Assembly: GCA_963809895.1 (NCBI GenBank)
Contig: CAWELD010000003.1
Location: 2,688,001-2,752,000 of the forward strand
Length of the DNA: 64,000 bases
From: an uncultured Gemmatimonadales bacterium
Lineage (GTDB): Bacteria; Gemmatimonadota; Gemmatimonadetes; Longimicrobiales; Gaopeijiaceae
Direction: 5' to 3'
In this document: positions 1 to 64,000 of the stretch, piece by piece
Layout of the letters: every line of letters starts with the position of its first letter
How positions within the stretch are numbered: the stretch's first letter is position 1
The notes under the pieces: generated by a model
What the model saw: the letters and a program-made list of their open reading frames with translations, nothing else
Database searches by the model: none
Told to the model about the DNA's origin: nothing
Translations under genes and position numbers: made by a program

Positions 1-1201
1 AGATCTCCGCCAGGCGGCGGGCCGTGACCATGGCGTGGAAGCACTCCTCGATGGTGGCCGGCGCCAGCACGATCTTGGGCGCGTCGCCGGGCTGCCCGTA
101 GAGGGCCGCCAGCAGGTCCGACTGCTCCACCTTGGTGGGGAGCCCGGTGCTGGGCCCGCCCCGCTGCACGTCCACCAGCACCAGCGGCGTCTCGGTCATG
201 ACCGCGAGGCCGAGGAACTCGGTCTTGAGGGCCAGGCCGGGTCCGGAGGTGATGGTGAAGGCCACCTTGCCCGAGTAGGAGGCGCCGATGGCCACGCCGG
301 CCGCGGCGATCTCGTCTTCGGCCTGGTGCAGGATACCCCCGAAGGTGTCGAAGACCTCGCCCAGGTGGTGCGAGACCGAGGTGGCCGGCGTGATGGGGTA
401 CATCGCCGCCAGGTCCATCCCCGCGGCCACGGCCCCCAGGGCGATGGCCTCGTTGCCGTTCATGACGACCAGATCCTGATCGGTCTCCATGGTGGGCACG
501 CGCACGCGGAAGTCGATGTGTTCCTTCGCCCACTCCACCCCCAGCTCCAGGAGCCGGAAGTTCTTGTCGACGATCTTCTGGCTCTTCTTGCGGAAGGTGT
601 GGGAGATCTGCTCCTTCACCCGCTCGACGTCACGGTCGAAGATCCAGGTGAGAAGGCCCAGGGCGAACATGTTCTTGCCCTTGCGGGCGTTCTCCACCTC
701 GGTGAGGCAGATCTCCTCCATGGGCACGGGCACGATGTTGTACCCGGCCTCCGTGAGCTCCTCCATGGCGGCGTTCCACTGCTCCTGGATCCTGGGATCC
801 GGGTGCGTGGCCCACATGTCTTCGAGGAGGATCGTGGCACCCTCGGCGAGCGCGTGCAGGCGGTGGCGGCCCAGGAGCACCTGCTCGTTGAACGCCACCA
901 CCAGGTTGGTCTCGTCACCCCAGTTGGTGACGGGCCGGTCGCCCAGGCGGATGCGGATACCCGAGGCGCCTGCGATGCTCCGGGGAGGTGGCTCCACCTC
1001 GGCGGGGATGATCTCCACGGTCCAGACGCCGTTGCCCATCTTGGCGGCCACGGCTCCGAAGATCTGTCCGCACTTCTGAGCGCCCTCGCCGGAATCGGAG
1101 ACGATCTCGACGGAGTGGTCCCGCGTCTCGAGGACGCGGGGAGAACCGGCCGGGGCCCCGGCCTTTTCGGCCGAGCCCACGGTCTCGAGTTTGATGGCCA
1201 T
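1..1201 (-). CDS. 2-oxoacid:acceptor (ferredoxin) oxidoreductase alpha subunit, 3' end outside the window
   Basis: Absent from the ORF track because it has no stop in the window. Manual minus-strand translation from ATG 1201 (GGAGAG upstream) gives MAIKLETV...HSVEIVSDSGEGAQKCGQIF...MYPITPATS...HQAEDEIAA...TITSGPGLALKTE...VDVQRGGPSTG, the motifs of a fused gamma/alpha KorA/PorA subunit. Confidence 0.93.
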   Translation of the reverse strand, partial: MAIKLETVGSAEKAGAPAGSPRVLETRDHSVEIVSDSGEGAQKCGQIFGAVAAKMGNGVWTVEIIPAEVEPPPRSIAGASGIRIRLGDRPVTNWGDETNLVVAFNEQVLLGRHRLHALAEGATILLEDMWATHPDPRIQEQWNAAMEELTEAGYNIVPVPMEEICLTEVENARKGKNMFALGLLTWIFDRDVERVKEQISHTFRKKSQKIVDKNFRLLELGVEWAKEHIDFRVRVPTMETDQDLVVMNGNEAIALGAVAAGMDLAAMYPITPATSVSHHLGEVFDTFGGILHQAEDEIAAAGVAIGASYSGKVAFTITSGPGLALKTEFLGLAVMTETPLVLVDVQRGGPSTGLPTKVEQSDLLAALYGQPGDAPKIVLAPATIEECFHAMVTARRLAEI

Positions 1202-1392
1202 TTGGCCGCCCTCTCCAGCGCGAAAGGAACGGTACGGGCCCGTTTGCGACCCGTGAAACAAATTGTGCACGGGAGGAGGGGGGGCGCCGTCGGGAGAAGA
1301 GGGCGGTACGCGGTGGGGAGAACCCCTACAGCGGAGAGGGGATGGGGTGTGGGGGCCCCGTGGTGGGCCGGCGCGATGGGGCCAGGCGCAGC

Positions 1393-1806
1393 CTAGCGGG
1401 ACGGTTCGTCCTGGTCGGTGCGCGCGTCCGCCGCACCCGGCTCCTCGTCGTCCTTGCCGGAGCGCCCGCGGGGCTCGTCGCCGCCGCGAACCATCTGTTC
1501 CAGCTTGCCCAGGAGGGTGTCGCTGCCGGCTTCGGACGCGCCGAAGAGCCCATCGTCGTCCAGCACCGTCCCGGCCTCGAGGCGCTCGATGGGTCCGTGC
1601 AGGTTCAGCCACAGGTCGAAGCGCTCGCTGGCGAGCAGCACCGAGTAGAACAGACGGGGTCGCTTGCCCCCGCCGGACACCAGGTCCGCCAGCATGGCTA
1701 CGGCCGCGACGTTGATGAGGACGAGGTCCTTGAACCCGTCCACCACCAGCTTGAGCAGGAAGATGGCGAAGTCGCGGAATGCGACCTTCCGTGTGGCTTC
1801 TATCAT
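1393..1806 (-). CDS. hypothetical protein, 137 aa, hydrophobic N-terminal half
   Basis: Normal protein composition and GC3-biased codons, GGGAG RBS, ECF-like promoter upstream. Confidence 0.8.
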   Translation of the reverse strand: MIEATRKVAFRDFAIFLLKLVVDGFKDLVLINVAAVAMLADLVSGGGKRPRLFYSVLLASERFDLWLNLHGPIERLEAGTVLDDDGLFGASEAGSDTLLGKLEQMVRGGDEPRGRSGKDDEEPGAADARTDQDEPSR

Positions 1807-1864
1807 GGAGACTCCCGGGAGGGGGAGGTCGAATGCGTCGTGACGTTCCTCGGTGCGTCCATCC

Positions 1865-1890
1865 CTACGGATCGCGGCGCACTGGGTTCA
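1865..1890 (-). promoter_or_regulatory. putative ECF sigma promoter TGAAC-N16-CGTAG
   Basis: Minus strand reads TGAAC ccagtgcgccgcgatc CGTAGG about 60 nt upstream of the ATG at 1806; fits the AAC/CGT ECF consensus. Confidence 0.55.
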
Positions 1891-2169
1891 CCGCCGGAAG
1901 CATGCCGAGGCCGGCACCCAGCAGCGACGCCCCGCCTACCACGATGCAGCCCAGGTGCAGCCCGGATACGGTCCAAGCTACCCGACTGGGGAATTATTGC
2001 CCACAAGGTCGCCCAGGCAACGCGCCGAGGCTCGGCGGGCTGCATTGCAGCGAATAATCGTGCAATCAGGTGGGACCAGGCGCGAAACACAACGACGTGG
2101 GCTGCATCGTGGGCGATCCGGCGTCGGCTCCCGGCTAACACCACGGCCCCTCCGTCTGTCCTCGAAGCA

Positions 2170-2197
2170 GGAACCTTTGCACAGCGCCGACGTAGAG
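2170..2197 (+). promoter_or_regulatory. putative ECF sigma promoter GGAAC-N16-CGTAGAG for the MoxR operon
   Basis: GGAAC at 2170-2174, 16-nt spacer, CGTA at 2191-2194, about 95 nt before the first gene. Confidence 0.6.
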
Positions 2198-2291
2198 AGC
2201 ATTCACCCCACCGTGCATCCGGAGGGCTGCCTCGCGAGCAGGCCCGTCCGGATCGATCGGGACGTCCGCGAGCGCCCTCCACGGAGCCCAG

Positions 2292-3221
2292 ATGCGGCCC
2301 TTTGTCTCGTCGTTCGTCGCGCTGGCCGCGGTGTCCCTGACCGGGGTGGCCCTGGCCGGCTCGTCCCTCCACGCTCCGGCGTGGGGGAGCGCTGCGCCCG
2401 CCGACGGTGCCGGCGACTCCCCTGCACACGCCGTCACGCCAGGCTTCTACGCCCCGTCCGCAGCGCTTCCTGGACGAGGCCCTGGCCTCCCCCGCGGCCG
2501 GCCTGCCAACCCGCGCAGACCGATCCCCGCCCCGAGTTCCGGGAGTTCTTCTTCACGCGCGCCATCTACTCCAGCGGCGGTGGCGGCGGCTTCAACTCGC
2601 CGCCGCTGGGGCCGCCGCTGCCAGAGCTGGGCCACCGACTATCCCAAGGCCGACCGCCAGTTCCTGGTGGTGGTGCAGCGCCTCACCAACCTGGACCTCT
2701 TCCCCAACGAGCACGCGGTAGCGCTGGACGACCCGGATCTCCGCCGCTTTCCGTTCCTCTACACCCTCGAGGTGGGTCACATGAACATGACCCAGTCCGA
2801 GGTTCACGGGCTCCGGGATTACCTGAACGCCGGCGGCTTCCTGGTCATCGACGATTTCTGGGGCACGTACGAGTGGGCGAACTTCGAGCGGGAGATCTCC
2901 CGCGTGCTGCCGGGGCGTCCCATCGTGGACATCCCCCTGGATCACCCGCTTTTCGAAGCCTTCTACGACATCAAGGAGATCATGCAGGTCCCCAACGTCA
3001 ACAACGGCATGCGGGGCAGTCACACCTGGGAACAGGACGGTGTCGTGCCCCACGTGAGGGGGATCTTCGACGACCACGGACGCCTGATGGTGGTCATCAA
3101 CTGGAACACGGATCTGGGCGACGCCTGGGAGTGGGCGGAGAACCCCTACTATCCGCTCAAGTACTCCACCTTCGCGTACCAGATGGGCGTCAACATGATC
3201 ATCTACGGCATGAGTCACTGA
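2292..3221 (+). CDS. DUF4159-domain secreted protein; region ~2455-2600 locally frameshifted
   Basis: Signal peptide; WATDYPKAD, GGFLVIDDFWG, NTDLGDAWE and MGVNMIIYGMSH motifs. The expected EFFFTRAIYS segment lies in another frame, implying compensating indels. Confidence 0.85.
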   Translation: MRPFVSSFVALAAVSLTGVALAGSSLHAPAWGSAAPADGAGDSPAHAVTPGFYAPSAALPGRGPGLPRGRPANPRRPIPAPSSGSSSSRAPSTPAAVAAASTRRRWGRRCQSWATDYPKADRQFLVVVQRLTNLDLFPNEHAVALDDPDLRRFPFLYTLEVGHMNMTQSEVHGLRDYLNAGGFLVIDDFWGTYEWANFEREISRVLPGRPIVDIPLDHPLFEAFYDIKEIMQVPNVNNGMRGSHTWEQDGVVPHVRGIFDDHGRLMVVINWNTDLGDAWEWAENPYYPLKYSTFAYQMGVNMIIYGMSH

Positions 3222-3270
3222 GCGCGACACGAAGACCTGAGCACGGCATGACACCGACGCGGGAAACAAC

Positions 3271-5556
3271 GTGGTAGAACGGCTGTTCGAGCTCCTCTTC
3301 AAGTACCGGCCCGTCCTCTTCCAGCAGGGGGACGTGGTCTTCGCCACGCCCTGGTCGCTGGCCCTGGTGGTGCTGGCGGCGGCGGTGGTGGCCGTGGCGG
3401 CGGTGGTCACCTACGGAGCCACCAGCGGCAAGGCCTCGCCGGGGGACCGCACGGTGCTGGCCACCCTGCGCCTGGCCGCGTTGGGGCTGCTCACCTTCTG
3501 CCTGCTGCAGCCGACGCTGGTCCTGAGCTCGGTGGTCCCGCAGCGCAATTTCGTGGGGATCGTGGTCGACGACTCCCGCTCCATGACGCTCCCCGACGCC
3601 GACGGCCGGCCGAGGGGGGATTTCGTGGCCGAGCGCTTCGGGCCCGAGGGATCCCCGCTGGTCGACGCGTTGTCCGAGCGCTTCGCGCTGCGCTACTTCC
3701 GCTTCGCCGGAGACGCCGGGCGCATTCCGTCCACCGACGTGTTGAACTTCGACGGCACGCGCACCGATCTGGCGAGCGCGCTGGACCGGGCCCGCGAGGA
3801 GCTCTCCAGCGTGCCGCTGTCCGGGCTCGTGGTGCTCACCGACGGCGCCGACAACGGTGGGCGGCCGCTGGCCGAGGCGCTGGTACCGCTGCAGGCCGCG
3901 TCGATTCCCGTCTACACGGTGGGACTGGGCGCGGAGGCGCTGAGCCCCGACATCCAGGTGGGCCCGGTGGAGCTGCCGCGCTCGGTCCTGCAGGGCTCGG
4001 CGCTGGTGGTGGACGTGCTGGTCACGCACAAGGGATTCGGGGGACGCCGGGTCCCGGTCATGGTGGAGGACGGTGGCCGCATCCTCGCCGAGGACACCCT
4101 CACCCTGGGTGACGACGACGAACCCACCACGGCACGGATCCGCTTCGCCCTCGATCAGGCCGGCGCACGCACGCTCCGCTTCCGGGTTCCCGTCCAGGAC
4201 GGCGAGGAGGTGGCCCAGAACAACGCGCGCGAGGTGGGGCTGGAGGTGCGCGAGCGCCGCGAGAAGATCCTCTACTTCCAGGGCGAGCCCAGCTACGAGG
4301 TGAAGTTCATCCGCCGCGCCATCGCCGACGATCCCAACGTCCAGGTGGTGGTCCTGGAACGGACCGCCCAGGACAAGTACCTGCGCCTGGACGTGGACGA
4401 CGGCGACGAGCTGGCCGGCGGCTTCCCGCAGACCCGGGAGGAGCTCTTCCGCTACCGCGGACTGATTCTGGGCAGCGTCGAGGCCAGCTACTTCACGCAC
4501 GATCAGCTCCAGATGCTGGCCGATTTCGTGTCGCAGCGCGGGGGCGGATTGTTGGCGCTGGGTGGCCGCATGTCCTTCGCCGAGGGCGGGTACGAAGGCA
4601 CCGCGTTGGCGGAGGTGCTGCCCGTCTATCTGGAAGAGCCCGCCTCGAACCCGCGCGCGGCCTTCACCGAGGTCAAGGTGCGACCCACGCCGGCGGGCCT
4701 GTCCCACCCCGCTTCGCAGCTCCGCACCGACGAAGAGACGCCGCTGGAGGCCTGGGAGGCCCTGCCGCCTCTCACGACCCTGAACCGCATCGTGCGCGTG
4801 AAGCCCGGAGCCACCTCGCTCCTGGTGGGGGACACCCCCGACGGCGAGGAACGCGTGGTCCTGGCCCATCAGCGGTACGGGCGCGGCAAGGCGTTGGCGC
4901 TGCCGGTGCAGGACTCCTGGCTCTGGCAGATGCACGCCGACGTGCCGCTGGAGGACCAGAGCCACGAGGTGCTGTGGCAGCAGCTCCTGCGCTGGCTGGT
5001 GGAAGGCGTGCCGGATCCGGTGGAGGTGAGGGCCGACCGCGAAGCCGTGGAGCCCGGCGAGCCCGTGGTGATCACCGCCACGGTGTTGGACTCCAGCTAC
5101 GTCGAGGTGAACGACGCCCAGGTCGAGGCCATGATGACCTCGTCCGCCGGCGACACCCTGCGGGTGCCGCTGACCTGGACCATCGACACCGACGGCGAGT
5201 ACGCGGCCCAGGTCCGCCCCGGCAGCGCCGGCGCCTGGACCGCCACCGTCACCGCCACCCGCCAGGACGAGCCCCTGGGGAGCGGCGAGGTCCACCTGCG
5301 GGTGGCCTCCAGCGACATCGAGTACTTCGATGCGGGGCTCCGCGCCAATTCCCTGCGACGGCTCGCCGACGAGACCGGAGGTCGCTACTACACGCCGGCC
5401 ACCGTGGACCGGCTGCCCGAGGACCTCCGCTACACCGGTGCGGGCGTGACCCTCACCGAGGAGCGGGACCTGTGGGACATGCCCGTCGTCTTCCTCCTCC
5501 TGCTGGGGCTCATCGGCGCCGAGTGGGGATACCGGCGCATGCGGGGGCTGGTATGA
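3271..5556 (+). CDS. membrane-anchored VWA plus class I glutamine-amidotransferase-like domain protein
   Basis: Two N-terminal TM helices, MIDAS DDSRSM, VVLTDG, GGGLLALGG, RYGRGK and a C-terminal TM ending EWGYRR. Confidence 0.85.
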   Translation: MVERLFELLFKYRPVLFQQGDVVFATPWSLALVVLAAAVVAVAAVVTYGATSGKASPGDRTVLATLRLAALGLLTFCLLQPTLVLSSVVPQRNFVGIVVDDSRSMTLPDADGRPRGDFVAERFGPEGSPLVDALSERFALRYFRFAGDAGRIPSTDVLNFDGTRTDLASALDRAREELSSVPLSGLVVLTDGADNGGRPLAEALVPLQAASIPVYTVGLGAEALSPDIQVGPVELPRSVLQGSALVVDVLVTHKGFGGRRVPVMVEDGGRILAEDTLTLGDDDEPTTARIRFALDQAGARTLRFRVPVQDGEEVAQNNAREVGLEVRERREKILYFQGEPSYEVKFIRRAIADDPNVQVVVLERTAQDKYLRLDVDDGDELAGGFPQTREELFRYRGLILGSVEASYFTHDQLQMLADFVSQRGGGLLALGGRMSFAEGGYEGTALAEVLPVYLEEPASNPRAAFTEVKVRPTPAGLSHPASQLRTDEETPLEAWEALPPLTTLNRIVRVKPGATSLLVGDTPDGEERVVLAHQRYGRGKALALPVQDSWLWQMHADVPLEDQSHEVLWQQLLRWLVEGVPDPVEVRADREAVEPGEPVVITATVLDSSYVEVNDAQVEAMMTSSAGDTLRVPLTWTIDTDGEYAAQVRPGSAGAWTATVTATRQDEPLGSGEVHLRVASSDIEYFDAGLRANSLRRLADETGGRYYTPATVDRLPEDLRYTGAGVTLTEERDLWDMPVVFLLLLGLIGAEWGYRRMRGLV

Positions 5557-6593
5557 GGAGGCTCCGTAGCACCGTCCCACTCGCGCTGGCGATTGTGGCG
5601 CTCCTGCTCCCGAGCGCCGCCGCCGCGCAGCAGACCCATCTGCTGGTGGTGGCCGGACTGGGCGGGGGCCAGGAGTACCGGGAGCAGTTCCTGAACTGGG
5701 CGCTCACCCTGAGAAGCGCCGCCGTGGACACCTACGGGCTCCCGGAGGCCAACGTGGTGGTGCTCGCCGAGGATCCCTCCATGGACCCGGCGGTCTCGGC
5801 CCGCTCCACCCGCGACAACATCGATGCGGCGCTCCAGGGGATCGCGACCCGGGCCGGCGCGCAGGACCGGGTACTGATCGTGCTCCTGGGTCACGGCACC
5901 TACCGGGGCGAGGAGGCCCTCTTCAACCTCCCGGGCCCGGACCTGTCGGCCAAGGAGCTGGGCGTCATGCTCGGCGGGCTCACGGTGGCGGACGTCGCGG
6001 TGGTCAACACCACCAGCGCCAGCGGGCCCTGGGTGCAGGTGCTGGGTGGCCCGGGACGCACGATCATCGCCGCCACCAAGACCGGGCGCGAGCGCAACGA
6101 GACCCGCTTCGGCCAGTTCTTCGCGGCGGCCTTCGAAGACGACGCCGCCGACCTGGACAAGAACGGCTCGGTCTCGCTCCTGGAAGCCTTCACGTACGCC
6201 CGAGGCGAGACGGCCCGGCAGTACGAGGAGGACAACGTGCTCCTCACCGAGCACGCCGTGCTGGACGGCGACGGCGATGGCGAGGGCACGGAAGAGCCCA
6301 CCGTGGACTCTCCGGAGGGAGCGCTGGCTGCCGCCTTCGTGCTGGGCCGACCCGGCGCGCGGGGCGTGGTGGCGGACGGCGCCCCGGCTACCGAGGGCCG
6401 GCCCGTGCCCGCGGACTCGGCGCTGGCCCGGCTCTACGAGGAGCGGGACTCGCTCGAACAGCAGGTGGCCGAGCTGCGCCGCCACCGCGACGACATCGAC
6501 CCCGAGGAGTACGACCGCCGGCTCGAAGCGATCCTGGTGGACCTGGCGCTCAAGAACCGGGAGATCCGGGCCCGCGAGGGAGGTGGGCCGTGA
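5553..6593 (+). CDS. secreted caspase/C13-fold (clan CD-like) protein with C-terminal coiled coil
   Basis: True start ATG 5553 (ATGA overlap); signal peptide; LIVLLGHG, VVNTTSASG and ADLDKNGSVSLLEAF motifs. Confidence 0.7.
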   Translation: MRRLRSTVPLALAIVALLLPSAAAAQQTHLLVVAGLGGGQEYREQFLNWALTLRSAAVDTYGLPEANVVVLAEDPSMDPAVSARSTRDNIDAALQGIATRAGAQDRVLIVLLGHGTYRGEEALFNLPGPDLSAKELGVMLGGLTVADVAVVNTTSASGPWVQVLGGPGRTIIAATKTGRERNETRFGQFFAAAFEDDAADLDKNGSVSLLEAFTYARGETARQYEEDNVLLTEHAVLDGDGDGEGTEEPTVDSPEGALAAAFVLGRPGARGVVADGAPATEGRPVPADSALARLYEERDSLEQQVAELRRHRDDIDPEEYDRRLEAILVDLALKNREIRAREGGGP

Positions 6594-9172
6594 GCCGTTC
6601 GCCCATGGCGGCCCGGACGACCCTGTGGGTGCTGGCCGCCACCCTGGCCGCCACGGCCCCCGCCGCGGCCCAGGACGACGCCTCGCCGGGAGCACGGGCC
6701 CGCGAGCTGGCCCGGAGCGGCCGCTACCAGGACGCCCTGGCCCTCCTGGGCGGCGATACCGGGCCGGCTCCCGATCCGGCGCTGGAGGTGCAGCGCGGCG
6801 AGCTCCTCCTGGACGTGGGCCGCTGGGACGACGCCGAGGCCTCCTTCCGGCGGGCAGTGCAGAGCCGCGCTCCGGCCCGGTCGCTGGCGCAGCTCCGCCT
6901 CGGGGAGATCCAGGACCTGCGCGGCCACGGCGACGAGGCCGCCCGCGTCTACGACGGCTTCATCGACCTCTACAACGGAGGCGGCCAGCTGTCGGCCACG
7001 GACCTGCTGGCCGTGGGGCTGGCGGTGGCCCACCTGGGCCGCCGGAGCTCGGTGCTCTTCCAGGACGCGCTCAAGGCGTTGGACGAGGCCGCGGCCGCCG
7101 ATCCCGGCGACCCGCGCGTGCCGCTAGCCATCGGCGATCTCTTCCTGGCCAAGTACAACTCCACCGAAGCCCACGACGCGTACCGGCAGGTGCTGGAGAC
7201 CGACCCGGAGAATCCCGACGCGCTCCTGGGCGAGGCCCGGGCCCTGGACTTCGACGGCGACGGGCGCGCGCTGGAGACGGTGGAGAAGGCGCTGGACGTC
7301 AATCCCCGTCACCCGGGCGCCCTGACCTTCCTGGCGCGGCTGCACCTGAAGGCGGAGGAGTACGACGAGGCCCGGAACGCCGCCGAAGCGGCGCTGGAGA
7401 CGAATCCCAACAGCCTGCAGGCACTCTCCGTCCTGGCAGCCACCGAGCACCTGCGCGGTGACGAGGCGGCGTACGCCCGGGTGCGGGACCGGGCGCTGGC
7501 GCTGAATCCGGCGTACGCGGACCTCTTCGTCACCGTGGGCGAGCTCGCCGTGGACCACCGCAAGTACGCCGACGCCGTGTCGCTGGCCCGCGAGGCCGTG
7601 CGGCGGGACTCGCTGTCCTGGGAGGGCTGGGGCCTGCTGGGCATGAACCGGCTCCGCACCGGCGAGATCGAGCAGGGCCGCCGCGACCTGGAGAAGGCGT
7701 TCCAGGGGGATCCCTACAACCCCTGGTACAAGAACACCCTGGACCTGCTGGACACCTTCCAGGACTACACGACCGTCACCACGCCCCACTTCCACCTGGT
7801 GATGCGGAAGGACGAAGCGGACATCCTGGCCACCTACGCCACGACCCTCGCCGAAGAGGCCTACGCCGCGCTGCGGGCGCGCTACGGCGCCGAACCCCCG
7901 ACGCCCATCCGCCTGGAGATCTTCCCGCGCCACGCGGATTTCTCGGTGCGCACGCTGGGACTCGTGGGGTTGGGCGCCCTGGGCGTGAGCTTCGGCAGCA
8001 CCCTGGTCATGGACTCGCCCTCGGCCCGGGAGCCCGGCGACTTCAACTGGCAGAGCACCCTCTGGCACGAGCTGGCCCACGCCTTCCACCTGGCCATGAC
8101 GGACCACAACGTGCCGCGCTGGTTCAGCGAGGGCCTGGCCATGCGCGAGCAGCGGGTCGCCCACGCCTACTGGGGCTTCGGGGCCAGCGTGGCCTTCCTG
8201 CAGGCCTACCAGTCCGGACGCATGCCTCCGGTGAGCCACCTCAACGAGGCCTTCGTACGTCCCACCTTCCCCGGGCAGGTGCCACTGGCCTACTACGAGG
8301 CCTCGCTGGTCTTCGACTGGATGGAAGAGACCCACGGCTTCCAGGCCGTGCGCGCCTTCCTGCAGGGTTACGGGCGGGAGGAGTCCACCGCCGAGCTCAC
8401 GCGCTCGGTCCTGGGCATGTCGCCCGACGAGCTGGACGACACCTTCGACGACTACGTGCGCGAGCGCTTCCGCGGGGCGCTCAGGGCCACCGCCGAAACC
8501 GGCTCGCCCTTGTCGGGCATGTTCGGTCAGGTGGGTCCGGCGAACCCGGCCGCGCCGTCGCTGGACGACCTGCGGCGGTCCGTGCGCCAGCGACCCGGAG
8601 ACTTCAGCGCCCAGCTCGCGCTGGGCCGGGCGCTGGCGGCCGACGAGCAGTGGGACGAGGCCGAAGAGCACCTGCGTACGGCGCTGGAGCTCTTCCCCGA
8701 GTACGGAGGGCCCGACGGCCCGCTCCTCTACCTGGCCCGCATGTACAACGCGCGCGGCGACAAGGAGGAGGCCGCCGACGCGCTCCAGGCCATGGGCGAG
8801 CTGGGCGAGAACCTCTACGACGTGCACCTGGCCGAAGCCGGCCTCAGACGGGAGCTGGGCGATCCGGCGGGCGAGCGCCGGGCGCTGGCGCGGGCGGTGG
8901 AGATCTATCCGTACGACATGGACGTGCACGGCCGCCTGGCGGAGCTGATGGCGGAGGCCGGAGACCGGCAGGGGGCGGTGCGGGAGCGACGGGCCATCCT
9001 GGCGCTGAAGCCGGTAGACGCCGCCGACGCCCACTACCGCCTGGCCCTGGCGCTCCGTGACGCCGGCGACCGCGACGAGGCACGCACGCAGGTGCTCAGG
9101 GCGCTGGAGGTGGCGCCGGGCTTCGAGCCCGCCCTGGACCTGCTCCTGGAGTTGCGGGGAGGTGGCTCGTGA
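6590..9172 (+). CDS. secreted TPR-repeat protein with central gluzincin (peptidase MA-like) domain
   Basis: Signal peptide, many TPRs at both ends, HELAH...PRWFSEGLA zinc motif. Confidence 0.88.
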   Translation: MSRSPMAARTTLWVLAATLAATAPAAAQDDASPGARARELARSGRYQDALALLGGDTGPAPDPALEVQRGELLLDVGRWDDAEASFRRAVQSRAPARSLAQLRLGEIQDLRGHGDEAARVYDGFIDLYNGGGQLSATDLLAVGLAVAHLGRRSSVLFQDALKALDEAAAADPGDPRVPLAIGDLFLAKYNSTEAHDAYRQVLETDPENPDALLGEARALDFDGDGRALETVEKALDVNPRHPGALTFLARLHLKAEEYDEARNAAEAALETNPNSLQALSVLAATEHLRGDEAAYARVRDRALALNPAYADLFVTVGELAVDHRKYADAVSLAREAVRRDSLSWEGWGLLGMNRLRTGEIEQGRRDLEKAFQGDPYNPWYKNTLDLLDTFQDYTTVTTPHFHLVMRKDEADILATYATTLAEEAYAALRARYGAEPPTPIRLEIFPRHADFSVRTLGLVGLGALGVSFGSTLVMDSPSAREPGDFNWQSTLWHELAHAFHLAMTDHNVPRWFSEGLAMREQRVAHAYWGFGASVAFLQAYQSGRMPPVSHLNEAFVRPTFPGQVPLAYYEASLVFDWMEETHGFQAVRAFLQGYGREESTAELTRSVLGMSPDELDDTFDDYVRERFRGALRATAETGSPLSGMFGQVGPANPAAPSLDDLRRSVRQRPGDFSAQLALGRALAADEQWDEAEEHLRTALELFPEYGGPDGPLLYLARMYNARGDKEEAADALQAMGELGENLYDVHLAEAGLRRELGDPAGERRALARAVEIYPYDMDVHGRLAELMAEAGDRQGAVRERRAILALKPVDAADAHYRLALALRDAGDRDEARTQVLRALEVAPGFEPALDLLLELRGGGS

Positions 9173-9981
9173 GGGCCCCCACCGTGCTCCTGACCGCCGG
9201 GCTGGTCGTGGCCGCCGCCGGTGTGGCGAGGGCCACCGGAGTCCTGCCGGCGCCGCCGGTCCCCCGGGCCCGCTTCGCGTCGTCGTCGGCCTCGCCCCAG
9301 GAATATCCCGAGGTGCCCTACGACGGGCGCTTCACCTTCGTGCGCATCCGCTACACGGTGGGTGGCGGCAGCGGCATGAGGGGCTTCGGCAGGCGCCGGG
9401 AGGATCCCTGGCACCACGACTATCCCAGGGCCGAGACCAACTTCGCCAAGATCATCGCGGAGACCACCCTCATCGATCCGTTCATGGACGGTAGCCGCAT
9501 CCTGCGCATGGACGATCCGGAGGTCTTCAAGTACCCCATCATCTACGTGGTGGAGGTGGGGTACTGGAATCCCGGCCAGGCCGAGATCGATGCGCTGGGA
9601 GAGTACCTGCAGAAGGGGGGATTCCTGATCGTGGACGACTTCCGCGGCCGGGACATCTACCAGATCCAGGCCATCCTGCAGCAGGCGCTGCCCGGCGTGA
9701 AGCTGCTCGAGGTCCCCGACGACCACGAGATCTTCAACTCCTTCTTCCGCATCGACGATCCGCACTCGCTGCTGCCGCCCTACGACCGCCGCGACGTGCC
9801 CGTCTACGTCGGGGTCTTCGAAGACAACGATCCCACGAAGCGGCTGATGGCCATCCTGAACTACAACAACGACATCGCCGAGTACTGGGAGTTCTCCGAC
9901 GTCGGATACTATCCCATCGACCTCTCCAACGAGGCCTACAAGTTCGGGGTCAACTATCTGGTGTACGCCATGACCCACTGA
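9169..9981 (+). CDS. DUF4159-domain secreted protein (second paralog)
   Basis: FTFVRIRY, WHHDYPRAE, GGFLIVDDF and GVNYLVYAMTH; clearly paralogous to 2292-3221. Confidence 0.88.
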   Translation: MRAPTVLLTAGLVVAAAGVARATGVLPAPPVPRARFASSSASPQEYPEVPYDGRFTFVRIRYTVGGGSGMRGFGRRREDPWHHDYPRAETNFAKIIAETTLIDPFMDGSRILRMDDPEVFKYPIIYVVEVGYWNPGQAEIDALGEYLQKGGFLIVDDFRGRDIYQIQAILQQALPGVKLLEVPDDHEIFNSFFRIDDPHSLLPPYDRRDVPVYVGVFEDNDPTKRLMAILNYNNDIAEYWEFSDVGYYPIDLSNEAYKFGVNYLVYAMTH

Positions 9982-10065
9982 CGCCCGGCCGTGGCGCGCT
10001 CTCGAAGCGCGCAGCGACGCGACGCAATCACATCAGCAAGGGGTGAAGCTTTGACGGAGGACGTG

Positions 10066-11091
10066 ATGGATCCCGCCCGTCTCGAGGGCGAGGACGAGGT
10101 CGCACTGGCCGACCGCATGAAGGCCGGCCGGGAGGCGATCCTGGGCGAGATCCGCAAACGCATCGTGGGACAGGACGACGTGGTCGACCAGGTCCTCCTT
10201 ACCCTCTTCGTGGGCGGCAACTCCCTGCTCGTGGGCGTGCCGGGGTTGGCCAAGACCCTGCTCATTCGCACCGTGGCCGACGTCCTGGACCTGACCTTCT
10301 CGCGCATCCAGTTCACCCCGGACCTCATGCCGTCGGACATCACCGGCACGGACCTGATCCAGGAGGATCCGGCCACCGGCCGTCGTCACATGGTGTTCGA
10401 GCGGGGACCGGTGTTCGCCAACATCGTGCTGGCCGACGAAATCAACCGCACGCCACCGAAGACGCAGGCGGCGCTGCTGGAGGCCATGCAGGAGCACCGG
10501 GTCACGGTGCAGGGCACGACCTACGACCTGGACGAGCCCTTCTACGTCTTCGCCACCCAGAATCCCATCGAGCTGGAGGGTACCTATCCCCTCCCGGAGG
10601 CCCAGCTCGACCGGTTCATGTTCGAGATCGGCATGGACCACCTCTCGGAAGAGGAAGAGCTGGAGGTGGTGCGGACGACGACGGGCATCCAGAACCCGGA
10701 CTTCAAGCACGCGGTCACCGGCGCCGACCTCATGGCCTTCCAGGAGCTGGTGCGGCGCATTCCGGTTCCGGACCCGGTGCTGCGTTACGCCGTCAGCCTG
10801 GTGCGGGCCAGCCGGCCGTCACGCGACGGAGGCGGTCTGGAGTTCGTGAAGAAGTGGATCGCGTACGGCGCCAGCGTGCGCGCCGCCCAGTATCTGGTGC
10901 TGGGAGGAAAGGCACGGGCGCTGACGCGGGGCCGCTACACGCCGTCCTTCGACGACGTGCGAGCGCTGGCGCATCCCGTGCTCCGACACCGCATCCTCAC
11001 CAACTTCCACGCCGAGTCCGAGGGTCGGAGCTCCACCGAGATGATCGACAATCTCCTGGAGCAGGTCCCCACGCCGTCGTCGGGAATGTGA
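10066..11091 (+). CDS. moxR: MoxR-family AAA+ ATPase
   Basis: GVPGLAKT Walker A, RIQFTPDLMPSD, LADEINR, ATQNPIE, LPEAQLDRF. GGAGG precedes ATG 10066; alternative TTG start at 10051. Confidence 0.95.
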   Translation: MDPARLEGEDEVALADRMKAGREAILGEIRKRIVGQDDVVDQVLLTLFVGGNSLLVGVPGLAKTLLIRTVADVLDLTFSRIQFTPDLMPSDITGTDLIQEDPATGRRHMVFERGPVFANIVLADEINRTPPKTQAALLEAMQEHRVTVQGTTYDLDEPFYVFATQNPIELEGTYPLPEAQLDRFMFEIGMDHLSEEEELEVVRTTTGIQNPDFKHAVTGADLMAFQELVRRIPVPDPVLRYAVSLVRASRPSRDGGGLEFVKKWIAYGASVRAAQYLVLGGKARALTRGRYTPSFDDVRALAHPVLRHRILTNFHAESEGRSSTEMIDNLLEQVPTPSSGM

Positions 11092-11095
11092 CGCC

Positions 11096-12016
11096 GTGAG
11101 CCACACCCGTGCCCGCGCCGGCATCCCCGGTGCCCAGTTCCTGGACCCCAGGGTCCTGGCCCGGATCGACAACCTCGAGCTCCTGGCCCGGACCGTGGTG
11201 GACGGCTTCCTGAACGGCCTCCACCGGGCCCCCTATCTGGGGCTGAGCATGGACTTCGCCGAGCACCGGCCGTACGTGCCCGGCGACGACACGCGTCACC
11301 TGGACTGGCGCCTGTACGCGCGCACGGACCGGCACTACGTCAAGCAGTACGAGGCGGAGACCAACGCCAACATCGCGGCGCTGGTGGACGTGTCCGCCTC
11401 CATGGACTACGGCAGCGGAGAGATCACGAAGCTGGACTACGCCCGCTACCTCGCTGCCTGCCTGCTCTACTTCTCCAGGCAGCAACGCGACCGGGTGGGC
11501 CTCGCCACCTTCGACGGCCGCATCCGGCAATGGGTGCCCCCTTCCGCCAAGAACCTCGAGCTGGCGCTGGTCACGCTGGACCGGGCCGAGGCCGGCGAGC
11601 CCGGCGACCTGTACGCCTCCATGCTCACCGCCGCCGAGCGCTTGGGCCGGCGGGGGATGGTCCTGGTCGTCAGCGACTTCTACGAGGAGCCCGACCGGGT
11701 CATGGAGTCGCTCCGCCTCCTGCGCGGTCGGGGCCACGATGTGCTGGTCTTCCACGTCCTGGACCCCGCGGAGCTGGAGCTTCCCTTCGAGGACCCGGCG
11801 AGCTTCCAGGACATGGAGACCGGCGAGCAGCTCCCGGTGATCCCCAAGCGCCTGCGCCAGGGGTACCGCGAGATGGTCAGCGCGCACATCGAGGAGCTCA
11901 AGGAACGCATCGGGGGCGAGCGCATGGACTACCTCATGCTGGACACCTCCCAACCGCTGGACCACGCCCTCTTCCGGTATCTCACGATCCGGGAGCGGCG
12001 GGCCCGGGTGAGGTGA
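11096..12016 (+). CDS. DUF58-domain protein (MoxR-associated, VWA-like)
   Basis: FAEHRPYVPGDD..HLDW, VKQYEAET, DVSASM and VSDFY motifs. Confidence 0.93.
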   Translation: MSHTRARAGIPGAQFLDPRVLARIDNLELLARTVVDGFLNGLHRAPYLGLSMDFAEHRPYVPGDDTRHLDWRLYARTDRHYVKQYEAETNANIAALVDVSASMDYGSGEITKLDYARYLAACLLYFSRQQRDRVGLATFDGRIRQWVPPSAKNLELALVTLDRAEAGEPGDLYASMLTAAERLGRRGMVLVVSDFYEEPDRVMESLRLLRGRGHDVLVFHVLDPAELELPFEDPASFQDMETGEQLPVIPKRLRQGYREMVSAHIEELKERIGGERMDYLMLDTSQPLDHALFRYLTIRERRARVR

Positions 12017-12022
12017 CGCGCC

Positions 12023-14170
12023 ATGCCACTCGCCTTCCTGGTCCCGGCGTTCCTGGTCGGATTGGCGGCCATCGTCATCCCCATCGTCATCCACCTCACC
12101 CGCAAGCAGCGGGCGAAGGTGGAGCGCTTTCCGTCGCTCATGTTCCTGGAACGGGTGCCGTACCGTGCCGAGAGCCGGCGGCGCATCCACCACTGGTTCC
12201 TTCTGGCGCTGCGCGCGTTGGCGGTGGTGCTCCTGGTGCTGGCCTTCGCCCGGCCCTTCTTCCAGGACGAGGTGGCCGAAGGCGTGGCCGCCACCGGCCC
12301 GACGGAGCGTGTCATCCTGCTCGACCGTTCGTACTCCATGAGCGTGGGGGACCACTGGCAGCGGGCGCTGGACGCGGCAGGGCAGGCCGCGGCCGAGCTG
12401 GGCCCCCTGGACCGGGTGAGCCTGGTGCTCTTCGATCAGGGCGCCGCGGCCGCCGTGCGCTCGGCGGGGGAAGCCTCCCGCATCCGGGCGGTGTTGGACA
12501 CGGTGACGGTGAGCGACCGGGCCACGCGCTACGGTCCGGCGCTCAAGCTGGCGCAGACCATCCTGGAGGAGTCCGAGCTGCCCGGACGGGAGCTGGTGCT
12601 GGTCAGCGACCTGCAGCGCTCGGGGTGGACGGGCGAGGAGGGGGTCGACCTGCCCGCCGGCACCGAGGTGCGTACGGTTCCCCTGGGCGGACCGCCGCCG
12701 GCCAACACCGCCGTCGCCGAGGTGACGCTGGCCCGGGACCTCTTCCAGGGCCGGGAGCGCATCACTCCCACTGCCCGCGTCACCCGGGTGGGTGGCGATG
12801 CGCCGCTGGAGGTGACGGCGCACCTGGAGGTGGACGGCCGTGAGCTCCAGGCCCGCAGCGTGACGCTGCCCGCTTCCGGCGCCGTGCCCGTCAGCTTTCA
12901 GCCGTTCACGCTGGCGGACCGGCACACCATGGGCACCGTGCGCGTCGACGACGACGAGCTGCCCCAGGACAACGCCCGCCACTTCGTGCTGAGCCCCGGC
13001 CGGGCCACGGCGGTGCTGGTCCTGGATGCGCCGGGACGGGGCCCGGACGCCAGCCTGTACCTGGCCGGCGCGCTGCGCATCTCCGGCGACCAGGCCTTTC
13101 AGGTGCGGGTCAGCCAGGGCGGCGTTCCCGGCCAGGACGCGCTGGAGGGCTACCAGGTCGTAGTGCTGAACGACCGCCCCTTCCCCACCGGATCCGAGGG
13201 CACGCGGCTGCGCCGTTTCGTCGAGGGCGGCGGGGGCCTGCTCCTGGTGGCCGGCGATCGCGGCCGCTGGCCCGACGAGGCCGACGACCTCTTCCCGGGC
13301 ACGCTGGGAGCGGCGCAGGACCGCGAGGAGGGACGGGGTGGGCGACTGGGCTACCTGGACTACGACCACCCCGTGTTCGAGATCTTCCGCGGACCCCGGC
13401 GGGGGGATTTCTCCGCGGCGCGCTTCTTCCGCGCCCGCTCGTGGCAGGTCCCCCAGGCGGACACCACGGTGACGCTGCTCGCGCGCTTCGACGACGGCTC
13501 GCCGGCGCTGGCCGAGCGTCGCCCCGGCGAGGGCCGGGTCCTGGTGTGGGCGTCCACCCTGGATGCATTCTGGACGGACCTGGCGCTGCAACCGGTGTAT
13601 CTACCGTTCGTGCATCAGCTCGTCCGGTACGCATCGGGCCGCACCGACGTGCTGGACGCGTTCACCGCCGGGCAGGTCCTGGACGTGAGCGATGCCCGCG
13701 CCATGGAGACGGCGGGCCTGGGCGAGGTCACCGAAGCGCTGGCCGCCGCAGAGGAACGGGTGGTGCTGACCCCCTCGGGCGACAGCCGGCCACTGCCGGT
13801 GGGAGACGAGCCCCGTTTCCTCGAGCTCGAGGAGCAGGGGTTCTATCAGATCCGCCCTCCGGGCCGCTCGGACATGCGGCCCGTGTCGGTGGCGGTGAAC
13901 GTGGATCCGGCGGAGGCCGAGCTGGAGCCGCTGGATCCCCAGGAGGTGGAAGCCGCCATCCTTGGAAACGGCACCGGTCGTCCGGGCGCGGGACCCGGCG
14001 ATGGAGCCCGGGCGCAGGAGCTGAGGCGGGAGGATCGGGAAAAGCGCCAGTCGCTCTGGCGCTGGCTGCTGGGCGCGGCCTTCGTCTTGTTGGCCGCGGA
14101 GACGGTACTGTCGAACCGCCTGTCCCGAGGGACAGGGAGGACACGGACGCATGCAGAAGCCACGGGATGA
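12023..14170 (+). CDS. BatA N-terminal domain plus VWA plus GATase-like membrane protein
   Basis: PIVIHL...FPSLMFL...LLALR...AFARP BatA signature, DRSYSM MIDAS, C-terminal TM (LWRWLL...ETVL). Confidence 0.9.
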   Translation: MPLAFLVPAFLVGLAAIVIPIVIHLTRKQRAKVERFPSLMFLERVPYRAESRRRIHHWFLLALRALAVVLLVLAFARPFFQDEVAEGVAATGPTERVILLDRSYSMSVGDHWQRALDAAGQAAAELGPLDRVSLVLFDQGAAAAVRSAGEASRIRAVLDTVTVSDRATRYGPALKLAQTILEESELPGRELVLVSDLQRSGWTGEEGVDLPAGTEVRTVPLGGPPPANTAVAEVTLARDLFQGRERITPTARVTRVGGDAPLEVTAHLEVDGRELQARSVTLPASGAVPVSFQPFTLADRHTMGTVRVDDDELPQDNARHFVLSPGRATAVLVLDAPGRGPDASLYLAGALRISGDQAFQVRVSQGGVPGQDALEGYQVVVLNDRPFPTGSEGTRLRRFVEGGGGLLLVAGDRGRWPDEADDLFPGTLGAAQDREEGRGGRLGYLDYDHPVFEIFRGPRRGDFSAARFFRARSWQVPQADTTVTLLARFDDGSPALAERRPGEGRVLVWASTLDAFWTDLALQPVYLPFVHQLVRYASGRTDVLDAFTAGQVLDVSDARAMETAGLGEVTEALAAAEERVVLTPSGDSRPLPVGDEPRFLELEEQGFYQIRPPGRSDMRPVSVAVNVDPAEAELEPLDPQEVEAAILGNGTGRPGAGPGDGARAQELRREDREKRQSLWRWLLGAAFVLLAAETVLSNRLSRGTGRTRTHAEATG

Positions 14171-14174
14171 CGGG

Positions 14175-17100
14175 ATGAGACACGACACGCTGCGGGGGAT
14201 CCTCCACCGTGTGCGACGCCGCTGGCGTCTGCACCTCGTGCTCCGGGGGGCCGCCATCGTGCTGGGCGCCACCCTGGTGGCCTTCGTCGCGTCCGCGTGG
14301 GGGCTCGAATGGGCCCGCTTCTCGCCGGTGGCCGTCACCACGCTGCGCTGGGTGGTGTGGGGCTCCGTGCTGGCACTCGCCGCGTGGTTCCTGGTCCGGC
14401 CCCTCCTCAAGCGGGTGGGTGACGAGCAGGTGGCGCTGTACCTGGAGGAGCACGAGCCCACCCTCGAGGCCGCCATCATGGGTGCGGTGGAAGCGAGTCG
14501 GGCCCGCGAGCGCGGCGACGCGCTGGCCTCCGAAGCGCTTCTGGACCGGTTGGTGGCCCGGGCCGTGGAACGGGCTCGCTCCGTCGACGAGGGGCGTCGC
14601 ATCGAGCAGCAGGGCCTCTACCGCGCCAGCGGCGCCCTGGCGGGGGTCACCCTGGTGCTGCTGGCCCTCCTCCTGTTCGGCCCGGTGAGCATCCGCACGG
14701 GTGTGTCGGCCCTCATGCCGAACCGCTCGGCCGCCGAGGTGAATCCGTACTCCATCGACGTCTCGCCCGGCGACATCACGGTGGCGAGAGGATCGGACCA
14801 GTTCGTGCAGGCGAGCCTGGTGGGGTTCGCCTCGGAAGAGGTTGCGCTCTTCACGCGTAGCGGCGAAGGGGAGCCCTACCGCCGCATGTCCATGATCCCC
14901 GGTGCGGACGGCGCGTTCGAGGTCATGCTCCTCGATCTGGACGACGCCACCGACTACTTCGTGGAGTCCGACGGCATCCGCTCCGGAACCTTCCACATCG
15001 ACGTCGCGGACCTGCCCTACGTCGACCGCATGCAGCACGAGTATCACTATCCCGCCTATACCGGCATGGAGCCCAGGGTGGTGGAGGACGCGGGCGACGT
15101 GGCGGCGCTTCCCGGCACCGAGGTGCGGGTGAGGATCACGCCGACGCTGGCCACGCCGGCGGGTCGCCTCAGGTGGGCGAGGGCGAATACGTTCCTCTCG
15201 AGGCGCAGCCCGACGGCAGCCTGACGGGGACGCTGAAGGTCCAGGAAGAGGGCTACTACCAGGTGGACCTGGCCATGGCCGACGGCACCTTCGTGGAGGC
15301 CTCGCCGCAATACACCATCGACCTGCTGAGCGACGCGCCCCCGGCGGTGCGATTCACGACCCCCGGTCGCGACAGCCCGGCCAGCCCCATCGAAGAGGTC
15401 TACCTCGAGGCGCAGGCCGACGACGACTACGGCGTGGACCAGCTCCTCCTGGTCTACTCCGTGAACGGCGAGGCCGAGGACACGGTCGCGCTGCACGCCG
15501 GTGGCCGGCCGCTCACCGAGGTGACCGCGGGACACACGCTCTATCTGGAGGAGTTCGAGGTGGAGCCCGGCGATGTCGTGAGCTACTACGGTGTGGCCAG
15601 GGATCGGCAGGGCAGAGCCACTGAGGCGGTGAGCGACATCTATTTCGTGAACGTCCAGCCCTTCGGTCGGGACTTCAAGGAAGGCGAACAGCAGGGCGGT
15701 CCGCCGCAGGGCGGCCAGGGCGCGGGCGCCGGCAACCAGGCCGAGTTGAGCCAGCTGCAGCGGCAGGTCATCGCCGCCACCTTCAATCTCAACCGTGATC
15801 GCGACCGCTACAGCGACGAGGAATTCGGCGAGAGCACGGTGAGCGTCGCGCTGGCCCAGGGGCGGGTGCGCGAGCAGGTCTCCACGCTGGTGGAGCGCAT
15901 GACGAACCGGGGTCTGGCCGAGGCCGAAGACCAGTTCAAGGAGATCGCGGAGATGCTGCCCGAGGCCATGGAGGCCATGGAGACGGCCGAGGCGGATCTG
16001 CGCGACGGCAAGACCCGGGACGCGCTCTCTCCCGAACAGCAGGCACTGCGCGTGCTGCAGAAGGCCGAGGAGACCTACGAGCGCTACGTGACCAATCAGC
16101 AGCAGAGCGGCGGCGGGGGTGGGGGCGGCGGCAATCAAGCCAACGCCGAGGACCTGGCAGACCTCTTCGAGCTCGAGCTCGACAAGCTCGAGAACCAGTA
16201 CGAGACGGTGCAGCGGGGCGAGCGCCAGCAGGCCAACGCCGAGGTGGACGAAGTGCTGGAGAAGCTGGACGAGCTCGCCCGCCGCCAGCAGGCCGAAGGC
16301 GAGCGGCAGCGGGCGCGGGCCCAGCAGGGTCAAACGTCGTCCGGCGGGCAGTCGGCGGCCGGTCAGCGTGAGCTCGCCGACCAGGCGGAGGAGGCCGCCC
16401 GGCAGCTCCAGCGGCTGGCGCGCCAGAACGGCGACCAGCAGCTCGACGAAGCCGCGCGCCGGCTGCAGGAGGCCGCACAGGCCATGCGCAACGCCGCCGC
16501 CCGGGGCGGCAACGCCGGGGTGGCCGAATCGGCGCGGGCCCTGGACCGGCTCCAGGACGCGCAGCGGCGCCTGCAGCGGGCGCGGGAGAACCGCGTGACC
16601 GAAGACGCCCAGAACGCGCTGGACCGGGTGGAGCGACTGCAGCAGGAGCAGGCGGAGATCTCCAGGGCCGTGGAGGACATGCCCGAGGATCCGTCCGCCC
16701 GCACCGAGGTGGTCGAGCGCCTGAAGGAACGCAAGACCAGCATGGCTGAAGAGGTGGGCTCGCTGCAGCGTGACATGAAACGGTTGTCTGCAGACGCCCG
16801 CCAGGAGGATCCGGAAGCGGCGCGGGCCATCGACGACGCCGCCAACGCCATCGAGGAGGGCAACCTCACCGCCAAGATCCTCTACTCACGAGGCGTGGTG
16901 GAGCAGCGTGAAAAGGAGCTGGCGCGGGTGTTCGAGCGGGGCCTGGAAGAAGATCTGGAGGCGTTGCGGAAGAAGGTGGAGAACGCCGCCAAGGTGGCTC
17001 AGGGCCTGGCGGACGCCCAGGGCATGGAAGAGGCGCTGGACCGCGCCCAGGACCTGGTCCAGGGCGTGGAGTCCCTCAACGAGCGCATGCAGAACAGGGA

Positions 17101-17827
17101 CCGCGGTGAAGAGCGCGACTCCTTGGCGGAAGGGGGCGCGGCAGGCCAGCGCCGGCTCGGGGATCGTCCCGGTGAGCAGGGTGAGCAGCAGCAGGGTCAA
17201 GGCGGCCAGCAGCAGGGTCAACAGGGCGGCCAGCAACAGGGACAGCAGGGCAGCCAGCAGCAGGGGCAGCAGGGTGGCCAGCAACAGGGGCAGCAAGGCG
17301 GCCAGCAACAGGGTCAGCAAGGCGGCCAGCAGCAGGGCCAGGGTGGGCAACAAGGTGGGCAGCAGCAGGGCGGCCAACAGGGGCGCGGCGGCAACGCCGA
17401 CGTCCTGGGCGGGTCCTTCAATGGTGGTGCCACCCGAGGCTCCCCTCGACCCTACACGGACGAGGAGATCCGACAGTTCCGCCGCGAGTTCCAGCAGCGC
17501 TACGCGGATGCACAGGCACTTCGTGACGCCCTGCGCCAACAGGGGCAGGACACGCAGGACCTGGACCGGGCCCTGGACGCCCTGCGGCAGCTCCAGGTCG
17601 ACGAAACCTACGGCGACCTGCCGCAGATCGCCGCCCTGCGCGGCCAGCTCACGGAGAGCCTGGGCCGCCTGGAGTTCAGCCTGCGCCGTCAGGTGGAAGG
17701 TGAAGACACCGGGCGGGCGGCATTGCGGGGCAGCGACGACGTTCCGCCGGGGTTCCGGAAGCTGGTCGAGGAGTACTACCGAGCCCTGGCCCGGGGGAAC
17801 GGCAACGGCGGCGGAGGCCAACGGTGA
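14175..17827 (+). CDS. large membrane-anchored Ig-like plus coiled-coil protein (DUF4175-like); split by a frameshift at ~15170
   Basis: ORFs 14151-15224 and 15173-17827 join if one C is restored (CTC [C]AG GTG GGC GAG = GRLQVGEGEY). Three TMs, DDYGV motif, long coiled coil, VPPGFRKLVEEYYRAL C-terminus. Confidence 0.82.
17171..17385 (+). repeat. in-frame tandem repeat encoding (QQQGQQGG)n
   Basis: About 24-nt degenerate units with mixed CAG/CAA and GGN codons. Confidence 0.9.
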
Positions 17828-18249
17828 CACGGGCTCGCCTGTGGGCACTGTTCGCCGTGGCCACGGCGATCCCCGGCTCCGTCGCGGCACAGTCGTCGGT
17901 GGGCATGATCGTGGGTGAGCCCACCGGCGTGTCCGTGCGCGTGGGCACGGTGCAGGCTCATGCCGCCTGGTCCTTTCGAGACGACGGCGCCCTGCACCTG
18001 AGCGCCGACAAGGTCCTGCGCTTCGGCAACATGGAGACGGGCCTGGTGTGGTACGTCGGTCTGGGCGCCCGGGCGAAGTTCGCCGACGACGTCCGCATCG
18101 GCCCCCGCGTGCCGGTGGGATTCCTCTATCCCGACGCGGGCCCCTTCGAGGTCTTCCTCGAGGTGGCCCCCATCCTCGACCTGACCCCCGAGACCACACT
18201 CCGTGTCAACGGAGGGATCGGGCTGCGCTACGTGGTGGGCCGCCGCTGA
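17824..18249 (+). CDS. small outer-membrane beta-barrel protein (DUF3996/OmpA-like barrel)
   Basis: GTGA overlap; signal peptide; GMIVGEPTGVS, WYVGLG, RVPVG, FLEVAP and NGGIGLRY strand motifs. Confidence 0.75.
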   Translation: MTRARLWALFAVATAIPGSVAAQSSVGMIVGEPTGVSVRVGTVQAHAAWSFRDDGALHLSADKVLRFGNMETGLVWYVGLGARAKFADDVRIGPRVPVGFLYPDAGPFEVFLEVAPILDLTPETTLRVNGGIGLRYVVGRR

Positions 18250-18343
18250 CGGCTGGCTTCCCCTTGCGCAGCGTGGCCCCGCGGTGACTTTCCGGAGGCG
18301 GGATCCGGCCCGCCCCGAGCCCTCTCGTTCAGGAGAACACGCC

Positions 18344-19993
18344 GTGATCGCAGCCGGTCGCCTCGCCACGTGCCTCGCGACGCTCCTGCCCGCGCTGGTC
18401 GCGCCGGGCCTTTCCGCCCAGCAGGCGCGATCCCCCATCGCGGTGGAGACCCTACGCGCTGACCTCTTCACCATCGCCGCAGACTCCATGGGCGGGCGCG
18501 ACACCGGATCCCGCGGCGACTATCTGGCCACCGAGTACGTGGCGGCGCGCTTCCGGCAACTCGGGCTGGAGCCCGCCGGAGAGAACGGCAGCTTCTTCCA
18601 GACCATTCCGTTCGTGCATGTCCACGTGGACCCCGCGGTGCGGCTCACCGTGGACGGGACGCCGCTGGAGGTCGCCACGGAAGCCCTCCTCGTTGCGGGC
18701 ATCGATCACTGGGACGCCACCGGGAGACGCGCCGTCTACGGCGGGGTCGCGGGAGATCCCTCCACGTGGCCCTCGGCCGCGGCGTTGGAAGGCGCGCTCA
18801 TGGTGGTGTTTCCGCCGGAGGGAGTCGACCCCAACTCACTCCCCGCCACCCTGCAGGCCACCATGGCCAACGACCGCACGGCGGGCGCGGCCGGTTTCGT
18901 GCTCGTGGCGCTCGACCTGTTTCCTGCCGACATCCGGGAGCAGTTCCTCCAGGGCTCCGTCACCACCGACAACAGCCCCGATCCACGCCAGCGGCCCGTC
19001 ATTCTGGCGTCGGAGGGTGCAGCCCGGCGGCTACTGGGCGGCGACCCGGCGTCCCTCACCGCCGGGCAGCGGGGCCCCGCGCTGGGCGGCGCGGTGGCCA
19101 CGCGCGTGGATTCCCTGGACTATCCCGTCCGGAACGTGGTGGCGGTGGTGCGCGGTACGGATCCCCAGCTCCGCGAGACGTACGTGAGCATGTCGGCGCA
19201 CCATGACCACATTGGCCTCACCTCCACGGCCGTGGATCACGATTCCGTATACGCCTACAACCACGTGCTGCGCCCGCTGGGCGCCGACTCTCCCGCTCGC
19301 GCTCCGACGGCGGCCGAATCCACACGCATCCACGAGCTTCGCGACAGCCTCGCTGCCGAGCGGCCAGACGTGCGAGACTCGGTCTTCAACGGTGCCGACG
19401 ACGACGGCACCGGCACGGTGGCGCTCCTCGAGGCCGCCCGGGTCCTGTCCGAGGCGCCTCCACGCCGCTCGGTCCTGATCGTGTCGCACGCCGCGGAGGA
19501 ACGGGGACTCCTGGGATCGGAGTGGTTCACCGACCATCCGACGGTGCCGCTGGACTCCATCGTGGCCGAAGTGGACATGGACATGATCGGGCGCGGCAAC
19601 GCCACCGATCTCCCCGACGGCGGCCCGACGTACCTGGAGGTGATCGGCGCGCGGCGCCTGTCCACCGAGCTCGGCGACGTCTTCGAGCGGGTGAATGCCC
19701 GTCAGACCCGGCCCTTCGTGCCCGACTACTCCTTCAGCGATCCGAACCACCCCCTGCACTACTACTGCCGAGCCGATCACTACAGCTACGCACGCATGGG
19801 GATTCCGGCCATGGCCATGTCACGGGGCGAACACCCGGACTATCACCAGATCACCGACGAGGCGGACCTCATCCACTTCCAGGACCTGGCGAGAGTCGCC
19901 ACGCTGGCCGTCGACCTGGTGGCCGAGCTCGGCAACATGGATCACCGGCCGGTGGTGGACGTGACGGTGGATCCGAACGCGCCCTGCCGCTGA
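18344..19993 (+). CDS. secreted M28-family metallopeptidase with PA-like insert
   Basis: AGGAG plus GTG 18344; SAHHDH, NGADDDGTG, AEERGLLGS, DMDMIGR, RADH and DYHQITD. Confidence 0.92.
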   Translation: MIAAGRLATCLATLLPALVAPGLSAQQARSPIAVETLRADLFTIAADSMGGRDTGSRGDYLATEYVAARFRQLGLEPAGENGSFFQTIPFVHVHVDPAVRLTVDGTPLEVATEALLVAGIDHWDATGRRAVYGGVAGDPSTWPSAAALEGALMVVFPPEGVDPNSLPATLQATMANDRTAGAAGFVLVALDLFPADIREQFLQGSVTTDNSPDPRQRPVILASEGAARRLLGGDPASLTAGQRGPALGGAVATRVDSLDYPVRNVVAVVRGTDPQLRETYVSMSAHHDHIGLTSTAVDHDSVYAYNHVLRPLGADSPARAPTAAESTRIHELRDSLAAERPDVRDSVFNGADDDGTGTVALLEAARVLSEAPPRRSVLIVSHAAEERGLLGSEWFTDHPTVPLDSIVAEVDMDMIGRGNATDLPDGGPTYLEVIGARRLSTELGDVFERVNARQTRPFVPDYSFSDPNHPLHYYCRADHYSYARMGIPAMAMSRGEHPDYHQITDEADLIHFQDLARVATLAVDLVAELGNMDHRPVVDVTVDPNAPCR

Positions 19994-20252
19994 GCGACCC
20001 GATCCGGGAGTAGTAGCGCAGAAGTTCGTGTCGCACCGAGAGTGACGAAGCACCGCTCTTGTTGTCGAGACCCCGCAGCGCGCATGATGACGACATAAGA
20101 GCATGAGGGCACGGCCGTCCCGGGCCCTTACGTTCGGGCGAGTCGCTTCCCGGCGCCCAATCGGTCCATGGTGCCGCCCGCATCGCCCTGCGTTGTTGGG
20201 GGGTGCGACGTCGCCCCGGTGTAACTCGAGAGGTCGTCAGCAACAGTTCGTC

Positions 20253-20339
20253 GATTCAACTCGCTGAGCGAGTCGATCTCGACAGGTCGCTGAAGCCGCC
20301 GGCCGTGCTTCTACGGATTCAACTCGCTCAGCGAGTCGA
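20253..20339. repeat. two direct copies of a palindromic 24-mer GATTCAACTCGCT(G/C)AGCGAGTCGA, 63-bp period
   Basis: Copies start at 20253 and 20316 and differ by one base, at the dyad centre. Confidence 0.85.
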
Positions 20340-20460
20340 ATTGGCCAATCGTCGTCCAGGAGGCCTCCAGTGGCCAGTACGCGTAAGCTGTCCCCTGGCA
20401 GCCCGTTGTAGTATTCTGGCTGCCAGGCCCTCGGGGACTCCCCGGAACGAGGAGATCGAC

Positions 20461-20754
20461 GTGATGAGAGCGCTCCTGGCCAGCATCGCTGTGCTGATGG
20501 ACGTTCCCGACGGCTCCCACGAGCTCACGCTGGAGCATCGCTGCTACTACACGGTGCGCGTGGATGTCGCGGTGCGCCCCGACGCCGTCGGGCCCGCACG
20601 TGTGAATGTGGGCCTGCCTCTGACACCGTACACCGGCACGCCGGGCTACTCCGAGCCGTTGGGCGGATGCCGACGACCCGAGCACCTGGCGAACGCGGCT
20701 CCCTCAGCCCCCCGCCTGGATTCGAGTCGATCCAGTAGTGCGTTGAGCATCTGA
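20461..20754 (+). CDS. short hypothetical protein or gene remnant (beta-sandwich/PEGA-like fragment)
   Basis: GAGGAG before GTG/ATG 20461-20466; DVPDGSHELTLEH resembles a beta-sandwich segment; codon bias fades at the 3' end. Confidence 0.35.
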   Translation: MMRALLASIAVLMDVPDGSHELTLEHRCYYTVRVDVAVRPDAVGPARVNVGLPLTPYTGTPGYSEPLGGCRRPEHLANAAPSAPRLDSSRSSSALSI

Positions 20755-20762
20755 TCTGCGTA

Positions 20763-21776
20763 TTACGCGCCATCCTCTCGTCTGCGGTTCTCCAACCACC
20801 AACGAAACGCGTCCGGCACACCCACCGCGGGACGCGTGGTCGGCATCCATCCCAGCTCCTCCCGCGCCCGCCGGCACGCGAAGGGGTTGCCGCGCGTGAG
20901 CACGTCCAGCGTCGCCCCGGCGTAGCGAGCGACCTCACCCCGCCCGGTCAGCCGCAGCCCCACCGCCAGGGCCCCCAGCGCCGCGGCACCCAGCGCCCGC
21001 GGAAGCCGCGGCGCCCAGATCCGGCGCCCCAATCCCTCGCCGGCCCAGCGCACCAACTCTTCGACGGTGATGGGAACATCCTCGGTGAGGTGGTAGACGC
21101 GCCCAGCCGGTCGATCCGCGCCCCCCGCCAGGACCGCTCCTTCCGCCACCGAGCGAGCGTGCACCAGACTGAGCGTGGTCTGTCCGCCCCCGAAGAGCGG
21201 AAACAGGCCCCGCTCGAGGACCGGTCCGACCCGGGGCGCGAACTGCCGGTCCCGGCGACCGTACATGACGGGAGGGCGCACGACGGCCGCCCACACCCGG
21301 CCCCGGGCGCACGCCTCCAGCACGACGGCCTCGGCCTCCTGCTTGGAGCGTCCGTAGCCGTCGTGGACCGGCAGCTCGGGCACAGGCGTGTCTTCGTCCA
21401 CCGGCGCCAGATCCCAGCGCTGCTGCCCGAACACCGCGGTGGAGCTCACGTGCACGAGTCGGGCACCGGCCACGCGGGCGGCCTCCACCACGTGCGCGGT
21501 CCCGCGTACGTTCACGGCGCGGAAGGCCTCCACATCCGTGTCCGCACCGATGGCACCGGCGGCGTGGAAGATCTGGGCGCACCCGGCGGCGGCCTCCGTG
21601 AGCGACGCCGGATCGGTCACGTCTCTCCGCACGGGCACCGCGCCCAACTCCGTCACCAGCCGCGCGCCCGCCTCGTCCCGCACCAACGCCCGCACCGGAC
21701 AACCCTCTCGGTGAAGGACCTCGCACAGATGGGATCCCAGCAACCCCGTGCTGCCCGTGACCAGCGCCGGCTTCAC
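20763..21776 (-). CDS. NAD-dependent epimerase/dehydratase (extended SDR)
   Basis: ALVTGSTGLLG, HVSSTAVFG, YGRSK; GGAGG before GTG 21776. Confidence 0.92.
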   Translation of the reverse strand: MKPALVTGSTGLLGSHLCEVLHREGCPVRALVRDEAGARLVTELGAVPVRRDVTDPASLTEAAAGCAQIFHAAGAIGADTDVEAFRAVNVRGTAHVVEAARVAGARLVHVSSTAVFGQQRWDLAPVDEDTPVPELPVHDGYGRSKQEAEAVVLEACARGRVWAAVVRPPVMYGRRDRQFAPRVGPVLERGLFPLFGGGQTTLSLVHARSVAEGAVLAGGADRPAGRVYHLTEDVPITVEELVRWAGEGLGRRIWAPRLPRALGAAALGALAVGLRLTGRGEVARYAGATLDVLTRGNPFACRRAREELGWMPTTRPAVGVPDAFRWWLENRRREDGA

Positions 21777-21829
21777 GTCGCCTCCGCCTCCGAGTTCGAT
21801 CATGCTCCATCATAACCCGACCCGCACGA

Positions 21830-21869
21830 CAACGGGCCCCGCGGGGCAGCTCGCCCGCGGGGCCCGTTG
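21830..21869 (-). terminator. intrinsic terminator-like hairpin after the ScyD/E gene
   Basis: Perfect arms CAACGGGCCCCGCGGG / CCCGCGGGGCCCGTTG; weak U tail. Confidence 0.7.
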
Positions 21870-21899
21870 CGGCCGGAGATCCGGCGTGGCTCGGGTGGG

Positions 21900-23051
21900 T
21901 TACATGCCCGGTGCGGCGATGCCCGGGTACTTCACGACCTCGCCCGAACCCGGTGCACCCACGCCGTTGATCGTAATGTAGGCATCCCCCGCGGCATTGA
22001 ACGACACCGCCGTGGGCAGGGAAAGCCCCGACAGCACCGCCACCGACGTGCTGTCCCCCGGCATGATGCGCATGAGCGCGCCGGAATTGGGTTGCGGTCC
22101 CTCCTCACCGAAGACGCCCATGGACACGGCGTACATGTTGCCGTCCGGGGCCGCCTTGAGATCGGTGAGCATGGTCAACCCGGTGGCGTAGTCCTCGTAG
22201 GTTCCGTCGTCGGTGTTCACCTGCACCACCCGGCTCAGCCCCGGCAGGAAGGGCACGCCGGTGAGGAGCGACACGTAGGTGTTGCCATTGAGGAAGACCA
22301 CCCCCGTGGGCACCGCCTCGATCTCCATGGCGTTCCCGCGGTTGGGATTGGGGATCGGGCCCGGATACGGCCCGAACACGGCCTTGAGGGTGACCTCACC
22401 GGTGGAGGGATCCATGGTGAGGAGGTCGTTGCCCGCCGCATCGGCGATCCAGAGCATGCCGTCGGGCCCCGCGGTAAGACCGTAGGTGTGGCTCTCCACC
22501 AGCGCACCCTCCGGGTTCTGCGACTTCTCCAGGTCCCAGGTGTTGCCCACCTCGGTGAACTGGCCGTCGTCGTAGCGCAGAACCGCGGCGAAATGGGGGA
22601 GTCGGTCCACGGAGCTGCCGTCGCTCCATCCCATGCTGCTCACGTAGAGCTGGCCGTCGAGCATCACGATGCGGTTGGCGCCCTCCGGCCCATCGGCGAA
22701 TCCGAGCGAGGGGAGGTTGCCCATGTCGGCCTGCGTGCCGTCGGGCGTCACGCGCACCAGGCGCGCGGTCTCACCCCAGCCCATCTTCGTGGGCGTGCCG
22801 TCCTCGATGGAGGGCGTGACGATGGAGTCGTTCCCGCCCAGACCGCTGTCCACCACCCACACGTTGCCGGCGTCGTCGACCATGACACCCATGGGGCCGT
22901 TGAGCCCGGTGGCCACCACCGAGGGTGTGTCGGCGGCCATGGCCATGTCGCCGCCCCCTTCCTCTCCGGCGTCTCCCCCGCCTCCGCAGGCGGCGACTCC
23001 GAAGGTGAGAACCACTGCCGAACAGACCAACTGGGACATTCGCTTGCTCAT
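21900..23051 (-). CDS. ScyD/ScyE-family beta-propeller lipoprotein
   Basis: ATG 23051 with CAGGAG; lipobox VAAC; VATGLNGP, IADAAGNDLL, EAVPTGV and LTGVPFLPG family motifs. Confidence 0.85.
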   Translation of the reverse strand: MSKRMSQLVCSAVVLTFGVAACGGGGDAGEEGGGDMAMAADTPSVVATGLNGPMGVMVDDAGNVWVVDSGLGGNDSIVTPSIEDGTPTKMGWGETARLVRVTPDGTQADMGNLPSLGFADGPEGANRIVMLDGQLYVSSMGWSDGSSVDRLPHFAAVLRYDDGQFTEVGNTWDLEKSQNPEGALVESHTYGLTAGPDGMLWIADAAGNDLLTMDPSTGEVTLKAVFGPYPGPIPNPNRGNAMEIEAVPTGVVFLNGNTYVSLLTGVPFLPGLSRVVQVNTDDGTYEDYATGLTMLTDLKAAPDGNMYAVSMGVFGEEGPQPNSGALMRIMPGDSTSVAVLSGLSLPTAVSFNAAGDAYITINGVGAPGSGEVVKYPGIAAPGM

Positions 23052-23157
23052 GCTTCGCTCCTGTGGAACAGAGTGGCGTATCGTATGCCTCCATGGGCCA
23101 CCGCCCCGCTCCGGACGCCCGCAGGCTCCGGCCCCACCGCGTCCCAGGCCCCCTGCG

Positions 23158-23587
23158 TCAATCCTCCTCGTGCTCGCGAGACAACATGAATACCAGCGCA
23201 TCCAGGTCCTCGGGCGACAGCCCGGTGTAGGCCGGCATGGTGAACCGGGTGTGCTCGTAGCCCGGAACCTTGTAGGCGCCGGGATTCTGGATGCTCTCGC
23301 GGATGTAGTCGGTCGCCGAGACCGCTTGACCGTGGTAGTTCGGATCGTGGATCCGTGCCTCCGCATGCGTGGCCACCCCGTCGTGAGACGGCGCGAACGC
23401 ACCGCCGGTGCCGGCCCGGGTCAGCGTGTGGCAGGTACCGCAGTGCTGCTCGTGGTAGACCTCGACCCCTCGCTCCTCCAGCCGCGCTTCGGCCTCGGAC
23501 AGGTTGTCGGCCCCGGCGCAGCTTGCAGCCGCTCAACGATCCCAGGAGCAGGCCGGCGGACACCACACACAGGGCGCGCATCGTCAT
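23158..23587 (-). CDS. monoheme cytochrome c lipoprotein; frameshift at ~23521
   Basis: MTMRALC...LSGC lipobox in one frame, then GVEVYHEQHCGTCH...DYIRESIQNP...FTMPAY in the next frame; ATGA overlap with the TonB receptor stop. Confidence 0.85.
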
Positions 23588-25669
23588 CCTCCGTGCACCG
23601 TGAGCGCGATGGAGAGCGACCGCCCCGCGCCCGGATGCATCATGCGCACGTTGGTCTGCTGGAAGGGATCGAAGAGCAGGTAGCCCCAACTCTCGTACTG
23701 GTGATCGAAGGCGTTTCGGATGGACGCCGTGGCGTCGACCCGCCCCACGGTCCAGCGAAGCGCGGCGTCCAGCAGGCTGGCTCCTTCCACCGTGGCGGTG
23801 TTCTCGTCGTCCAGGTACGTGTCTCCGATGAACCGGTGCGTGAGGGTCAGAGCCAGATCCCGGGCCAGCCCCAGACGGGCCGACGTCACGAACGACGTCT
23901 CGGGGATGTTCTTGAGCTGATTGCCCTCGTACTCCGATGCCCGGAAGGTGGCGCGGGTGTAGGTGGCGGCATGGGTCACCTCCAGCACTCGGCGACAGCA
24001 CGGCACGGAGCGAGCCCTCGAATCCGGTGTGACGGCTCTGCTGGATGTTGCCGTAGCGGAAGGTCTGCAGATCGAAGTCGATCTCGTCGTCCAGCTCCTG
24101 GCGATAGACCGTAGCGGACAGCTCCGCGAAGCGGCCGGGAGTCCCCAGGGGGATGCGCTGATAGACGCCCAGCTCGACGGACGTGGAGCGCTGGGGCTTC
24201 AGCGCCGGGTTGGACAGGTTCACCGTCTGGCCGGGCTGGCCGGTGGGGATCTCCCGCACGTCGTAGAGCTGATCCAGCGTGGGCGCCTTGAAGGCCCGCG
24301 TCCACGTCGCGAACGCGTTGCCCCGAGCCCCTGGGTGCGTGGAATACGCCAGGTTGAGCCCCAGACGCGGCGACCACTGGTCGAAGGAAGGCGACGCGCC
24401 GGTCTCGCCGTCCTGCGTCGGCCGCACCAGGTCGAAGCGCACGCCGGCGTCGAGGCGCAGGCGCGATCCGAGGTCCTGAACGGCCTGGGCGTGGAGCGCC
24501 AGCTTGGTACGATGTCCGTCACCCTCGGTGAGGAGCGCGCCCGTCTCCGGATCGTGATACCGGCTCCGGTAGCTGGCGAGCTCCGCCTCACCACCCACCC
24601 GGACCTCACCAGCGGCGACGGGGGTCGCCCAGTCGAGACGGCCCCACGCGCTGTTGCTGCCGTCGTCCTGCTGTTGCGTATCGCCGAAGGCCGGCGCCAG
24701 CAGGATCGTCCGGGTGCGATCCTGGTCGAAGTGACGCAGGCTCACCGCAGCGTCCAGGTGGCTTCCGTCGTCGAACACGCGCCGGCCGCCGCCGTCGAGA
24801 CGGGCAGCTGTGCGCGTGCGCTCGTCGGCGGCGAACGGCGAGGCGCTCTGGAGCGGATCCTCGGCCAGTGCATCCGGCGTCAGCGGGCCAGGCTCCTGGT
24901 TCGCGATGCGGCTGAAGGAGAACCGCCCGAAGAGCGCACGGCGTCCGTCGGCGGCGTCCCGGCGGAACGACAGCGTCCCGCTGCCGCGGCTCGACTCGGA
25001 GTGCGCCCGGTATCCGTCCTCCCGGTCCACGTCCACCGAGGCCCGCAGCCGGCCCGCCCCCAGGCTCCGGGCGACGGCGCCCTGGAGTCCCAACCCGCCC
25101 CACGAGCCCAGGGTCACGGCCGCCTCGCTGCTCTCCGGAGCATCGGCTCCCCGGGTGACCACGTTCACCACCGCGCCGAGGGCGGCGTCGCCGTAGGCCA
25201 CCGATGCCGATCCCCGGAGAACCTCGATGCGCTGAATTTCCGACAGGGGGATCTGTGTCCACTCCACCAGCCCGGTGCGATCGTCGTTGACCGGGACACC
25301 GTCGATGGTCAGGAGCACGTACGACGTCTCGCCACCACCGAAGAAGCCCCGGGCCACCGCCATGGGCAGCTTCCCGGAGCCGTCGCGCTCCACGAAGACC
25401 AGACCGGGAATCGACCGCAGCACATCCGGAAGCGTACGCGCCGGACGCCCCAGGAGATCACCCCGGGTGAGCAGGCTGGTAGCGGCCACCGATTCCCGGA
25501 GCGGTGTCGCGAAGTGATCCACGACCACCACGAGCTCATCCAACCGGTAGGCCGGCGTCGCAAGGGAGTCGGCTTGAGCCGACAGGGAGGAGACGCTACT
25601 GCCGAGGAGCAGGGCGATCAAAAGCACTCGCCGCGCACGCGGCGCGGCGAACGGGGAGGGAGCGATCAA
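23584..25669 (-). CDS. TonB-dependent receptor; frameshift at ~23990; start approximate
   Basis: Signal peptide, LDELVVV TonB-box-like segment, plug RIEVLRGSASVAYG...GAVVNVVTR, AFKAPTLDQLY, NPALKPQ. The C-terminal barrel (IRNAFD...PGAGRSL) is in ORF 23584-24006. Confidence 0.88.
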
Positions 25670-25876
25670 GTTTATGTCGGCCAGCTGGGGGGTGGCACGG
25701 CCCGCGGAACCCGTTCCGGGGCCACACGTGAAGGCAGAAGTAATACGGTCACATCCAAAATGCCAAGGATTTTCTCGCTGGGCCTCCTCGCCGGAAGCGT
25801 CTTGCCCGAGACTGACACGGAAGATATCTATTACATTCACGTATGTCTTAGAAATCACCGGGATCGGGGGTGTGGA

Positions 25877-26197
25877 GTGAAGGGAGAGCGCCTGGGCGAG
25901 TTCGAAGAGCTGGTCCTGCTGTGCGTGCGACAGCTCGGCGACGCGGCCCACGGAAGTGCCATCCAGGAGGTCCTCTCCGACGAGGCATCCCGAGACGTCA
26001 CGCTGGGCTCCATCTACTCGGCCCTGGACCGGGCACAGCGGAAGGGTCTGGCGGACTCCTGGATGGGCGAGCCCACCGCGGTCCGGGGCGGTAGAGCCAA
26101 GCGCCATTACGCCGTCACCACCGAAGGCGAGGAGGCCCTCCGGGAGAGCCGCAGAGTGCGGGAGCTGCTGTGGGTCGGGTCGGGAGGCGCCGGATGA
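25877..26197 (+). CDS. PadR-family transcriptional regulator
   Basis: LGEFEELVLL...GSIYSALDR..RKG...RGGRAKRHYAVT.EG; AT-rich segment upstream (25821-25856). Confidence 0.93.
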   Translation: MKGERLGEFEELVLLCVRQLGDAAHGSAIQEVLSDEASRDVTLGSIYSALDRAQRKGLADSWMGEPTAVRGGRAKRHYAVTTEGEEALRESRRVRELLWVGSGGAG

Positions 26198-28908
26198 CCC
26201 GCCAGGAGCCGGAGCTCCCCCGGCTCCTGCGCCGGCTGCTCGCCGCGATCCTCCCCAGCGATCGCCGGGAGGACGGCCTCGGCGATCTGGAAGAAGGATA
26301 CCGGGCCCGCTGGAGGCGGAAGGGCCCGGCCTCGGCGCGCCGCTATCTGTGGCGGGAGACCGCGTCGTTGCTCCGTTGGCGGCTCCTGGGCCGACACGGG
26401 ACCGACGCCGCACGGGCTCAGGAGCCGAGCAGATCGAGCCTCGACACGACGATGGGAGGAGGGACGATGGGACGGGATCTCGGGCTGGACCTGCGCTTCG
26501 CCGTGAGAACGCTGGCCCGCCGGCCGGGCTTCGCCTTCACGGCGATCCTCGTGCTGGGGCTGGGCATTGGCGCCCCCACCACCGTGCTCACGTTGGTGAA
26601 CCGCATCTTCTTCTGGCGCCCACCCGAAGTCGTGGAGCCTCACCGCTTGCTGAGGATCTATCGCTCGTGGGCACCCGGTGAGGGCGGTGGGTCCATGCAG
26701 AACGCCGACTTTGCGTACTACCGTGACAACGCCACGACGCTGGCGGCCCTGGCAGCGTTCAGCGGAAACGTGACCGTGTCCTGGTCCACCACCGCCGACG
26801 ACGCCGGCCAACTCGAGACGCGCTTCGTTTCCGCCAACTACTTCGGCCTGTTGGGCGTGGAGCCGGAGCTGGGCCGGACCTTCCTTCCCGAAGAGAACGC
26901 GGACCCCGGCACCCACCCCGTGGCCCTCCTGAGCCACGGCTTCTGGCGAAACGCGCTGGGAGCGGATCCCACCGTCGTGGGTCGGAGCATCACCCTCAAC
27001 GGACATCCGTTCACCGTGGTGGGCGTCGCGCCGCCGGACTTCCAGGGCCTGAGCCCCGTGGATCAGGTCCCCGACGCCTGGGTGCCGCTGGCCATGTTCG
27101 GGACGCTGACCCGGGCGGCGTACACCTCGTGGTGGGAGCGGCTCCCGAACCAACGGAGCAACTGGCTCTCCCTCGTGGGTCGGCTCGCGCCCGGCGTGAC
27201 CTTCGAGGCGGCAGACGCGAACCTTCAGGCGCTGTCGGCATCCCTCACCTATCCCGGGCGCCCCGACGAGGAAGGTGTGCTGGTCACTCGGGACTACCTG
27301 TACCGTCCCAGCCAGAGCTCCATGCTGACGACGCTGTCGGGACTCCTGCTGGCGGTGGTGGCCATCGTTCTCGTGGTGGCCATGGCCAACGTGGCCGTGC
27401 TCCTGCTGTCCCGCGCGTCCACGCGCAGCCGGGAGCTGGGCATTCGCACCGCCATGGGCGCCGGTCGGAGTCGCCTCCTGCGGCAGCTCCTCACCGAGGC
27501 GCTGGTCCTGGGGCTCGCGGGCGGCGCTGTGGGCGTGGCGCTGGCCTGGACGCTCTCGGACCTCGCGGCGTCGCTGCTCCCCCTGTCCTTCGTCGGCAGC
27601 TTCAGGCCCGACGCGCGGGTGCTGGCCGCGGCGGTCGCACTCTCGCTGGTCACGGCCATGGGCGTAGGCCTGGTGCCGGCGTTGCGCGGCGCACGTGGGG
27701 CGGCGGCCACCATCCACGGCTCCCGGGTGGCGGGCGGACAGAGCCGTGTCCGCGACGCGCTGGTGGTGGGCCAGGTGGCGCTCTCGCTCACGCTGGTGGC
27801 GGGCGCGATCCTCTTCGGACGCAGCTTCTGGACCGCGCACACCAAGGATCTGGGTTTCGAGACCGACCATCGCCTCGCTCTTCAGGTCGACCTGCGAGCG
27901 CGTGGCTACGAGCCGCCCGAGGGGCGAGCCTTCATCTCCAGCGCGCTGGAGCGGCTGGCCGCGCTCCCTGGGGTCGAGGAGGTCACGACCTCGCGCATGA
28001 TTCCGTTCCAGGGGGATTGGAGCGGCGACTTCACGCCGCCTCCGGGGGCCCGCCCCAACACGCCGGAAGGCCAGGCCTTCACCGGCTACAACGTGGTGTC
28101 GCCTGGCTACTTCCATTTGATGGGCATGCCCATGGTGCGCGGGCGACCCTTGGGCAGCGAAGACGTGGAGGGCAGCACGCCGGCCGTCGTGATCAACGAA
28201 AAGCTGGCCAACGACCTGTGGCCTGGCGAAGACCCTGTGGGGCGGACCCTCCCGCTCAGCGACGACAGGGATTTCACCGTCGTCGGCGTCGCGGCCAACG
28301 CCACCTACTACGAGCTGGACGAGGAACCGACGCCGCAGCTCTGGGGCTCGGTACAGCAGCTCTACCAGTCGCAGGTGGCCTTCCTGGTCCGGACCTCGGG
28401 CCCGCCGGCGTCCGTGGTTCCGGCCGCGGAGGCCGCACTCCGGGAGCTGGACCCCACCCTGGCCTTCGGAACGGTGACCACCCTGGACGCGGTATTCGAA
28501 GAGGTGACGGCCCGCTACCAGGTGTCCGCCATCCTGGTGGGGATCTTCAGCGCGCTGGCACTGGTGCTGGCGGTGACCGGGCTGTACGGCGTCGTCTCCT
28601 TCGCCGTCGTGCAACGGACGCGCGAGATCGGGGTGCGCATGGCCCTGGGCGCCGACCGCGGCCGGGTGGCCCGCCAGGTTCTGCGCTCCGGGCTGCGGCT
28701 CGCGGGGCTGGGCGTGGCGCTGGGCCTGCTGGCGGTGATCGCCTTGCGCGGGTTCACGGCGAGCCTGCTCTACGGCGTCGAGCCCGGAGATCCCCTGACT
28801 CTCGCCGCGGCGACGCTCACGCTCGTGGCGGTCACTCTGGTGGCGACGCTGGGACCGGCGCGCCGCGCCAGTCGGGTGGACCCTCTGGACGCCATGCGGG
28901 CCGAGTGA
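26194..28908 (+). CDS. duplicated MacB/FtsX-type ABC permease (ADOP family)
   Basis: DLRFAVRTLARRPGF, ANVAVLLLSR..RELGIR.AMGA, LVVGQVALS, RTREIGVRMALGA, PARRASRVDP; ATGA overlap with padR. Confidence 0.95.
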   Translation: MTRQEPELPRLLRRLLAAILPSDRREDGLGDLEEGYRARWRRKGPASARRYLWRETASLLRWRLLGRHGTDAARAQEPSRSSLDTTMGGGTMGRDLGLDLRFAVRTLARRPGFAFTAILVLGLGIGAPTTVLTLVNRIFFWRPPEVVEPHRLLRIYRSWAPGEGGGSMQNADFAYYRDNATTLAALAAFSGNVTVSWSTTADDAGQLETRFVSANYFGLLGVEPELGRTFLPEENADPGTHPVALLSHGFWRNALGADPTVVGRSITLNGHPFTVVGVAPPDFQGLSPVDQVPDAWVPLAMFGTLTRAAYTSWWERLPNQRSNWLSLVGRLAPGVTFEAADANLQALSASLTYPGRPDEEGVLVTRDYLYRPSQSSMLTTLSGLLLAVVAIVLVVAMANVAVLLLSRASTRSRELGIRTAMGAGRSRLLRQLLTEALVLGLAGGAVGVALAWTLSDLAASLLPLSFVGSFRPDARVLAAAVALSLVTAMGVGLVPALRGARGAAATIHGSRVAGGQSRVRDALVVGQVALSLTLVAGAILFGRSFWTAHTKDLGFETDHRLALQVDLRARGYEPPEGRAFISSALERLAALPGVEEVTTSRMIPFQGDWSGDFTPPPGARPNTPEGQAFTGYNVVSPGYFHLMGMPMVRGRPLGSEDVEGSTPAVVINEKLANDLWPGEDPVGRTLPLSDDRDFTVVGVAANATYYELDEEPTPQLWGSVQQLYQSQVAFLVRTSGPPASVVPAAEAALRELDPTLAFGTVTTLDAVFEEVTARYQVSAILVGIFSALALVLAVTGLYGVVSFAVVQRTREIGVRMALGADRGRVARQVLRSGLRLAGLGVALGLLAVIALRGFTASLLYGVEPGDPLTLAAATLTLVAVTLVATLGPARRASRVDPLDAMRAE

Positions 28909-28922
28909 GATCCGGCCTCGGG

Positions 28923-28951
28923 GAAACCCTGCGCGCCGAATCGGCGTAGAG
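28923..28951 (+). promoter_or_regulatory. putative ECF promoter GAAAC-N17-CGTAGAG
   Basis: Same CGTAGAG -10 as at 2191; directly upstream of the protease gene and overlapping its RBS. Confidence 0.45.
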
Positions 28952-28957
28952 GAGAGC

Positions 28958-30001
28958 GTGAGACTCTCGCGTATCCTCCGTTCGCCCGTCGGGCTGGTCC
29001 TGGCGCTGGTGGCCGACCTCCTGACCGGAGGCCTGAGCCCCCTGCACGCGCCGGGGCCCGTATCCCTGGACGCAGCCATGGCCGCGCAGGCTCGGGTGAC
29101 CGACGACTGGCTGACCATGCCCGGGGTGGTTGGAACCGCTGTGGGACTGGGCCCCCACGGCGGCGCCGTGGTGAAGGTCTACCTCACGGCCGCGGGCGTC
29201 GCGACCCTGCCCGCCAACGTGGCGGGCGTGCCCGTGCAACTCGAGGTGACCGGGCCCATCGTGGCGCTCGGTGAGCTCCCCGCGACCGCGGCCCGAGACG
29301 GGGGCGTGGACCCCAAGCGCGGTTTCCCCCGTCCCGTACCCATCGGGGTCAGCACGGGCCATCCCGACGTCACGGCCGGCACCATCGGCGCCAGGGTCAC
29401 GAACGGGACCCGCGTCTTCGGCCTCAGCAACAATCACGTCTACGCCGCCAACAACGGCGGGCGCACCGGCGATCCCCTCCTTCAGCCGGGCGTGGCCGAC
29501 GGCGGGCGGGCGCCCGACGACGTGGTGGGCACGCTCTACGACTACGAGCCCATCCGCTTCTGCAGCATGGGTCTGTGTCCGGCGAACGCCATCGACGCGG
29601 CGCTGGCGGCCACCACGCCGGAGGACCTCGGCGTCGAGACGCCGGAAGGCGGGTACGGAGCTCCCCGGTCCACCACGGCCGAGGCCCGCATCGGGCTGAA
29701 GGTCCAGAAGTACGGACGCACCACCGGCCACACCCGGGGTCGGGTGACGGGCCTCAACGCCACCATCAACGTGAGCTACCGGACGGGCACGGCCCGCTTC
29801 ACCAACCAGATCGTCGTCACCGGCGATGGCTTCAGCGCCGGTGGCGATTCGGGCTCACTCATCGTCACCGACGGCGTTCTGGCCGGTGACCGCCGGCCCG
29901 TGGGGCTGTTGTTCGCCGGCAGCGCCAACAGCACGATCGCCAATCCCATCGACGCGGTGCTGGCGCGCTTCGACGTCACCATCGACGGAGGCGGCTCGTG
30001 A
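28958..30001 (+). CDS. trypsin-like (S1, Nal1-type) serine protease with N-terminal prodomain
   Basis: Triad motifs LSNNHV, IDAALA and GDSGS; also AGTIGA, KYGRTTGHTRG, VGLLFAGS. Confidence 0.9.
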   Translation: MRLSRILRSPVGLVLALVADLLTGGLSPLHAPGPVSLDAAMAAQARVTDDWLTMPGVVGTAVGLGPHGGAVVKVYLTAAGVATLPANVAGVPVQLEVTGPIVALGELPATAARDGGVDPKRGFPRPVPIGVSTGHPDVTAGTIGARVTNGTRVFGLSNNHVYAANNGGRTGDPLLQPGVADGGRAPDDVVGTLYDYEPIRFCSMGLCPANAIDAALAATTPEDLGVETPEGGYGAPRSTTAEARIGLKVQKYGRTTGHTRGRVTGLNATINVSYRTGTARFTNQIVVTGDGFSAGGDSGSLIVTDGVLAGDRRPVGLLFAGSANSTIANPIDAVLARFDVTIDGGGS

Positions 30002-30207
30002 GCGACGCCCTCAACGCGGCCCACCGTAAGCTGACGGACCAGGTCATCGATCGGGACGGCGTCTCGGGAACGGCCATCGGCGAGCAAGGCGGCAAGCCTT
30101 GCCTCAAGGTCTACGTCAGCACCGACGAGGCGGCCCGCGCCGCGCCGCGTTCCGTGGACGGATTTCCCGTGGTGGTCGAGAAGACCGGGGTCTTCCGCCG
30201 GCGCTGA
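29998..30207 (+). CDS. 69-aa protein homologous to the protease N-terminal domain
   Basis: GTGA overlap; GVSGTAIG...LKVYV...PRSVDGFPVVVEKTG aligns with the protease GVVGTAVG...VKVYL...PANVAGVPVQLEVTG. Confidence 0.85.
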   Translation: MSDALNAAHRKLTDQVIDRDGVSGTAIGEQGGKPCLKVYVSTDEAARAAPRSVDGFPVVVEKTGVFRRR

Positions 30208-30311
30208 CCGGCACGCTGTCCTTCCCTTCTCTCGTCATCGGTTGCCCTCACACCCGCCTCTCCGGCAGAATCAGGAGAAAGGTGGGATGTTTCAGTCTCG
30301 AGAGGTGAAGG

Positions 30312-30575
30312 GTGAACGACGACCGACGGCGCAAACGAAGAGAGATCCGGCTGATCCAGAACGAATCGTCGTGGCTGCAGAAAGCACTGTTCGCGCTGGG
30401 CAAGGCCGAGGACGCCCGGGACAAGCTCGCTGACATGCGCGGCGAGGAGCCCGAGCCCTTCGAGTTGGAGCTCGACGGCGACAAGCTCTCGGTGGAGCGC
30501 TTCGAGGAGGCGTTGGAGAAAAGGACCCAGACGCTCCTCTCCCTCATCCGGGCCCGCCGGCGGACGCTGGGATAG
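30312..30575 (+). CDS. hypothetical protein, 87 aa, charged and helical
   Basis: GAGGTG RBS, good codon bias, TTGCCC-N18-CAGAAT upstream. Confidence 0.78.
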   Translation: MNDDRRRKRREIRLIQNESSWLQKALFALGKAEDARDKLADMRGEEPEPFELELDGDKLSVERFEEALEKRTQTLLSLIRARRRTLG

Positions 30576-30585
30576 CTCCCCCGGG

Positions 30586-33030
30586 TCAGCCGCCCTCCTC
30601 CAGAATGCGGGCGGGATCGGTGCGTGACGCCCTGAACGCCGGCAGCAGGCTGGCAGCGAGCGCCAGCATCGCCATGAAGAGGATCACCGCTCCGTAGACG
30701 GCCGGATCCGCCGGTCGCACCTGGAAGAGGAGGGAGCCGAGGGCGCGAGAGGCGGCGAAGGCCGCACCCAGCCCCAGAACGGTTCCCCAGGCGGTGAGCG
30801 CCATCCCCCGGCGGGCGATCATCCTCCGCACCTGCGCGGGGCTCGCCCCCACCGCCATGCGCAGCCCGATCTCGGAGCGCCGCCGACCGACCATCAGGGA
30901 CAGCACGCCGAAGACCCCGAGCGCAGCCATGAGGGCCGCGACGCTCCCGAACACGATGGAGAGCGCACCCAGCGCCCTGCTGGAGCTCAGCGCGTCGTCC
31001 ACGTAGGACTGCAGCGTGCGCACGCGGATCACCGGCACCCCGGGCTCCCGCGCCGCCACGGCGCGGCGGATCACGTCGGTGGAGAACGGAGCGCCTCGCG
31101 TCTTCAGGACGAGACTCAGCGCCACGCCCCAGTTGGCTCGAGACTGATGGACGGGCACGTAGACCTGGATGCGTGAGGGCGCACCGAGCTCGTAGTGCCG
31201 CACGTTGGGTACCACGCCCACCACGGTCCGCCACACCGGCTCGGGCTCGCCGCCCGCCGCAGGACGATTCCGTTCGAAACTGATCTTTCGGCCGACGGGG
31301 TTCTCACCCGGCCAGTACAGCTCCGCCATGCGCTCGTCGATGATCGCCACGAGCGGACCGTCGGGTTGGTCCTCGGGCCCGAAGGCGCGCCCCGACAGAA
31401 GCGGAATCCCCATGGCCCGGAAGTAGTCCGTGGAGACGATGTCGTAGAGCACCGACTCGCCGCTGTCGGGATCGTAGGGCACGTTGTCGGGAAGCACCCG
31501 CAACTCCCAGGAGCGGTTGGAGAGCGGCAGGAGGAGGCTGGCGGCGGCCACCTCCACACCGGGCTCTGCCGCCAGCTCCTCCCGGACACCGTCGTAGAAG
31601 GAGAGCCACGATGCCCGATCCGGGAACGTGCCCCGGGGGATGCTGACACCGGCGGTGAGCACGCCCTGGGAGACGAACCCCTTGTCCACCCCCGCGAGCT
31701 CGCGGAAGCTCCGCACCAGCAGGCCGGCGCCCACCAGAAGGACCAGGGACAGCGTCACCTGTGCGACCACGAGCCCGTCGCGCAGCCGATCACCGTGCCG
31801 GCCGCCCATGGTGCGGGCGCCCTGGCGCAGATCGTCCCTGCCCGCCGCCCGAGCCGCCCTGCGGGCCGGCACGAGGCCCGCCAACAGGGCGCTCGCCACC
31901 ACGACGACCGCCACGAACACCAGCACGGAGCCGTCCAGAGAGATCCGGCCCGCCACCAGCGCCGGAATCTGGACCGGCAACGCCCGGGGCAGCGCCCGTA
32001 CCATCACCGCCGCCAATGCGAGACCCAGGGTGCCGCCCACCACGGTGAGCGCCACGTTCTCGCCCAGGAGCAACCGCACCGCCGAGCCTCGTCCGGCACC
32101 CAGGGCGGCTCGCACGGCCAACTCGCGGTGCCGGCCCTCACCCCGGGCCAGCATGAGGTTGGCCACGTTGGCGCACGCGATCAGAAGGAGCACTCCGGCA
32201 CCGGCCAGGAGCACCCACAGCCCGACCTGCACGTCGGCGAGGAAGCGGTCCGCCAGGGGCTCGACGACCGCTTCGGAGAAGGGCCGGCCCTCGAGGGCAT
32301 CCACCTCGTCGGTGACCCGCTTCATGTCGCGCTGGGCCGCCGCGACAGTGGATCCGGGTGCAAGCCGGGCGAGGGCGCCGGTGCCGAAGGAATCGCCCCG
32401 GGTGTCCCAGGGTAGCTGGTCGGCCAGCACACCCATGGGCACGTAGGCCTCGATGTCGGGCCGGGGGAATCCCACCCCCTCGGGCAGCACGCCGGCGATG
32501 GCGTACGGGCGCCCGTCGAGGGTGAGGGTGCGGCCCAGCACCTCGGGATCGCCGCCGTAGGCTCGCTGCCAGAATCCGTATCCCAGCACCGCCACCGGCT
32601 CGGCGCCGCGCTCGGTCTCTTCGCCGGTGAAGAGGCGGCCCAGCGCCGGCTCCATGCCCAGGGTGCCGAAGAAGTCCCCGATGACCAGGGCCCCGTCCAC
32701 ACGCTCCGCGCCCTGCTCGGTGGGACGGACGAAGCCCCATCCCGCCAGGGCGCCCATGGACGAGAAGGCCCGGTTGCGCTGGCTCCAGTCGTGGTAGTTG
32801 GGCACCGACATGGAGACGAGGAAGCCCGTCTGCGCATCGCGGACGCCGACGCTCACCAACCGATCGGCCTCCGGAAACGGCAGCGACTCCAGCAACACCG
32901 CGTGCACCAGGGTGAACACCGCCACGGCGCCTCCGATGCCGAGTCCGAGGGTGGCGATGACCAGGACGGAAAAGCCGGGCCGGCGCAGGAGGCCGCGGAC
33001 GGTGTGTTTCACGTGCGATGCGAGGGGCAT
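30586..33030 (-). CDS. duplicated MacB/FtsX-type ABC permease (ADOP family)
   Basis: LGLGIGG, LLIACANVANLMLARG, LVVAQVTLS, EIGLRMAVGA, PAFRASRTDP. Confidence 0.95.
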   Translation of the reverse strand: MPLASHVKHTVRGLLRRPGFSVLVIATLGLGIGGAVAVFTLVHAVLLESLPFPEADRLVSVGVRDAQTGFLVSMSVPNYHDWSQRNRAFSSMGALAGWGFVRPTEQGAERVDGALVIGDFFGTLGMEPALGRLFTGEETERGAEPVAVLGYGFWQRAYGGDPEVLGRTLTLDGRPYAIAGVLPEGVGFPRPDIEAYVPMGVLADQLPWDTRGDSFGTGALARLAPGSTVAAAQRDMKRVTDEVDALEGRPFSEAVVEPLADRFLADVQVGLWVLLAGAGVLLLIACANVANLMLARGEGRHRELAVRAALGAGRGSAVRLLLGENVALTVVGGTLGLALAAVMVRALPRALPVQIPALVAGRISLDGSVLVFVAVVVVASALLAGLVPARRAARAAGRDDLRQGARTMGGRHGDRLRDGLVVAQVTLSLVLLVGAGLLVRSFRELAGVDKGFVSQGVLTAGVSIPRGTFPDRASWLSFYDGVREELAAEPGVEVAAASLLLPLSNRSWELRVLPDNVPYDPDSGESVLYDIVSTDYFRAMGIPLLSGRAFGPEDQPDGPLVAIIDERMAELYWPGENPVGRKISFERNRPAAGGEPEPVWRTVVGVVPNVRHYELGAPSRIQVYVPVHQSRANWGVALSLVLKTRGAPFSTDVIRRAVAAREPGVPVIRVRTLQSYVDDALSSSRALGALSIVFGSVAALMAALGVFGVLSLMVGRRRSEIGLRMAVGASPAQVRRMIARRGMALTAWGTVLGLGAAFAASRALGSLLFQVRPADPAVYGAVILFMAMLALAASLLPAFRASRTDPARILEEGG

Positions 33031-33100
33031 GGGGCACCTGTCGTGAGAGAGGGATCACCCTCAGTCAGATACCGTCATGTCCCCCGCGGTTGGGATCTCC

Positions 33101-36100
33101 TCAACCCGGACCGATCCAGTCGGGGGCGAATGCGCCCTCGCGGAACTGGCGGAGGTCGGTGCCGTCCGCATTCACGATCCACAGGCCGCTCCACCGCGAA
33201 CCATCGGGATAGAGCTTGGACGCCCCGAACAGGAGTTGTGTGCCGTCGGGGGACCAGGTGGCGCCGACGTTGCCCGTCCAGATGTCGTTCATTCCCAGAT
33301 CGGCGGACACCACGGCGAGCGTGCCTCCTGCAGCGTCTGCGACCACGACATCCGTGAAGCCGTCGCCTCGCCGATGGAGGTAGGCGATGCGGAGGCCATC
33401 GGGCGAGAAGCGCGGACTGAGGGCATCGGGGAAGGCGGCGGTCAGACGCACCACGCCGCTCCCGTCGAACAGGTAGAGGTAGGGGCGATTCTCGCCCCGG
33501 TAGCTGTGGCCCGCGAAGACCAACTTGGTCCGGTCGCTGGACCAGTCGGTGCCGGTGAATCCCCCGATGGAGTCGGCGGCCAGAGGATCGAACAGCAGGG
33601 TGCGGGCGCCGGTGTCGATGTCGATGGCGAAGGGGAGCATGGGCTCGACGTCTGGCGAGTACAGGCCGAGGGTCAACTGCGACGGCCCCGGACCCCACGA
33701 GGGGTGATCCAGAACCAGCCCACTACCCGACTTGTCCTCCACCACCAATTGGCACGCCCCCGTGTCGGTGTCCCAGACCGCGATCCCTGCTTTCGCGTTG
33801 CACGTATTGACGGAATATCCGGCGTAGTGGGTGCCGTCCGGTGACCAGCGCGCCGCCGGGGAGCGACCCGGCACTCGAACAGGGTTGGTGCCGTCCGGGT
33901 TCATGACCCAGAGCCAGCGGTCCGCGTCGTGGTACAGGATGCGTCCCGGCCCAGCCCCGCAGTCGACGACGAGAGCCTCCGTGGTCGGCGTGGTGACCGA
34001 TCGCGGATTCATGCCCTGGAGCAGGCACTCTTCGGGCACGTCCAGCAGCTCCAGGGTGTGCTGACCCGCGCCGACCCCCGGGAAGGTGGTGCTGCCGCCC
34101 TGGGCCTGGACGGTGCGGATGTCGTTGCCGTCCAGCACGACCCGGTAGGTGGCCTGGCCACCGTTGTCGCCCCGGGTGTCGATGGTGACGTCCAGATCAC
34201 CACCCTGGCACGACAGGCTGAAGCTGGCCGTGCCGGTGCCGCCATCGGGCACCGACACCGTCATGGGATTGGGCGCCGCCACGCTGCACTCCGCCGGCAC
34301 GCTGGTGAGCTCCACGGTGCGGTCGCCGGCGTCCACCGTCAGCGACTGGCTGGCGTTGGCGTCGATTGGGCCCATGTCCTGGCCGTCCACCGAGAAGCTC
34401 AGCGTCGCACCCACCGGGAAGGGGCCCGAGGTGTTGGTGGTCACCTCGAGCTGGCCGCCGATGCAGGTCACCGCGAAGGCCACCGTGGTGGTCGAGTCGG
34501 CCACGATGTCGGTCTGCACCGGGTTGTCGCCGTTCACGCTGCAGTTCGGCTCCAGCGCCGCCAGCGCCACGCTGACCGCTCCCGGCGCCAACGCCGAGAA
34601 GGTGACCGAGCCGGTGGGATCGATGGCCTTGGACCGACTCGCCACCGTCACCTGGTAGCCATCGGGGTCGCCGGGGTCGCCCTGGCTCGACGTGCTTACC
34701 TCCAACGTGCCCGCCGTGCCCGCGCCTCCGCTCCCCTGGCACTCCACCTGGAAGGTCAGGGTGCTGAGCATCCCCACCTGGATGGTGGCGGTCTGCGGGT
34801 TCGCGCCCTGCACCGAGCAGTTGTCGGCGATGCCCCTGACGCTCACCTTCCGGCTTCCCAGCCGCACGCTCCGGAACGGGCGGGTGGCGTTGGTGCCGAT
34901 CGTGCCCTGCGCTGCGCCGTCCAGCTCCAGCTCGTAGCCGTTCGGGTCCAGGTCGCCGCCCGTGGTCTGGACCACTACGTCCAGGTCCCCGATGGGACAC
35001 TTCCACTGCGCCCCCTGCAGCGTGGCCAGCGTCTTGGTCTTCGAGTAGTCGCCACCCTTGGGCGTGAGGAAGTCCGCCAGGGAGATCCCGATCTTGGCGT
35101 CCAGACCTGCCGACGAGTCGAAGCCGCAATCGGTGCTGGACGCCGTCAGGCTGGCCTTCGCCCACGGCCCCAGCCCCACCAGGGGGCCGGCGATCCCGTA
35201 GAACTTCAGGTTCAGGTCCGGGGTCAGGCTCACCTTCGCGTCGAGGGTGATGGACACCACCGCCGTGCTGTCGCTGATGCTCGGCTGCTTGGGCGTGAAC
35301 GAGCCGTTGGCGTCCAGGACGCCCTGCCATCCCTGCGTTTCGTCCCAGCGCGCGCCCACGCTCACCGAGTGCGAGGTCTCGATCCCCGCCTGGAGCTTCC
35401 CCTTCAGCGTCGCGTTGGCCTCGAACTTCCCCTTCACCTCCATCTCGGCGTAGACGATGATCGGGACCGCCCCTACCTGGACGTAGACGATCCGCCCCAC
35501 TTCGAAGAGCGTCGCCTCGCGGGTCAGCGATGTGGACAGCTTCGCACCCAACGACACCGCCAGGTCCGTCTTGACGGTCCCGGTGGCGATCCCGTGAAAC
35601 TCCTTCAGCTCGTCGTTCTCACCCCAGGTGCTGCCGAAGTCCAGCGAGGGTGAGAAGCTGAAGCGCCCGTTGGGGATCTTGAACTCGTCGATGATGCTCG
35701 GGCACTTGTTCGCGGGGTCCTTCTCCTTGAAGTACTTGCAGATGTCGAACCCGCTGAAGTCCACGCCCAGCCCGCTGAGCGTCACCCCGGCGGGCAGCGG
35801 CGTCGTCCACAGCGGACCGTAGGCGATACGGACATCGCCCGATGCAGGCTCCAGCCAGGGCGCCGGACCGGCCGGGGCCGGGGCGGCTCCACCGCCCAGG
35901 CCGAAGAGGTCCACCGTGAAGCTCAGGTTGCCGGTGTCGATGAGATCGTCCAGCGTCGCCGGCTCCGTCTCCAGGGTGAGCTCGGCCCCCGCCACCGATG
36001 CCGCCGTCACCGTGCGCAGGAAGCCCAGACCCTGGGCACCCACGATGACGTCGCCCACAGCGATGGCCGGCGGATCGCCGCTCCCCAGATACTGGAACCG

Positions 36101-36556
36101 GTAGATTCCCCGGTCCAGCTCCAGTCGGTCGCTCAGGAGAGCCAGCTCGGTGGAGTCCACCACCATGGCGTTGCTCTCCAGCCGGAACGCCGTCACCGTG
36201 CCCGAGGCGCTGCCCGAACGGCTCGCGACCGTCGCCGTGATGGTCGCGGCCCCGCCCCCCGTCCCCGTGACCAGACCGTCGGAGGAGACCGCGGCGACCG
36301 ACTCGTCGCTGGACGACCACGCCAACGTCTGGCCCGTCATGGCCTGGCCGTTCTGGTCCCGCACGCTCGCCGCGAGCTGCACCGTCTCGCCGTAATCCAG
36401 CGCGAAGCTCGACGGCGACACGGTCACCGTCGTCACCCGAGGTGTCGGGTCCGGGTCGGGATCCGGGTCCGGACCCGTGGGTGGGCCCGACCCGTCTCCC
36501 CCGCAGCCCGCCAACACCAATCCCGCCAGCAAGACCTTCCATCGACCGGTCCGCAT
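33101..36556 (-). CDS. large surface lipoprotein: Big_2 Ig domain, beta-rich domain, four Cys-paired repeats, TolB/PD40-like propeller
   Basis: Lipobox LAGC, PD-dipeptide linker, WSSSDESVAAVSSDG.VT Ig motif, repeated WSPDG/FSPDG. Confidence 0.88.
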   Translation of the reverse strand: MRTGRWKVLLAGLVLAGCGGDGSGPPTGPDPDPDPDPTPRVTTVTVSPSSFALDYGETVQLAASVRDQNGQAMTGQTLAWSSSDESVAAVSSDGLVTGTGGGAATITATVASRSGSASGTVTAFRLESNAMVVDSTELALLSDRLELDRGIYRFQYLGSGDPPAIAVGDVIVGAQGLGFLRTVTAASVAGAELTLETEPATLDDLIDTGNLSFTVDLFGLGGGAAPAPAGPAPWLEPASGDVRIAYGPLWTTPLPAGVTLSGLGVDFSGFDICKYFKEKDPANKCPSIIDEFKIPNGRFSFSPSLDFGSTWGENDELKEFHGIATGTVKTDLAVSLGAKLSTSLTREATLFEVGRIVYVQVGAVPIIVYAEMEVKGKFEANATLKGKLQAGIETSHSVSVGARWDETQGWQGVLDANGSFTPKQPSISDSTAVVSITLDAKVSLTPDLNLKFYGIAGPLVGLGPWAKASLTASSTDCGFDSSAGLDAKIGISLADFLTPKGGDYSKTKTLATLQGAQWKCPIGDLDVVVQTTGGDLDPNGYELELDGAAQGTIGTNATRPFRSVRLGSRKVSVRGIADNCSVQGANPQTATIQVGMLSTLTFQVECQGSGGAGTAGTLEVSTSSQGDPGDPDGYQVTVASRSKAIDPTGSVTFSALAPGAVSVALAALEPNCSVNGDNPVQTDIVADSTTTVAFAVTCIGGQLEVTTNTSGPFPVGATLSFSVDGQDMGPIDANASQSLTVDAGDRTVELTSVPAECSVAAPNPMTVSVPDGGTGTASFSLSCQGGDLDVTIDTRGDNGGQATYRVVLDGNDIRTVQAQGGSTTFPGVGAGQHTLELLDVPEECLLQGMNPRSVTTPTTEALVVDCGAGPGRILYHDADRWLWVMNPDGTNPVRVPGRSPAARWSPDGTHYAGYSVNTCNAKAGIAVWDTDTGACQLVVEDKSGSGLVLDHPSWGPGPSQLTLGLYSPDVEPMLPFAIDIDTGARTLLFDPLAADSIGGFTGTDWSSDRTKLVFAGHSYRGENRPYLYLFDGSGVVRLTAAFPDALSPRFSPDGLRIAYLHRRGDGFTDVVVADAAGGTLAVVSADLGMNDIWTGNVGATWSPDGTQLLFGASKLYPDGSRWSGLWIVNADGTDLRQFREGAFAPDWIGPG

Positions 36557-36733
36557 GCCGCGCTCCATCTCGTGAGATCTCCGTCCGCACGAGGGGATTA
36601 CGTCATACGAGGCGAGTGGGGATCATCGCTGCGGGCCGCCGGCCACGCGTCGGAAGACGGGGCCTACCTCGTCACCCAGATGTACTCGTTCTTGCGGCGC
36701 CAACCTTCCGTCCAATGTCCAGGCGGCGATCCC

Positions 36734-38159
36734 TCATCCCCACCAGGGCGAATCGGGAAGCACCACGGTCGGCCTCCGTCCGGCGCGTCGGCCGTCCAGG
36801 TGCAGGAGGAAGGTGCCGACACCGGCCGCCCCCTGCATGCGGCCGGTCTGCGCCGCCACCTCATCGGGCGACACCCGGTTCTCGGCCTGCACCCAGCGCC
36901 GGCCGCCGGCGTCCTCGGAGGACTGGTCCAGGAGCCAGCGGCCCACACGCTCGGCGTAGGCGCCGTGGCTGTCGTCGCCGGCGGCCTCTTCCAGCGCCAG
37001 GAAGAACTCGCCCACGCCGGCATCGCCGCAGCACTGGCTCACGTTGTTCCAGTAGCCCGGGGAGCGGCGCTCGGGCACGCCGTAGGCCTGGATCGCGGCG
37101 GCGCCCCGGGGAATCCACCCTCTCCACCGGGAATCCCCCGTCGCCCGCGCCAGCGCCTCGAAGAGCCGTGCCGTGCCGACGGGTCCGTGGCACCAGGACA
37201 GATAGTAGAGATCCTCGCCGCCCGGCTCGTGATGGAAGACCGCGCACCCGTCCTCGTCGCAGCGCCCCACGGCCTCGAGGTAGTGCGCGCCCCGCACCGC
37301 CGCCTCCAGTGGCTCGGCCTCGCCCGTGGCGGCGTGCAGCCGCGCCAGGAAGTAGGCCACACCGGCCGTGCCGTGCGAGAAGTTCGGATAGTTGCGGGGA
37401 TATCCGAGAGAGACCAGCCAGCGCAGCCCGCCCGGCGCCTCCTCGCCCAGACCCACCAGGCGACGTCCCGCACCCGCCGCCGCTTCGAGTGCGTCGGGAT
37501 GGTCCAGCGCGTCGTGGGCCCACAGGAGCGTCAGGCCGATGCCCGCGGCGCCCGAGATGATGTCCGACGACGCCTGATCGAGGCTGCCCGAGAGCCCACG
37601 CGAGGCCGCCCCGGTGCGGGCGGGCCGCCGCGACGACCCGGTCCGTGCAGCGCACGGCCCCTTCGCGGAAGCGCGCCTCGCCGCTGGCGCGATGCACCGC
37701 CTCCAGGCAGAAGGCGATTCCCGAGAGTCCGGTGTAGAGGCCCGCGTCCAGCGCCGGCGACGCATCGGTGCGCGCCAGCAGGTGGTCGGCTCCGGCCACG
37801 GCATCGGTCAGCGCCTCGGGACTCCCGGTAGCCGCGTGCACCTCCAGCAGGAAGAGCAGAACTCCTGGCGTCCCGTGATAGAGGCTCAGGTCCTCGTCCT
37901 CGCCGGCAGCGGGGACCACCGGCCAGGTCACGCCGGCGCTCGTTTCGCGCCGGTAGGCCCGGATCCAGCGATCCGCCGCCAGCGCGGCATCCAGAAACGG
38001 CCCCGCGGCGCGATGGCCATCGGCACCCACGCGTTCGAGTGCCGCCGCGCCGCCGGGCGCCAGCAGGAGCGCCGAGCCGGCGGCGGTCACGCGCAGGAAG
38101 TCACGGCGCGTGAGTCCCGGAGAACCCTCGATCAAGCACATGGGCGACCTCCCGATCAT
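36734..38159 (-). CDS. LanC-like (lanthionine synthetase C) protein with Tat signal; frameshift at ~37596
   Basis: TRRDFL Tat motif; GxxG repeats LYHGTPG, LYTGLSG, IISGAAG, FSHGTAG, WCHGPVG, QCCGDAG, MQGAAG. Removing one G from TGG G CTC joins ORFs 36861-38822 and 36734-37804. Confidence 0.88.
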
Positions 38160-39844
38160 GGAGCCGACCGGCTCTCCACGTAGAAGTTCGGGTCCACCTC
38201 GAAGTCGGACGGGTCGGAGAGTGACGTCTCGACGCGCTGCCACGCCTCGGTGGGGTGGATCCAATCGTACTCGCCCGGGGCCAGCGTGACCCGCACGGGC
38301 ATGGCGAACCCCGACACGACATCGGTCCACCGGTACTCCAGCGTGGACCCGTCGAAGCGGTATTCCAGCACCGGCACCATGGTGGTGCGCAGGTACTCGT
38401 CGAAGACCCCGCTCAGGTCCATGCCGGCGTGCTGGCTGATGTAGTCCTCGACCTGCGCGCTGGTGACGGTCTGGTGACGGAAGGTCGCGTTCAGCCCCCT
38501 GAGGATCCCCCGCCAGGCCTCGTCGTCGTCCACGAGCTGGCGGATGGTGTGCAGCATGTTGCCGCCCTTGTAGTACATGTCGCCGGAGCCTTCGTGGTTC
38601 ACCCCGTAGGTGCCGATGATGGGACGGTCGTTCCGGATCAGGGCCCGGGTGCCGATGACGTAGCGCGCGCCGGCCTCCTTGCTGCCCGTGAGACACTCGG
38701 TGTAGAGGTTCTCGGCGTAGTTGGCGAAGGACTCGTGGATCCACATGTCCGCTGCGTCCTTCATGCTGATGTTGTTGCCCCACCACTCGTGCGCGCTCTC
38801 GTGCACGATGATGAAGTCCCACTTCAGCCCCTCACCCGTCGACGACAGGTCCCGGCCGCGGTAGCCGTTCTGATAGCCGTTCCCGTACGCCACCGCGCTC
38901 TGATGCTCCATCCCCAGGTGCGGTGCCTCCAGGAGCTTGTAGCCGTCCGCGTACCAGGGGTACGGCCCGAACCAGTGCTCGAAGCAGGCGAGCATGGGCT
39001 TGACCTGGGCCCACTGCCGCTTGGCCGCGTCCAGATGGTAGGCCAGGGGCCAGAAGTCCAGCGTCAGGGTCCCGGCCTCGCCCTGGTATTCCTCGCTCCA
39101 GTGGGCGTAGGTGCCGGCGTTCACCGACACGCTGTAGTTGTTGATGGGCTCGGTGACGAACCACTCGTAGGTCGTGGTGCCGTCGCTGTTGGGCCGCGTG
39201 CTCCTGAGCCGCCCGTTGGAGACGTCCACCATGGGATCGGGCACCGTGATGGCGATGCGTTGACTGTCGGGCTCCTCCGAGCCGATGTCCTTGTCGGGCC
39301 ACCACACACTGGCCCCCAGGCCCTCGTTGGCGGTGGAGACCCAGGCGTTGCCCAGGCTGTCGGTCTGCCAGATGTAGCCGCCGTCCCAGGGCGGACGGAT
39401 CGCCACCACGGGCCGGCCGTGGTAGTGGACCGTCACGGTCTTCTCGGCCCCCACCGGCTGCGGCGCGGCCAGGGTGACGAAGAAGGCGTTGCCGTCACGC
39501 CGGTAGTCCAGGCGGGCCCCGTCCTGGACGATGCTGTCCACCTCCAGCGGCTCCTGCAGGTCGATCTGCATTTCCCGGGTGGGCCCGGTCACGCGGTAGG
39601 TGATCCCGTTCCAGCCGCGGATCGTGCTGTCCCCGGGCGACACGCGCACGTGGAGGTCGTAGAAGGTCACGTCCCACCAGGCCCGTCCGGGCCCGTTGGT
39701 ACCGCGGAGCGTGTCGGCATGGGTGAAGCCGCGCCCCTGCTGGGCGGCGAGGCCCGCCGGAGTCCCCAGGGCCGCGGCGCACGCCGCCGCCAGCCCCAAT
39801 GCGGCCAGGACCGTCCTCCTCCCCCTCGACCGGACCGGGCCCAC
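38156..39844 (-). CDS. secreted M1-family aminopeptidase
   Basis: LGMEHQ, HESAHEWWGN, WIHESFA, YYKG; signal peptide. Confidence 0.93.
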   Translation of the reverse strand: MGPVRSRGRRTVLAALGLAAACAAALGTPAGLAAQQGRGFTHADTLRGTNGPGRAWWDVTFYDLHVRVSPGDSTIRGWNGITYRVTGPTREMQIDLQEPLEVDSIVQDGARLDYRRDGNAFFVTLAAPQPVGAEKTVTVHYHGRPVVAIRPPWDGGYIWQTDSLGNAWVSTANEGLGASVWWPDKDIGSEEPDSQRIAITVPDPMVDVSNGRLRSTRPNSDGTTTYEWFVTEPINNYSVSVNAGTYAHWSEEYQGEAGTLTLDFWPLAYHLDAAKRQWAQVKPMLACFEHWFGPYPWYADGYKLLEAPHLGMEHQSAVAYGNGYQNGYRGRDLSSTGEGLKWDFIIVHESAHEWWGNNISMKDAADMWIHESFANYAENLYTECLTGSKEAGARYVIGTRALIRNDRPIIGTYGVNHEGSGDMYYKGGNMLHTIRQLVDDDEAWRGILRGLNATFRHQTVTSAQVEDYISQHAGMDLSGVFDEYLRTTMVPVLEYRFDGSTLEYRWTDVVSGFAMPVRVTLAPGEYDWIHPTEAWQRVETSLSDPSDFEVDPNFYVESRSAP

Positions 39845-39846
39845 GA

Positions 39847-41394
39847 TCAGTTCGCCGCCGTCACGGAGCCGCCCCCGTCCGACGTGCGCTGGATGAAGCC
39901 CGCGACCTCGGTCTTGAAGCGCGCCAGCGCCGGCTCGTAGAGGTACATCATGTGGCCCGCCTCGTACTCGACCCGCTCCACGTTGCCCCGGAGCTCGGGG
40001 GGAAGGCCCAGGTGGTCCATGGTGTAGTCGGCGGCGAAGTAGGGGGTGGCCAGGTCGTGGAGGCCGCTGTTGAGCATGACGTGCAACGTGGGATTCTGGC
40101 GCATGGCGCCAGCCAGATCGACCGCGACGTTGGTGTGACCCGGCCAGCCGCGCTGCTGACCGTGTTGCCAGTTCCAGGGATTCACGTTGCCGCTGATCCG
40201 GTAATCCCTCGTTCCCTCGTACCCCAGCTCGTCGCGCAGGTAGCGGTTCCAGGAGGACGCGTACGCCGAGCTCACCGACGCGCTCTGAGGGTCGAAGTCG
40301 GCCCGCTCGCCCACGCCGTCTTCGGTGAAGCCGGTGAAGCGAGCGTCGAGCCGGCCCAGCACGACCCCGGTTTCGCGCATGAGCTCCTTCTCGAACTGGC
40401 TGTTGTCCACCCGCAGGTCGGCGGCGTCCAGATAATCGACGCTGAGCCCCGTGTAGCGGTGGAGCTTCTGAAGCACCTCCTGCCGCGCCTGGCCCGTGAG
40501 CTTGTCGCCCTGGAGCAGGGCATCGGCGTATTCGGTCACGGCGAAGTGCTCCACCTCGTCCAGGAGCGGCTGCAGCTGGGCCGGCTGATCGGGGAGAGCG
40601 TGGTGATAGAACGCCACGGCCGTGTACGAGGGCAGGTACAGGAAGTACGGAATGTCGTTACCGGGGTTGAAGGTGATGGTCTGGAAGTCCAGCACCGCCG
40701 ACACCAGGATGATGCCGTTCAGGTCCACGTTGGAGCGGCCTTGCAGCACGGCTCCCAGCGCCGCGGAGCGGGTGGTTCCGTAGCTCTCTCCCAGCAGATA
40801 GCGTGGCGAGTTCCAGCGGTCGTTCTCGCTCAGGAAGCGGGTCACGAACTGGGCCAGCGACGAGGCGTCCTCGTCCACGCCCCAGAAGTCACGCCCCTCC
40901 GCGTCGCCCAGCGGACGGCTGAGCCCCGTGCCCACCGGATCGATCATCACCAGGTCGGTGACATCCAGGATGCTGTACTGGTTGTCCACCAGGTCGTAGG
41001 GCGGCGGCGGCACGTGCATGGTGTCGGGCGTGGCCACCCGCTTGGGACCCAACGCGCCCATGTGCAGCCACACCGACGAGGAGCCGGGCCCGCCGTTGTA
41101 GGCGAAGGTGAGCGGCCGGTGGTCCATGTCGGTCACCCCGCTCCGGGTGTACGCCGTGTAGTAGACCTCGGCGGTGGGCTTGCCGTCGTCGTCGCGCAGG
41201 ATGACGCTCCCCAGCGTGGCGTCGTATTCCACCGAGCGGCCGCCGATGCGGGCCGAGTGATGCGTGACGACATGCGTGGGCTGGACCTCGGCGGCCTCGC
41301 CGCGACCATCCGCCGTGGTCTGCTGGGCGAGGGCGGCGGGCGGTGCGACGAGGGCCGTCATCAGGAGCAAGCTTCCGGCAGGTGCGATTCTCAT
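39847..41394 (-). CDS. secreted S10-family serine carboxypeptidase
   Basis: YNGGPGSSS, IDPVGTGLS, GESYG, DLATP, GHMMY; GGAGG before ATG 41394. Confidence 0.93.
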   Translation of the reverse strand: MRIAPAGSLLLMTALVAPPAALAQQTTADGRGEAAEVQPTHVVTHHSARIGGRSVEYDATLGSVILRDDDGKPTAEVYYTAYTRSGVTDMDHRPLTFAYNGGPGSSSVWLHMGALGPKRVATPDTMHVPPPPYDLVDNQYSILDVTDLVMIDPVGTGLSRPLGDAEGRDFWGVDEDASSLAQFVTRFLSENDRWNSPRYLLGESYGTTRSAALGAVLQGRSNVDLNGIILVSAVLDFQTITFNPGNDIPYFLYLPSYTAVAFYHHALPDQPAQLQPLLDEVEHFAVTEYADALLQGDKLTGQARQEVLQKLHRYTGLSVDYLDAADLRVDNSQFEKELMRETGVVLGRLDARFTGFTEDGVGERADFDPQSASVSSAYASSWNRYLRDELGYEGTRDYRISGNVNPWNWQHGQQRGWPGHTNVAVDLAGAMRQNPTLHVMLNSGLHDLATPYFAADYTMDHLGLPPELRGNVERVEYEAGHMMYLYEPALARFKTEVAGFIQRTSDGGGSVTAAN

Positions 41395-41549
41395 GGTTCC
41401 TCCGCAGGGGATCCCGACAGGAAGGTCCAACGTCGGCAGCCGTCGGGCGGGGCGCAACATCCCCCCGGCCACCGCCGCATGCATCCATTTGCGTCGGCCC
41501 GCGACGCGCGTCTAGCTTGGCTCGCTCCCGGAGCCCTCCCCCTCCCCCG

Positions 41550-42185
41550 ATGCTCATGACCGTCGTCGCCGTCTCCGCCCAACTGGGCCTCTTCGCCGTA
41601 TGGCTGTTGACCCTGAACCTTCTGCTGGGCCTGCTGCTCTCCATGCGCTACAACCCACTCAAGCAGTGGCCCCACCGCCGCATCAACTACTTCACGGTCC
41701 ACAACTGGACGGGCTACATCGCGCTGGCGCTGTGCGTGGGCCACGTGGCCATCCTCCCGCTGTCCGACACCGCGGGGTGGGTGTGGAGAGACGTGATCTG
41801 GCCCTCGCAAGCGCCCCAGCAGCCGACCTTCAACGTGCTGGGTGCGCTGGGTCTCTACCTCCTGACGGTCGTGGTGGCCACCTCCTACCTCAGGCGGCGC
41901 ATGGGTCGCAAGAGCTGGAAGGCGATACACTACGCGGCCTACGCGTCGGCCCTTCTCTTCTATCTGCACGGCATCGTGCTGGACCCGAAGCTCCAGGATC
42001 GGCCGCTGAACCTCATCGACCCGGAGAAGCTCAGCCAGGTGATCTGCGTCGTCCTGGTGGTGTGGGTGACCTGGCTCCGGGTCCGGCACGCGCTCCGTCG
42101 GCGGGCCATCGGCCGCGCCAAGGACCAGAAGCGCTGGGACGCGCCGGATCCCAACGATTGGCAAGACGACGCTCAACCCGCCTGA
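41550..42185 (+). CDS. ferric-reductase-like (MsrQ-type) heme-binding membrane protein
   Basis: Multiple TMs with four His residues (HNWTG, GHV, WKAIHY, LHG) and VATSYLRRRMG. Confidence 0.8.
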   Translation: MLMTVVAVSAQLGLFAVWLLTLNLLLGLLLSMRYNPLKQWPHRRINYFTVHNWTGYIALALCVGHVAILPLSDTAGWVWRDVIWPSQAPQQPTFNVLGALGLYLLTVVVATSYLRRRMGRKSWKAIHYAAYASALLFYLHGIVLDPKLQDRPLNLIDPEKLSQVICVVLVVWVTWLRVRHALRRRAIGRAKDQKRWDAPDPNDWQDDAQPA

Positions 42186-42188
42186 CAC

Positions 42189-43523
42189 ATGCTGCCATCC
42201 ACCACGCTCGCGTCTGCCCTCGGCCTCGCCGCCCTCCTCGCCACGACCGCACCCGCGTCGTTGCGCGCGCAACAGGGCCTCTCCCGTGAAGAGCAGGCGG
42301 TGGTCGCCGCGGTCGACGCCCGGGCCGACGCGGCCATCACCCTGTTGACGCGCGTCGTGAACATCAACAGCGGAACCATGAACTTCGACGGGGTGCGCCG
42401 GGTCGGCGACTTCTTCCGCGCCCAGCTGGACAGCCTCGGCTTCGAGACCGAGTGGCTCGACGGTGCGGCCTTCGAACGGGCCGGCCACCTGGTGGCGCGC
42501 CACGTCGGCAACGGATCGGGGCCCCACCTGCTGCTCATCGGGCACCTCGACACGGTGTTCGAGCCCGACAGCCCCTTCCAGACCTTCGAGACGGGCCCGG
42601 ATTCCAGCGCCACCGGCCCCGGCGTCGTCGACATGAAGGGCGGCGACGTGGTCATCGTCGAGGCGCTGCGCGCCCTGGAGGCCGCAGATCTCCTGGACGC
42701 CCTGACCATCACCGTGGTCATGACCGGCGACGAGGAGCGGAGCGGCAGTCCGCTGAGCCTGGCGCGGGCGGCGCTTCTGGAAGCCGGCGAGGCCGCGGAC
42801 ATCGCATTGGCCTTCGAGAACGGCGACAGCAACCCGAAGACGGCGGTGGTGGCTCGCCGGGGATCCACCGGCTGGCGGCTCGACGTCACCGGCACACCGG
42901 CGCATTCCTCGCAGCTCTTCCAGCCCGAGGTGGGGTCCGGCGCCGTGTACGAGGCCGCCCGCGTCCTGTCGGGCTTCTACGAGGAGCTGGCGGGCGAGCC
43001 GTATCTGACCTTCAACCCAGGCGTCGTGCTGGGGGGGACGTCGGTGGACTACGACGCTTTCCAGAGCGGGGGATCGGCGTTCGGCAAGAGCAACGTGGTG
43101 GCGGAGCACGCCGTGGTGACCGGCGACCTGCGCACCCTGTCGCTGGAGCAACTGAGCACCGCGCGGGCCAAGATGGCCTTCGTCGCCCGCCAGAGCCTAC
43201 CCGGGACCTCGTCGGAGCTCACCTTCGACGACGGCTATCCGCCCATGGCGCCCACGGCCGGCAATCAACGCCTTCTGGCCATCTTCGATCAGGTGAGTCG
43301 CGACACGGGCTACGGCCCGGTGACGGCGGTGGATCCCAGGAACGCGGGCGCCGCCGACGTCTCCTTCGTGGCGGGCCTCGTGGACATGGCCATCGACGGT
43401 CTGGGCCCCGGCGGGGGAAACGACCACACGGTGGACGAGTGGATCGACCTTCCCACCCTGCGGGAACAGACGCGCCGAGCCGCGGTCCTCATCGCTAGAC
43501 TCGGTCGCGGGATCGTTCCGTAG
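42189..43523 (+). CDS. secreted M20-family metallopeptidase (carboxypeptidase G2-like)
   Basis: GHLDTVF, GPGVVDMKGG, GDEE, AFE, HTVDE. Confidence 0.92.
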   Translation: MLPSTTLASALGLAALLATTAPASLRAQQGLSREEQAVVAAVDARADAAITLLTRVVNINSGTMNFDGVRRVGDFFRAQLDSLGFETEWLDGAAFERAGHLVARHVGNGSGPHLLLIGHLDTVFEPDSPFQTFETGPDSSATGPGVVDMKGGDVVIVEALRALEAADLLDALTITVVMTGDEERSGSPLSLARAALLEAGEAADIALAFENGDSNPKTAVVARRGSTGWRLDVTGTPAHSSQLFQPEVGSGAVYEAARVLSGFYEELAGEPYLTFNPGVVLGGTSVDYDAFQSGGSAFGKSNVVAEHAVVTGDLRTLSLEQLSTARAKMAFVARQSLPGTSSELTFDDGYPPMAPTAGNQRLLAIFDQVSRDTGYGPVTAVDPRNAGAADVSFVAGLVDMAIDGLGPGGGNDHTVDEWIDLPTLREQTRRAAVLIARLGRGIVP

Positions 43524-43557
43524 CAGGCCGCCTCAACCCTCTTCTCCAGGCGAAGAC

Positions 43558-44076
43558 ATGAACGCCACCCTCCTCATCGCGCTGCGCGTCATCCACATCT
43601 TCTTCGGTGTCTTCTGGGCCGGCACGATCTTCTTCATGATGGGCTTCCTGCAACCGGCGGTGAAGCGGATGGGTCCCGAGGGCGGGCAGGTGATGCAGGC
43701 GCTCGCCAAGCGCGGATACCTGACGGCCATGCCGGTGATCGCCCTCCTGACGGTGCTCGCGGGCATCGGCCTCATGTGGATGGTGTCCGGCGGGTTCTCG
43801 CCGGAGTGGATGGGCTCACCGACGGGAATCACCCTGAGCACCGGCGGGCTGGTCGCCGTGATCGCGCTCTTCGTGGGCGTATTCGTCATGCGGCCCACGG
43901 CGCTCAAGGCCGGCGCGGTGGGAGGGCGGCTCGCCCAGGCCACCGACCCGGCCGAGCAACAGGCGCTGGCCGGCGAGCTGGCGAGCCTGCAGAAGCGCAT
44001 GGCCACGGGGCTGCACGCCGTGACCATGCTCCTGACGGTCGCGGTGCTGGCCATGGCCGTGGGCCGTTATCTGTAG
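43558..44076 (+). CDS. hypothetical 4-TM membrane protein (CopD/DUF2269-like)
   Basis: LRVIHIFFGVFWAG start and four hydrophobic helices. Confidence 0.8.
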   Translation: MNATLLIALRVIHIFFGVFWAGTIFFMMGFLQPAVKRMGPEGGQVMQALAKRGYLTAMPVIALLTVLAGIGLMWMVSGGFSPEWMGSPTGITLSTGGLVAVIALFVGVFVMRPTALKAGAVGGRLAQATDPAEQQALAGELASLQKRMATGLHAVTMLLTVAVLAMAVGRYL

Positions 44077-44095
44077 CATCTCTCCCGATACGGAA

Positions 44096-44128
44096 GAGGG
44101 CGGGGCGCCACCTCGGCACCCCGCCCTC
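44096..44128. terminator. hairpin between convergent genes
   Basis: GAGGGCGGGG...CCCCGCCCTC arms. Confidence 0.55.
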
Positions 44129-44151
44129 GTCCGACGTCGACGACCGGCGGT

Positions 44152-46807
44152 CTACAGCCCGCCGTCCTGCATGTCGGTGGTGATCCTCGCATCGGTATCG
44201 GGAGCCTGGAGGTAGACCTCCAGCCACGCCGTCCACCGCGCCCACAGGTCCAGGAGCGTCTCCTTCGTGGCCGGGCCGTGATCCTCGTAGGGATAGAGGT
44301 ACATGGCCGCGTCCTTGCCCAGGCCGTTGAGGGCGTGGAACATGCGGGGCGTGTGGTCCGGATCCGTGCCCACGTTCTGATCGCCCAGCCCGTGGTACAT
44401 GAGCAACGCACCCGTGAGCTCGTTGGCGTACAGGAAGGGTGACATGCGCAGGTACACGTCCCGGGCATCCCACAGGATGCGGCGCTCGTTCTGGAACGAG
44501 AGGGGCGTGAAGGTCCGGTTGTAGTTGCCGTCGCCGGCGATGCCCGCCTTGAAGAAGGGCGTGTGGACCATGGCGTTCGCCGTGCTGAAGGCGCCGTAGG
44601 AGTGCCCACCGATGCCGAGCCGCTGGCGGTCGATGAGGCCCCGCTCGTCCAGCTCGTCGATGACGGCGGCCAGGTTGTTGCGCAGGTCGTGCTCGTAGTT
44701 GTTGTTCATCTGGCCCGCCTTGCCCACGATGGGCGCGTCGGGCTCGACCACGGCGTAGCCCAGCCGCACGAGATACTCCATGCTGCGGGTGCCGAAGCTC
44801 GGGAACGAGTTCTTGTTGAAGGTGCGCGCGCCCTCGTCGTAGTCCTCCTGGCCCTCGTACTCACGAGGGTAGAACCAGAACATGGCCGGCAGACGCGTGC
44901 CCTCGCGGTAGTCCGGAGGCAGCGTCACGGTGACGCGGAAGCGGAAGCCGTCGGGCCGCTCCACCACGAACCGCTCCACGCGCGCTGCGGTGAGATCGGG
45001 CGTGTAGTCCACGTTCTGCGTGAGCTGCGTGCGGGTGCCCCCGTCCAGGCGGTAGGACTGCTCCACCTCGGTGGGACTCTCGTGGGTCAGGACGAACGAA
45101 CGGGCGTCGATGTCCAGGATCGCGGTGAGGCGCTCGTAGACGCCGTCGTTGTCGGCTTCGAAGATGCGCTCCTTGTCGCCGGTCTGGATGTTCACCTGAT
45201 CCAGGAAGGGCCTCGGACCCGTCGCCATGGGATCCTCGTCGTACGCGGTTCCGGCGAGGTAGACGCTCTGTCCGTCGGCCGAGAGCTGCACCGTGCTGGC
45301 CTCGCCTCCGCCTCCCCCGAAGAAGCGGAACCGGCCACCGCCCGGGACGCTCCCGTCGGTCATGACCAGGCTGCCCGGGTTCGCGTAGAAGTCGTCGGAG
45401 TCGTAGCGCGCCAGCGTGTGCCGGGTGTCCGGATCAGCCAGGGAGACGGCGTATTGATGCACGCGCGTGCCCTGCCGCTCGCTCAGGAACAGCATCTGCA
45501 TGTCCGGCGAGAAGTTGTGGCTGGTCATGCGGGTGTCGCTCTCGTAGACCACGTTCAGGCTGGTGCTGTCGAAGGGCGGCAGCCACTGCATGACGCGGTC
45601 CTTGCGGCGCGAACGGGCCTGGCCGCCCTCCTGTCCGGCGGCTCCCCGGTCTGCTGGAGCGTCCGCCCCAGCGCTGTCCGGGGCGGGCTCCTGCTGCAGG
45701 AACGTCAGACCCTGCCCGTCGGGACGCCACGCGAGCTGCCGGCGTCCGCTGTCGTTGCCGTTCCGGGCCGAGCCCTGATCGTCGTCCCGGATCCCGGTGT
45801 TCAACTCGGTGGTGTCCAGGACCGCCAACACGCTTCCCTGAGCATCCCAGATCTCCTCGACCCGCCCGAAGCTGCTCACGGGAACGAGATAGCTGAAGGG
45901 CTTGATCATGCGGGTCACCCGCACGTAGCGGCCGTCGGGAGAGAAGTCGAAATCCCGGACCATGGTGGGGGCGCCAACCTGGTGCACCCGGCGCCCGTCC
46001 AGCTCGACGTAGGCGAGCTGACCCGTGACGTCCCACTCCAGCAGCGCCTCGTCGTAGGGTGTGGCCATCAGGCTGGCGTAGGTACGCAGCATGTTGTCGC
46101 CGTCTTCGGTCATCTTGACCTGCGGCCCCGTGGGAGCCGACGGGCTTCGCCGGCATGGCCGGACGGTTCTCCGGCACGAGCACGACACCGATGGCCTTCC
46201 CGTCGGCGGTCCACTGGAAGCCGGTGGCCAGCGTGGCCAGGACCGGGCGCCGGGTGAGTTGGCGCGAACGTCCCGTCGCCGGGTCCGCCACGAAGATGTG
46301 CGTGGCGTCGTCGAAGTGGGCGTAGAAGGCGATCTGGGACCCGTCGGGCGACCACTCCGCGTCGGACACCCGAGCTCCGTCGGGGACCGACACGCGCACC
46401 TTGGACCCGTCGGCGGCGGAGATCACCTCGATCCCCACGTTGTTCCGGATCGTCAACGTGCGGCTCCGATTCGCCTTGAAGTCCACGAACAGCCCGCCCA
46501 GCTCGTGGAACGGCTTCGAGAAGACGTCCATGGTCACCGGTCCGTCACCCACCTCGTTGAGGAAGCGGGTCCGATCGGGACTCACGTCGCTGAGTGTGAC
46601 GTTCAGGTACCGGGGCGCCAGCACCGCCTCGGTGATGGCGGACGGTGGCTGCACGTACTGCTTGGCGGCCAGGATCTCGCGGGCGTCCCAGCCGTTGTCC
46701 TGCTGGGCCACGACGGGCTGCGCGAACGACGGCAGCACCGCGAGAAGAAGGAGCGTGACAGACCAGCGGGCTCGTGCGAGGCCGCGCCGCTCAGGGCGAA
46801 CGATCAT
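44152..46807 (-). CDS. secreted S9 prolyl-oligopeptidase-family peptidase; frameshift at ~46143
   Basis: WSPDG propeller, GHSYG, DQN, YEDHG. Removing one C in AAG CCC GTC G joins ORFs 45434-46840 and 44152-46188; GGAGG before ATG 46807. Confidence 0.9.
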
Positions 46808-47023
46808 ACCCGCCTCCGGGTGGAAGTCGAGGAGGTCCATAAGCGCGTCGGGGAGGGCACTCGAGGACGTTGCTTGGGCACGCCCTCAGACATTGCGGGA
46901 GACACCCGAAGGGGCAAGGGCGTTGGAGAAGGCGCGCCGAGCAGCGCCTGGCCTTGCCCCCGCCGCAGCCCTCGGACAGGTTCAGGATTCGCTGTCCCGT
47001 ACTCCCCGCAACGCGTTCCCATC

Positions 47024-47539
47024 GTGGCCGAAGATCTTCGAACCCGCGTCGAGCAGTGGCTGGAGGCCCTGGGCTGCACGCCCGTGGAGCAGGACGATCC
47101 CATGACCCGCTGGCATCTCGACTTCGAGTACCCCGTGGGCAGTGGGCACCGCATGCTCGTCGCCGGCCTGCGCGGTTCGGCCGAAGCCGTCATCGTCGCG
47201 TCGGTGGTCAGCATCTCGCCGGGCCACCTCGAAGGCTTCGAGAGCCTGATCCCGGAAGACAAGCGAGCTTTCCTGTTCGGCTTTCGGCGCACGCTCAACT
47301 TCCTCGAGCTCGAGTTCCAGCTCTCGGGCATGTCCGGCCCGCTCACCTGCCCCACCTCCTTCCAGGTGAGCGCCCGCCGCTTCGAGGACGGGTTGTCGTT
47401 GGACGAGTTCGCCCGCAGCGTGGGCGCCGTGTACAAGGCCGAGCTCGAGGGCATCTGGTACATCCAGGAGTGGCTGGGGGCCTTCCAGGGTCCGGTGGCG
47501 CACTTCGAGATGGACGCCGACGACCTGCCACAAGCGTGA
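47024..47539 (+). CDS. hypothetical protein, DUF2299-like
   Basis: VEQWLEALG...ISPGH...KRAFL...FEDGLSLDEF pattern recalled from DUF2299; good codon bias. Confidence 0.65.
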   Translation: MAEDLRTRVEQWLEALGCTPVEQDDPMTRWHLDFEYPVGSGHRMLVAGLRGSAEAVIVASVVSISPGHLEGFESLIPEDKRAFLFGFRRTLNFLELEFQLSGMSGPLTCPTSFQVSARRFEDGLSLDEFARSVGAVYKAELEGIWYIQEWLGAFQGPVAHFEMDADDLPQA

Positions 47540-47958
47540 CGCGGCCGGCCCACCGCCTGCTGACCGCGCTGGGCCTGCTCCCGGCGCTGTGGGTGCTCCC
47601 CGCCAGGGTCCGAGCGCCGTCGCCCCGGCCCAGCGGCACGGCCCCACCCGAGTACTTCTATCTCGAAGGGCAGTGCGAGGGCTGCACCCTCGACGCCGCC
47701 CACCCCACCGGCGCCTACTGGCTGGTGTCCGATTCCGTCTACGAGGGCGTCCCGGACCATTTCGACGCCTACGTGGAGTCCTACCGCAGAACACTCGAGC
47801 GCTGGTTCGTGGGCTCCGCCCCCGCGGCCCGCACCGTCGAGGTGCGCCGCGCCGCCACCGTGGCCGAGGCCGGCCGCGCACGCGCCGCCGAATGGGCACG
47901 CATGAGAGCGCGCGGCTACGAGGTGATCGAGGTGCCGTACCATCCCTCCGTGGAATAG
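47536..47958 (+). CDS. hypothetical exported protein with CxxC
   Basis: GTGA overlap, hydrophobic leader, QCEGC. Confidence 0.7.
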   Translation: MTRPAHRLLTALGLLPALWVLPARVRAPSPRPSGTAPPEYFYLEGQCEGCTLDAAHPTGAYWLVSDSVYEGVPDHFDAYVESYRRTLERWFVGSAPAARTVEVRRAATVAEAGRARAAEWARMRARGYEVIEVPYHPSVE

Positions 47959-47962
47959 CCCC

Positions 47963-47993
47963 TTGACCCTCACGTAACGTGAGGCTTTATCCT
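47963..47993 (+). promoter_or_regulatory. MerR/TipA-type promoter-operator
   Basis: TTGACC (47963-68), 19-bp spacer, TATCCT (47988-93), with dyad CCTCACGT-A-ACGTGAGG (47968-84). Confidence 0.92.
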
Positions 47994-48000
47994 CCCCGCC

Positions 48001-48771
48001 ATGAGCACGACGAGCTACACGGTGAGCGAAGTGGCCGGCATGGCGGGCGTCACGGTCCGCACCCTGCACCACTACGATCAGATCGGGCTCCTTGAGCCCT
48101 CGGATCGTACCGATGCCGGGTACCGTCTCTACCGGGACGAGGACCTGAGACGCCTCCACCAGATCCTCCTGTTCCGGGAGTTGGGGTTCGGACTGGAGGC
48201 CATCGCCCGACTCCTCGACGATCCGGCCTTCGACCGCCGGCGGGCGCTGGAAGCCCAGCGGGAGCTATTGGGCGAGCGCGTGCGCAAGACCGCCGCCGTG
48301 ATGCGAGCCGTGGACAACGCCCTGGACGCACTGAAGGAGGGACGAGAGATGGACGCGACAGAGCTCTTCGACGGGTTCGAGGACTTCGACGCCGCGGAGT
48401 ACCGGGAGGAGGCCCGGGAGCGCTGGGGAGACACGGAGGCGTTCAAGGAATCCTTCCGGCGCACGCGGAGCTACACCAAGGACGACTGGGCGCGCATCAA
48501 GGCCGAGAGCGAAGAGATCATGGCCGGGCTGGCCGAAGTCATGGAGGCCGGCGAGAAGCCCACTGGCGCGGCGGCCACGGAGTTGGCCGAGCAGCACCGC
48601 CGCCACATCAGTCGCTGGTTCTACCCGTGTTCCCATGCCATGCACGCGGGGCTCGCCGACATGTACACGGCCGACGGACGCTTCCAGGCGTATTTCGAGG
48701 AGCGGGCCGAGGGACTCGCGGCCTTCGCCGCCGAAGCCATCCGCAGCAACGCCGCTACGCACGACGCGTAA
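48001..48771 (+). CDS. tipA: TipA-like MerR regulator with TipAS antibiotic-binding domain
   Basis: GVTVRTLHHYDQIGLL.PS..TDAGYRLY HTH; EEARERWGDTEA, FYPCSHAMH.GLADMY..D.RF. Confidence 0.9.
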   Translation: MSTTSYTVSEVAGMAGVTVRTLHHYDQIGLLEPSDRTDAGYRLYRDEDLRRLHQILLFRELGFGLEAIARLLDDPAFDRRRALEAQRELLGERVRKTAAVMRAVDNALDALKEGREMDATELFDGFEDFDAAEYREEARERWGDTEAFKESFRRTRSYTKDDWARIKAESEEIMAGLAEVMEAGEKPTGAAATELAEQHRRHISRWFYPCSHAMHAGLADMYTADGRFQAYFEERAEGLAAFAAEAIRSNAATHDA

Positions 48772-48778
48772 GTCTTCA

Positions 48779-48816
48779 GGACGGAGCGGGCGGGCCACTC
48801 CCGCCCGCTCCCGTCC
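48779..48816 (+). terminator. hairpin downstream of tipA
   Basis: GGACGGAGCGGGCGGG / CCCGCCCGCTCCCGTCC near-perfect stem; no U tract. Confidence 0.55.
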
Positions 48817-48868
48817 GGCACGCCGGCCTCGGTCGACGACGAGCCCATGGAGACGCGGGAGAGAGGCA

Positions 48869-49909
48869 GTGACGAGGAAGGCCGGAAGCCTCCGGCAGGG
48901 TACACAGGGTACATGGTCGGCGCGCGCGCTGATGATCGCGCTCGCCGTCTCGCTGACGCCGTGCGGGCTCCGGGGCCAGGGCCTTCGCTCCATCTCGCTG
49001 GCCTTCGACAACGACGGCTTCGACTTCTGGGTCCCCCCGGATCAGCGCACGGACTGGTTCTACACCCACGGCACGCATCTGGAGGCGGTCCTGGCGTGGC
49101 GCGCCCCGGGCATCCTGGGACAGGGTGGGGACCCGGCGTGTGGCACGGACTCGTCGGCGACGGCGTGCGTGGTCACACGCCTCCGGCTGGGTCAGGAGAT
49201 CTACACGCCCGAGCGCCTCTTCACGTACGGGCTTCCCGGGTACCTGGACGACGGCTACCGGCTGCCGCCCGACCGCCCCTACGCGGGATGGCTGTACGGT
49301 GAATTGGCCAGTGAACGGTTCACGTCGGGAGGCACGACCCGGATCGGCGTCCAGCTCGGCGTCACCGGTCCGCCGTCGCTGGCCCGGAGCGCGCACCTGG
49401 CCTTCCATCGCTGGCTCGACAAGGCGAAGCCCACGGGATGGGAGTACCAGATTCCCTTCGAGCCGGCCTTCGCGGTGTCCTACCGGAGCACCCGCCTGTG
49501 GCCCGCGCTCGATCCGGACCGGACCGTGTCGGCGGCCCTCGAGCCCCACTGGACCGCCACGGCGGGCACGGTCCGGACCGCCGCCGAAGTCGGCCTGTCC
49601 GCGCGGCTGGGGGTGGACGCCCCTCCCGGTCTGGCCTGGGCCGGACCCTCTCCGCGTCGGGCCTACCTGATGGTGGAGCTCGGCGTCGAGGGCGAGTGGG
49701 TGTTGCGGGACCTGTTCCTGGACGGCTCGACATGGCGCAAGAGCGTGTCCGTCGCCAAGGAACCCCTGCTGGGCCGGGCCCGGCTCCAGGTCAGCGCGGG
49801 TTGGAGCGACGTAGGCCTCGAGTTCGCCGTCACCCGCAGCACGCGCGAGTTCGAGGGCCAGGACAGGGCGCACACCTTCGGCACGCTCAGGGTGCGGGTG
49901 CGCCGCTGA
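48869..49909 (+). CDS. LpxR (lipid A deacylase)-family outer-membrane beta-barrel
   Basis: FDND...DWFYTHG, LGQEIYTP, DRPYAGWLY, GVTGPPSLA, GWEYQI, FLDG, TREFEGQ...HTFG. Confidence 0.9.
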   Translation: MTRKAGSLRQGTQGTWSARALMIALAVSLTPCGLRGQGLRSISLAFDNDGFDFWVPPDQRTDWFYTHGTHLEAVLAWRAPGILGQGGDPACGTDSSATACVVTRLRLGQEIYTPERLFTYGLPGYLDDGYRLPPDRPYAGWLYGELASERFTSGGTTRIGVQLGVTGPPSLARSAHLAFHRWLDKAKPTGWEYQIPFEPAFAVSYRSTRLWPALDPDRTVSAALEPHWTATAGTVRTAAEVGLSARLGVDAPPGLAWAGPSPRRAYLMVELGVEGEWVLRDLFLDGSTWRKSVSVAKEPLLGRARLQVSAGWSDVGLEFAVTRSTREFEGQDRAHTFGTLRVRVRR

Positions 49910-49934
49910 CGACATCCGTCACGGGGGGGCGCCG

Positions 49935-51224
49935 TCAGGCCGGAATCCCCCTCCGCGCCACCTCGTCCAGCATCTCCGCGACCCGGTCCAGCTCTGCGGG
50001 CGCATTGTAGATGTGGGTCGAGAGCCGCATCCAGCCGAAGTCGTATTCGCTGATCACCCGGGTGCGCACCTTCGCCGTGCGTGACAGGTGCGCCTGCAGC
50101 GCCAGGGAGTCCACGCCCTCGATGTGGAACGACAGCATGGCCGAGGACAGCGCCTCGTCGGCGGGAGTGACCAGCTCCAGCCCCGGGATCTGCTCCAGCG
50201 AGGCCCTGAGCCTCTGACGCAGCCAGCGCACCCGGGCCTCGATACGATCGGCGCCCAACGCCCTCTGGAACTCCACCGCCGCGAGCAGCCCGGCCAGGCG
50301 GGACTCGTCGAAGGTACCCATGTGGTTGAGGCGCTGCGCACCGATATCCAGGTCGTCCCAGCCGCCGGAGGCCAGGGTAGGCCACAGCTCGGTCCGCCAG
50401 CGCTCGGCGAGGTAGAGCATGCCCGTGCCCTGGGGCGCCAGCAGCCACTTGTGGGGGCTCGACGCGTAGAAGTCGCCGCCGATCCGATCGAGGTCCAGAT
50501 GGAGCATGCCCGGCGGATGCGCGCCGTCGATGGCGAAGACGATTCCACGCTCCGCGCACCGTCGGGCCAGCTCCGCCACCGGGAGGGTGGTCCCGTTGGT
50601 GAAGGTGACGTGTGAGGCCTCCACGACGGCCGTGGCGGGCGTGACCGCGCCCCACACCGCCTCCAGGAGCGCCTCGGACGAGGGCGCCGGCACCGGGAGC
50701 ACGGCACGCCGGAGCTCGGCGCCCCGCCGCTTGGTCACCACCTCCCACGCCGACTTGCCACCGATGTGCTCGTGGTCGGTGATGACCACCTCGGAGCCTT
50801 CGGGCAGGTCCAGCCCGTTGGCCACGAAGCTCATGGCCTCCGTCGTGTTGCGCGGAAAGACGAAGCCTTCCGGGTCTCCGCCCAACAACGCCGCCATGGC
50901 GCCCTCGAGGTCGTCCCAGTCCACGCCCGGCGGATAGGTCATGGCGACGCGGCGCGCGTGCTCTGCCACGGCGTCGACCACGACCCGGGGCGGCGGGCCC
51001 AGGGTGCCGTTGTTCAGATAGATGCGGTCGTCGGGAATCAGGAACTGCGAGCGCACGATGCGCCAGAAGTCCTCGTCGTCCGCGGCCCCACCGGGCTCGA
51101 GGCGGAGCGCCAGGGCTTCCACGGCCCGGGGCCACGCCAGGGCCGAGAGCCCCAGCACGGACAGGAAGCGACGGCGGCCAAGGCGGGCATGGCCTCTGGA
51201 CGGGGAGTTGGAGGACGCGGACAT
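49935..51224 (-). CDS. class V PLP-dependent enzyme (isopenicillin N epimerase/cysteine desulfurase-like) with Tat signal
   Basis: GRRRFL Tat motif; YLNNGTLG, RNTTEA, DGAH, SSPHKWL, RLSTHIYN. Confidence 0.9.
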   Translation of the reverse strand: MSASSNSPSRGHARLGRRRFLSVLGLSALAWPRAVEALALRLEPGGAADDEDFWRIVRSQFLIPDDRIYLNNGTLGPPPRVVVDAVAEHARRVAMTYPPGVDWDDLEGAMAALLGGDPEGFVFPRNTTEAMSFVANGLDLPEGSEVVITDHEHIGGKSAWEVVTKRRGAELRRAVLPVPAPSSEALLEAVWGAVTPATAVVEASHVTFTNGTTLPVAELARRCAERGIVFAIDGAHPPGMLHLDLDRIGGDFYASSPHKWLLAPQGTGMLYLAERWRTELWPTLASGGWDDLDIGAQRLNHMGTFDESRLAGLLAAVEFQRALGADRIEARVRWLRQRLRASLEQIPGLELVTPADEALSSAMLSFHIEGVDSLALQAHLSRTAKVRTRVISEYDFGWMRLSTHIYNAPAELDRVAEMLDEVARRGIPA

Positions 51225-51350
51225 GGCTTCGCGAAATGGTTGATCGGACACGATACGGACGGCAGCAATCACCGTATCGGTACGCCATTCCGACGTCTCA
51301 CGCCACGCCGCGCCCTCCGGACTCCGAACGGGAGGCCGTGGGGTCGCCCG

Positions 51351-53039
51351 TCAATCGTGCACCTGGATGGCACCGGCCGCGATGGGCTCGGGCGCCTCCG
51401 TGTCGAAGACCACGGCACCGTCGGACAGGGTCTCGATGCGCATGCGGAAGGTGTCCCGTCCGCCGGCCCCGTCGCCGTCGCCGGCCCACAGCGTGAAGCG
51501 GTAGCCCGGCTCACCGTTCACGGTGCCCAGGCCCGCGAGCACCCCGGCGTCCGCATCCACGACCATCCAGGACAGCTCGGTGCTCTCGAAGGTCAGGCCC
51601 CGGGCGCGCGCCACCAGCTCGGCGCTGCCCTTGGGGGCGTTCGCGTTCTTCTTGTAGCGGGCCTCGAAACCGAAGCGCATGCGCGCCGCGGGCCCGCCGG
51701 CGTCGCTCTCGATCCATCCGTGGCCCGTCATGAAACCGGCGGCGGGGTCGAAGGCCGCAAGCGGCACACACGCGGGCTCTCCGGTGTTCCCGCCGCCGTC
51801 GGTGCTGCGGACGCAGAGCTGGTAGGTTCCGGGTGCGGACGGCGTGATCGTGGCCTCCACGGCCTCGGATACGGCGTCGAAGGCGCCGTCCGCGGCGGTC
51901 GCGTCCATCCAGGCGCCGTCGTCGAGTACGAAGTCGGGCCCCGCCACGAGCTGCACCTCGGCTCCCGCGATGGCCGAGCCGCCGGTGCCCGCGTCGTCGG
52001 CGATGGCCGACACGTCCACGCTGGTTCCCACCTGAACGGCTTCCGGCGACACCGTCACGTCTCGCGTGAGGGGACCCTCGTCGTCACCCCCCACCTCGAT
52101 GCGGACGACGGGCGTGATCCCGTCCCAGCATCCGTCTCGCCGGAACACGCCCACGCCACCGGTGCCACCGTCGCAGTACCAGTTGCCGAGGGCGGTATTC
52201 CAGAACGTGTAGTCGCTCTCGGCGTCCGAGCCGACGCTGGGCGGAGGTGAAGTCCCGTAGTTGGCGACACCCACGTTGAGCGCGTTGTACGGGCCCGGCA
52301 CCCCCACGGGTGAGGCGCCGTAGGTCTCCGTGTCGAAGGCGATGCCGAAGATCACCTCGTCGGGCAACTGCACGGCGGAGCCCGAGAAGTCGAAGGTGAG
52401 GGTGAGGGCCAACCCGCTCACGCAGGCGCCCAGCACCGGGTCGTACCACTGGCCGCCGAAGGGATAGTCGAAGGCCGGTGGATAACAGGCGGAGTCCCAA
52501 CTCGGCCGGAAGGGAATCGCGAAGGTCTCCGTGCGCGTGGCGAGCAGCGCCCCCACCGCGGGGGCCGATCCGCTGCGGTCCACGGCGTACAGGTTCACGG
52601 TGACCGGATGCGAAAAGGTGGCGCCCGCCGTGGTCACGCAGGCCTCGTCCGGAGCGCGGGTGTCGTCGTTCTCGCACGCCCACGAGGACATGCCCACGGT
52701 GACCGAGCGCAGCGTGCCGCCTGCGGTGAGGAGCACGTCGTCTCCCCACTCGGCGGTGCCGGTCGCCTGGAATCCCACGCTCGGATAGGAGCCCGGGAGC
52801 GGATCGGGGACCGCGTCGTACACCACGCTTCCGGACGAAGCCACCACCGACGCCCGCAGGAGCCGGGGGCCCGCCGACACCGGGCCTTGCGCGGGCCGGG
52901 CCGAGACCGGCGACAGGAGGTCTCCACGCGACGGCGTGGCGACCCTCACGTCCGACGCCCCGTCAGGGACCGTCGGGTTCACACCCTCGTGACAGCCCAC
53001 GAGGAGAATCGTAGCGAGAAGGGCACCGACCAGCCGCAT
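51351..53039 (-). CDS. hypothetical multidomain lipoprotein
   Basis: GGAGG plus ATG 53039; LVGC lipobox; Cys-containing beta domain, Ig-like domain and C-terminal GFMTGHGWI...GAIQVH domain. Confidence 0.8.
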   Translation of the reverse strand: MRLVGALLATILLVGCHEGVNPTVPDGASDVRVATPSRGDLLSPVSARPAQGPVSAGPRLLRASVVASSGSVVYDAVPDPLPGSYPSVGFQATGTAEWGDDVLLTAGGTLRSVTVGMSSWACENDDTRAPDEACVTTAGATFSHPVTVNLYAVDRSGSAPAVGALLATRTETFAIPFRPSWDSACYPPAFDYPFGGQWYDPVLGACVSGLALTLTFDFSGSAVQLPDEVIFGIAFDTETYGASPVGVPGPYNALNVGVANYGTSPPPSVGSDAESDYTFWNTALGNWYCDGGTGGVGVFRRDGCWDGITPVVRIEVGGDDEGPLTRDVTVSPEAVQVGTSVDVSAIADDAGTGGSAIAGAEVQLVAGPDFVLDDGAWMDATAADGAFDAVSEAVEATITPSAPGTYQLCVRSTDGGGNTGEPACVPLAAFDPAAGFMTGHGWIESDAGGPAARMRFGFEARYKKNANAPKGSAELVARARGLTFESTELSWMVVDADAGVLAGLGTVNGEPGYRFTLWAGDGDGAGGRDTFRMRIETLSDGAVVFDTEAPEPIAAGAIQVHD

Positions 53040-53298
53040 GGTAGGCCTCCGGAAGAATGAGCGTCTCCACAGCGAGGCACGGGACCAGCAAGATCTCCGC
53101 CGTCTCCGGGCGACGCGCGGCGGACCGCGGCACGCCGCCACGTGCAACAATCGGCGTTGCAGCGCGGCAACGTGGCGCCCTCGCCAGAAAGCGGCACCGG
53201 CGTGCCTCGTCCGGCAAAGGATGCCGAACGACGACCCTGGGCGAGAAACGGATGTTCCGAGCTTGACGCCACCCCACACGGGGGCGGAGCTTGCCCGG

Positions 53299-54468
53299 AT
53301 GCGTATCGATCCAGGAGACATCGAGCTGTGCGTGGCGGACGACGGCCCGGCGGGCCCGGCGGGCGAGGCTCCGGTCTCCACCCCCATCGTCCAGACCTCG
53401 CTTTTCGCCTTCCCCGACTTCCAGTCGCTCATGGACGGGTTGGCTTCAGAGGACACCACCCACGTCTACTCCCGGGGCCAGAACCCCACGGTGGAGGCCC
53501 TGGAATCGAAGCTCGCCCGCCTGGAGCGGGGGGAGTCCTGCAAGGCCTTCGCGTCGGGCATGGCCGCCATCAGCGCCGTCTTCATGGGCCTGCTGGAGGC
53601 CGGTGATCACATCGTCTTCGCGAACCACATCTACGGGCCCACGCTCCAGCTCGCGCGCCACCTGCGCCGTTTCGGCATCGAGCACGACGTGTGCCGCACC
53701 CTGGACCTGGACGAGGTCGCCCGGACCTGCCGGCCCCAGACGAAGCTCATCTGGGTCGAGAGCCCCGGCACCATGCTCTTCGGGGTGCTGGACCTGGAGG
53801 CGCTGGTGGCGCTGGCCCGCGGTCGTGGCATCACCACCGGCATCGACAACACCTGGGCCACGCCGCTCCTGCAGAAGCCGCTGGAGCTGGGCATGGACAT
53901 CTCCATGCACACGGCCACCAAGTACCTGGGTGGGCACAGCGACCTGGTGGCGGGCGCGGTGGTCACCGATCGCGAGCGCATGCGTCAGATCTTCTACAGG
54001 GCCTTCCTGCTGGGCGGAGGCGTCCTGGCGCCCTTCGACGCATGGCTCCTGCTGCGGGGGATGCGCACCCTCCCCGCGCGCCTGCGGCAGCACGAAGCCG
54101 ACGGCCTGGCCGTGGCGTCCTTCCTCCGCGAACACCCGGCGGTGCGCCGCGTGCACCACCCGGCCTTCGCCCATGACCGCGAGGTGGTGGAGCGCCACCT
54201 CTCTGGCTACACGGGGGTGTTCAGCCTCGAGCTGGAGCGGGACGACTTCGAGAGCGTGCGGCGCTTCATCGACGGGCTCGGCGTCTTCCGCATCGGCGTG
54301 AGCTGGGGCGGCGTGGAGAGCCTGGTCATCTCCCCGGCCCGCCCGGACAACGGCGCACGCCTCGACGCCGTGGGAATCCCCCGGGGACTGGTGCGTCTCT
54401 CGGTGGGGCTGGAGGGGGCCGACACGCTGATCGCGGATCTGGACTCTGCACTGGCCGGGATGTCGTGA
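53299..54468 (+). CDS. trans-sulfuration PLP enzyme (cystathionine lyase/synthase or methionine gamma-lyase family)
   Basis: [51 protein letters not shown]. Confidence 0.93.
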
Positions 54469-55910
54469 CCGAGCCCCGGCGCACCCTCACCGTGGGAGAG
54501 GCGCTCCTCCCCATCCTCACCATGGTGGCCCTGTTCGTGGCCGGGGTCCTGTTCCTGGAGCCGTCCGGCGAGCTGCTGGTGGCGGTGCTGCTGTGCTCGG
54601 CGGCGGTGGCAGGCTGGATCGCGGCCCGGCACGGCGCCGGGTGGGACGCCATCCAGCGTGCCACCGGCGACAAGCTGGGCGAAGTGCTCCCGGCCATCCT
54701 CATCCTGCTGGTCATCGGCATGCTCATCGCCAGCTGGATCCTGTCGGGAACGATCCCCTACATGGTCTACTGGGGCGTACGGCTGGTGAGCCCCCGCTAC
54801 CTGGTGCTGACCGCTTTCCTGGCCACCGCCACCATGTCGCTCTTCACCGGCACGTCGTGGGGATCGGCGGGCACCATCGGCGTGGCGCTCATGGGTACGG
54901 CGGCGGCCCTGGGCGCGCCCGTGGCCGCCACCGCCGGGGCCGTGGTGTCCGGCGCCTACTTCGGCGACAAGATGTCGCCCCTGTCCGACTCGACGAACAT
55001 CGCCGCCATCGGCGCCGATGCGGAGCTGTACGCCCACATCCGCCACATGCTCTACACCGCCGTGCCCTCCTTCACGGTGTGCCTGGTGGTGTACACGCTG
55101 GAGGCACGCCTGACCGCCGGCGGCACCGGAGCGGGCACCGGGGGCGCGCGCGCCCTGCTGGGAGACATCGACAGCGTCTACCGGCTGAGCTGGATCGTGC
55201 TCATTCCACCGGCCATCGTGGTGTGGAGCATCGTGCGCCGGGTGCCGGCGGCGCTGGCCATCGCGCTCTCGTCGGTGGTGGCCATGATCATCGGCGTGGC
55301 GCTGCAGGGCTTCGGCGTCCAGGAGGCGGTAGTGGCCGCGGTGGGCGGCTTCCAGGCCGACATGGTGGCGGCGACCGGCGCCGATCCCTCGGCCCTGGGC
55401 CCCGACTTCCTGACGCTGGTGGAGCGGGGAGGGCTCTACGGAATGGCCCCGACGCTCATCGTGGTGATCTCGGCCTTCCTGCTGGCCGGAGCCATGGACG
55501 CCTCGGGATCGCTGGACCTCCTCATCGCCCGCCTCCTGGAGAGGGTGCGCTCCGTCTTCGGACTCATCGCCGCCACCATGACCGCCGGCGCCACCATGAT
55601 CGCCCTGACCAGCCACGGGGGCGTGACCTCGCTGGTTGTGGGCGGGCTGTTCCGTGGCGCGTACCGGGAGCGGGGGCTGGCCGCGGTGAACCTGTCCCGC
55701 TCCCTCGAGGACTCGGTCACCATCACGGAGCCCCTCATGCCCTGGACCGTCTCCGCGGTCTTCATGGCGACCACCCTGGGCGTGCCCACCATCCGCTACG
55801 CGCCCTGGGCGGTGTTCTGCTACGGCGGGCCGTTCTTCTCACTCCTCCTCGCCGCCCTGTACCGGCGGACCGGCTTCGGACTTCGCCGGCTGGAGCCGAC
55901 GGATGGGTAG
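54465..55910 (+). CDS. nhaC: NhaC-family transporter
   Basis: TGTSWGSAGTIG, GAVVSGAYFGDKMSPLSDSTN, LSRSLEDS.T...PLMPW. Confidence 0.93.
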   Translation: MTEPRRTLTVGEALLPILTMVALFVAGVLFLEPSGELLVAVLLCSAAVAGWIAARHGAGWDAIQRATGDKLGEVLPAILILLVIGMLIASWILSGTIPYMVYWGVRLVSPRYLVLTAFLATATMSLFTGTSWGSAGTIGVALMGTAAALGAPVAATAGAVVSGAYFGDKMSPLSDSTNIAAIGADAELYAHIRHMLYTAVPSFTVCLVVYTLEARLTAGGTGAGTGGARALLGDIDSVYRLSWIVLIPPAIVVWSIVRRVPAALAIALSSVVAMIIGVALQGFGVQEAVVAAVGGFQADMVAATGADPSALGPDFLTLVERGGLYGMAPTLIVVISAFLLAGAMDASGSLDLLIARLLERVRSVFGLIAATMTAGATMIALTSHGGVTSLVVGGLFRGAYRERGLAAVNLSRSLEDSVTITEPLMPWTVSAVFMATTLGVPTIRYAPWAVFCYGGPFFSLLLAALYRRTGFGLRRLEPTDG

Positions 55911-55976
55911 CCTGTCCGGCGGGTCTTGCGGCATACTCAGGGGCGTTCGCTCCCCTTCCCTCTTCCATGCCCGCCC

Positions 55977-56447
55977 GTGACGCCCAAGCGCTCCCCATCC
56001 GCACGCTCCAGCAAGCTCGTCCTCGTGGGATGGCGCGAATGGGTGGCGCTGCCCGACCTGGGGATCCCCCGGATCAAGGCGAAGATCGACACGGGGGCCC
56101 GATCCTCGTCGCTCCACGCCTACGACATCCGGCGCTTTCGCAGGAAAGGGCGCTCCATGGTGCGCTTCCGGGTGCATCCGATCCAGAAGAACACCCGGAC
56201 CACGGTAGAGGCCGAGGCGGAGCTCTTCGACCAGCGCAAGGTCCGCAGCTCGTCGGGTCAGGAGTCGCTACGCTGGGTGATCGTCACCGAGCTGGACGTC
56301 GGCGGACGGCGCCATCCCATCGAGATCACGCTGACCCGACGTGACGCCATGGGCTTCCGCATGCTGCTGGGCCGCCAGGCGCTTCGTCGGCGCTTCATGG
56401 TGGATCCGGGAGCCTCCTTCCTCGCCTCCTCCCCTCCCTCCCCATGA
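55977..56447 (+). CDS. RimK-associated retropepsin-like peptidase (RimB / ATP-dependent Zn protease family)
   Basis: [40 protein letters not shown]. Confidence 0.92.
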
Positions 56448-57406
56448 GAATCGGCATCCTCTCGCGCCGGGAATCGCTCTACTCCACCGGCAGACTCCGC
56501 GACGCAGCAGTCGAGCGCGGACACGAGGTTCGCATCGTCAACCCGCTGCGCTGCTACATGAACATCTCGGCCAAGCAGCCGAGGGTCATGTACCGGGGCG
56601 CGGAGCTGCACTTCGACGCCATCATCCCGCGCATCGGCGCCTCCATCACCTTCTACGGCATGGCTGTGGCCCGGCAGTTCGAGATGATGGGTGTCTTCTC
56701 CGTCGCCGAATCCCAGGCCATCGCCCGCTCCCGGGACAAGCTGCGTTCGCTGCAGCTCTTGTCGCGCGAGGGCATCGGCCTGCCGGTCACGGGATTCGCC
56801 CGCTCGCCCCGCGACGTCGCCGGGATCATCGGGCTGGTGGGCGGTGCGCCGCTGATCATCAAGCTCCTGGAAGGGACCCAGGGCAAGGGCGTGGTGCTCG
56901 CGGAGACCGGCAAGGCGGCCGAGTCGGTCATCGGCGCCTTCCAGCAGCTCGACGCCAACATCCTGGTCCAGGAGTACATCAAGGAGGCCAGCGGCTCCGA
57001 CCTGCGGGCGTTGGTCGTGGGCGGGCGCGTGGTGGCGTCCATGGAGCGGCATGCGGCTCCGGGGGAGTTCCGCTCCAACCTCCACCTCGGGGGGAGCGCC
57101 GACCCGGTCAAGCTGACCCCCAAGGAGCGCAACACCGCCATCCGCGCCGCCCGCATCCTGGGGCTCACCGTAGCCGGAGTGGACATGCTGCGCTCGAAGC
57201 GCGGGCCCGTGGTCATGGAGGTGAACTCGTCTCCCGGGCTGGAGGGCATCGAGACCGCCACCGGCGTGGACGTAGCCGGTGAGATCATCGAGTACATCGA
57301 AAGCCACGCAGCCCTGGGAGACGAGCACGAGCACGCGGCCCCCGACGGCCGCAAACGCCGCCCTCGGAGGCGCGGCGCGGCGAAGAGCGATGACGCCGAA
57401 GAGTGA
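56444..57406 (+). CDS. rimK: RimK ATP-grasp alpha-L-glutamate ligase
   Basis: [57 protein letters not shown]. Confidence 0.96.
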
Positions 57407-58388
57407 CCTCGCCCCGGCGGCGCTCACCGTGGGCGACACCACGGTGGACCCGGGCACCAGGACCCGGATCGACCTGCCGGTGGCCCGCCTCACCACGGGC
57501 GCGTGGCTCCATCTTCCCGTCGAGGTGATCCACGGCGCACGGCCGGGCCCCACCATCTGGATGAGCGGTGCCGTCCACGGCGACGAGTTGGACGGCGTCG
57601 AGATCATCCGTCGCGTGCTCGAGAACGTGCGCACCCACGCCCTGGCCGGAACCGTGCTGGCCGTGCCCGTCGTCAACGTGTTCGGCGTCGTGGCCGAGAC
57701 CCGCTACCTGCCGGACCGCCGCGACCTGAACCGGTCGTTTCCCGGCTCGCAGCGCGGATCCATGGCTGCCCGCCTCGCGCATCTGTTCATGAAGGAGGTC
57801 GTGGCCCGCTGCTCGGTGGGATTGGATTTCCACTGTGGCTCCGACGATCGGGACAACCTCCCGCAGGTCCGCTGCGACCTCACCGACGACCAGACGCGCG
57901 CCCTCGCCCTGGCCTTCGGAGCTCCGGTGAGCATCCACGGCCGGCCCCCCGACGGAGCGTTGCGCAAGGCCGCGTCCAAGGCCGGGGCTCGGGTGATCCT
58001 CTACGAAGGCGGCGAGGCGCGCCGATTCACCGAGTCGGCCATCAGCACGGGGGTCGCCGGAACGCTGAGGGTGCTGCAGGCGCTGGGTATGCTGCCCGCC
58101 TCCGATGCCGACGACGCTCCCGCGACGGTGGAGGTGTACCGGACCCACTGGGTGCGCGCGGGCCGGAGCGGCATCCTGCGCCTGGACGTGGGGCTGGGCG
58201 AGGAGGTGGCCCGGGGACGCCGGCTCGGCGTCATCGCCGACACCTTCGGCGACGAAGGGCGACCCGTGCGGGCCCGCACCGCCGGTATCGTGGTGGGTCG
58301 GCGCATCAATCCCCTCGTCTATCAGGGTGAAGCCGTGGTGCACGTTGCGGAGCCCTCGGGGCAAGCGCCCGAAGGCGAGGCGCCGTGA
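57390..58388 (+). CDS. succinylglutamate desuccinylase/aspartoacylase-family protein
   Basis: [32 protein letters not shown]. Confidence 0.93.
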
Positions 58389-59725
58389 GCACGACCGGGT
58401 CTCCCATCGCCGCAGGCGCGCCCGCGCGGGGACTCACGCGCCAGCTGGGCATCAAGGACGGCCTCGCGGTGACGGTCGGCATCGTCATCGGCGTGGGAAT
58501 CCTGCGCACGCCGGGGCTCATCGCCGGGTACCTGCCCGGCCCATGGCTCATCCTGGGGGTGTGGGTGCTGGGCGGCGTGGTGGCGGCACTCAGCACCCTG
58601 GTGCTCGCCGAGATGGCGGCGGCCCTCCCCAGGGCCGGCGGCAAGTACGTGTACGCCCGGGAGGCCTGGGGTCCCACCATGGGGTTCGTGGCCGGCTGGT
58701 CCGAGCTCCTGGTCACCCGGGGATTCTCCGGCGCCGCCAAGGCCGTCGTCATCGCGGAATACCTCGTCCTCCTCCTGGACCGGGGCTCGGTGCGCCTCCT
58801 CGCCGCGGCGGTGGTCCTGGGGTTCGCGGCGCTGCACCTGGGCGGGCTCAAGGTGGGAACGCGCTTCCAGAACGTGACCACCGCCATCAAGATCCTGGTG
58901 ATCCTGGCGGTGGCGGCCGCCGGGCTGGCCGGCGGGGGCACGGCGAGCTTCAGCGGGGTGGAGGCAGCCGTGGCGGGACCGACGCTGCTGGGCTTCGCCC
59001 TCGCCTATCAGTCGGTGTCCTTCGCGTATTACGGCTGGGAAGACGCCGCCAAGATGTCCGAAGAGATTCGCGATCCGGAGCGGGTGCTACCCCGGGTGCT
59101 GGTCGGGGGAGCGCTGGTGGTGGCGCTGCTGTACCTGCTCATGAACGTGTCCTTCCTGGCGGCGTTGACGCCGGCGCAGATGGCCGGCTCGGCGCTGGTG
59201 GCCCAGGACGCCACCGCCGCGGTGTTCGGCGACTCGGCGGGGACCGTGGTGTTGGTGGCGAGCCTCCTCATTCTCATCAGCAGCGCCAACGTCAACTTCC
59301 TGGGACTGCCCCGGGTGGCCTTCGGGCTGGCCCGGGACCGGCTGGCGCCCCGGGCGTTCACCCGGGTCAGCCGACGCGGTACCCCCGCGCCGGCCCTCTA
59401 CTTCATCACCGCCGTCATCCTGGCGCTGGCGCTCAGCGGATCCATCGAGTTCCTGATCCGCTTCATGATGATGGTGGCGATCTCGGTGGACACCATGGTG
59501 CTGCTCGGGTACTTCAGGCTGCGTCGACGCCACCCCGAGCTGGCCCGGCCGTTCCGCGTGCCGCTGCACCCGTGGTTGCCGGCCCTCACGGTGCTCCTGT
59601 ACGTGCTCATCCTGGCCATCCTGGTGGGTACCCAGCCCGAGTTGGCGGTGGGCGGCGGGCTGATGCTCGCGGGCCTCGTGGTCGCGGGATGGCTCGTGGC
59701 GCGGCGCGCGGGAGCCACAGTGTGA
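58385..59725 (+). CDS. APC-family amino acid permease
   Basis: IVIGVGILRTP, AEMAAALPRAGG.Y, FAYYGWE, EEIRDP, RPFRVP. Confidence 0.93.
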   Translation: MSTTGSPIAAGAPARGLTRQLGIKDGLAVTVGIVIGVGILRTPGLIAGYLPGPWLILGVWVLGGVVAALSTLVLAEMAAALPRAGGKYVYAREAWGPTMGFVAGWSELLVTRGFSGAAKAVVIAEYLVLLLDRGSVRLLAAAVVLGFAALHLGGLKVGTRFQNVTTAIKILVILAVAAAGLAGGGTASFSGVEAAVAGPTLLGFALAYQSVSFAYYGWEDAAKMSEEIRDPERVLPRVLVGGALVVALLYLLMNVSFLAALTPAQMAGSALVAQDATAAVFGDSAGTVVLVASLLILISSANVNFLGLPRVAFGLARDRLAPRAFTRVSRRGTPAPALYFITAVILALALSGSIEFLIRFMMMVAISVDTMVLLGYFRLRRRHPELARPFRVPLHPWLPALTVLLYVLILAILVGTQPELAVGGGLMLAGLVVAGWLVARRAGATV

Positions 59726-60267
59726 CGGCTTCGCTCGAGCACGCCCTCCGGGCGCTGGAGACGCTGGAGATCACCCATGTGGTCGGCATCCCGGACAACA
59801 CGTCGGGCCCACTCTTCCATGCGCTCGCCAGCGCCACCGGGCCGGGGCCCCGTCTCGTCACCGTGAGCCGTGAGGGCGAGGGCATCGCCCTGGCCTCGGG
59901 CCTGTGGCTGGGAGGCGCCCGGCCTCTGGTGGTGCTGCAGAGCACGGGCCTCATGGAATCGGGCGACGCGCTGCGGGGCACCGCCGTGCGCATGGGCGCG
60001 CCCCTGCCGCTGCTGGTCACGGGCCGGGGGTACGCCAAGCTGGCACGGGCCGGGCTCGAGACCGACGAAGCGCTCACACCGGAGCTCCTCACCCGTCCGG
60101 ACGTGGATTCTGCGGCGCTGCTGGCGGAGCGCACGCTCGATGCCTGGGGGATTCCGTATCGGCGGGTCGCGGGCAGCGAAGCCGGTGAAGGGCTGCTCGA
60201 GGTCACCCGCCAGGCGCGGGCCGAGAGCCGGCCCGTGGCTCTCCTGGTCACCAGCGGCCTGGACTGA
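59722..60267 (+). CDS. ThDP decarboxylase alpha subunit (sulfopyruvate/phosphonopyruvate decarboxylase, ComD-like)
   Basis: GTGA overlap; VVGIPD, VSREGEGIALASGLWLGG.RP.V.LQSTG. Confidence 0.8.
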   Translation: MTASLEHALRALETLEITHVVGIPDNTSGPLFHALASATGPGPRLVTVSREGEGIALASGLWLGGARPLVVLQSTGLMESGDALRGTAVRMGAPLPLLVTGRGYAKLARAGLETDEALTPELLTRPDVDSAALLAERTLDAWGIPYRRVAGSEAGEGLLEVTRQARAESRPVALLVTSGLD

Positions 60268-60269
60268 TC

Positions 60270-60863
60270 GTGCTCACCACCGACCAGCTTCTCGGGCCTC
60301 TGGCCCGCCTGCGCACCGACGAGGTGGTGGTCACCACCATGAGCGTGACGCGGCCCTGGGGGCTGCTCTCGGACCACGACCTGGACTTCGCGTCGGCCGA
60401 TTCGGCCATGGGCCACGCGGCGGACCTGGCCCTCGGGGTCGCCCTGGCGCGGCCGGACCGCCGCGTGATCTGCCTCAACGGGGACGGCAGCATGCTCATG
60501 ACGCTGGGCACGCTGGCCACCGCGGCGGGCGAGGACGCCGACAACTTCGTCCTGTTCGTGGTGGACAACGGCAGCTTCGAGATCACCGGGCACCAGGCGG
60601 TGGCCGGACGGGGACGCGTGGACTACGCGGCCATGGCCCGGGCCGCGGGATTCGCGCGGGTCTATCGCTTCGACGACGCGGAGGCCTATCAGGCCACGCT
60701 GCCCGAGATCCTCCGCGGTGCCGGCCCCACCCTGGTGCACGTGGAGGTGGCGCCCGGTAGCCAGGGCCCCATCAGCCGCAGCGCCGCCGAGCCTTCCCGT
60801 TACCTTCAGTCGTCCCTGGCCCGGTGGTCTCGAACCTTCCGGTCCGCGCTGGACGTGCGTTGA
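60270..60863 (+). CDS. ThDP decarboxylase beta subunit (ComE-like)
   Basis: AMGHA..LALGVALA, GDGSMLM.LG.L.T...DNG...TG.Q ThDP-binding motif. Confidence 0.85.
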   Translation: MLTTDQLLGPLARLRTDEVVVTTMSVTRPWGLLSDHDLDFASADSAMGHAADLALGVALARPDRRVICLNGDGSMLMTLGTLATAAGEDADNFVLFVVDNGSFEITGHQAVAGRGRVDYAAMARAAGFARVYRFDDAEAYQATLPEILRGAGPTLVHVEVAPGSQGPISRSAAEPSRYLQSSLARWSRTFRSALDVR

Positions 60864-60904
60864 TACCGCTCGATCCGCTGACAAGCCTCCAAAGGAGCCC
60901 TTTC

Positions 60905-62044
60905 GTGCACTACGTGGTACTGGGAGGCGGGCGCGTGGGCGCCGCCATCGCGCGTGACCTGGCCGCCGAGCCCGACGCCCGCGTGACGGTGGCCGACGTG
61001 GATCCGGCGGTGGTGGACGCCCTGGGAGCGGTGCCGGGAATCGCGGGCGTGCAAGCCGACCTGTCGCGCCCGGACGTCGTGCGCGACACGGCCGCCTCGG
61101 GCGATGTGGTGGTGGGCGCGGTGCCGGGCTGGATGGGGCTGGCCACGGCACGTGCGGTGCTGGCGGCAGGCCGACCCCTCGTGGACATCTCCTTCTTTCC
61201 GGAAGACGCCCGGGAGCTGGACGCGCCGGCCCGCTCCGCCGGCGTGCCCGCGCTGGTGGACTGTGGCGTGGCGCCCGGGCTCTCGAACCTGGTCGTGGGC
61301 CACCTGGAAGCGACCCTGGACGAGGTGCACCGATTCCGCTGCATGGTGGGCGGCCTCCCGGTGGAGCGGCACTGGCCCTGGGAGTACAAGGCGCCGTTCT
61401 CGCCGGCCGACGTCATCGAAGAGTACACCCGCCCGGCCCGCTTGCGGCGCGAGGGCCGCGAGATCGTCCTCCCGGCACTCTCCGAGGTGGAGCGCGTGGA
61501 CGTGCCGGGAGTGGGCACGCTGGAGGCCTTCAACACCGACGGCCTGCGTACGCTGCTCCACACCTCGTCCATTCCGGAGCTGTCGGAGAAGACGCTCCGC
61601 TACCCCGGACACGCCGAACGAATGGCGGCGCTCAGGGATGCCGGCTTCTTCGACACCGAGCCCCTGAGGGTGGGGGGCGCGGAGGTCCGCCCCCGGGACG
61701 TCACGGAACGCCTCCTCTTCGAGGCCTGGCACCTCGACCAGGGCGAGGACGAGCTCACCGTCATGCTCATGGAGGCGGAGGGCGTCCGGGACGGCCGCCG
61801 GGAGCGGCACGTCTTCCAGCTCCTGGACCGCTACGATCCCGACACCGACACCAGCTCCATGGCCCGCACCACCGGCTACACCTGCACCGGAATGGCGCGT
61901 CTGGTCGCCAGCGGAGCGTGGAGCCGGCCCGGCATGGCCCCGCCGGAAATCGTCGGCCGTGACGCCGACTGCTTCAACGCCGTGCGGGCCCACCTCGCCG
62001 AACGGGGCATCGTCCTCGAGCACGCGGTGGAAGCGCTGGGCTGA
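60905..62044 (+). CDS. saccharopine dehydrogenase / lysine 6-dehydrogenase-family oxidoreductase
   Basis: AAAGGAG plus GTG; VLGGGRVG, DCGVAPGLSN, VGGLP, EEYTRPAR, LEAFNTDGLR, EKTLRYPGH, SMARTTGY. Confidence 0.92.
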   Translation: MHYVVLGGGRVGAAIARDLAAEPDARVTVADVDPAVVDALGAVPGIAGVQADLSRPDVVRDTAASGDVVVGAVPGWMGLATARAVLAAGRPLVDISFFPEDARELDAPARSAGVPALVDCGVAPGLSNLVVGHLEATLDEVHRFRCMVGGLPVERHWPWEYKAPFSPADVIEEYTRPARLRREGREIVLPALSEVERVDVPGVGTLEAFNTDGLRTLLHTSSIPELSEKTLRYPGHAERMAALRDAGFFDTEPLRVGGAEVRPRDVTERLLFEAWHLDQGEDELTVMLMEAEGVRDGRRERHVFQLLDRYDPDTDTSSMARTTGYTCTGMARLVASGAWSRPGMAPPEIVGRDADCFNAVRAHLAERGIVLEHAVEALG

Positions 62045-62212
62045 TCCACGTCTACGTAGTCGCTTCGCGCTTCTACGCATCCGTACGTACACGGCGGAGG
62101 GCCTCGATCCCTCAACCTTGATCCGTACGGGTGAACCGCGGGCCGTCACGGCCCTGTCCCGACCTCCGCGCGAAGGCCGGAGGCGCGGCACCCGCCGAAT
62201 CAGGAGAGAATC

Positions 62213-63010
62213 ATGTCGCGCACGAGCACGCTCACACTGCTCACCACCCTCGCCGTCGGCCTGGGCGTCGCCCTGCCCGTCGGGGCTCAGGTGCGGGCCC
62301 CGGTCCTGGGCGAGGGGGCCCGTGTCACGCTGGATCTCGCGAAACCCTACCTCGAAGGGAGCGACAAGCTCGGCTTCACCACCTCCGTGCTCACGGCCAA
62401 CGTGACCGTGCCTGTCCAGGGCCGGGTCTGGCTCTTCGGATCGCTCGGCCTGGCCCACGCGACGCTTCCGGACTACCCCTCCAGTCAGACCACCTCCAAT
62501 CCCCGGATCGGGTTGCTCATGGGAGACGCGGACGGCACGCGGGGCGAGCTCTCGGTGACGCTCCCCCTGTCCCACGAGTTCGGCGAGGACGACTACGCGA
62601 CGTTTGTGGCGCTGTTCGCCGACCTGGAGCACGTGGAGAACTACACGCCGGACCTCACCACGCTCAACGCACTCGTGCTTCCGGTTCGTACGCTGGACTC
62701 CGGTGCCCGCATCGGCGCGCGCATCGGCGCATCGCTGGGCCTCAGCGAAGGCAACACCGACGTCCTCGCCCGCTACGCCGGATTCGGCAGCACGCGAGCC
62801 GGCGACGCCGAGCTCGAAGTGGAGCTGTCCGGAATTGCCACGGTATCCAGCGGCGAGGGCAGCCTCAGCGATCGCACGCTGCATCACGTCACGCTCGCCG
62901 CCGGGCTGCCGGACACCAGGACCAGGCCGAAGCTCTACCTCCGGCTCCCCCTGGACCACGACGCCAGCGACGTGCTGTCGGCGGTGGTGGGGCTGCGCGT
63001 GAGCTTCTGA
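62213..63010 (+). CDS. hypothetical outer-membrane beta-barrel protein
   Basis: AGGAGAG RBS, signal peptide, alternating strands, C-terminal VVGLRVSF. Confidence 0.75.
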   Translation: MSRTSTLTLLTTLAVGLGVALPVGAQVRAPVLGEGARVTLDLAKPYLEGSDKLGFTTSVLTANVTVPVQGRVWLFGSLGLAHATLPDYPSSQTTSNPRIGLLMGDADGTRGELSVTLPLSHEFGEDDYATFVALFADLEHVENYTPDLTTLNALVLPVRTLDSGARIGARIGASLGLSEGNTDVLARYAGFGSTRAGDAELEVELSGIATVSSGEGSLSDRTLHHVTLAAGLPDTRTRPKLYLRLPLDHDASDVLSAVVGLRVSF

Positions 63011-63022
63011 CCCTTGCGTAAT

Positions 63023-63057
63023 TTGAACTCGTGTTCAAGTATTGAATCCAGATTCAA
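63023..63057. promoter_or_regulatory. two tandem palindromic operators TTGAAY-N4-RTTCAA (probable TetR sites)
   Basis: TTGAAC-TCGT-GTTCAA (63023-38) and TTGAAT-CCAG-ATTCAA (63042-57) overlap a TTGCGT-N17-AAGTAT promoter candidate. Confidence 0.8.
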
Positions 63058-63077
63058 ACACACGCGAGGGCTACACG

Positions 63078-63692
63078 GTGTCCTCATCGTCAGCGGTCAC
63101 CTCCGAGGTCTCATCCCACGTCCGCTCCAAGCGGGAGCGGCGGCGCGCGGAGATTCTCCACGCCGCACTGGAGGCGGTGCGCGAGAACGGCTACCACGCC
63201 ACGACACTGGACGACATCGCCGCGCGCCTCGAGATCCAGAAGACCGCCCTCTACCACTACTTTCCCGACAAGGACTCCATCCTCTTCGCCTGCCACCAGG
63301 AGTCGCTGGCGGAACTGGACCGACTCATCGAGACGTCGGCGGAGCACACCGCTCCGGAAGAACGCCTGGCATTCCTGATCCGTGAGCACGTCCGGATCAT
63401 GACGGATACCCTCGAGGGCTCGCCGCTGGCCTTCGAGGTCCCCTCCCTCCCTCCCGAGCGGCGCAAGCAGATCATCGCGGGCCGAGATCGTTACGAGCAC
63501 CTCCTTCGAACGCTCATCGCGGAAGGCACGCGATCGGGTGTCTTTCGTGAGGTCGACCCCAAGGTCGTGGTGTTCGCCATGCTCGGCTCCATCAACTGGA
63601 TCGCGCGGTGGTACCGGCCCGGCGGGCGCATGCGCGCTGCCGAGCTGGGGAGCCAGTTCGCGGATTACCTTCTGCGGGGGCTGACACGCTGA
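63078..63692 (+). CDS. TetR/AcrR-family regulator (KstR2/PaaR-like C-terminus)
   Basis: GYHATTLDDIA..L.I.KTALYHYF.DK; RDRYE...G..SGVFR...NWIARWYRP.G. Confidence 0.93.
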   Translation: MSSSSAVTSEVSSHVRSKRERRRAEILHAALEAVRENGYHATTLDDIAARLEIQKTALYHYFPDKDSILFACHQESLAELDRLIETSAEHTAPEERLAFLIREHVRIMTDTLEGSPLAFEVPSLPPERRKQIIAGRDRYEHLLRTLIAEGTRSGVFREVDPKVVVFAMLGSINWIARWYRPGGRMRAAELGSQFADYLLRGLTR

Positions 63693-63764
63693 ATCGCACC
63701 GGCTGACACGCCGGCCCCGCACCGCGCAGGCACCACCCGCGCCGCCATCTCGGAGGGAGATGGG

Positions 63765-64000
63765 ATGCGCGCATTGCAGTTGGTTGGACCGGAGGCCCCG
63801 CTGGAGCTTCGGGATGTCCCGGAGCCCGTGGCCGAGGACGGAGACGTGGTCGTGCAGGTGGCCGGGTGTGGTGTCTGTCACACCGACATCGGCTTCTGGC
63901 AGGACGGGGTGCCCACGCGCCACGCCCTCCCCCTCACCCTGGGCCACGAGATCAGCGGCACCGTCGTGGAGGCGGACCACGGACACGAGGGACTGCTCGG
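63765..64000 (+). CDS. had: Zn-dependent alcohol dehydrogenase, probably 6-hydroxycyclohex-1-ene-1-carbonyl-CoA dehydrogenase (5' part only)
   Basis: Manual translation: MRALQLVGPEAPLEL...QVAGCGVCHTDIGFWQDGVPTRHALPLTLGHEISG. Confidence 0.7.
   Translation, partial: MRALQLVGPEAPLELRDVPEPVAEDGDVVVQVAGCGVCHTDIGFWQDGVPTRHALPLTLGHEISGTVVEADHGHEGLL

Follow-up and report, generated by a model that had tools for sequence, protein, structure and literature searches.

A LanC-like gene that lies downstream of the genes for an S10 carboxypeptidase and an M1 aminopeptidase raises the question of what a LanC protein with an export signal does, and whether it does so together with the two peptidases. A preliminary description of the locus had proposed a translationally coupled, exported module in which the LanC-like enzyme opens thioether rings or quenches dehydro residues while the peptidases trim the product. 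We analyzed the locus in its surrounding stretch of 64,000 nucleotides (the window), in its genome, and among the homologues of the LanC-like protein.

Structure of the LanC-like gene and its two neighbours

The three genes are real and all located on the minus strand, with matches to PF00450, PF01433, and PF05147 (Table 1). The S10 gene has GGAGG ahead of its ATG and encodes GESYG and YEAGHM motifs, and the M1 gene encodes a HESAH motif; the catalytic motifs are thus present in both, and both have signal-like N-termini as judged by eye and by pattern. Signal-like N-termini, as described earlier, are seen in all three proteins. In the LanC-like protein, TRRDFL is followed by a hydrophobic stretch (Pfam TAT_signal E 0.0027, under its cut-off), and TatC is encoded in this genome.

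Table 1. Features of the S10, M1, and LanC-like genes, with positions in the window.
Feature	Position	Strand	Basis
S10 serine carboxypeptidase, 515 aa, Sec-type N-terminus	39847..41394	-	PF00450 E 8e-12
M1 zinc aminopeptidase, 562 aa, signal-like N-terminus	38156..39844	-	PF01433 E 2.4e-14
Ribosome-binding site GGGAGG of LanC-like gene	38148..38153	-	Sequence; indel table
Likely start ATG 38141 and twin-arginine signal peptide; TRRDFL 38111-38094	38040..38141	-	Cleavage site inferred
LanC-like gene, 5' part (signal and first helical hairpins)	37595..38141	-	PF05147 E 1.4e-8
Extra base shifting the LanC-like frame, probable assembly error	37593..37597	-	Base absent in run X2 contig
LanC-like gene, 3' part, all catalytic motifs	36734..37594	-	PF05147 E 1.1e-20, conservation
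DIISG motif	37564	-	LanC-like 3' part
NFSHG motif (acid/base His)	37384	-	LanC-like 3' part
FHHEP motif, family-specific	37237	-	LanC-like 3' part
SWCHG motif (Zn Cys and oxyanion His)	37198	-	LanC-like 3' part
SQCCG motif (two Zn Cys)	37039	-	LanC-like 3' part
QAENR motif, family-specific	36889	-	LanC-like 3' part

The junction described earlier is reproduced for S10 and M1 only. The GTG start of M1 follows the S10 stop after 2 nt and has no ribosome site of its own. At the second junction, an ATGA overlap with the LanC-like gene had been described, but one base around 38147 is missing in contigs of two runs, X1 (3 differing letters in 395) and X2 (1 in 298), so that the overlapping ATG (38159) is no longer in frame. 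This overlap is probably not the true start. The likely start is ATG 38141, 14 nt past the M1 stop, which yields an MC start, has GGGAGG 6 nt upstream, and places the RR at an offset shared with homologues P0002, P0003, P0025, and P0048. In this comparison of strains, portions of the stretch without contig cover carry no weight. The S10 and M1 genes may be on a shared transcript; a scan for promoters and terminators gave nothing beyond chance. In RNA run X14, two contigs match stretches of the S10 gene exactly and no contig is informative about the LanC-like gene; contigs cannot demonstrate expression.

The LanC-like gene is split between two frames by an extra G, previously placed at about 37596. 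We found the same one-base surplus, since the contig of run X2 from a related strain (588 nt, 43 differing letters) has one base fewer at 37593-37597. Both halves match PF05147, the 5' part aligns to the N-halves of homologues, and the homologues have a continuous reading frame across the split site. The extra base is probably an assembly error and not a real frameshift. That the gene is instead a recent pseudogene, which would be compatible with any family-level reading, is quite unlikely. The frameshift is present in the assembly, the sole contig spanning it is about 93% identical and not of the same strain, the last motif has an unusual Arg at a position usually occupied in relatives by Tyr, Leu, Phe, or Trp, and the sole full-length homologue of the same genus is degenerate, having lost the acid His and the first Cys. 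Against this, all catalytic residues are intact in the window copy, the two coding frames have a third-position GC of 0.85 and 0.89, and frame-splits also occur elsewhere in this assembly (3/38 other genes tested, as well as an S9 gene in the window and an S10 paralogue).

Neighbourhoods of the LanC-like gene

The S10 and M1 genes are interchangeable neighbours of the LanC-like gene, and the pairing is local. M1 adjoins the homologue in none of the loci surveyed (0/25 and 0/51, 0/76 in total). S10 is found near the homologue in 0/25 and 11/51 loci; all 11 belong to one genus (g36), where a more distant S10 is encoded on the other strand, at 4-6 kb and two or more genes from the LanC gene. The LanC genes of this genus form a separate clade in a tree that is a quick search only. 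The M1 orthologues in six genomes of the same genus as the window have neither S10 nor LanC adjoining in the DNA fetched, the 13 closest S10 orthologues are in genomes where the LanC family was not found, and different genes flank L023 and L024, the closest relatives of the LanC-like gene.

The peptidase synteny expected from the preliminary description thus failed, and a dedicated, translationally coupled S10, M1, and LanC module for lanthipeptide degradation is highly improbable. It would draw on the 2-nt and 14-nt gaps on one strand, on the M1-LanC junction being bridged in near-identical strains of two runs, and on the distant S10 genes of g36. Against it stand the lack of M1 in all 76 loci, the lack of any S10 on the same strand, the different neighbours of the nearest relatives, the M1 and S10 orthologues that exist without LanC, and the ATGA start that is out of frame in two strains. 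An enrichment of peptidases near the family, suggestive at first, does not exceed the control: peptidase or amidohydrolase neighbours occur in 12/37 cases versus 4/17 for other Tat genes (Fisher p 0.75), and 9/82 far-flank genes are peptidases. The exported LanC family moves freely among neighbourhoods, and the peptidase pairing is removed as a false lead. These bacteria have many general periplasmic peptidases.

An exported, stand-alone LanC-fold family

Judged from conserved sequence features, the LanC-like gene is a member of a widespread, exported, stand-alone LanC-fold family of putative zinc enzymes. The family is present in 44/401 genomes of the phylum and in other phyla, and its members are single-domain proteins of 430-490 residues with Tat, Sec, or lipoprotein signals. 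By pattern, 104 of the 119 closest homologues have export-type (RR or Sec-like) N-termini, and 88 of the 119 have an RR motif; among callable representatives the export-type count is 81/97. NFSHG, WCHG, and CCG are found in the window copy and in 119, 119, and 118 of the 119 homologues. In a set of 146 representatives (50% level), 141 of the 145 rows that have a residue at the acid His position retain His. The Zn cysteines are conserved in 145/146, 143/144, and 142/144, and the His after the first of them in 140/146. These residues correspond to His219, Cys276, His277, and Cys322 of LanCL1, the zinc ligands being assigned by sequence only. The family has further invariants beyond the LanC set (His301, Arg323, Asn364, Glu418, Arg420, and Gln434 in P0005 numbering). 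The earlier view of an exported, stand-alone LanC protein is thus supported, with the family as a whole catalytically intact.

Among 26 longer relatives scanned, no kinase or LanM dehydratase domain was found. Clean fusions carry S41, S58, or DUF5700 peptidase domains, and others carry a GH29-like domain (nine related proteins), a pectate lyase, or an esterase (two cases); taken together, the fusions do not single out peptides as the substrate. Two apparent fusions, P0131 (amidohydrolase) and P0134 (M20), were discarded as read-through artefacts, each with a second internal RR signal. Selenocysteine was also rejected: the TGA/TAG codons flagged inside many matches are terminal stops and not active-site codons among the matches listed, and L075 has one internal TAG that is not an active-site codon. 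The ESM Atlas returned only clusters of the same LanC family at 0.95 or more.

The model of homologue P0002 (pLDDT 90.7) is an alpha,alpha-toroid of seven hairpins. The best fold match is the cyclase domain of the class IV LanL CuvL (PDB 8car/8cav; Z 38.8, rmsd 2.8 A over 351 residues), followed by other LanC proteins, with glycosidases at Z 24.7 or below. CuvL is also the best PDB sequence match (E 2e-18, CCG-type motif aligned), and the class IV model NF038150 the best NCBIfam match (E 2e-40, score 139 versus a cut-off of 650). Unlike LanL, the family has an export signal and no lyase or kinase domain, and the window copy has no precursor gene beside it; more generally, it lacks the fused dehydratase or lyase-kinase domains of LanM and LanL synthetases and scores far under their NCBIfam cut-offs. 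The class I enzymes NisC and MadC (PDB 2g02, 8byk; Z 34.8 and 35.4) are likewise separate LanC polypeptides with the same toroid, but they are cytoplasmic and are encoded together with lanB and lanA, whereas the exported family has no linked lanB. In the class I enzymes the first Cys is followed by Tyr and the ligand pair is Cys-His; the exported family has His and Cys-Cys at these places. The eukaryotic LanCL1 and LanCL2 (PDB 8czk, 6wq1; Z 33-35.5) also stand alone without a linked dehydratase, and the family has equivalents of their acid His, Zn Cys, and oxyanion His; it differs in being bacterial and exported, with about 15% identity. Of the LanCL glutathione pocket (Arg4, His274, Lys317, His323, Arg364, Asp367, Glu374), the family differs at His274, a glutathione contact replaced by Ser/Gly, and at His323, where the third Zn ligand is Cys.

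This genome, 95% complete, gave no match to LanB, the LanM dehydratase domain, or the LanY marker. The LanB and LanM control searches had no match anywhere, and the LanM dehydratase search is weak because no control genome gave a match. LanB occurs in 4/42 carrier genomes, each time on another contig than LanC, and the LanB model found no dehydratase in the other 38. The gaps beside the LanC-like gene (14 nt on the M1 side and 166 nt to the next gene) leave no room for a precursor peptide beside it. The claim that an exporter is missing is true of LanT only, since the window contains two MacB/FtsX permease genes, of a family with 120 matches in the genome. A trans-acting cyclase or cross-linker, forming lanthionine bridges in exported peptides or envelope proteins from dehydro residues made elsewhere, is very unlikely: the closest models are those of the class IV LanL cyclase domain (NF038150, far under its cut-off, and CuvL), but the LanB model finds no dehydratase in 38 of the 42 carrier genomes, three models find none in this genome, neighbours are not shared, and the next gene is only 166 nt away.

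Candidate reactions of the family

The thia-Michael residue set is retained together across the family, and the active site, as read from sequence, fits both ring opening and quenching of dehydro residues. The retro-Michael reaction is established for the class I LanC type, according to the passage of PMC9934072 citing Yang and van der Donk (2015), and is abolished by loss of the His219 equivalent (PMC9934072). We tentatively favour a putative extracytoplasmic zinc-thiolate enzyme that opens thioethers by retro-Michael reaction in scavenged peptides or S-conjugates. Located at the cell surface or in the periplasm, it would act as a C-S lyase and catalyse the LanC reaction in reverse. The NFSHG His would take the alpha proton from a residue that carries a thioether, whether lanthionine, S-alkyl-cysteine, or some other S-conjugate of a scavenged peptide. 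The WCHG His would stabilize the enolate, and the thiolate would depart to the three-Cys zinc, so that the products would be a thiol and a dehydro residue. Because thermodynamics favour adding a thiol over eliminating it, net thioether opening needs a coupled step. General periplasmic peptidases, a role that S10 and M1 may fill at this locus, would cut beside the dehydro residue, and the freed residue would hydrolyse to keto acid and ammonia, making the reaction irreversible. The clean fusions to peptidase domains speak for this reading. Against it count the peptidase neighbours at no more than control frequency, the fusions to other domains, the frameshift and the Arg of the window copy, and the two active-site residues lost from the same-genus homologue.

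The favoured direction of the reaction argues for the opposite use, the addition of a small thiol (cysteine, sulfide, or imported glutathione) or of the peptide's own Cys to dehydro residues or Michael acceptors. So do the His that, as in LanCL1, follows the first Zn Cys, the scattered redox neighbours (OsmC/AhpC, GST), and the CCG motif, which accompanies low substrate specificity in ProcM-type enzymes (PMC12328550). The LanCL1 glutathione contacts are replaced in the family, however, and no glutathione synthetase (GshB) was found in this genome (the control matched in 3/14), leaving the forward reaction without an obvious thiol supply. Free thiols are also scarce in the periplasm. We regard this direction as unlikely, and equally so its purpose, which by analogy with eukaryotic LanCL would be the disarming of lantibiotics, thiopeptides, or damaged envelope proteins. 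A glutathione-conjugate pathway was rejected, as its neighbours (GGT, M19, M1, S10) each occur in few contexts and GshB was not found.

A different extracytoplasmic reaction, such as O-linked beta-elimination, epimerisation at the alpha carbon of peptides, or GH127-like glycoside hydrolysis with a cysteine nucleophile, is improbable to a similar degree. It is suggested by the family-specific invariants, the GH29-like fusion, an alpha-fucosidase that adjoins in one lineage, neighbours resembling N-acyl-D-amino-acid deacylases and M19, and weak GH127 Pfam matches in the helical repeats. GH127 has a three-Cys zinc site, and GH127/GH146 enzymes form a six-hairpin barrel with Glu-x-Cys and a Cys-Cys zinc site. 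The family instead has seven hairpins and Ser/Gly before WC, the Glu two residues before the first Cys being absent; every top fold match is a LanC protein, with GH127 absent among the fold matches listed, and the thia-Michael residues are all retained together.

The bacterial LanC enzymes in the literature that we found are biosynthetic and act with a dehydratase, and no description of an exported stand-alone bacterial LanC was found in the open-licence PMC/bioRxiv literature. Walker et al. (2020) left 1392 "unclassified" PF05147 proteins unexplained, which like this family are LanC-like without a nearby dehydratase, some being near proteases and ABC transporters; their discussion of these proteins points to unknown RiPP biosynthesis rather than catabolism, and does not mention export signals or define this clade (PMC7268733).

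Thioether opening, if it occurs, would account for the environmental recycling of lanthionine rings, which resist proteases, and could be a means of lantibiotic resistance. The enzyme would then also be of use as a reagent with which to open rings ahead of peptide sequencing. That the family is the first case of a LanC-fold thioether lyase acting outside the cytoplasm, opening lanthionine rings for soil and sediment bacteria, is rather doubtful; if true, it would provide a turnover route in nature for lanthipeptides and cross-linked proteins, whose rings shield them from proteolysis, and a general mechanism of lantibiotic inactivation that descends from the biosynthetic cyclase. Standard assays can address the question, since there are intact soluble homologues of about 435 residues. 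With its size, tight conservation, export signals, intact active site, and lack of biosynthetic partners, the family points to a second job for the LanC fold.

Gene order and two indels at the locus

The S10 carboxypeptidase, M1 aminopeptidase and LanC-like genes named in the preliminary description are all encoded by the minus strand in head-to-tail order, and the catalytic motifs and signal-like starts of both peptidases were recognized by pattern and by eye. The Tat-type signal ascribed to the LanC-like gene is likewise seen, and TatC is present in the genome (95% complete), in which this is the sole PF05147 gene found. Only 2 nt separate the S10 stop from the M1 GTG, and no separate ribosome site precedes this GTG, an arrangement consistent with coupling of those two genes. 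The ATGA overlap proposed between the M1 and LanC-like genes does not stand. Contigs of two sequencing runs from near strains, X1 and X2 (each >99% identical), bridge this junction, and in each of them a single base is missing near 38147, so the overlapping ATG falls out of frame. A likelier start is the ATG at 38141: GGGAGG precedes it by 6 nt, and translation from it yields an MC start and an RR offset shared with four close homologues. This leaves 14 nt after the M1 stop; the junction is operon-like, without overlap.

Features of the window and related loci
Feature	Position	Strand	Remarks
S10 carboxypeptidase	41394-39847	-	GESYG, YEAGHM; signal-like start
M1 aminopeptidase	39844-38156	-	HESAH; signal-like start
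LanC-like gene	ends 36734	-	split over two frames; TRRDFL and hydrophobic stretch
Arg in last LanC motif	36841-36839	-	
Lipoprotein-like gene	33101-36568	-	1155 residues; Ig-like repeats, propeller
S9 peptidase	44152-46840	-	two overlapping frames
MacB/FtsX duplicated permeases	26170-28905; 30586-33030		family has 120 hits in genome
Secreted-looking protein	28958-30001	+	Nal1_C / S64 protease similarity
DUF4159, TPR, MoxR AAA, DUF58, BatA cluster	2292-18246	+	
Zinc protease, RimK ligase, deacylase, amino-acid permease cluster	55926-59722	+	
S10 paralogue	G000 C3:167668-169189		window's genome; frame-split in assembly
LanC-family copy, G012 (same genus)	L097 8301-9668		signal and CCG kept; acid His and first Zn Cys lost
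LanC-family copy, G015	L116 8382-9719		only 31% identical

The extra base suspected at about 37596 was placed within 37593-37597 by alignment to homologues, whose proteins are continuous and about 470 residues long. A spanning X2 contig (588 nt, 43 other letters) has one base fewer at about 37593, but it comes from a different strain. Frame-split genes, the LanC-like gene being one, account for four of the 39 genes of the window's assembly tested with relatives' proteins. Since the X2 contig lacks the base, the homologues are continuous and other genes of the assembly are split too, an assembly error is the likeliest cause. That the gene as assembled, in two frames, is a pseudogene is rather improbable, and this question is separate from the family-level readings. 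The S9 gene, both parts of which are spanned in a row by a same-genus homologue, is probably split by another assembly indel. In its last LanC motif the window's gene has an Arg at a position that is mostly Tyr, Leu, Phe or Trp in family representatives; this could reflect error, drift or decay. Downstream, 166 nt separate the LanC gene from the lipoprotein-like gene, and near-identical strains cover both sides.

An exported family with a LanC active site

Of 8000 candidates scored against the 3' half of the LanC-like gene, 3271 proteins matched; the top 120 show 53-69% identity (self match apart) and are mostly 430-490 residues long. N-termini of the 119 non-self best matches comprise 88 RR motifs, 16 Sec-like hydrophobic starts, 11 starts inside the core and four unclassified, with lipoboxes in several. 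In a profile search, 820 representatives reached an E value of 1e-30 or lower, and the top 150 all reached 1e-105 or lower; by a rule set in this analysis, 146 new representatives divide into 26 with RR, 55 with a Sec-like start and 16 with another, the remaining 49 being too short for a call. Of 401 genomes of the phylum, 44 were found to carry the family, a count that takes in the window's genome and the unpublished G213 and G234; it also occurs in Acidobacteriota and others. Its distribution is patchy: the 19 other same-genus genomes hold one full-length degenerate copy and one distant copy. The G012 and G015 copies are possible non-catalytic offshoots. Walker et al. (2020; PMC7268733) left 1392 PF05147 proteins unexplained, with proteases and transporters near some, and a 2026 study again left 1567 sequences unclassified (PMC13552915); we found no description of an exported LanC clade in the available portions of either paper or in the open-licence literature searched.

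The predicted model of homologue P0002 (mean pLDDT 90.7) has seven helical hairpins, and a fold search returned CuvL first (Z 38.8), followed by GCR2, LanCL2, MadC, NisC and LanCL1 (Z 33-36), with GH47 far lower (24.7). The LanL model of NCBIfam scores highest, far below its cut-off. For LanCL1, PMC9934072 names Cys276, Cys322 and His323 as zinc ligands, His219 as the acid, whose replacement abolishes the reverse reaction, and His277 as holding the enolate oxygen. By alignment, the acid His, the Cys and the following His have equivalents in the exported family (kept in 141/145, 145/146 and 140/146 representatives, respectively, the Cys being the first zinc ligand). Two glutathione contacts of LanCL1 are not kept. 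The cysteines of the CCG pair, described in PMC12328550 as a mark of substrate-tolerant ProcM-type cyclases, are kept in 143/144 and 142/144. Judged from sequence, these conserved residues are the ones used in zinc-thiolate Michael chemistry. Other near-invariant positions (His301, Arg323, Asn364, Glu418, Arg420 and Gln434, P0005 numbering) suggest a pocket peculiar to the family. Another reaction, for which these residues speak and against which the kept zinc and acid positions count, is considered unlikely.

Neighbours and fusion partners

No M1 gene was found beside LanC homologues at 25 loci from named assemblies or at 51 further loci, many loci ending at contig ends. S10 matches were found at none of the 25 loci and at 11 of the 51; each of these 11 belongs to genus g36, for which 13 loci were fetched, and has the S10 gene on the other strand at a distance of 4-6 kb. 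These loci are the only support for an S10-LanC link, and a quick tree separates the g36 LanC genes, as a clade, from that of the window. M1 orthologues from six of 19 same-genus genomes have no S10 or LanC gene in the flanking DNA that was fetched, and the 13 closest S10 orthologues (61-69%) sit in genomes in which no LanC family member was found. The proposed peptidase synteny thus fails among homologues, and a dedicated three-gene module, for which the head-to-tail order in the window speaks, is highly doubtful.

Shared neighbourhoods, drawn from 112 scanned ORFs, 90 of 179 listed neighbours of further loci and 20 more, were merged manually to give 37 contexts. An immediate neighbour is a peptidase or amidohydrolase in 12/37 contexts versus 4/17 for other Tat-signal genes of the window's genome, a small single-genome control (p 0.75), or 8/37 versus 4/17 when on the same strand (p 1.0). 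Two lineages have kept operons of their own: threonine dehydratase-like, amidohydrolase and LanC; and propeller-amidohydrolase, LanC and PLP decarboxylase. At L037-L041, L094, L095, L098, L099, L101 and L115, LanC shares a kept run with a threonine dehydratase-like and an N-acyl-D-amino-acid deacylase-like gene, and an S58 peptidase lies nearby. The g36 run (L081-L083, L085, L106-L113) has S10 and DUF2784 on one strand and a 1100-residue propeller-amidohydrolase, LanC and often the PLP decarboxylase on the other. L023 and L024, which hold the nearest LanC relatives, have an aminotransferase and an efflux pump as neighbours.

Among 29 longer relatives, clean fusions join LanC to S41, S58 and DUF5700 peptidases, pectate lyase, two esterases, TPR regions and a hydrazine-synthase-like domain. 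A degenerate GH29 fucosidase-like domain is fused to an intact exported LanC domain in nine proteins of 53-81% mutual identity (P0132, P0133, P0135, P0136, P0138-P0142). Such partners suggest an extracytoplasmic, degradative setting but single out no substrate. Two other seeming fusions proved to be artefacts of read-through. At L036, L042 and L100, an alpha-fucosidase is encoded separately, directly upstream.

Proposed direction of the reaction

The lack of a dehydratase partner reported for the window agrees with the genome search, in which we found neither LanB nor a LanM dehydratase domain (models without match in any control genome), nor the LanY marker or a glutathione synthetase. LanB occurs in four of 42 carrier genomes (G213 and G234 left out), always on a contig other than that of the LanC gene; trans-acting cross-linking is very improbable. 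Forward quenching, which would draw on the same Michael residues, is also unlikely. Export, the lack of a dehydratase and the absence of an evident thiol source argue for a reaction in reverse, with scavenged thioethers as substrates, which we infer tentatively, at slightly under an even chance. The exported LanC enzyme would then open scavenged thioethers by reverse Michael reaction, and general peptidases together with hydrolysis of the freed dehydro residue would pull the reaction in this direction.
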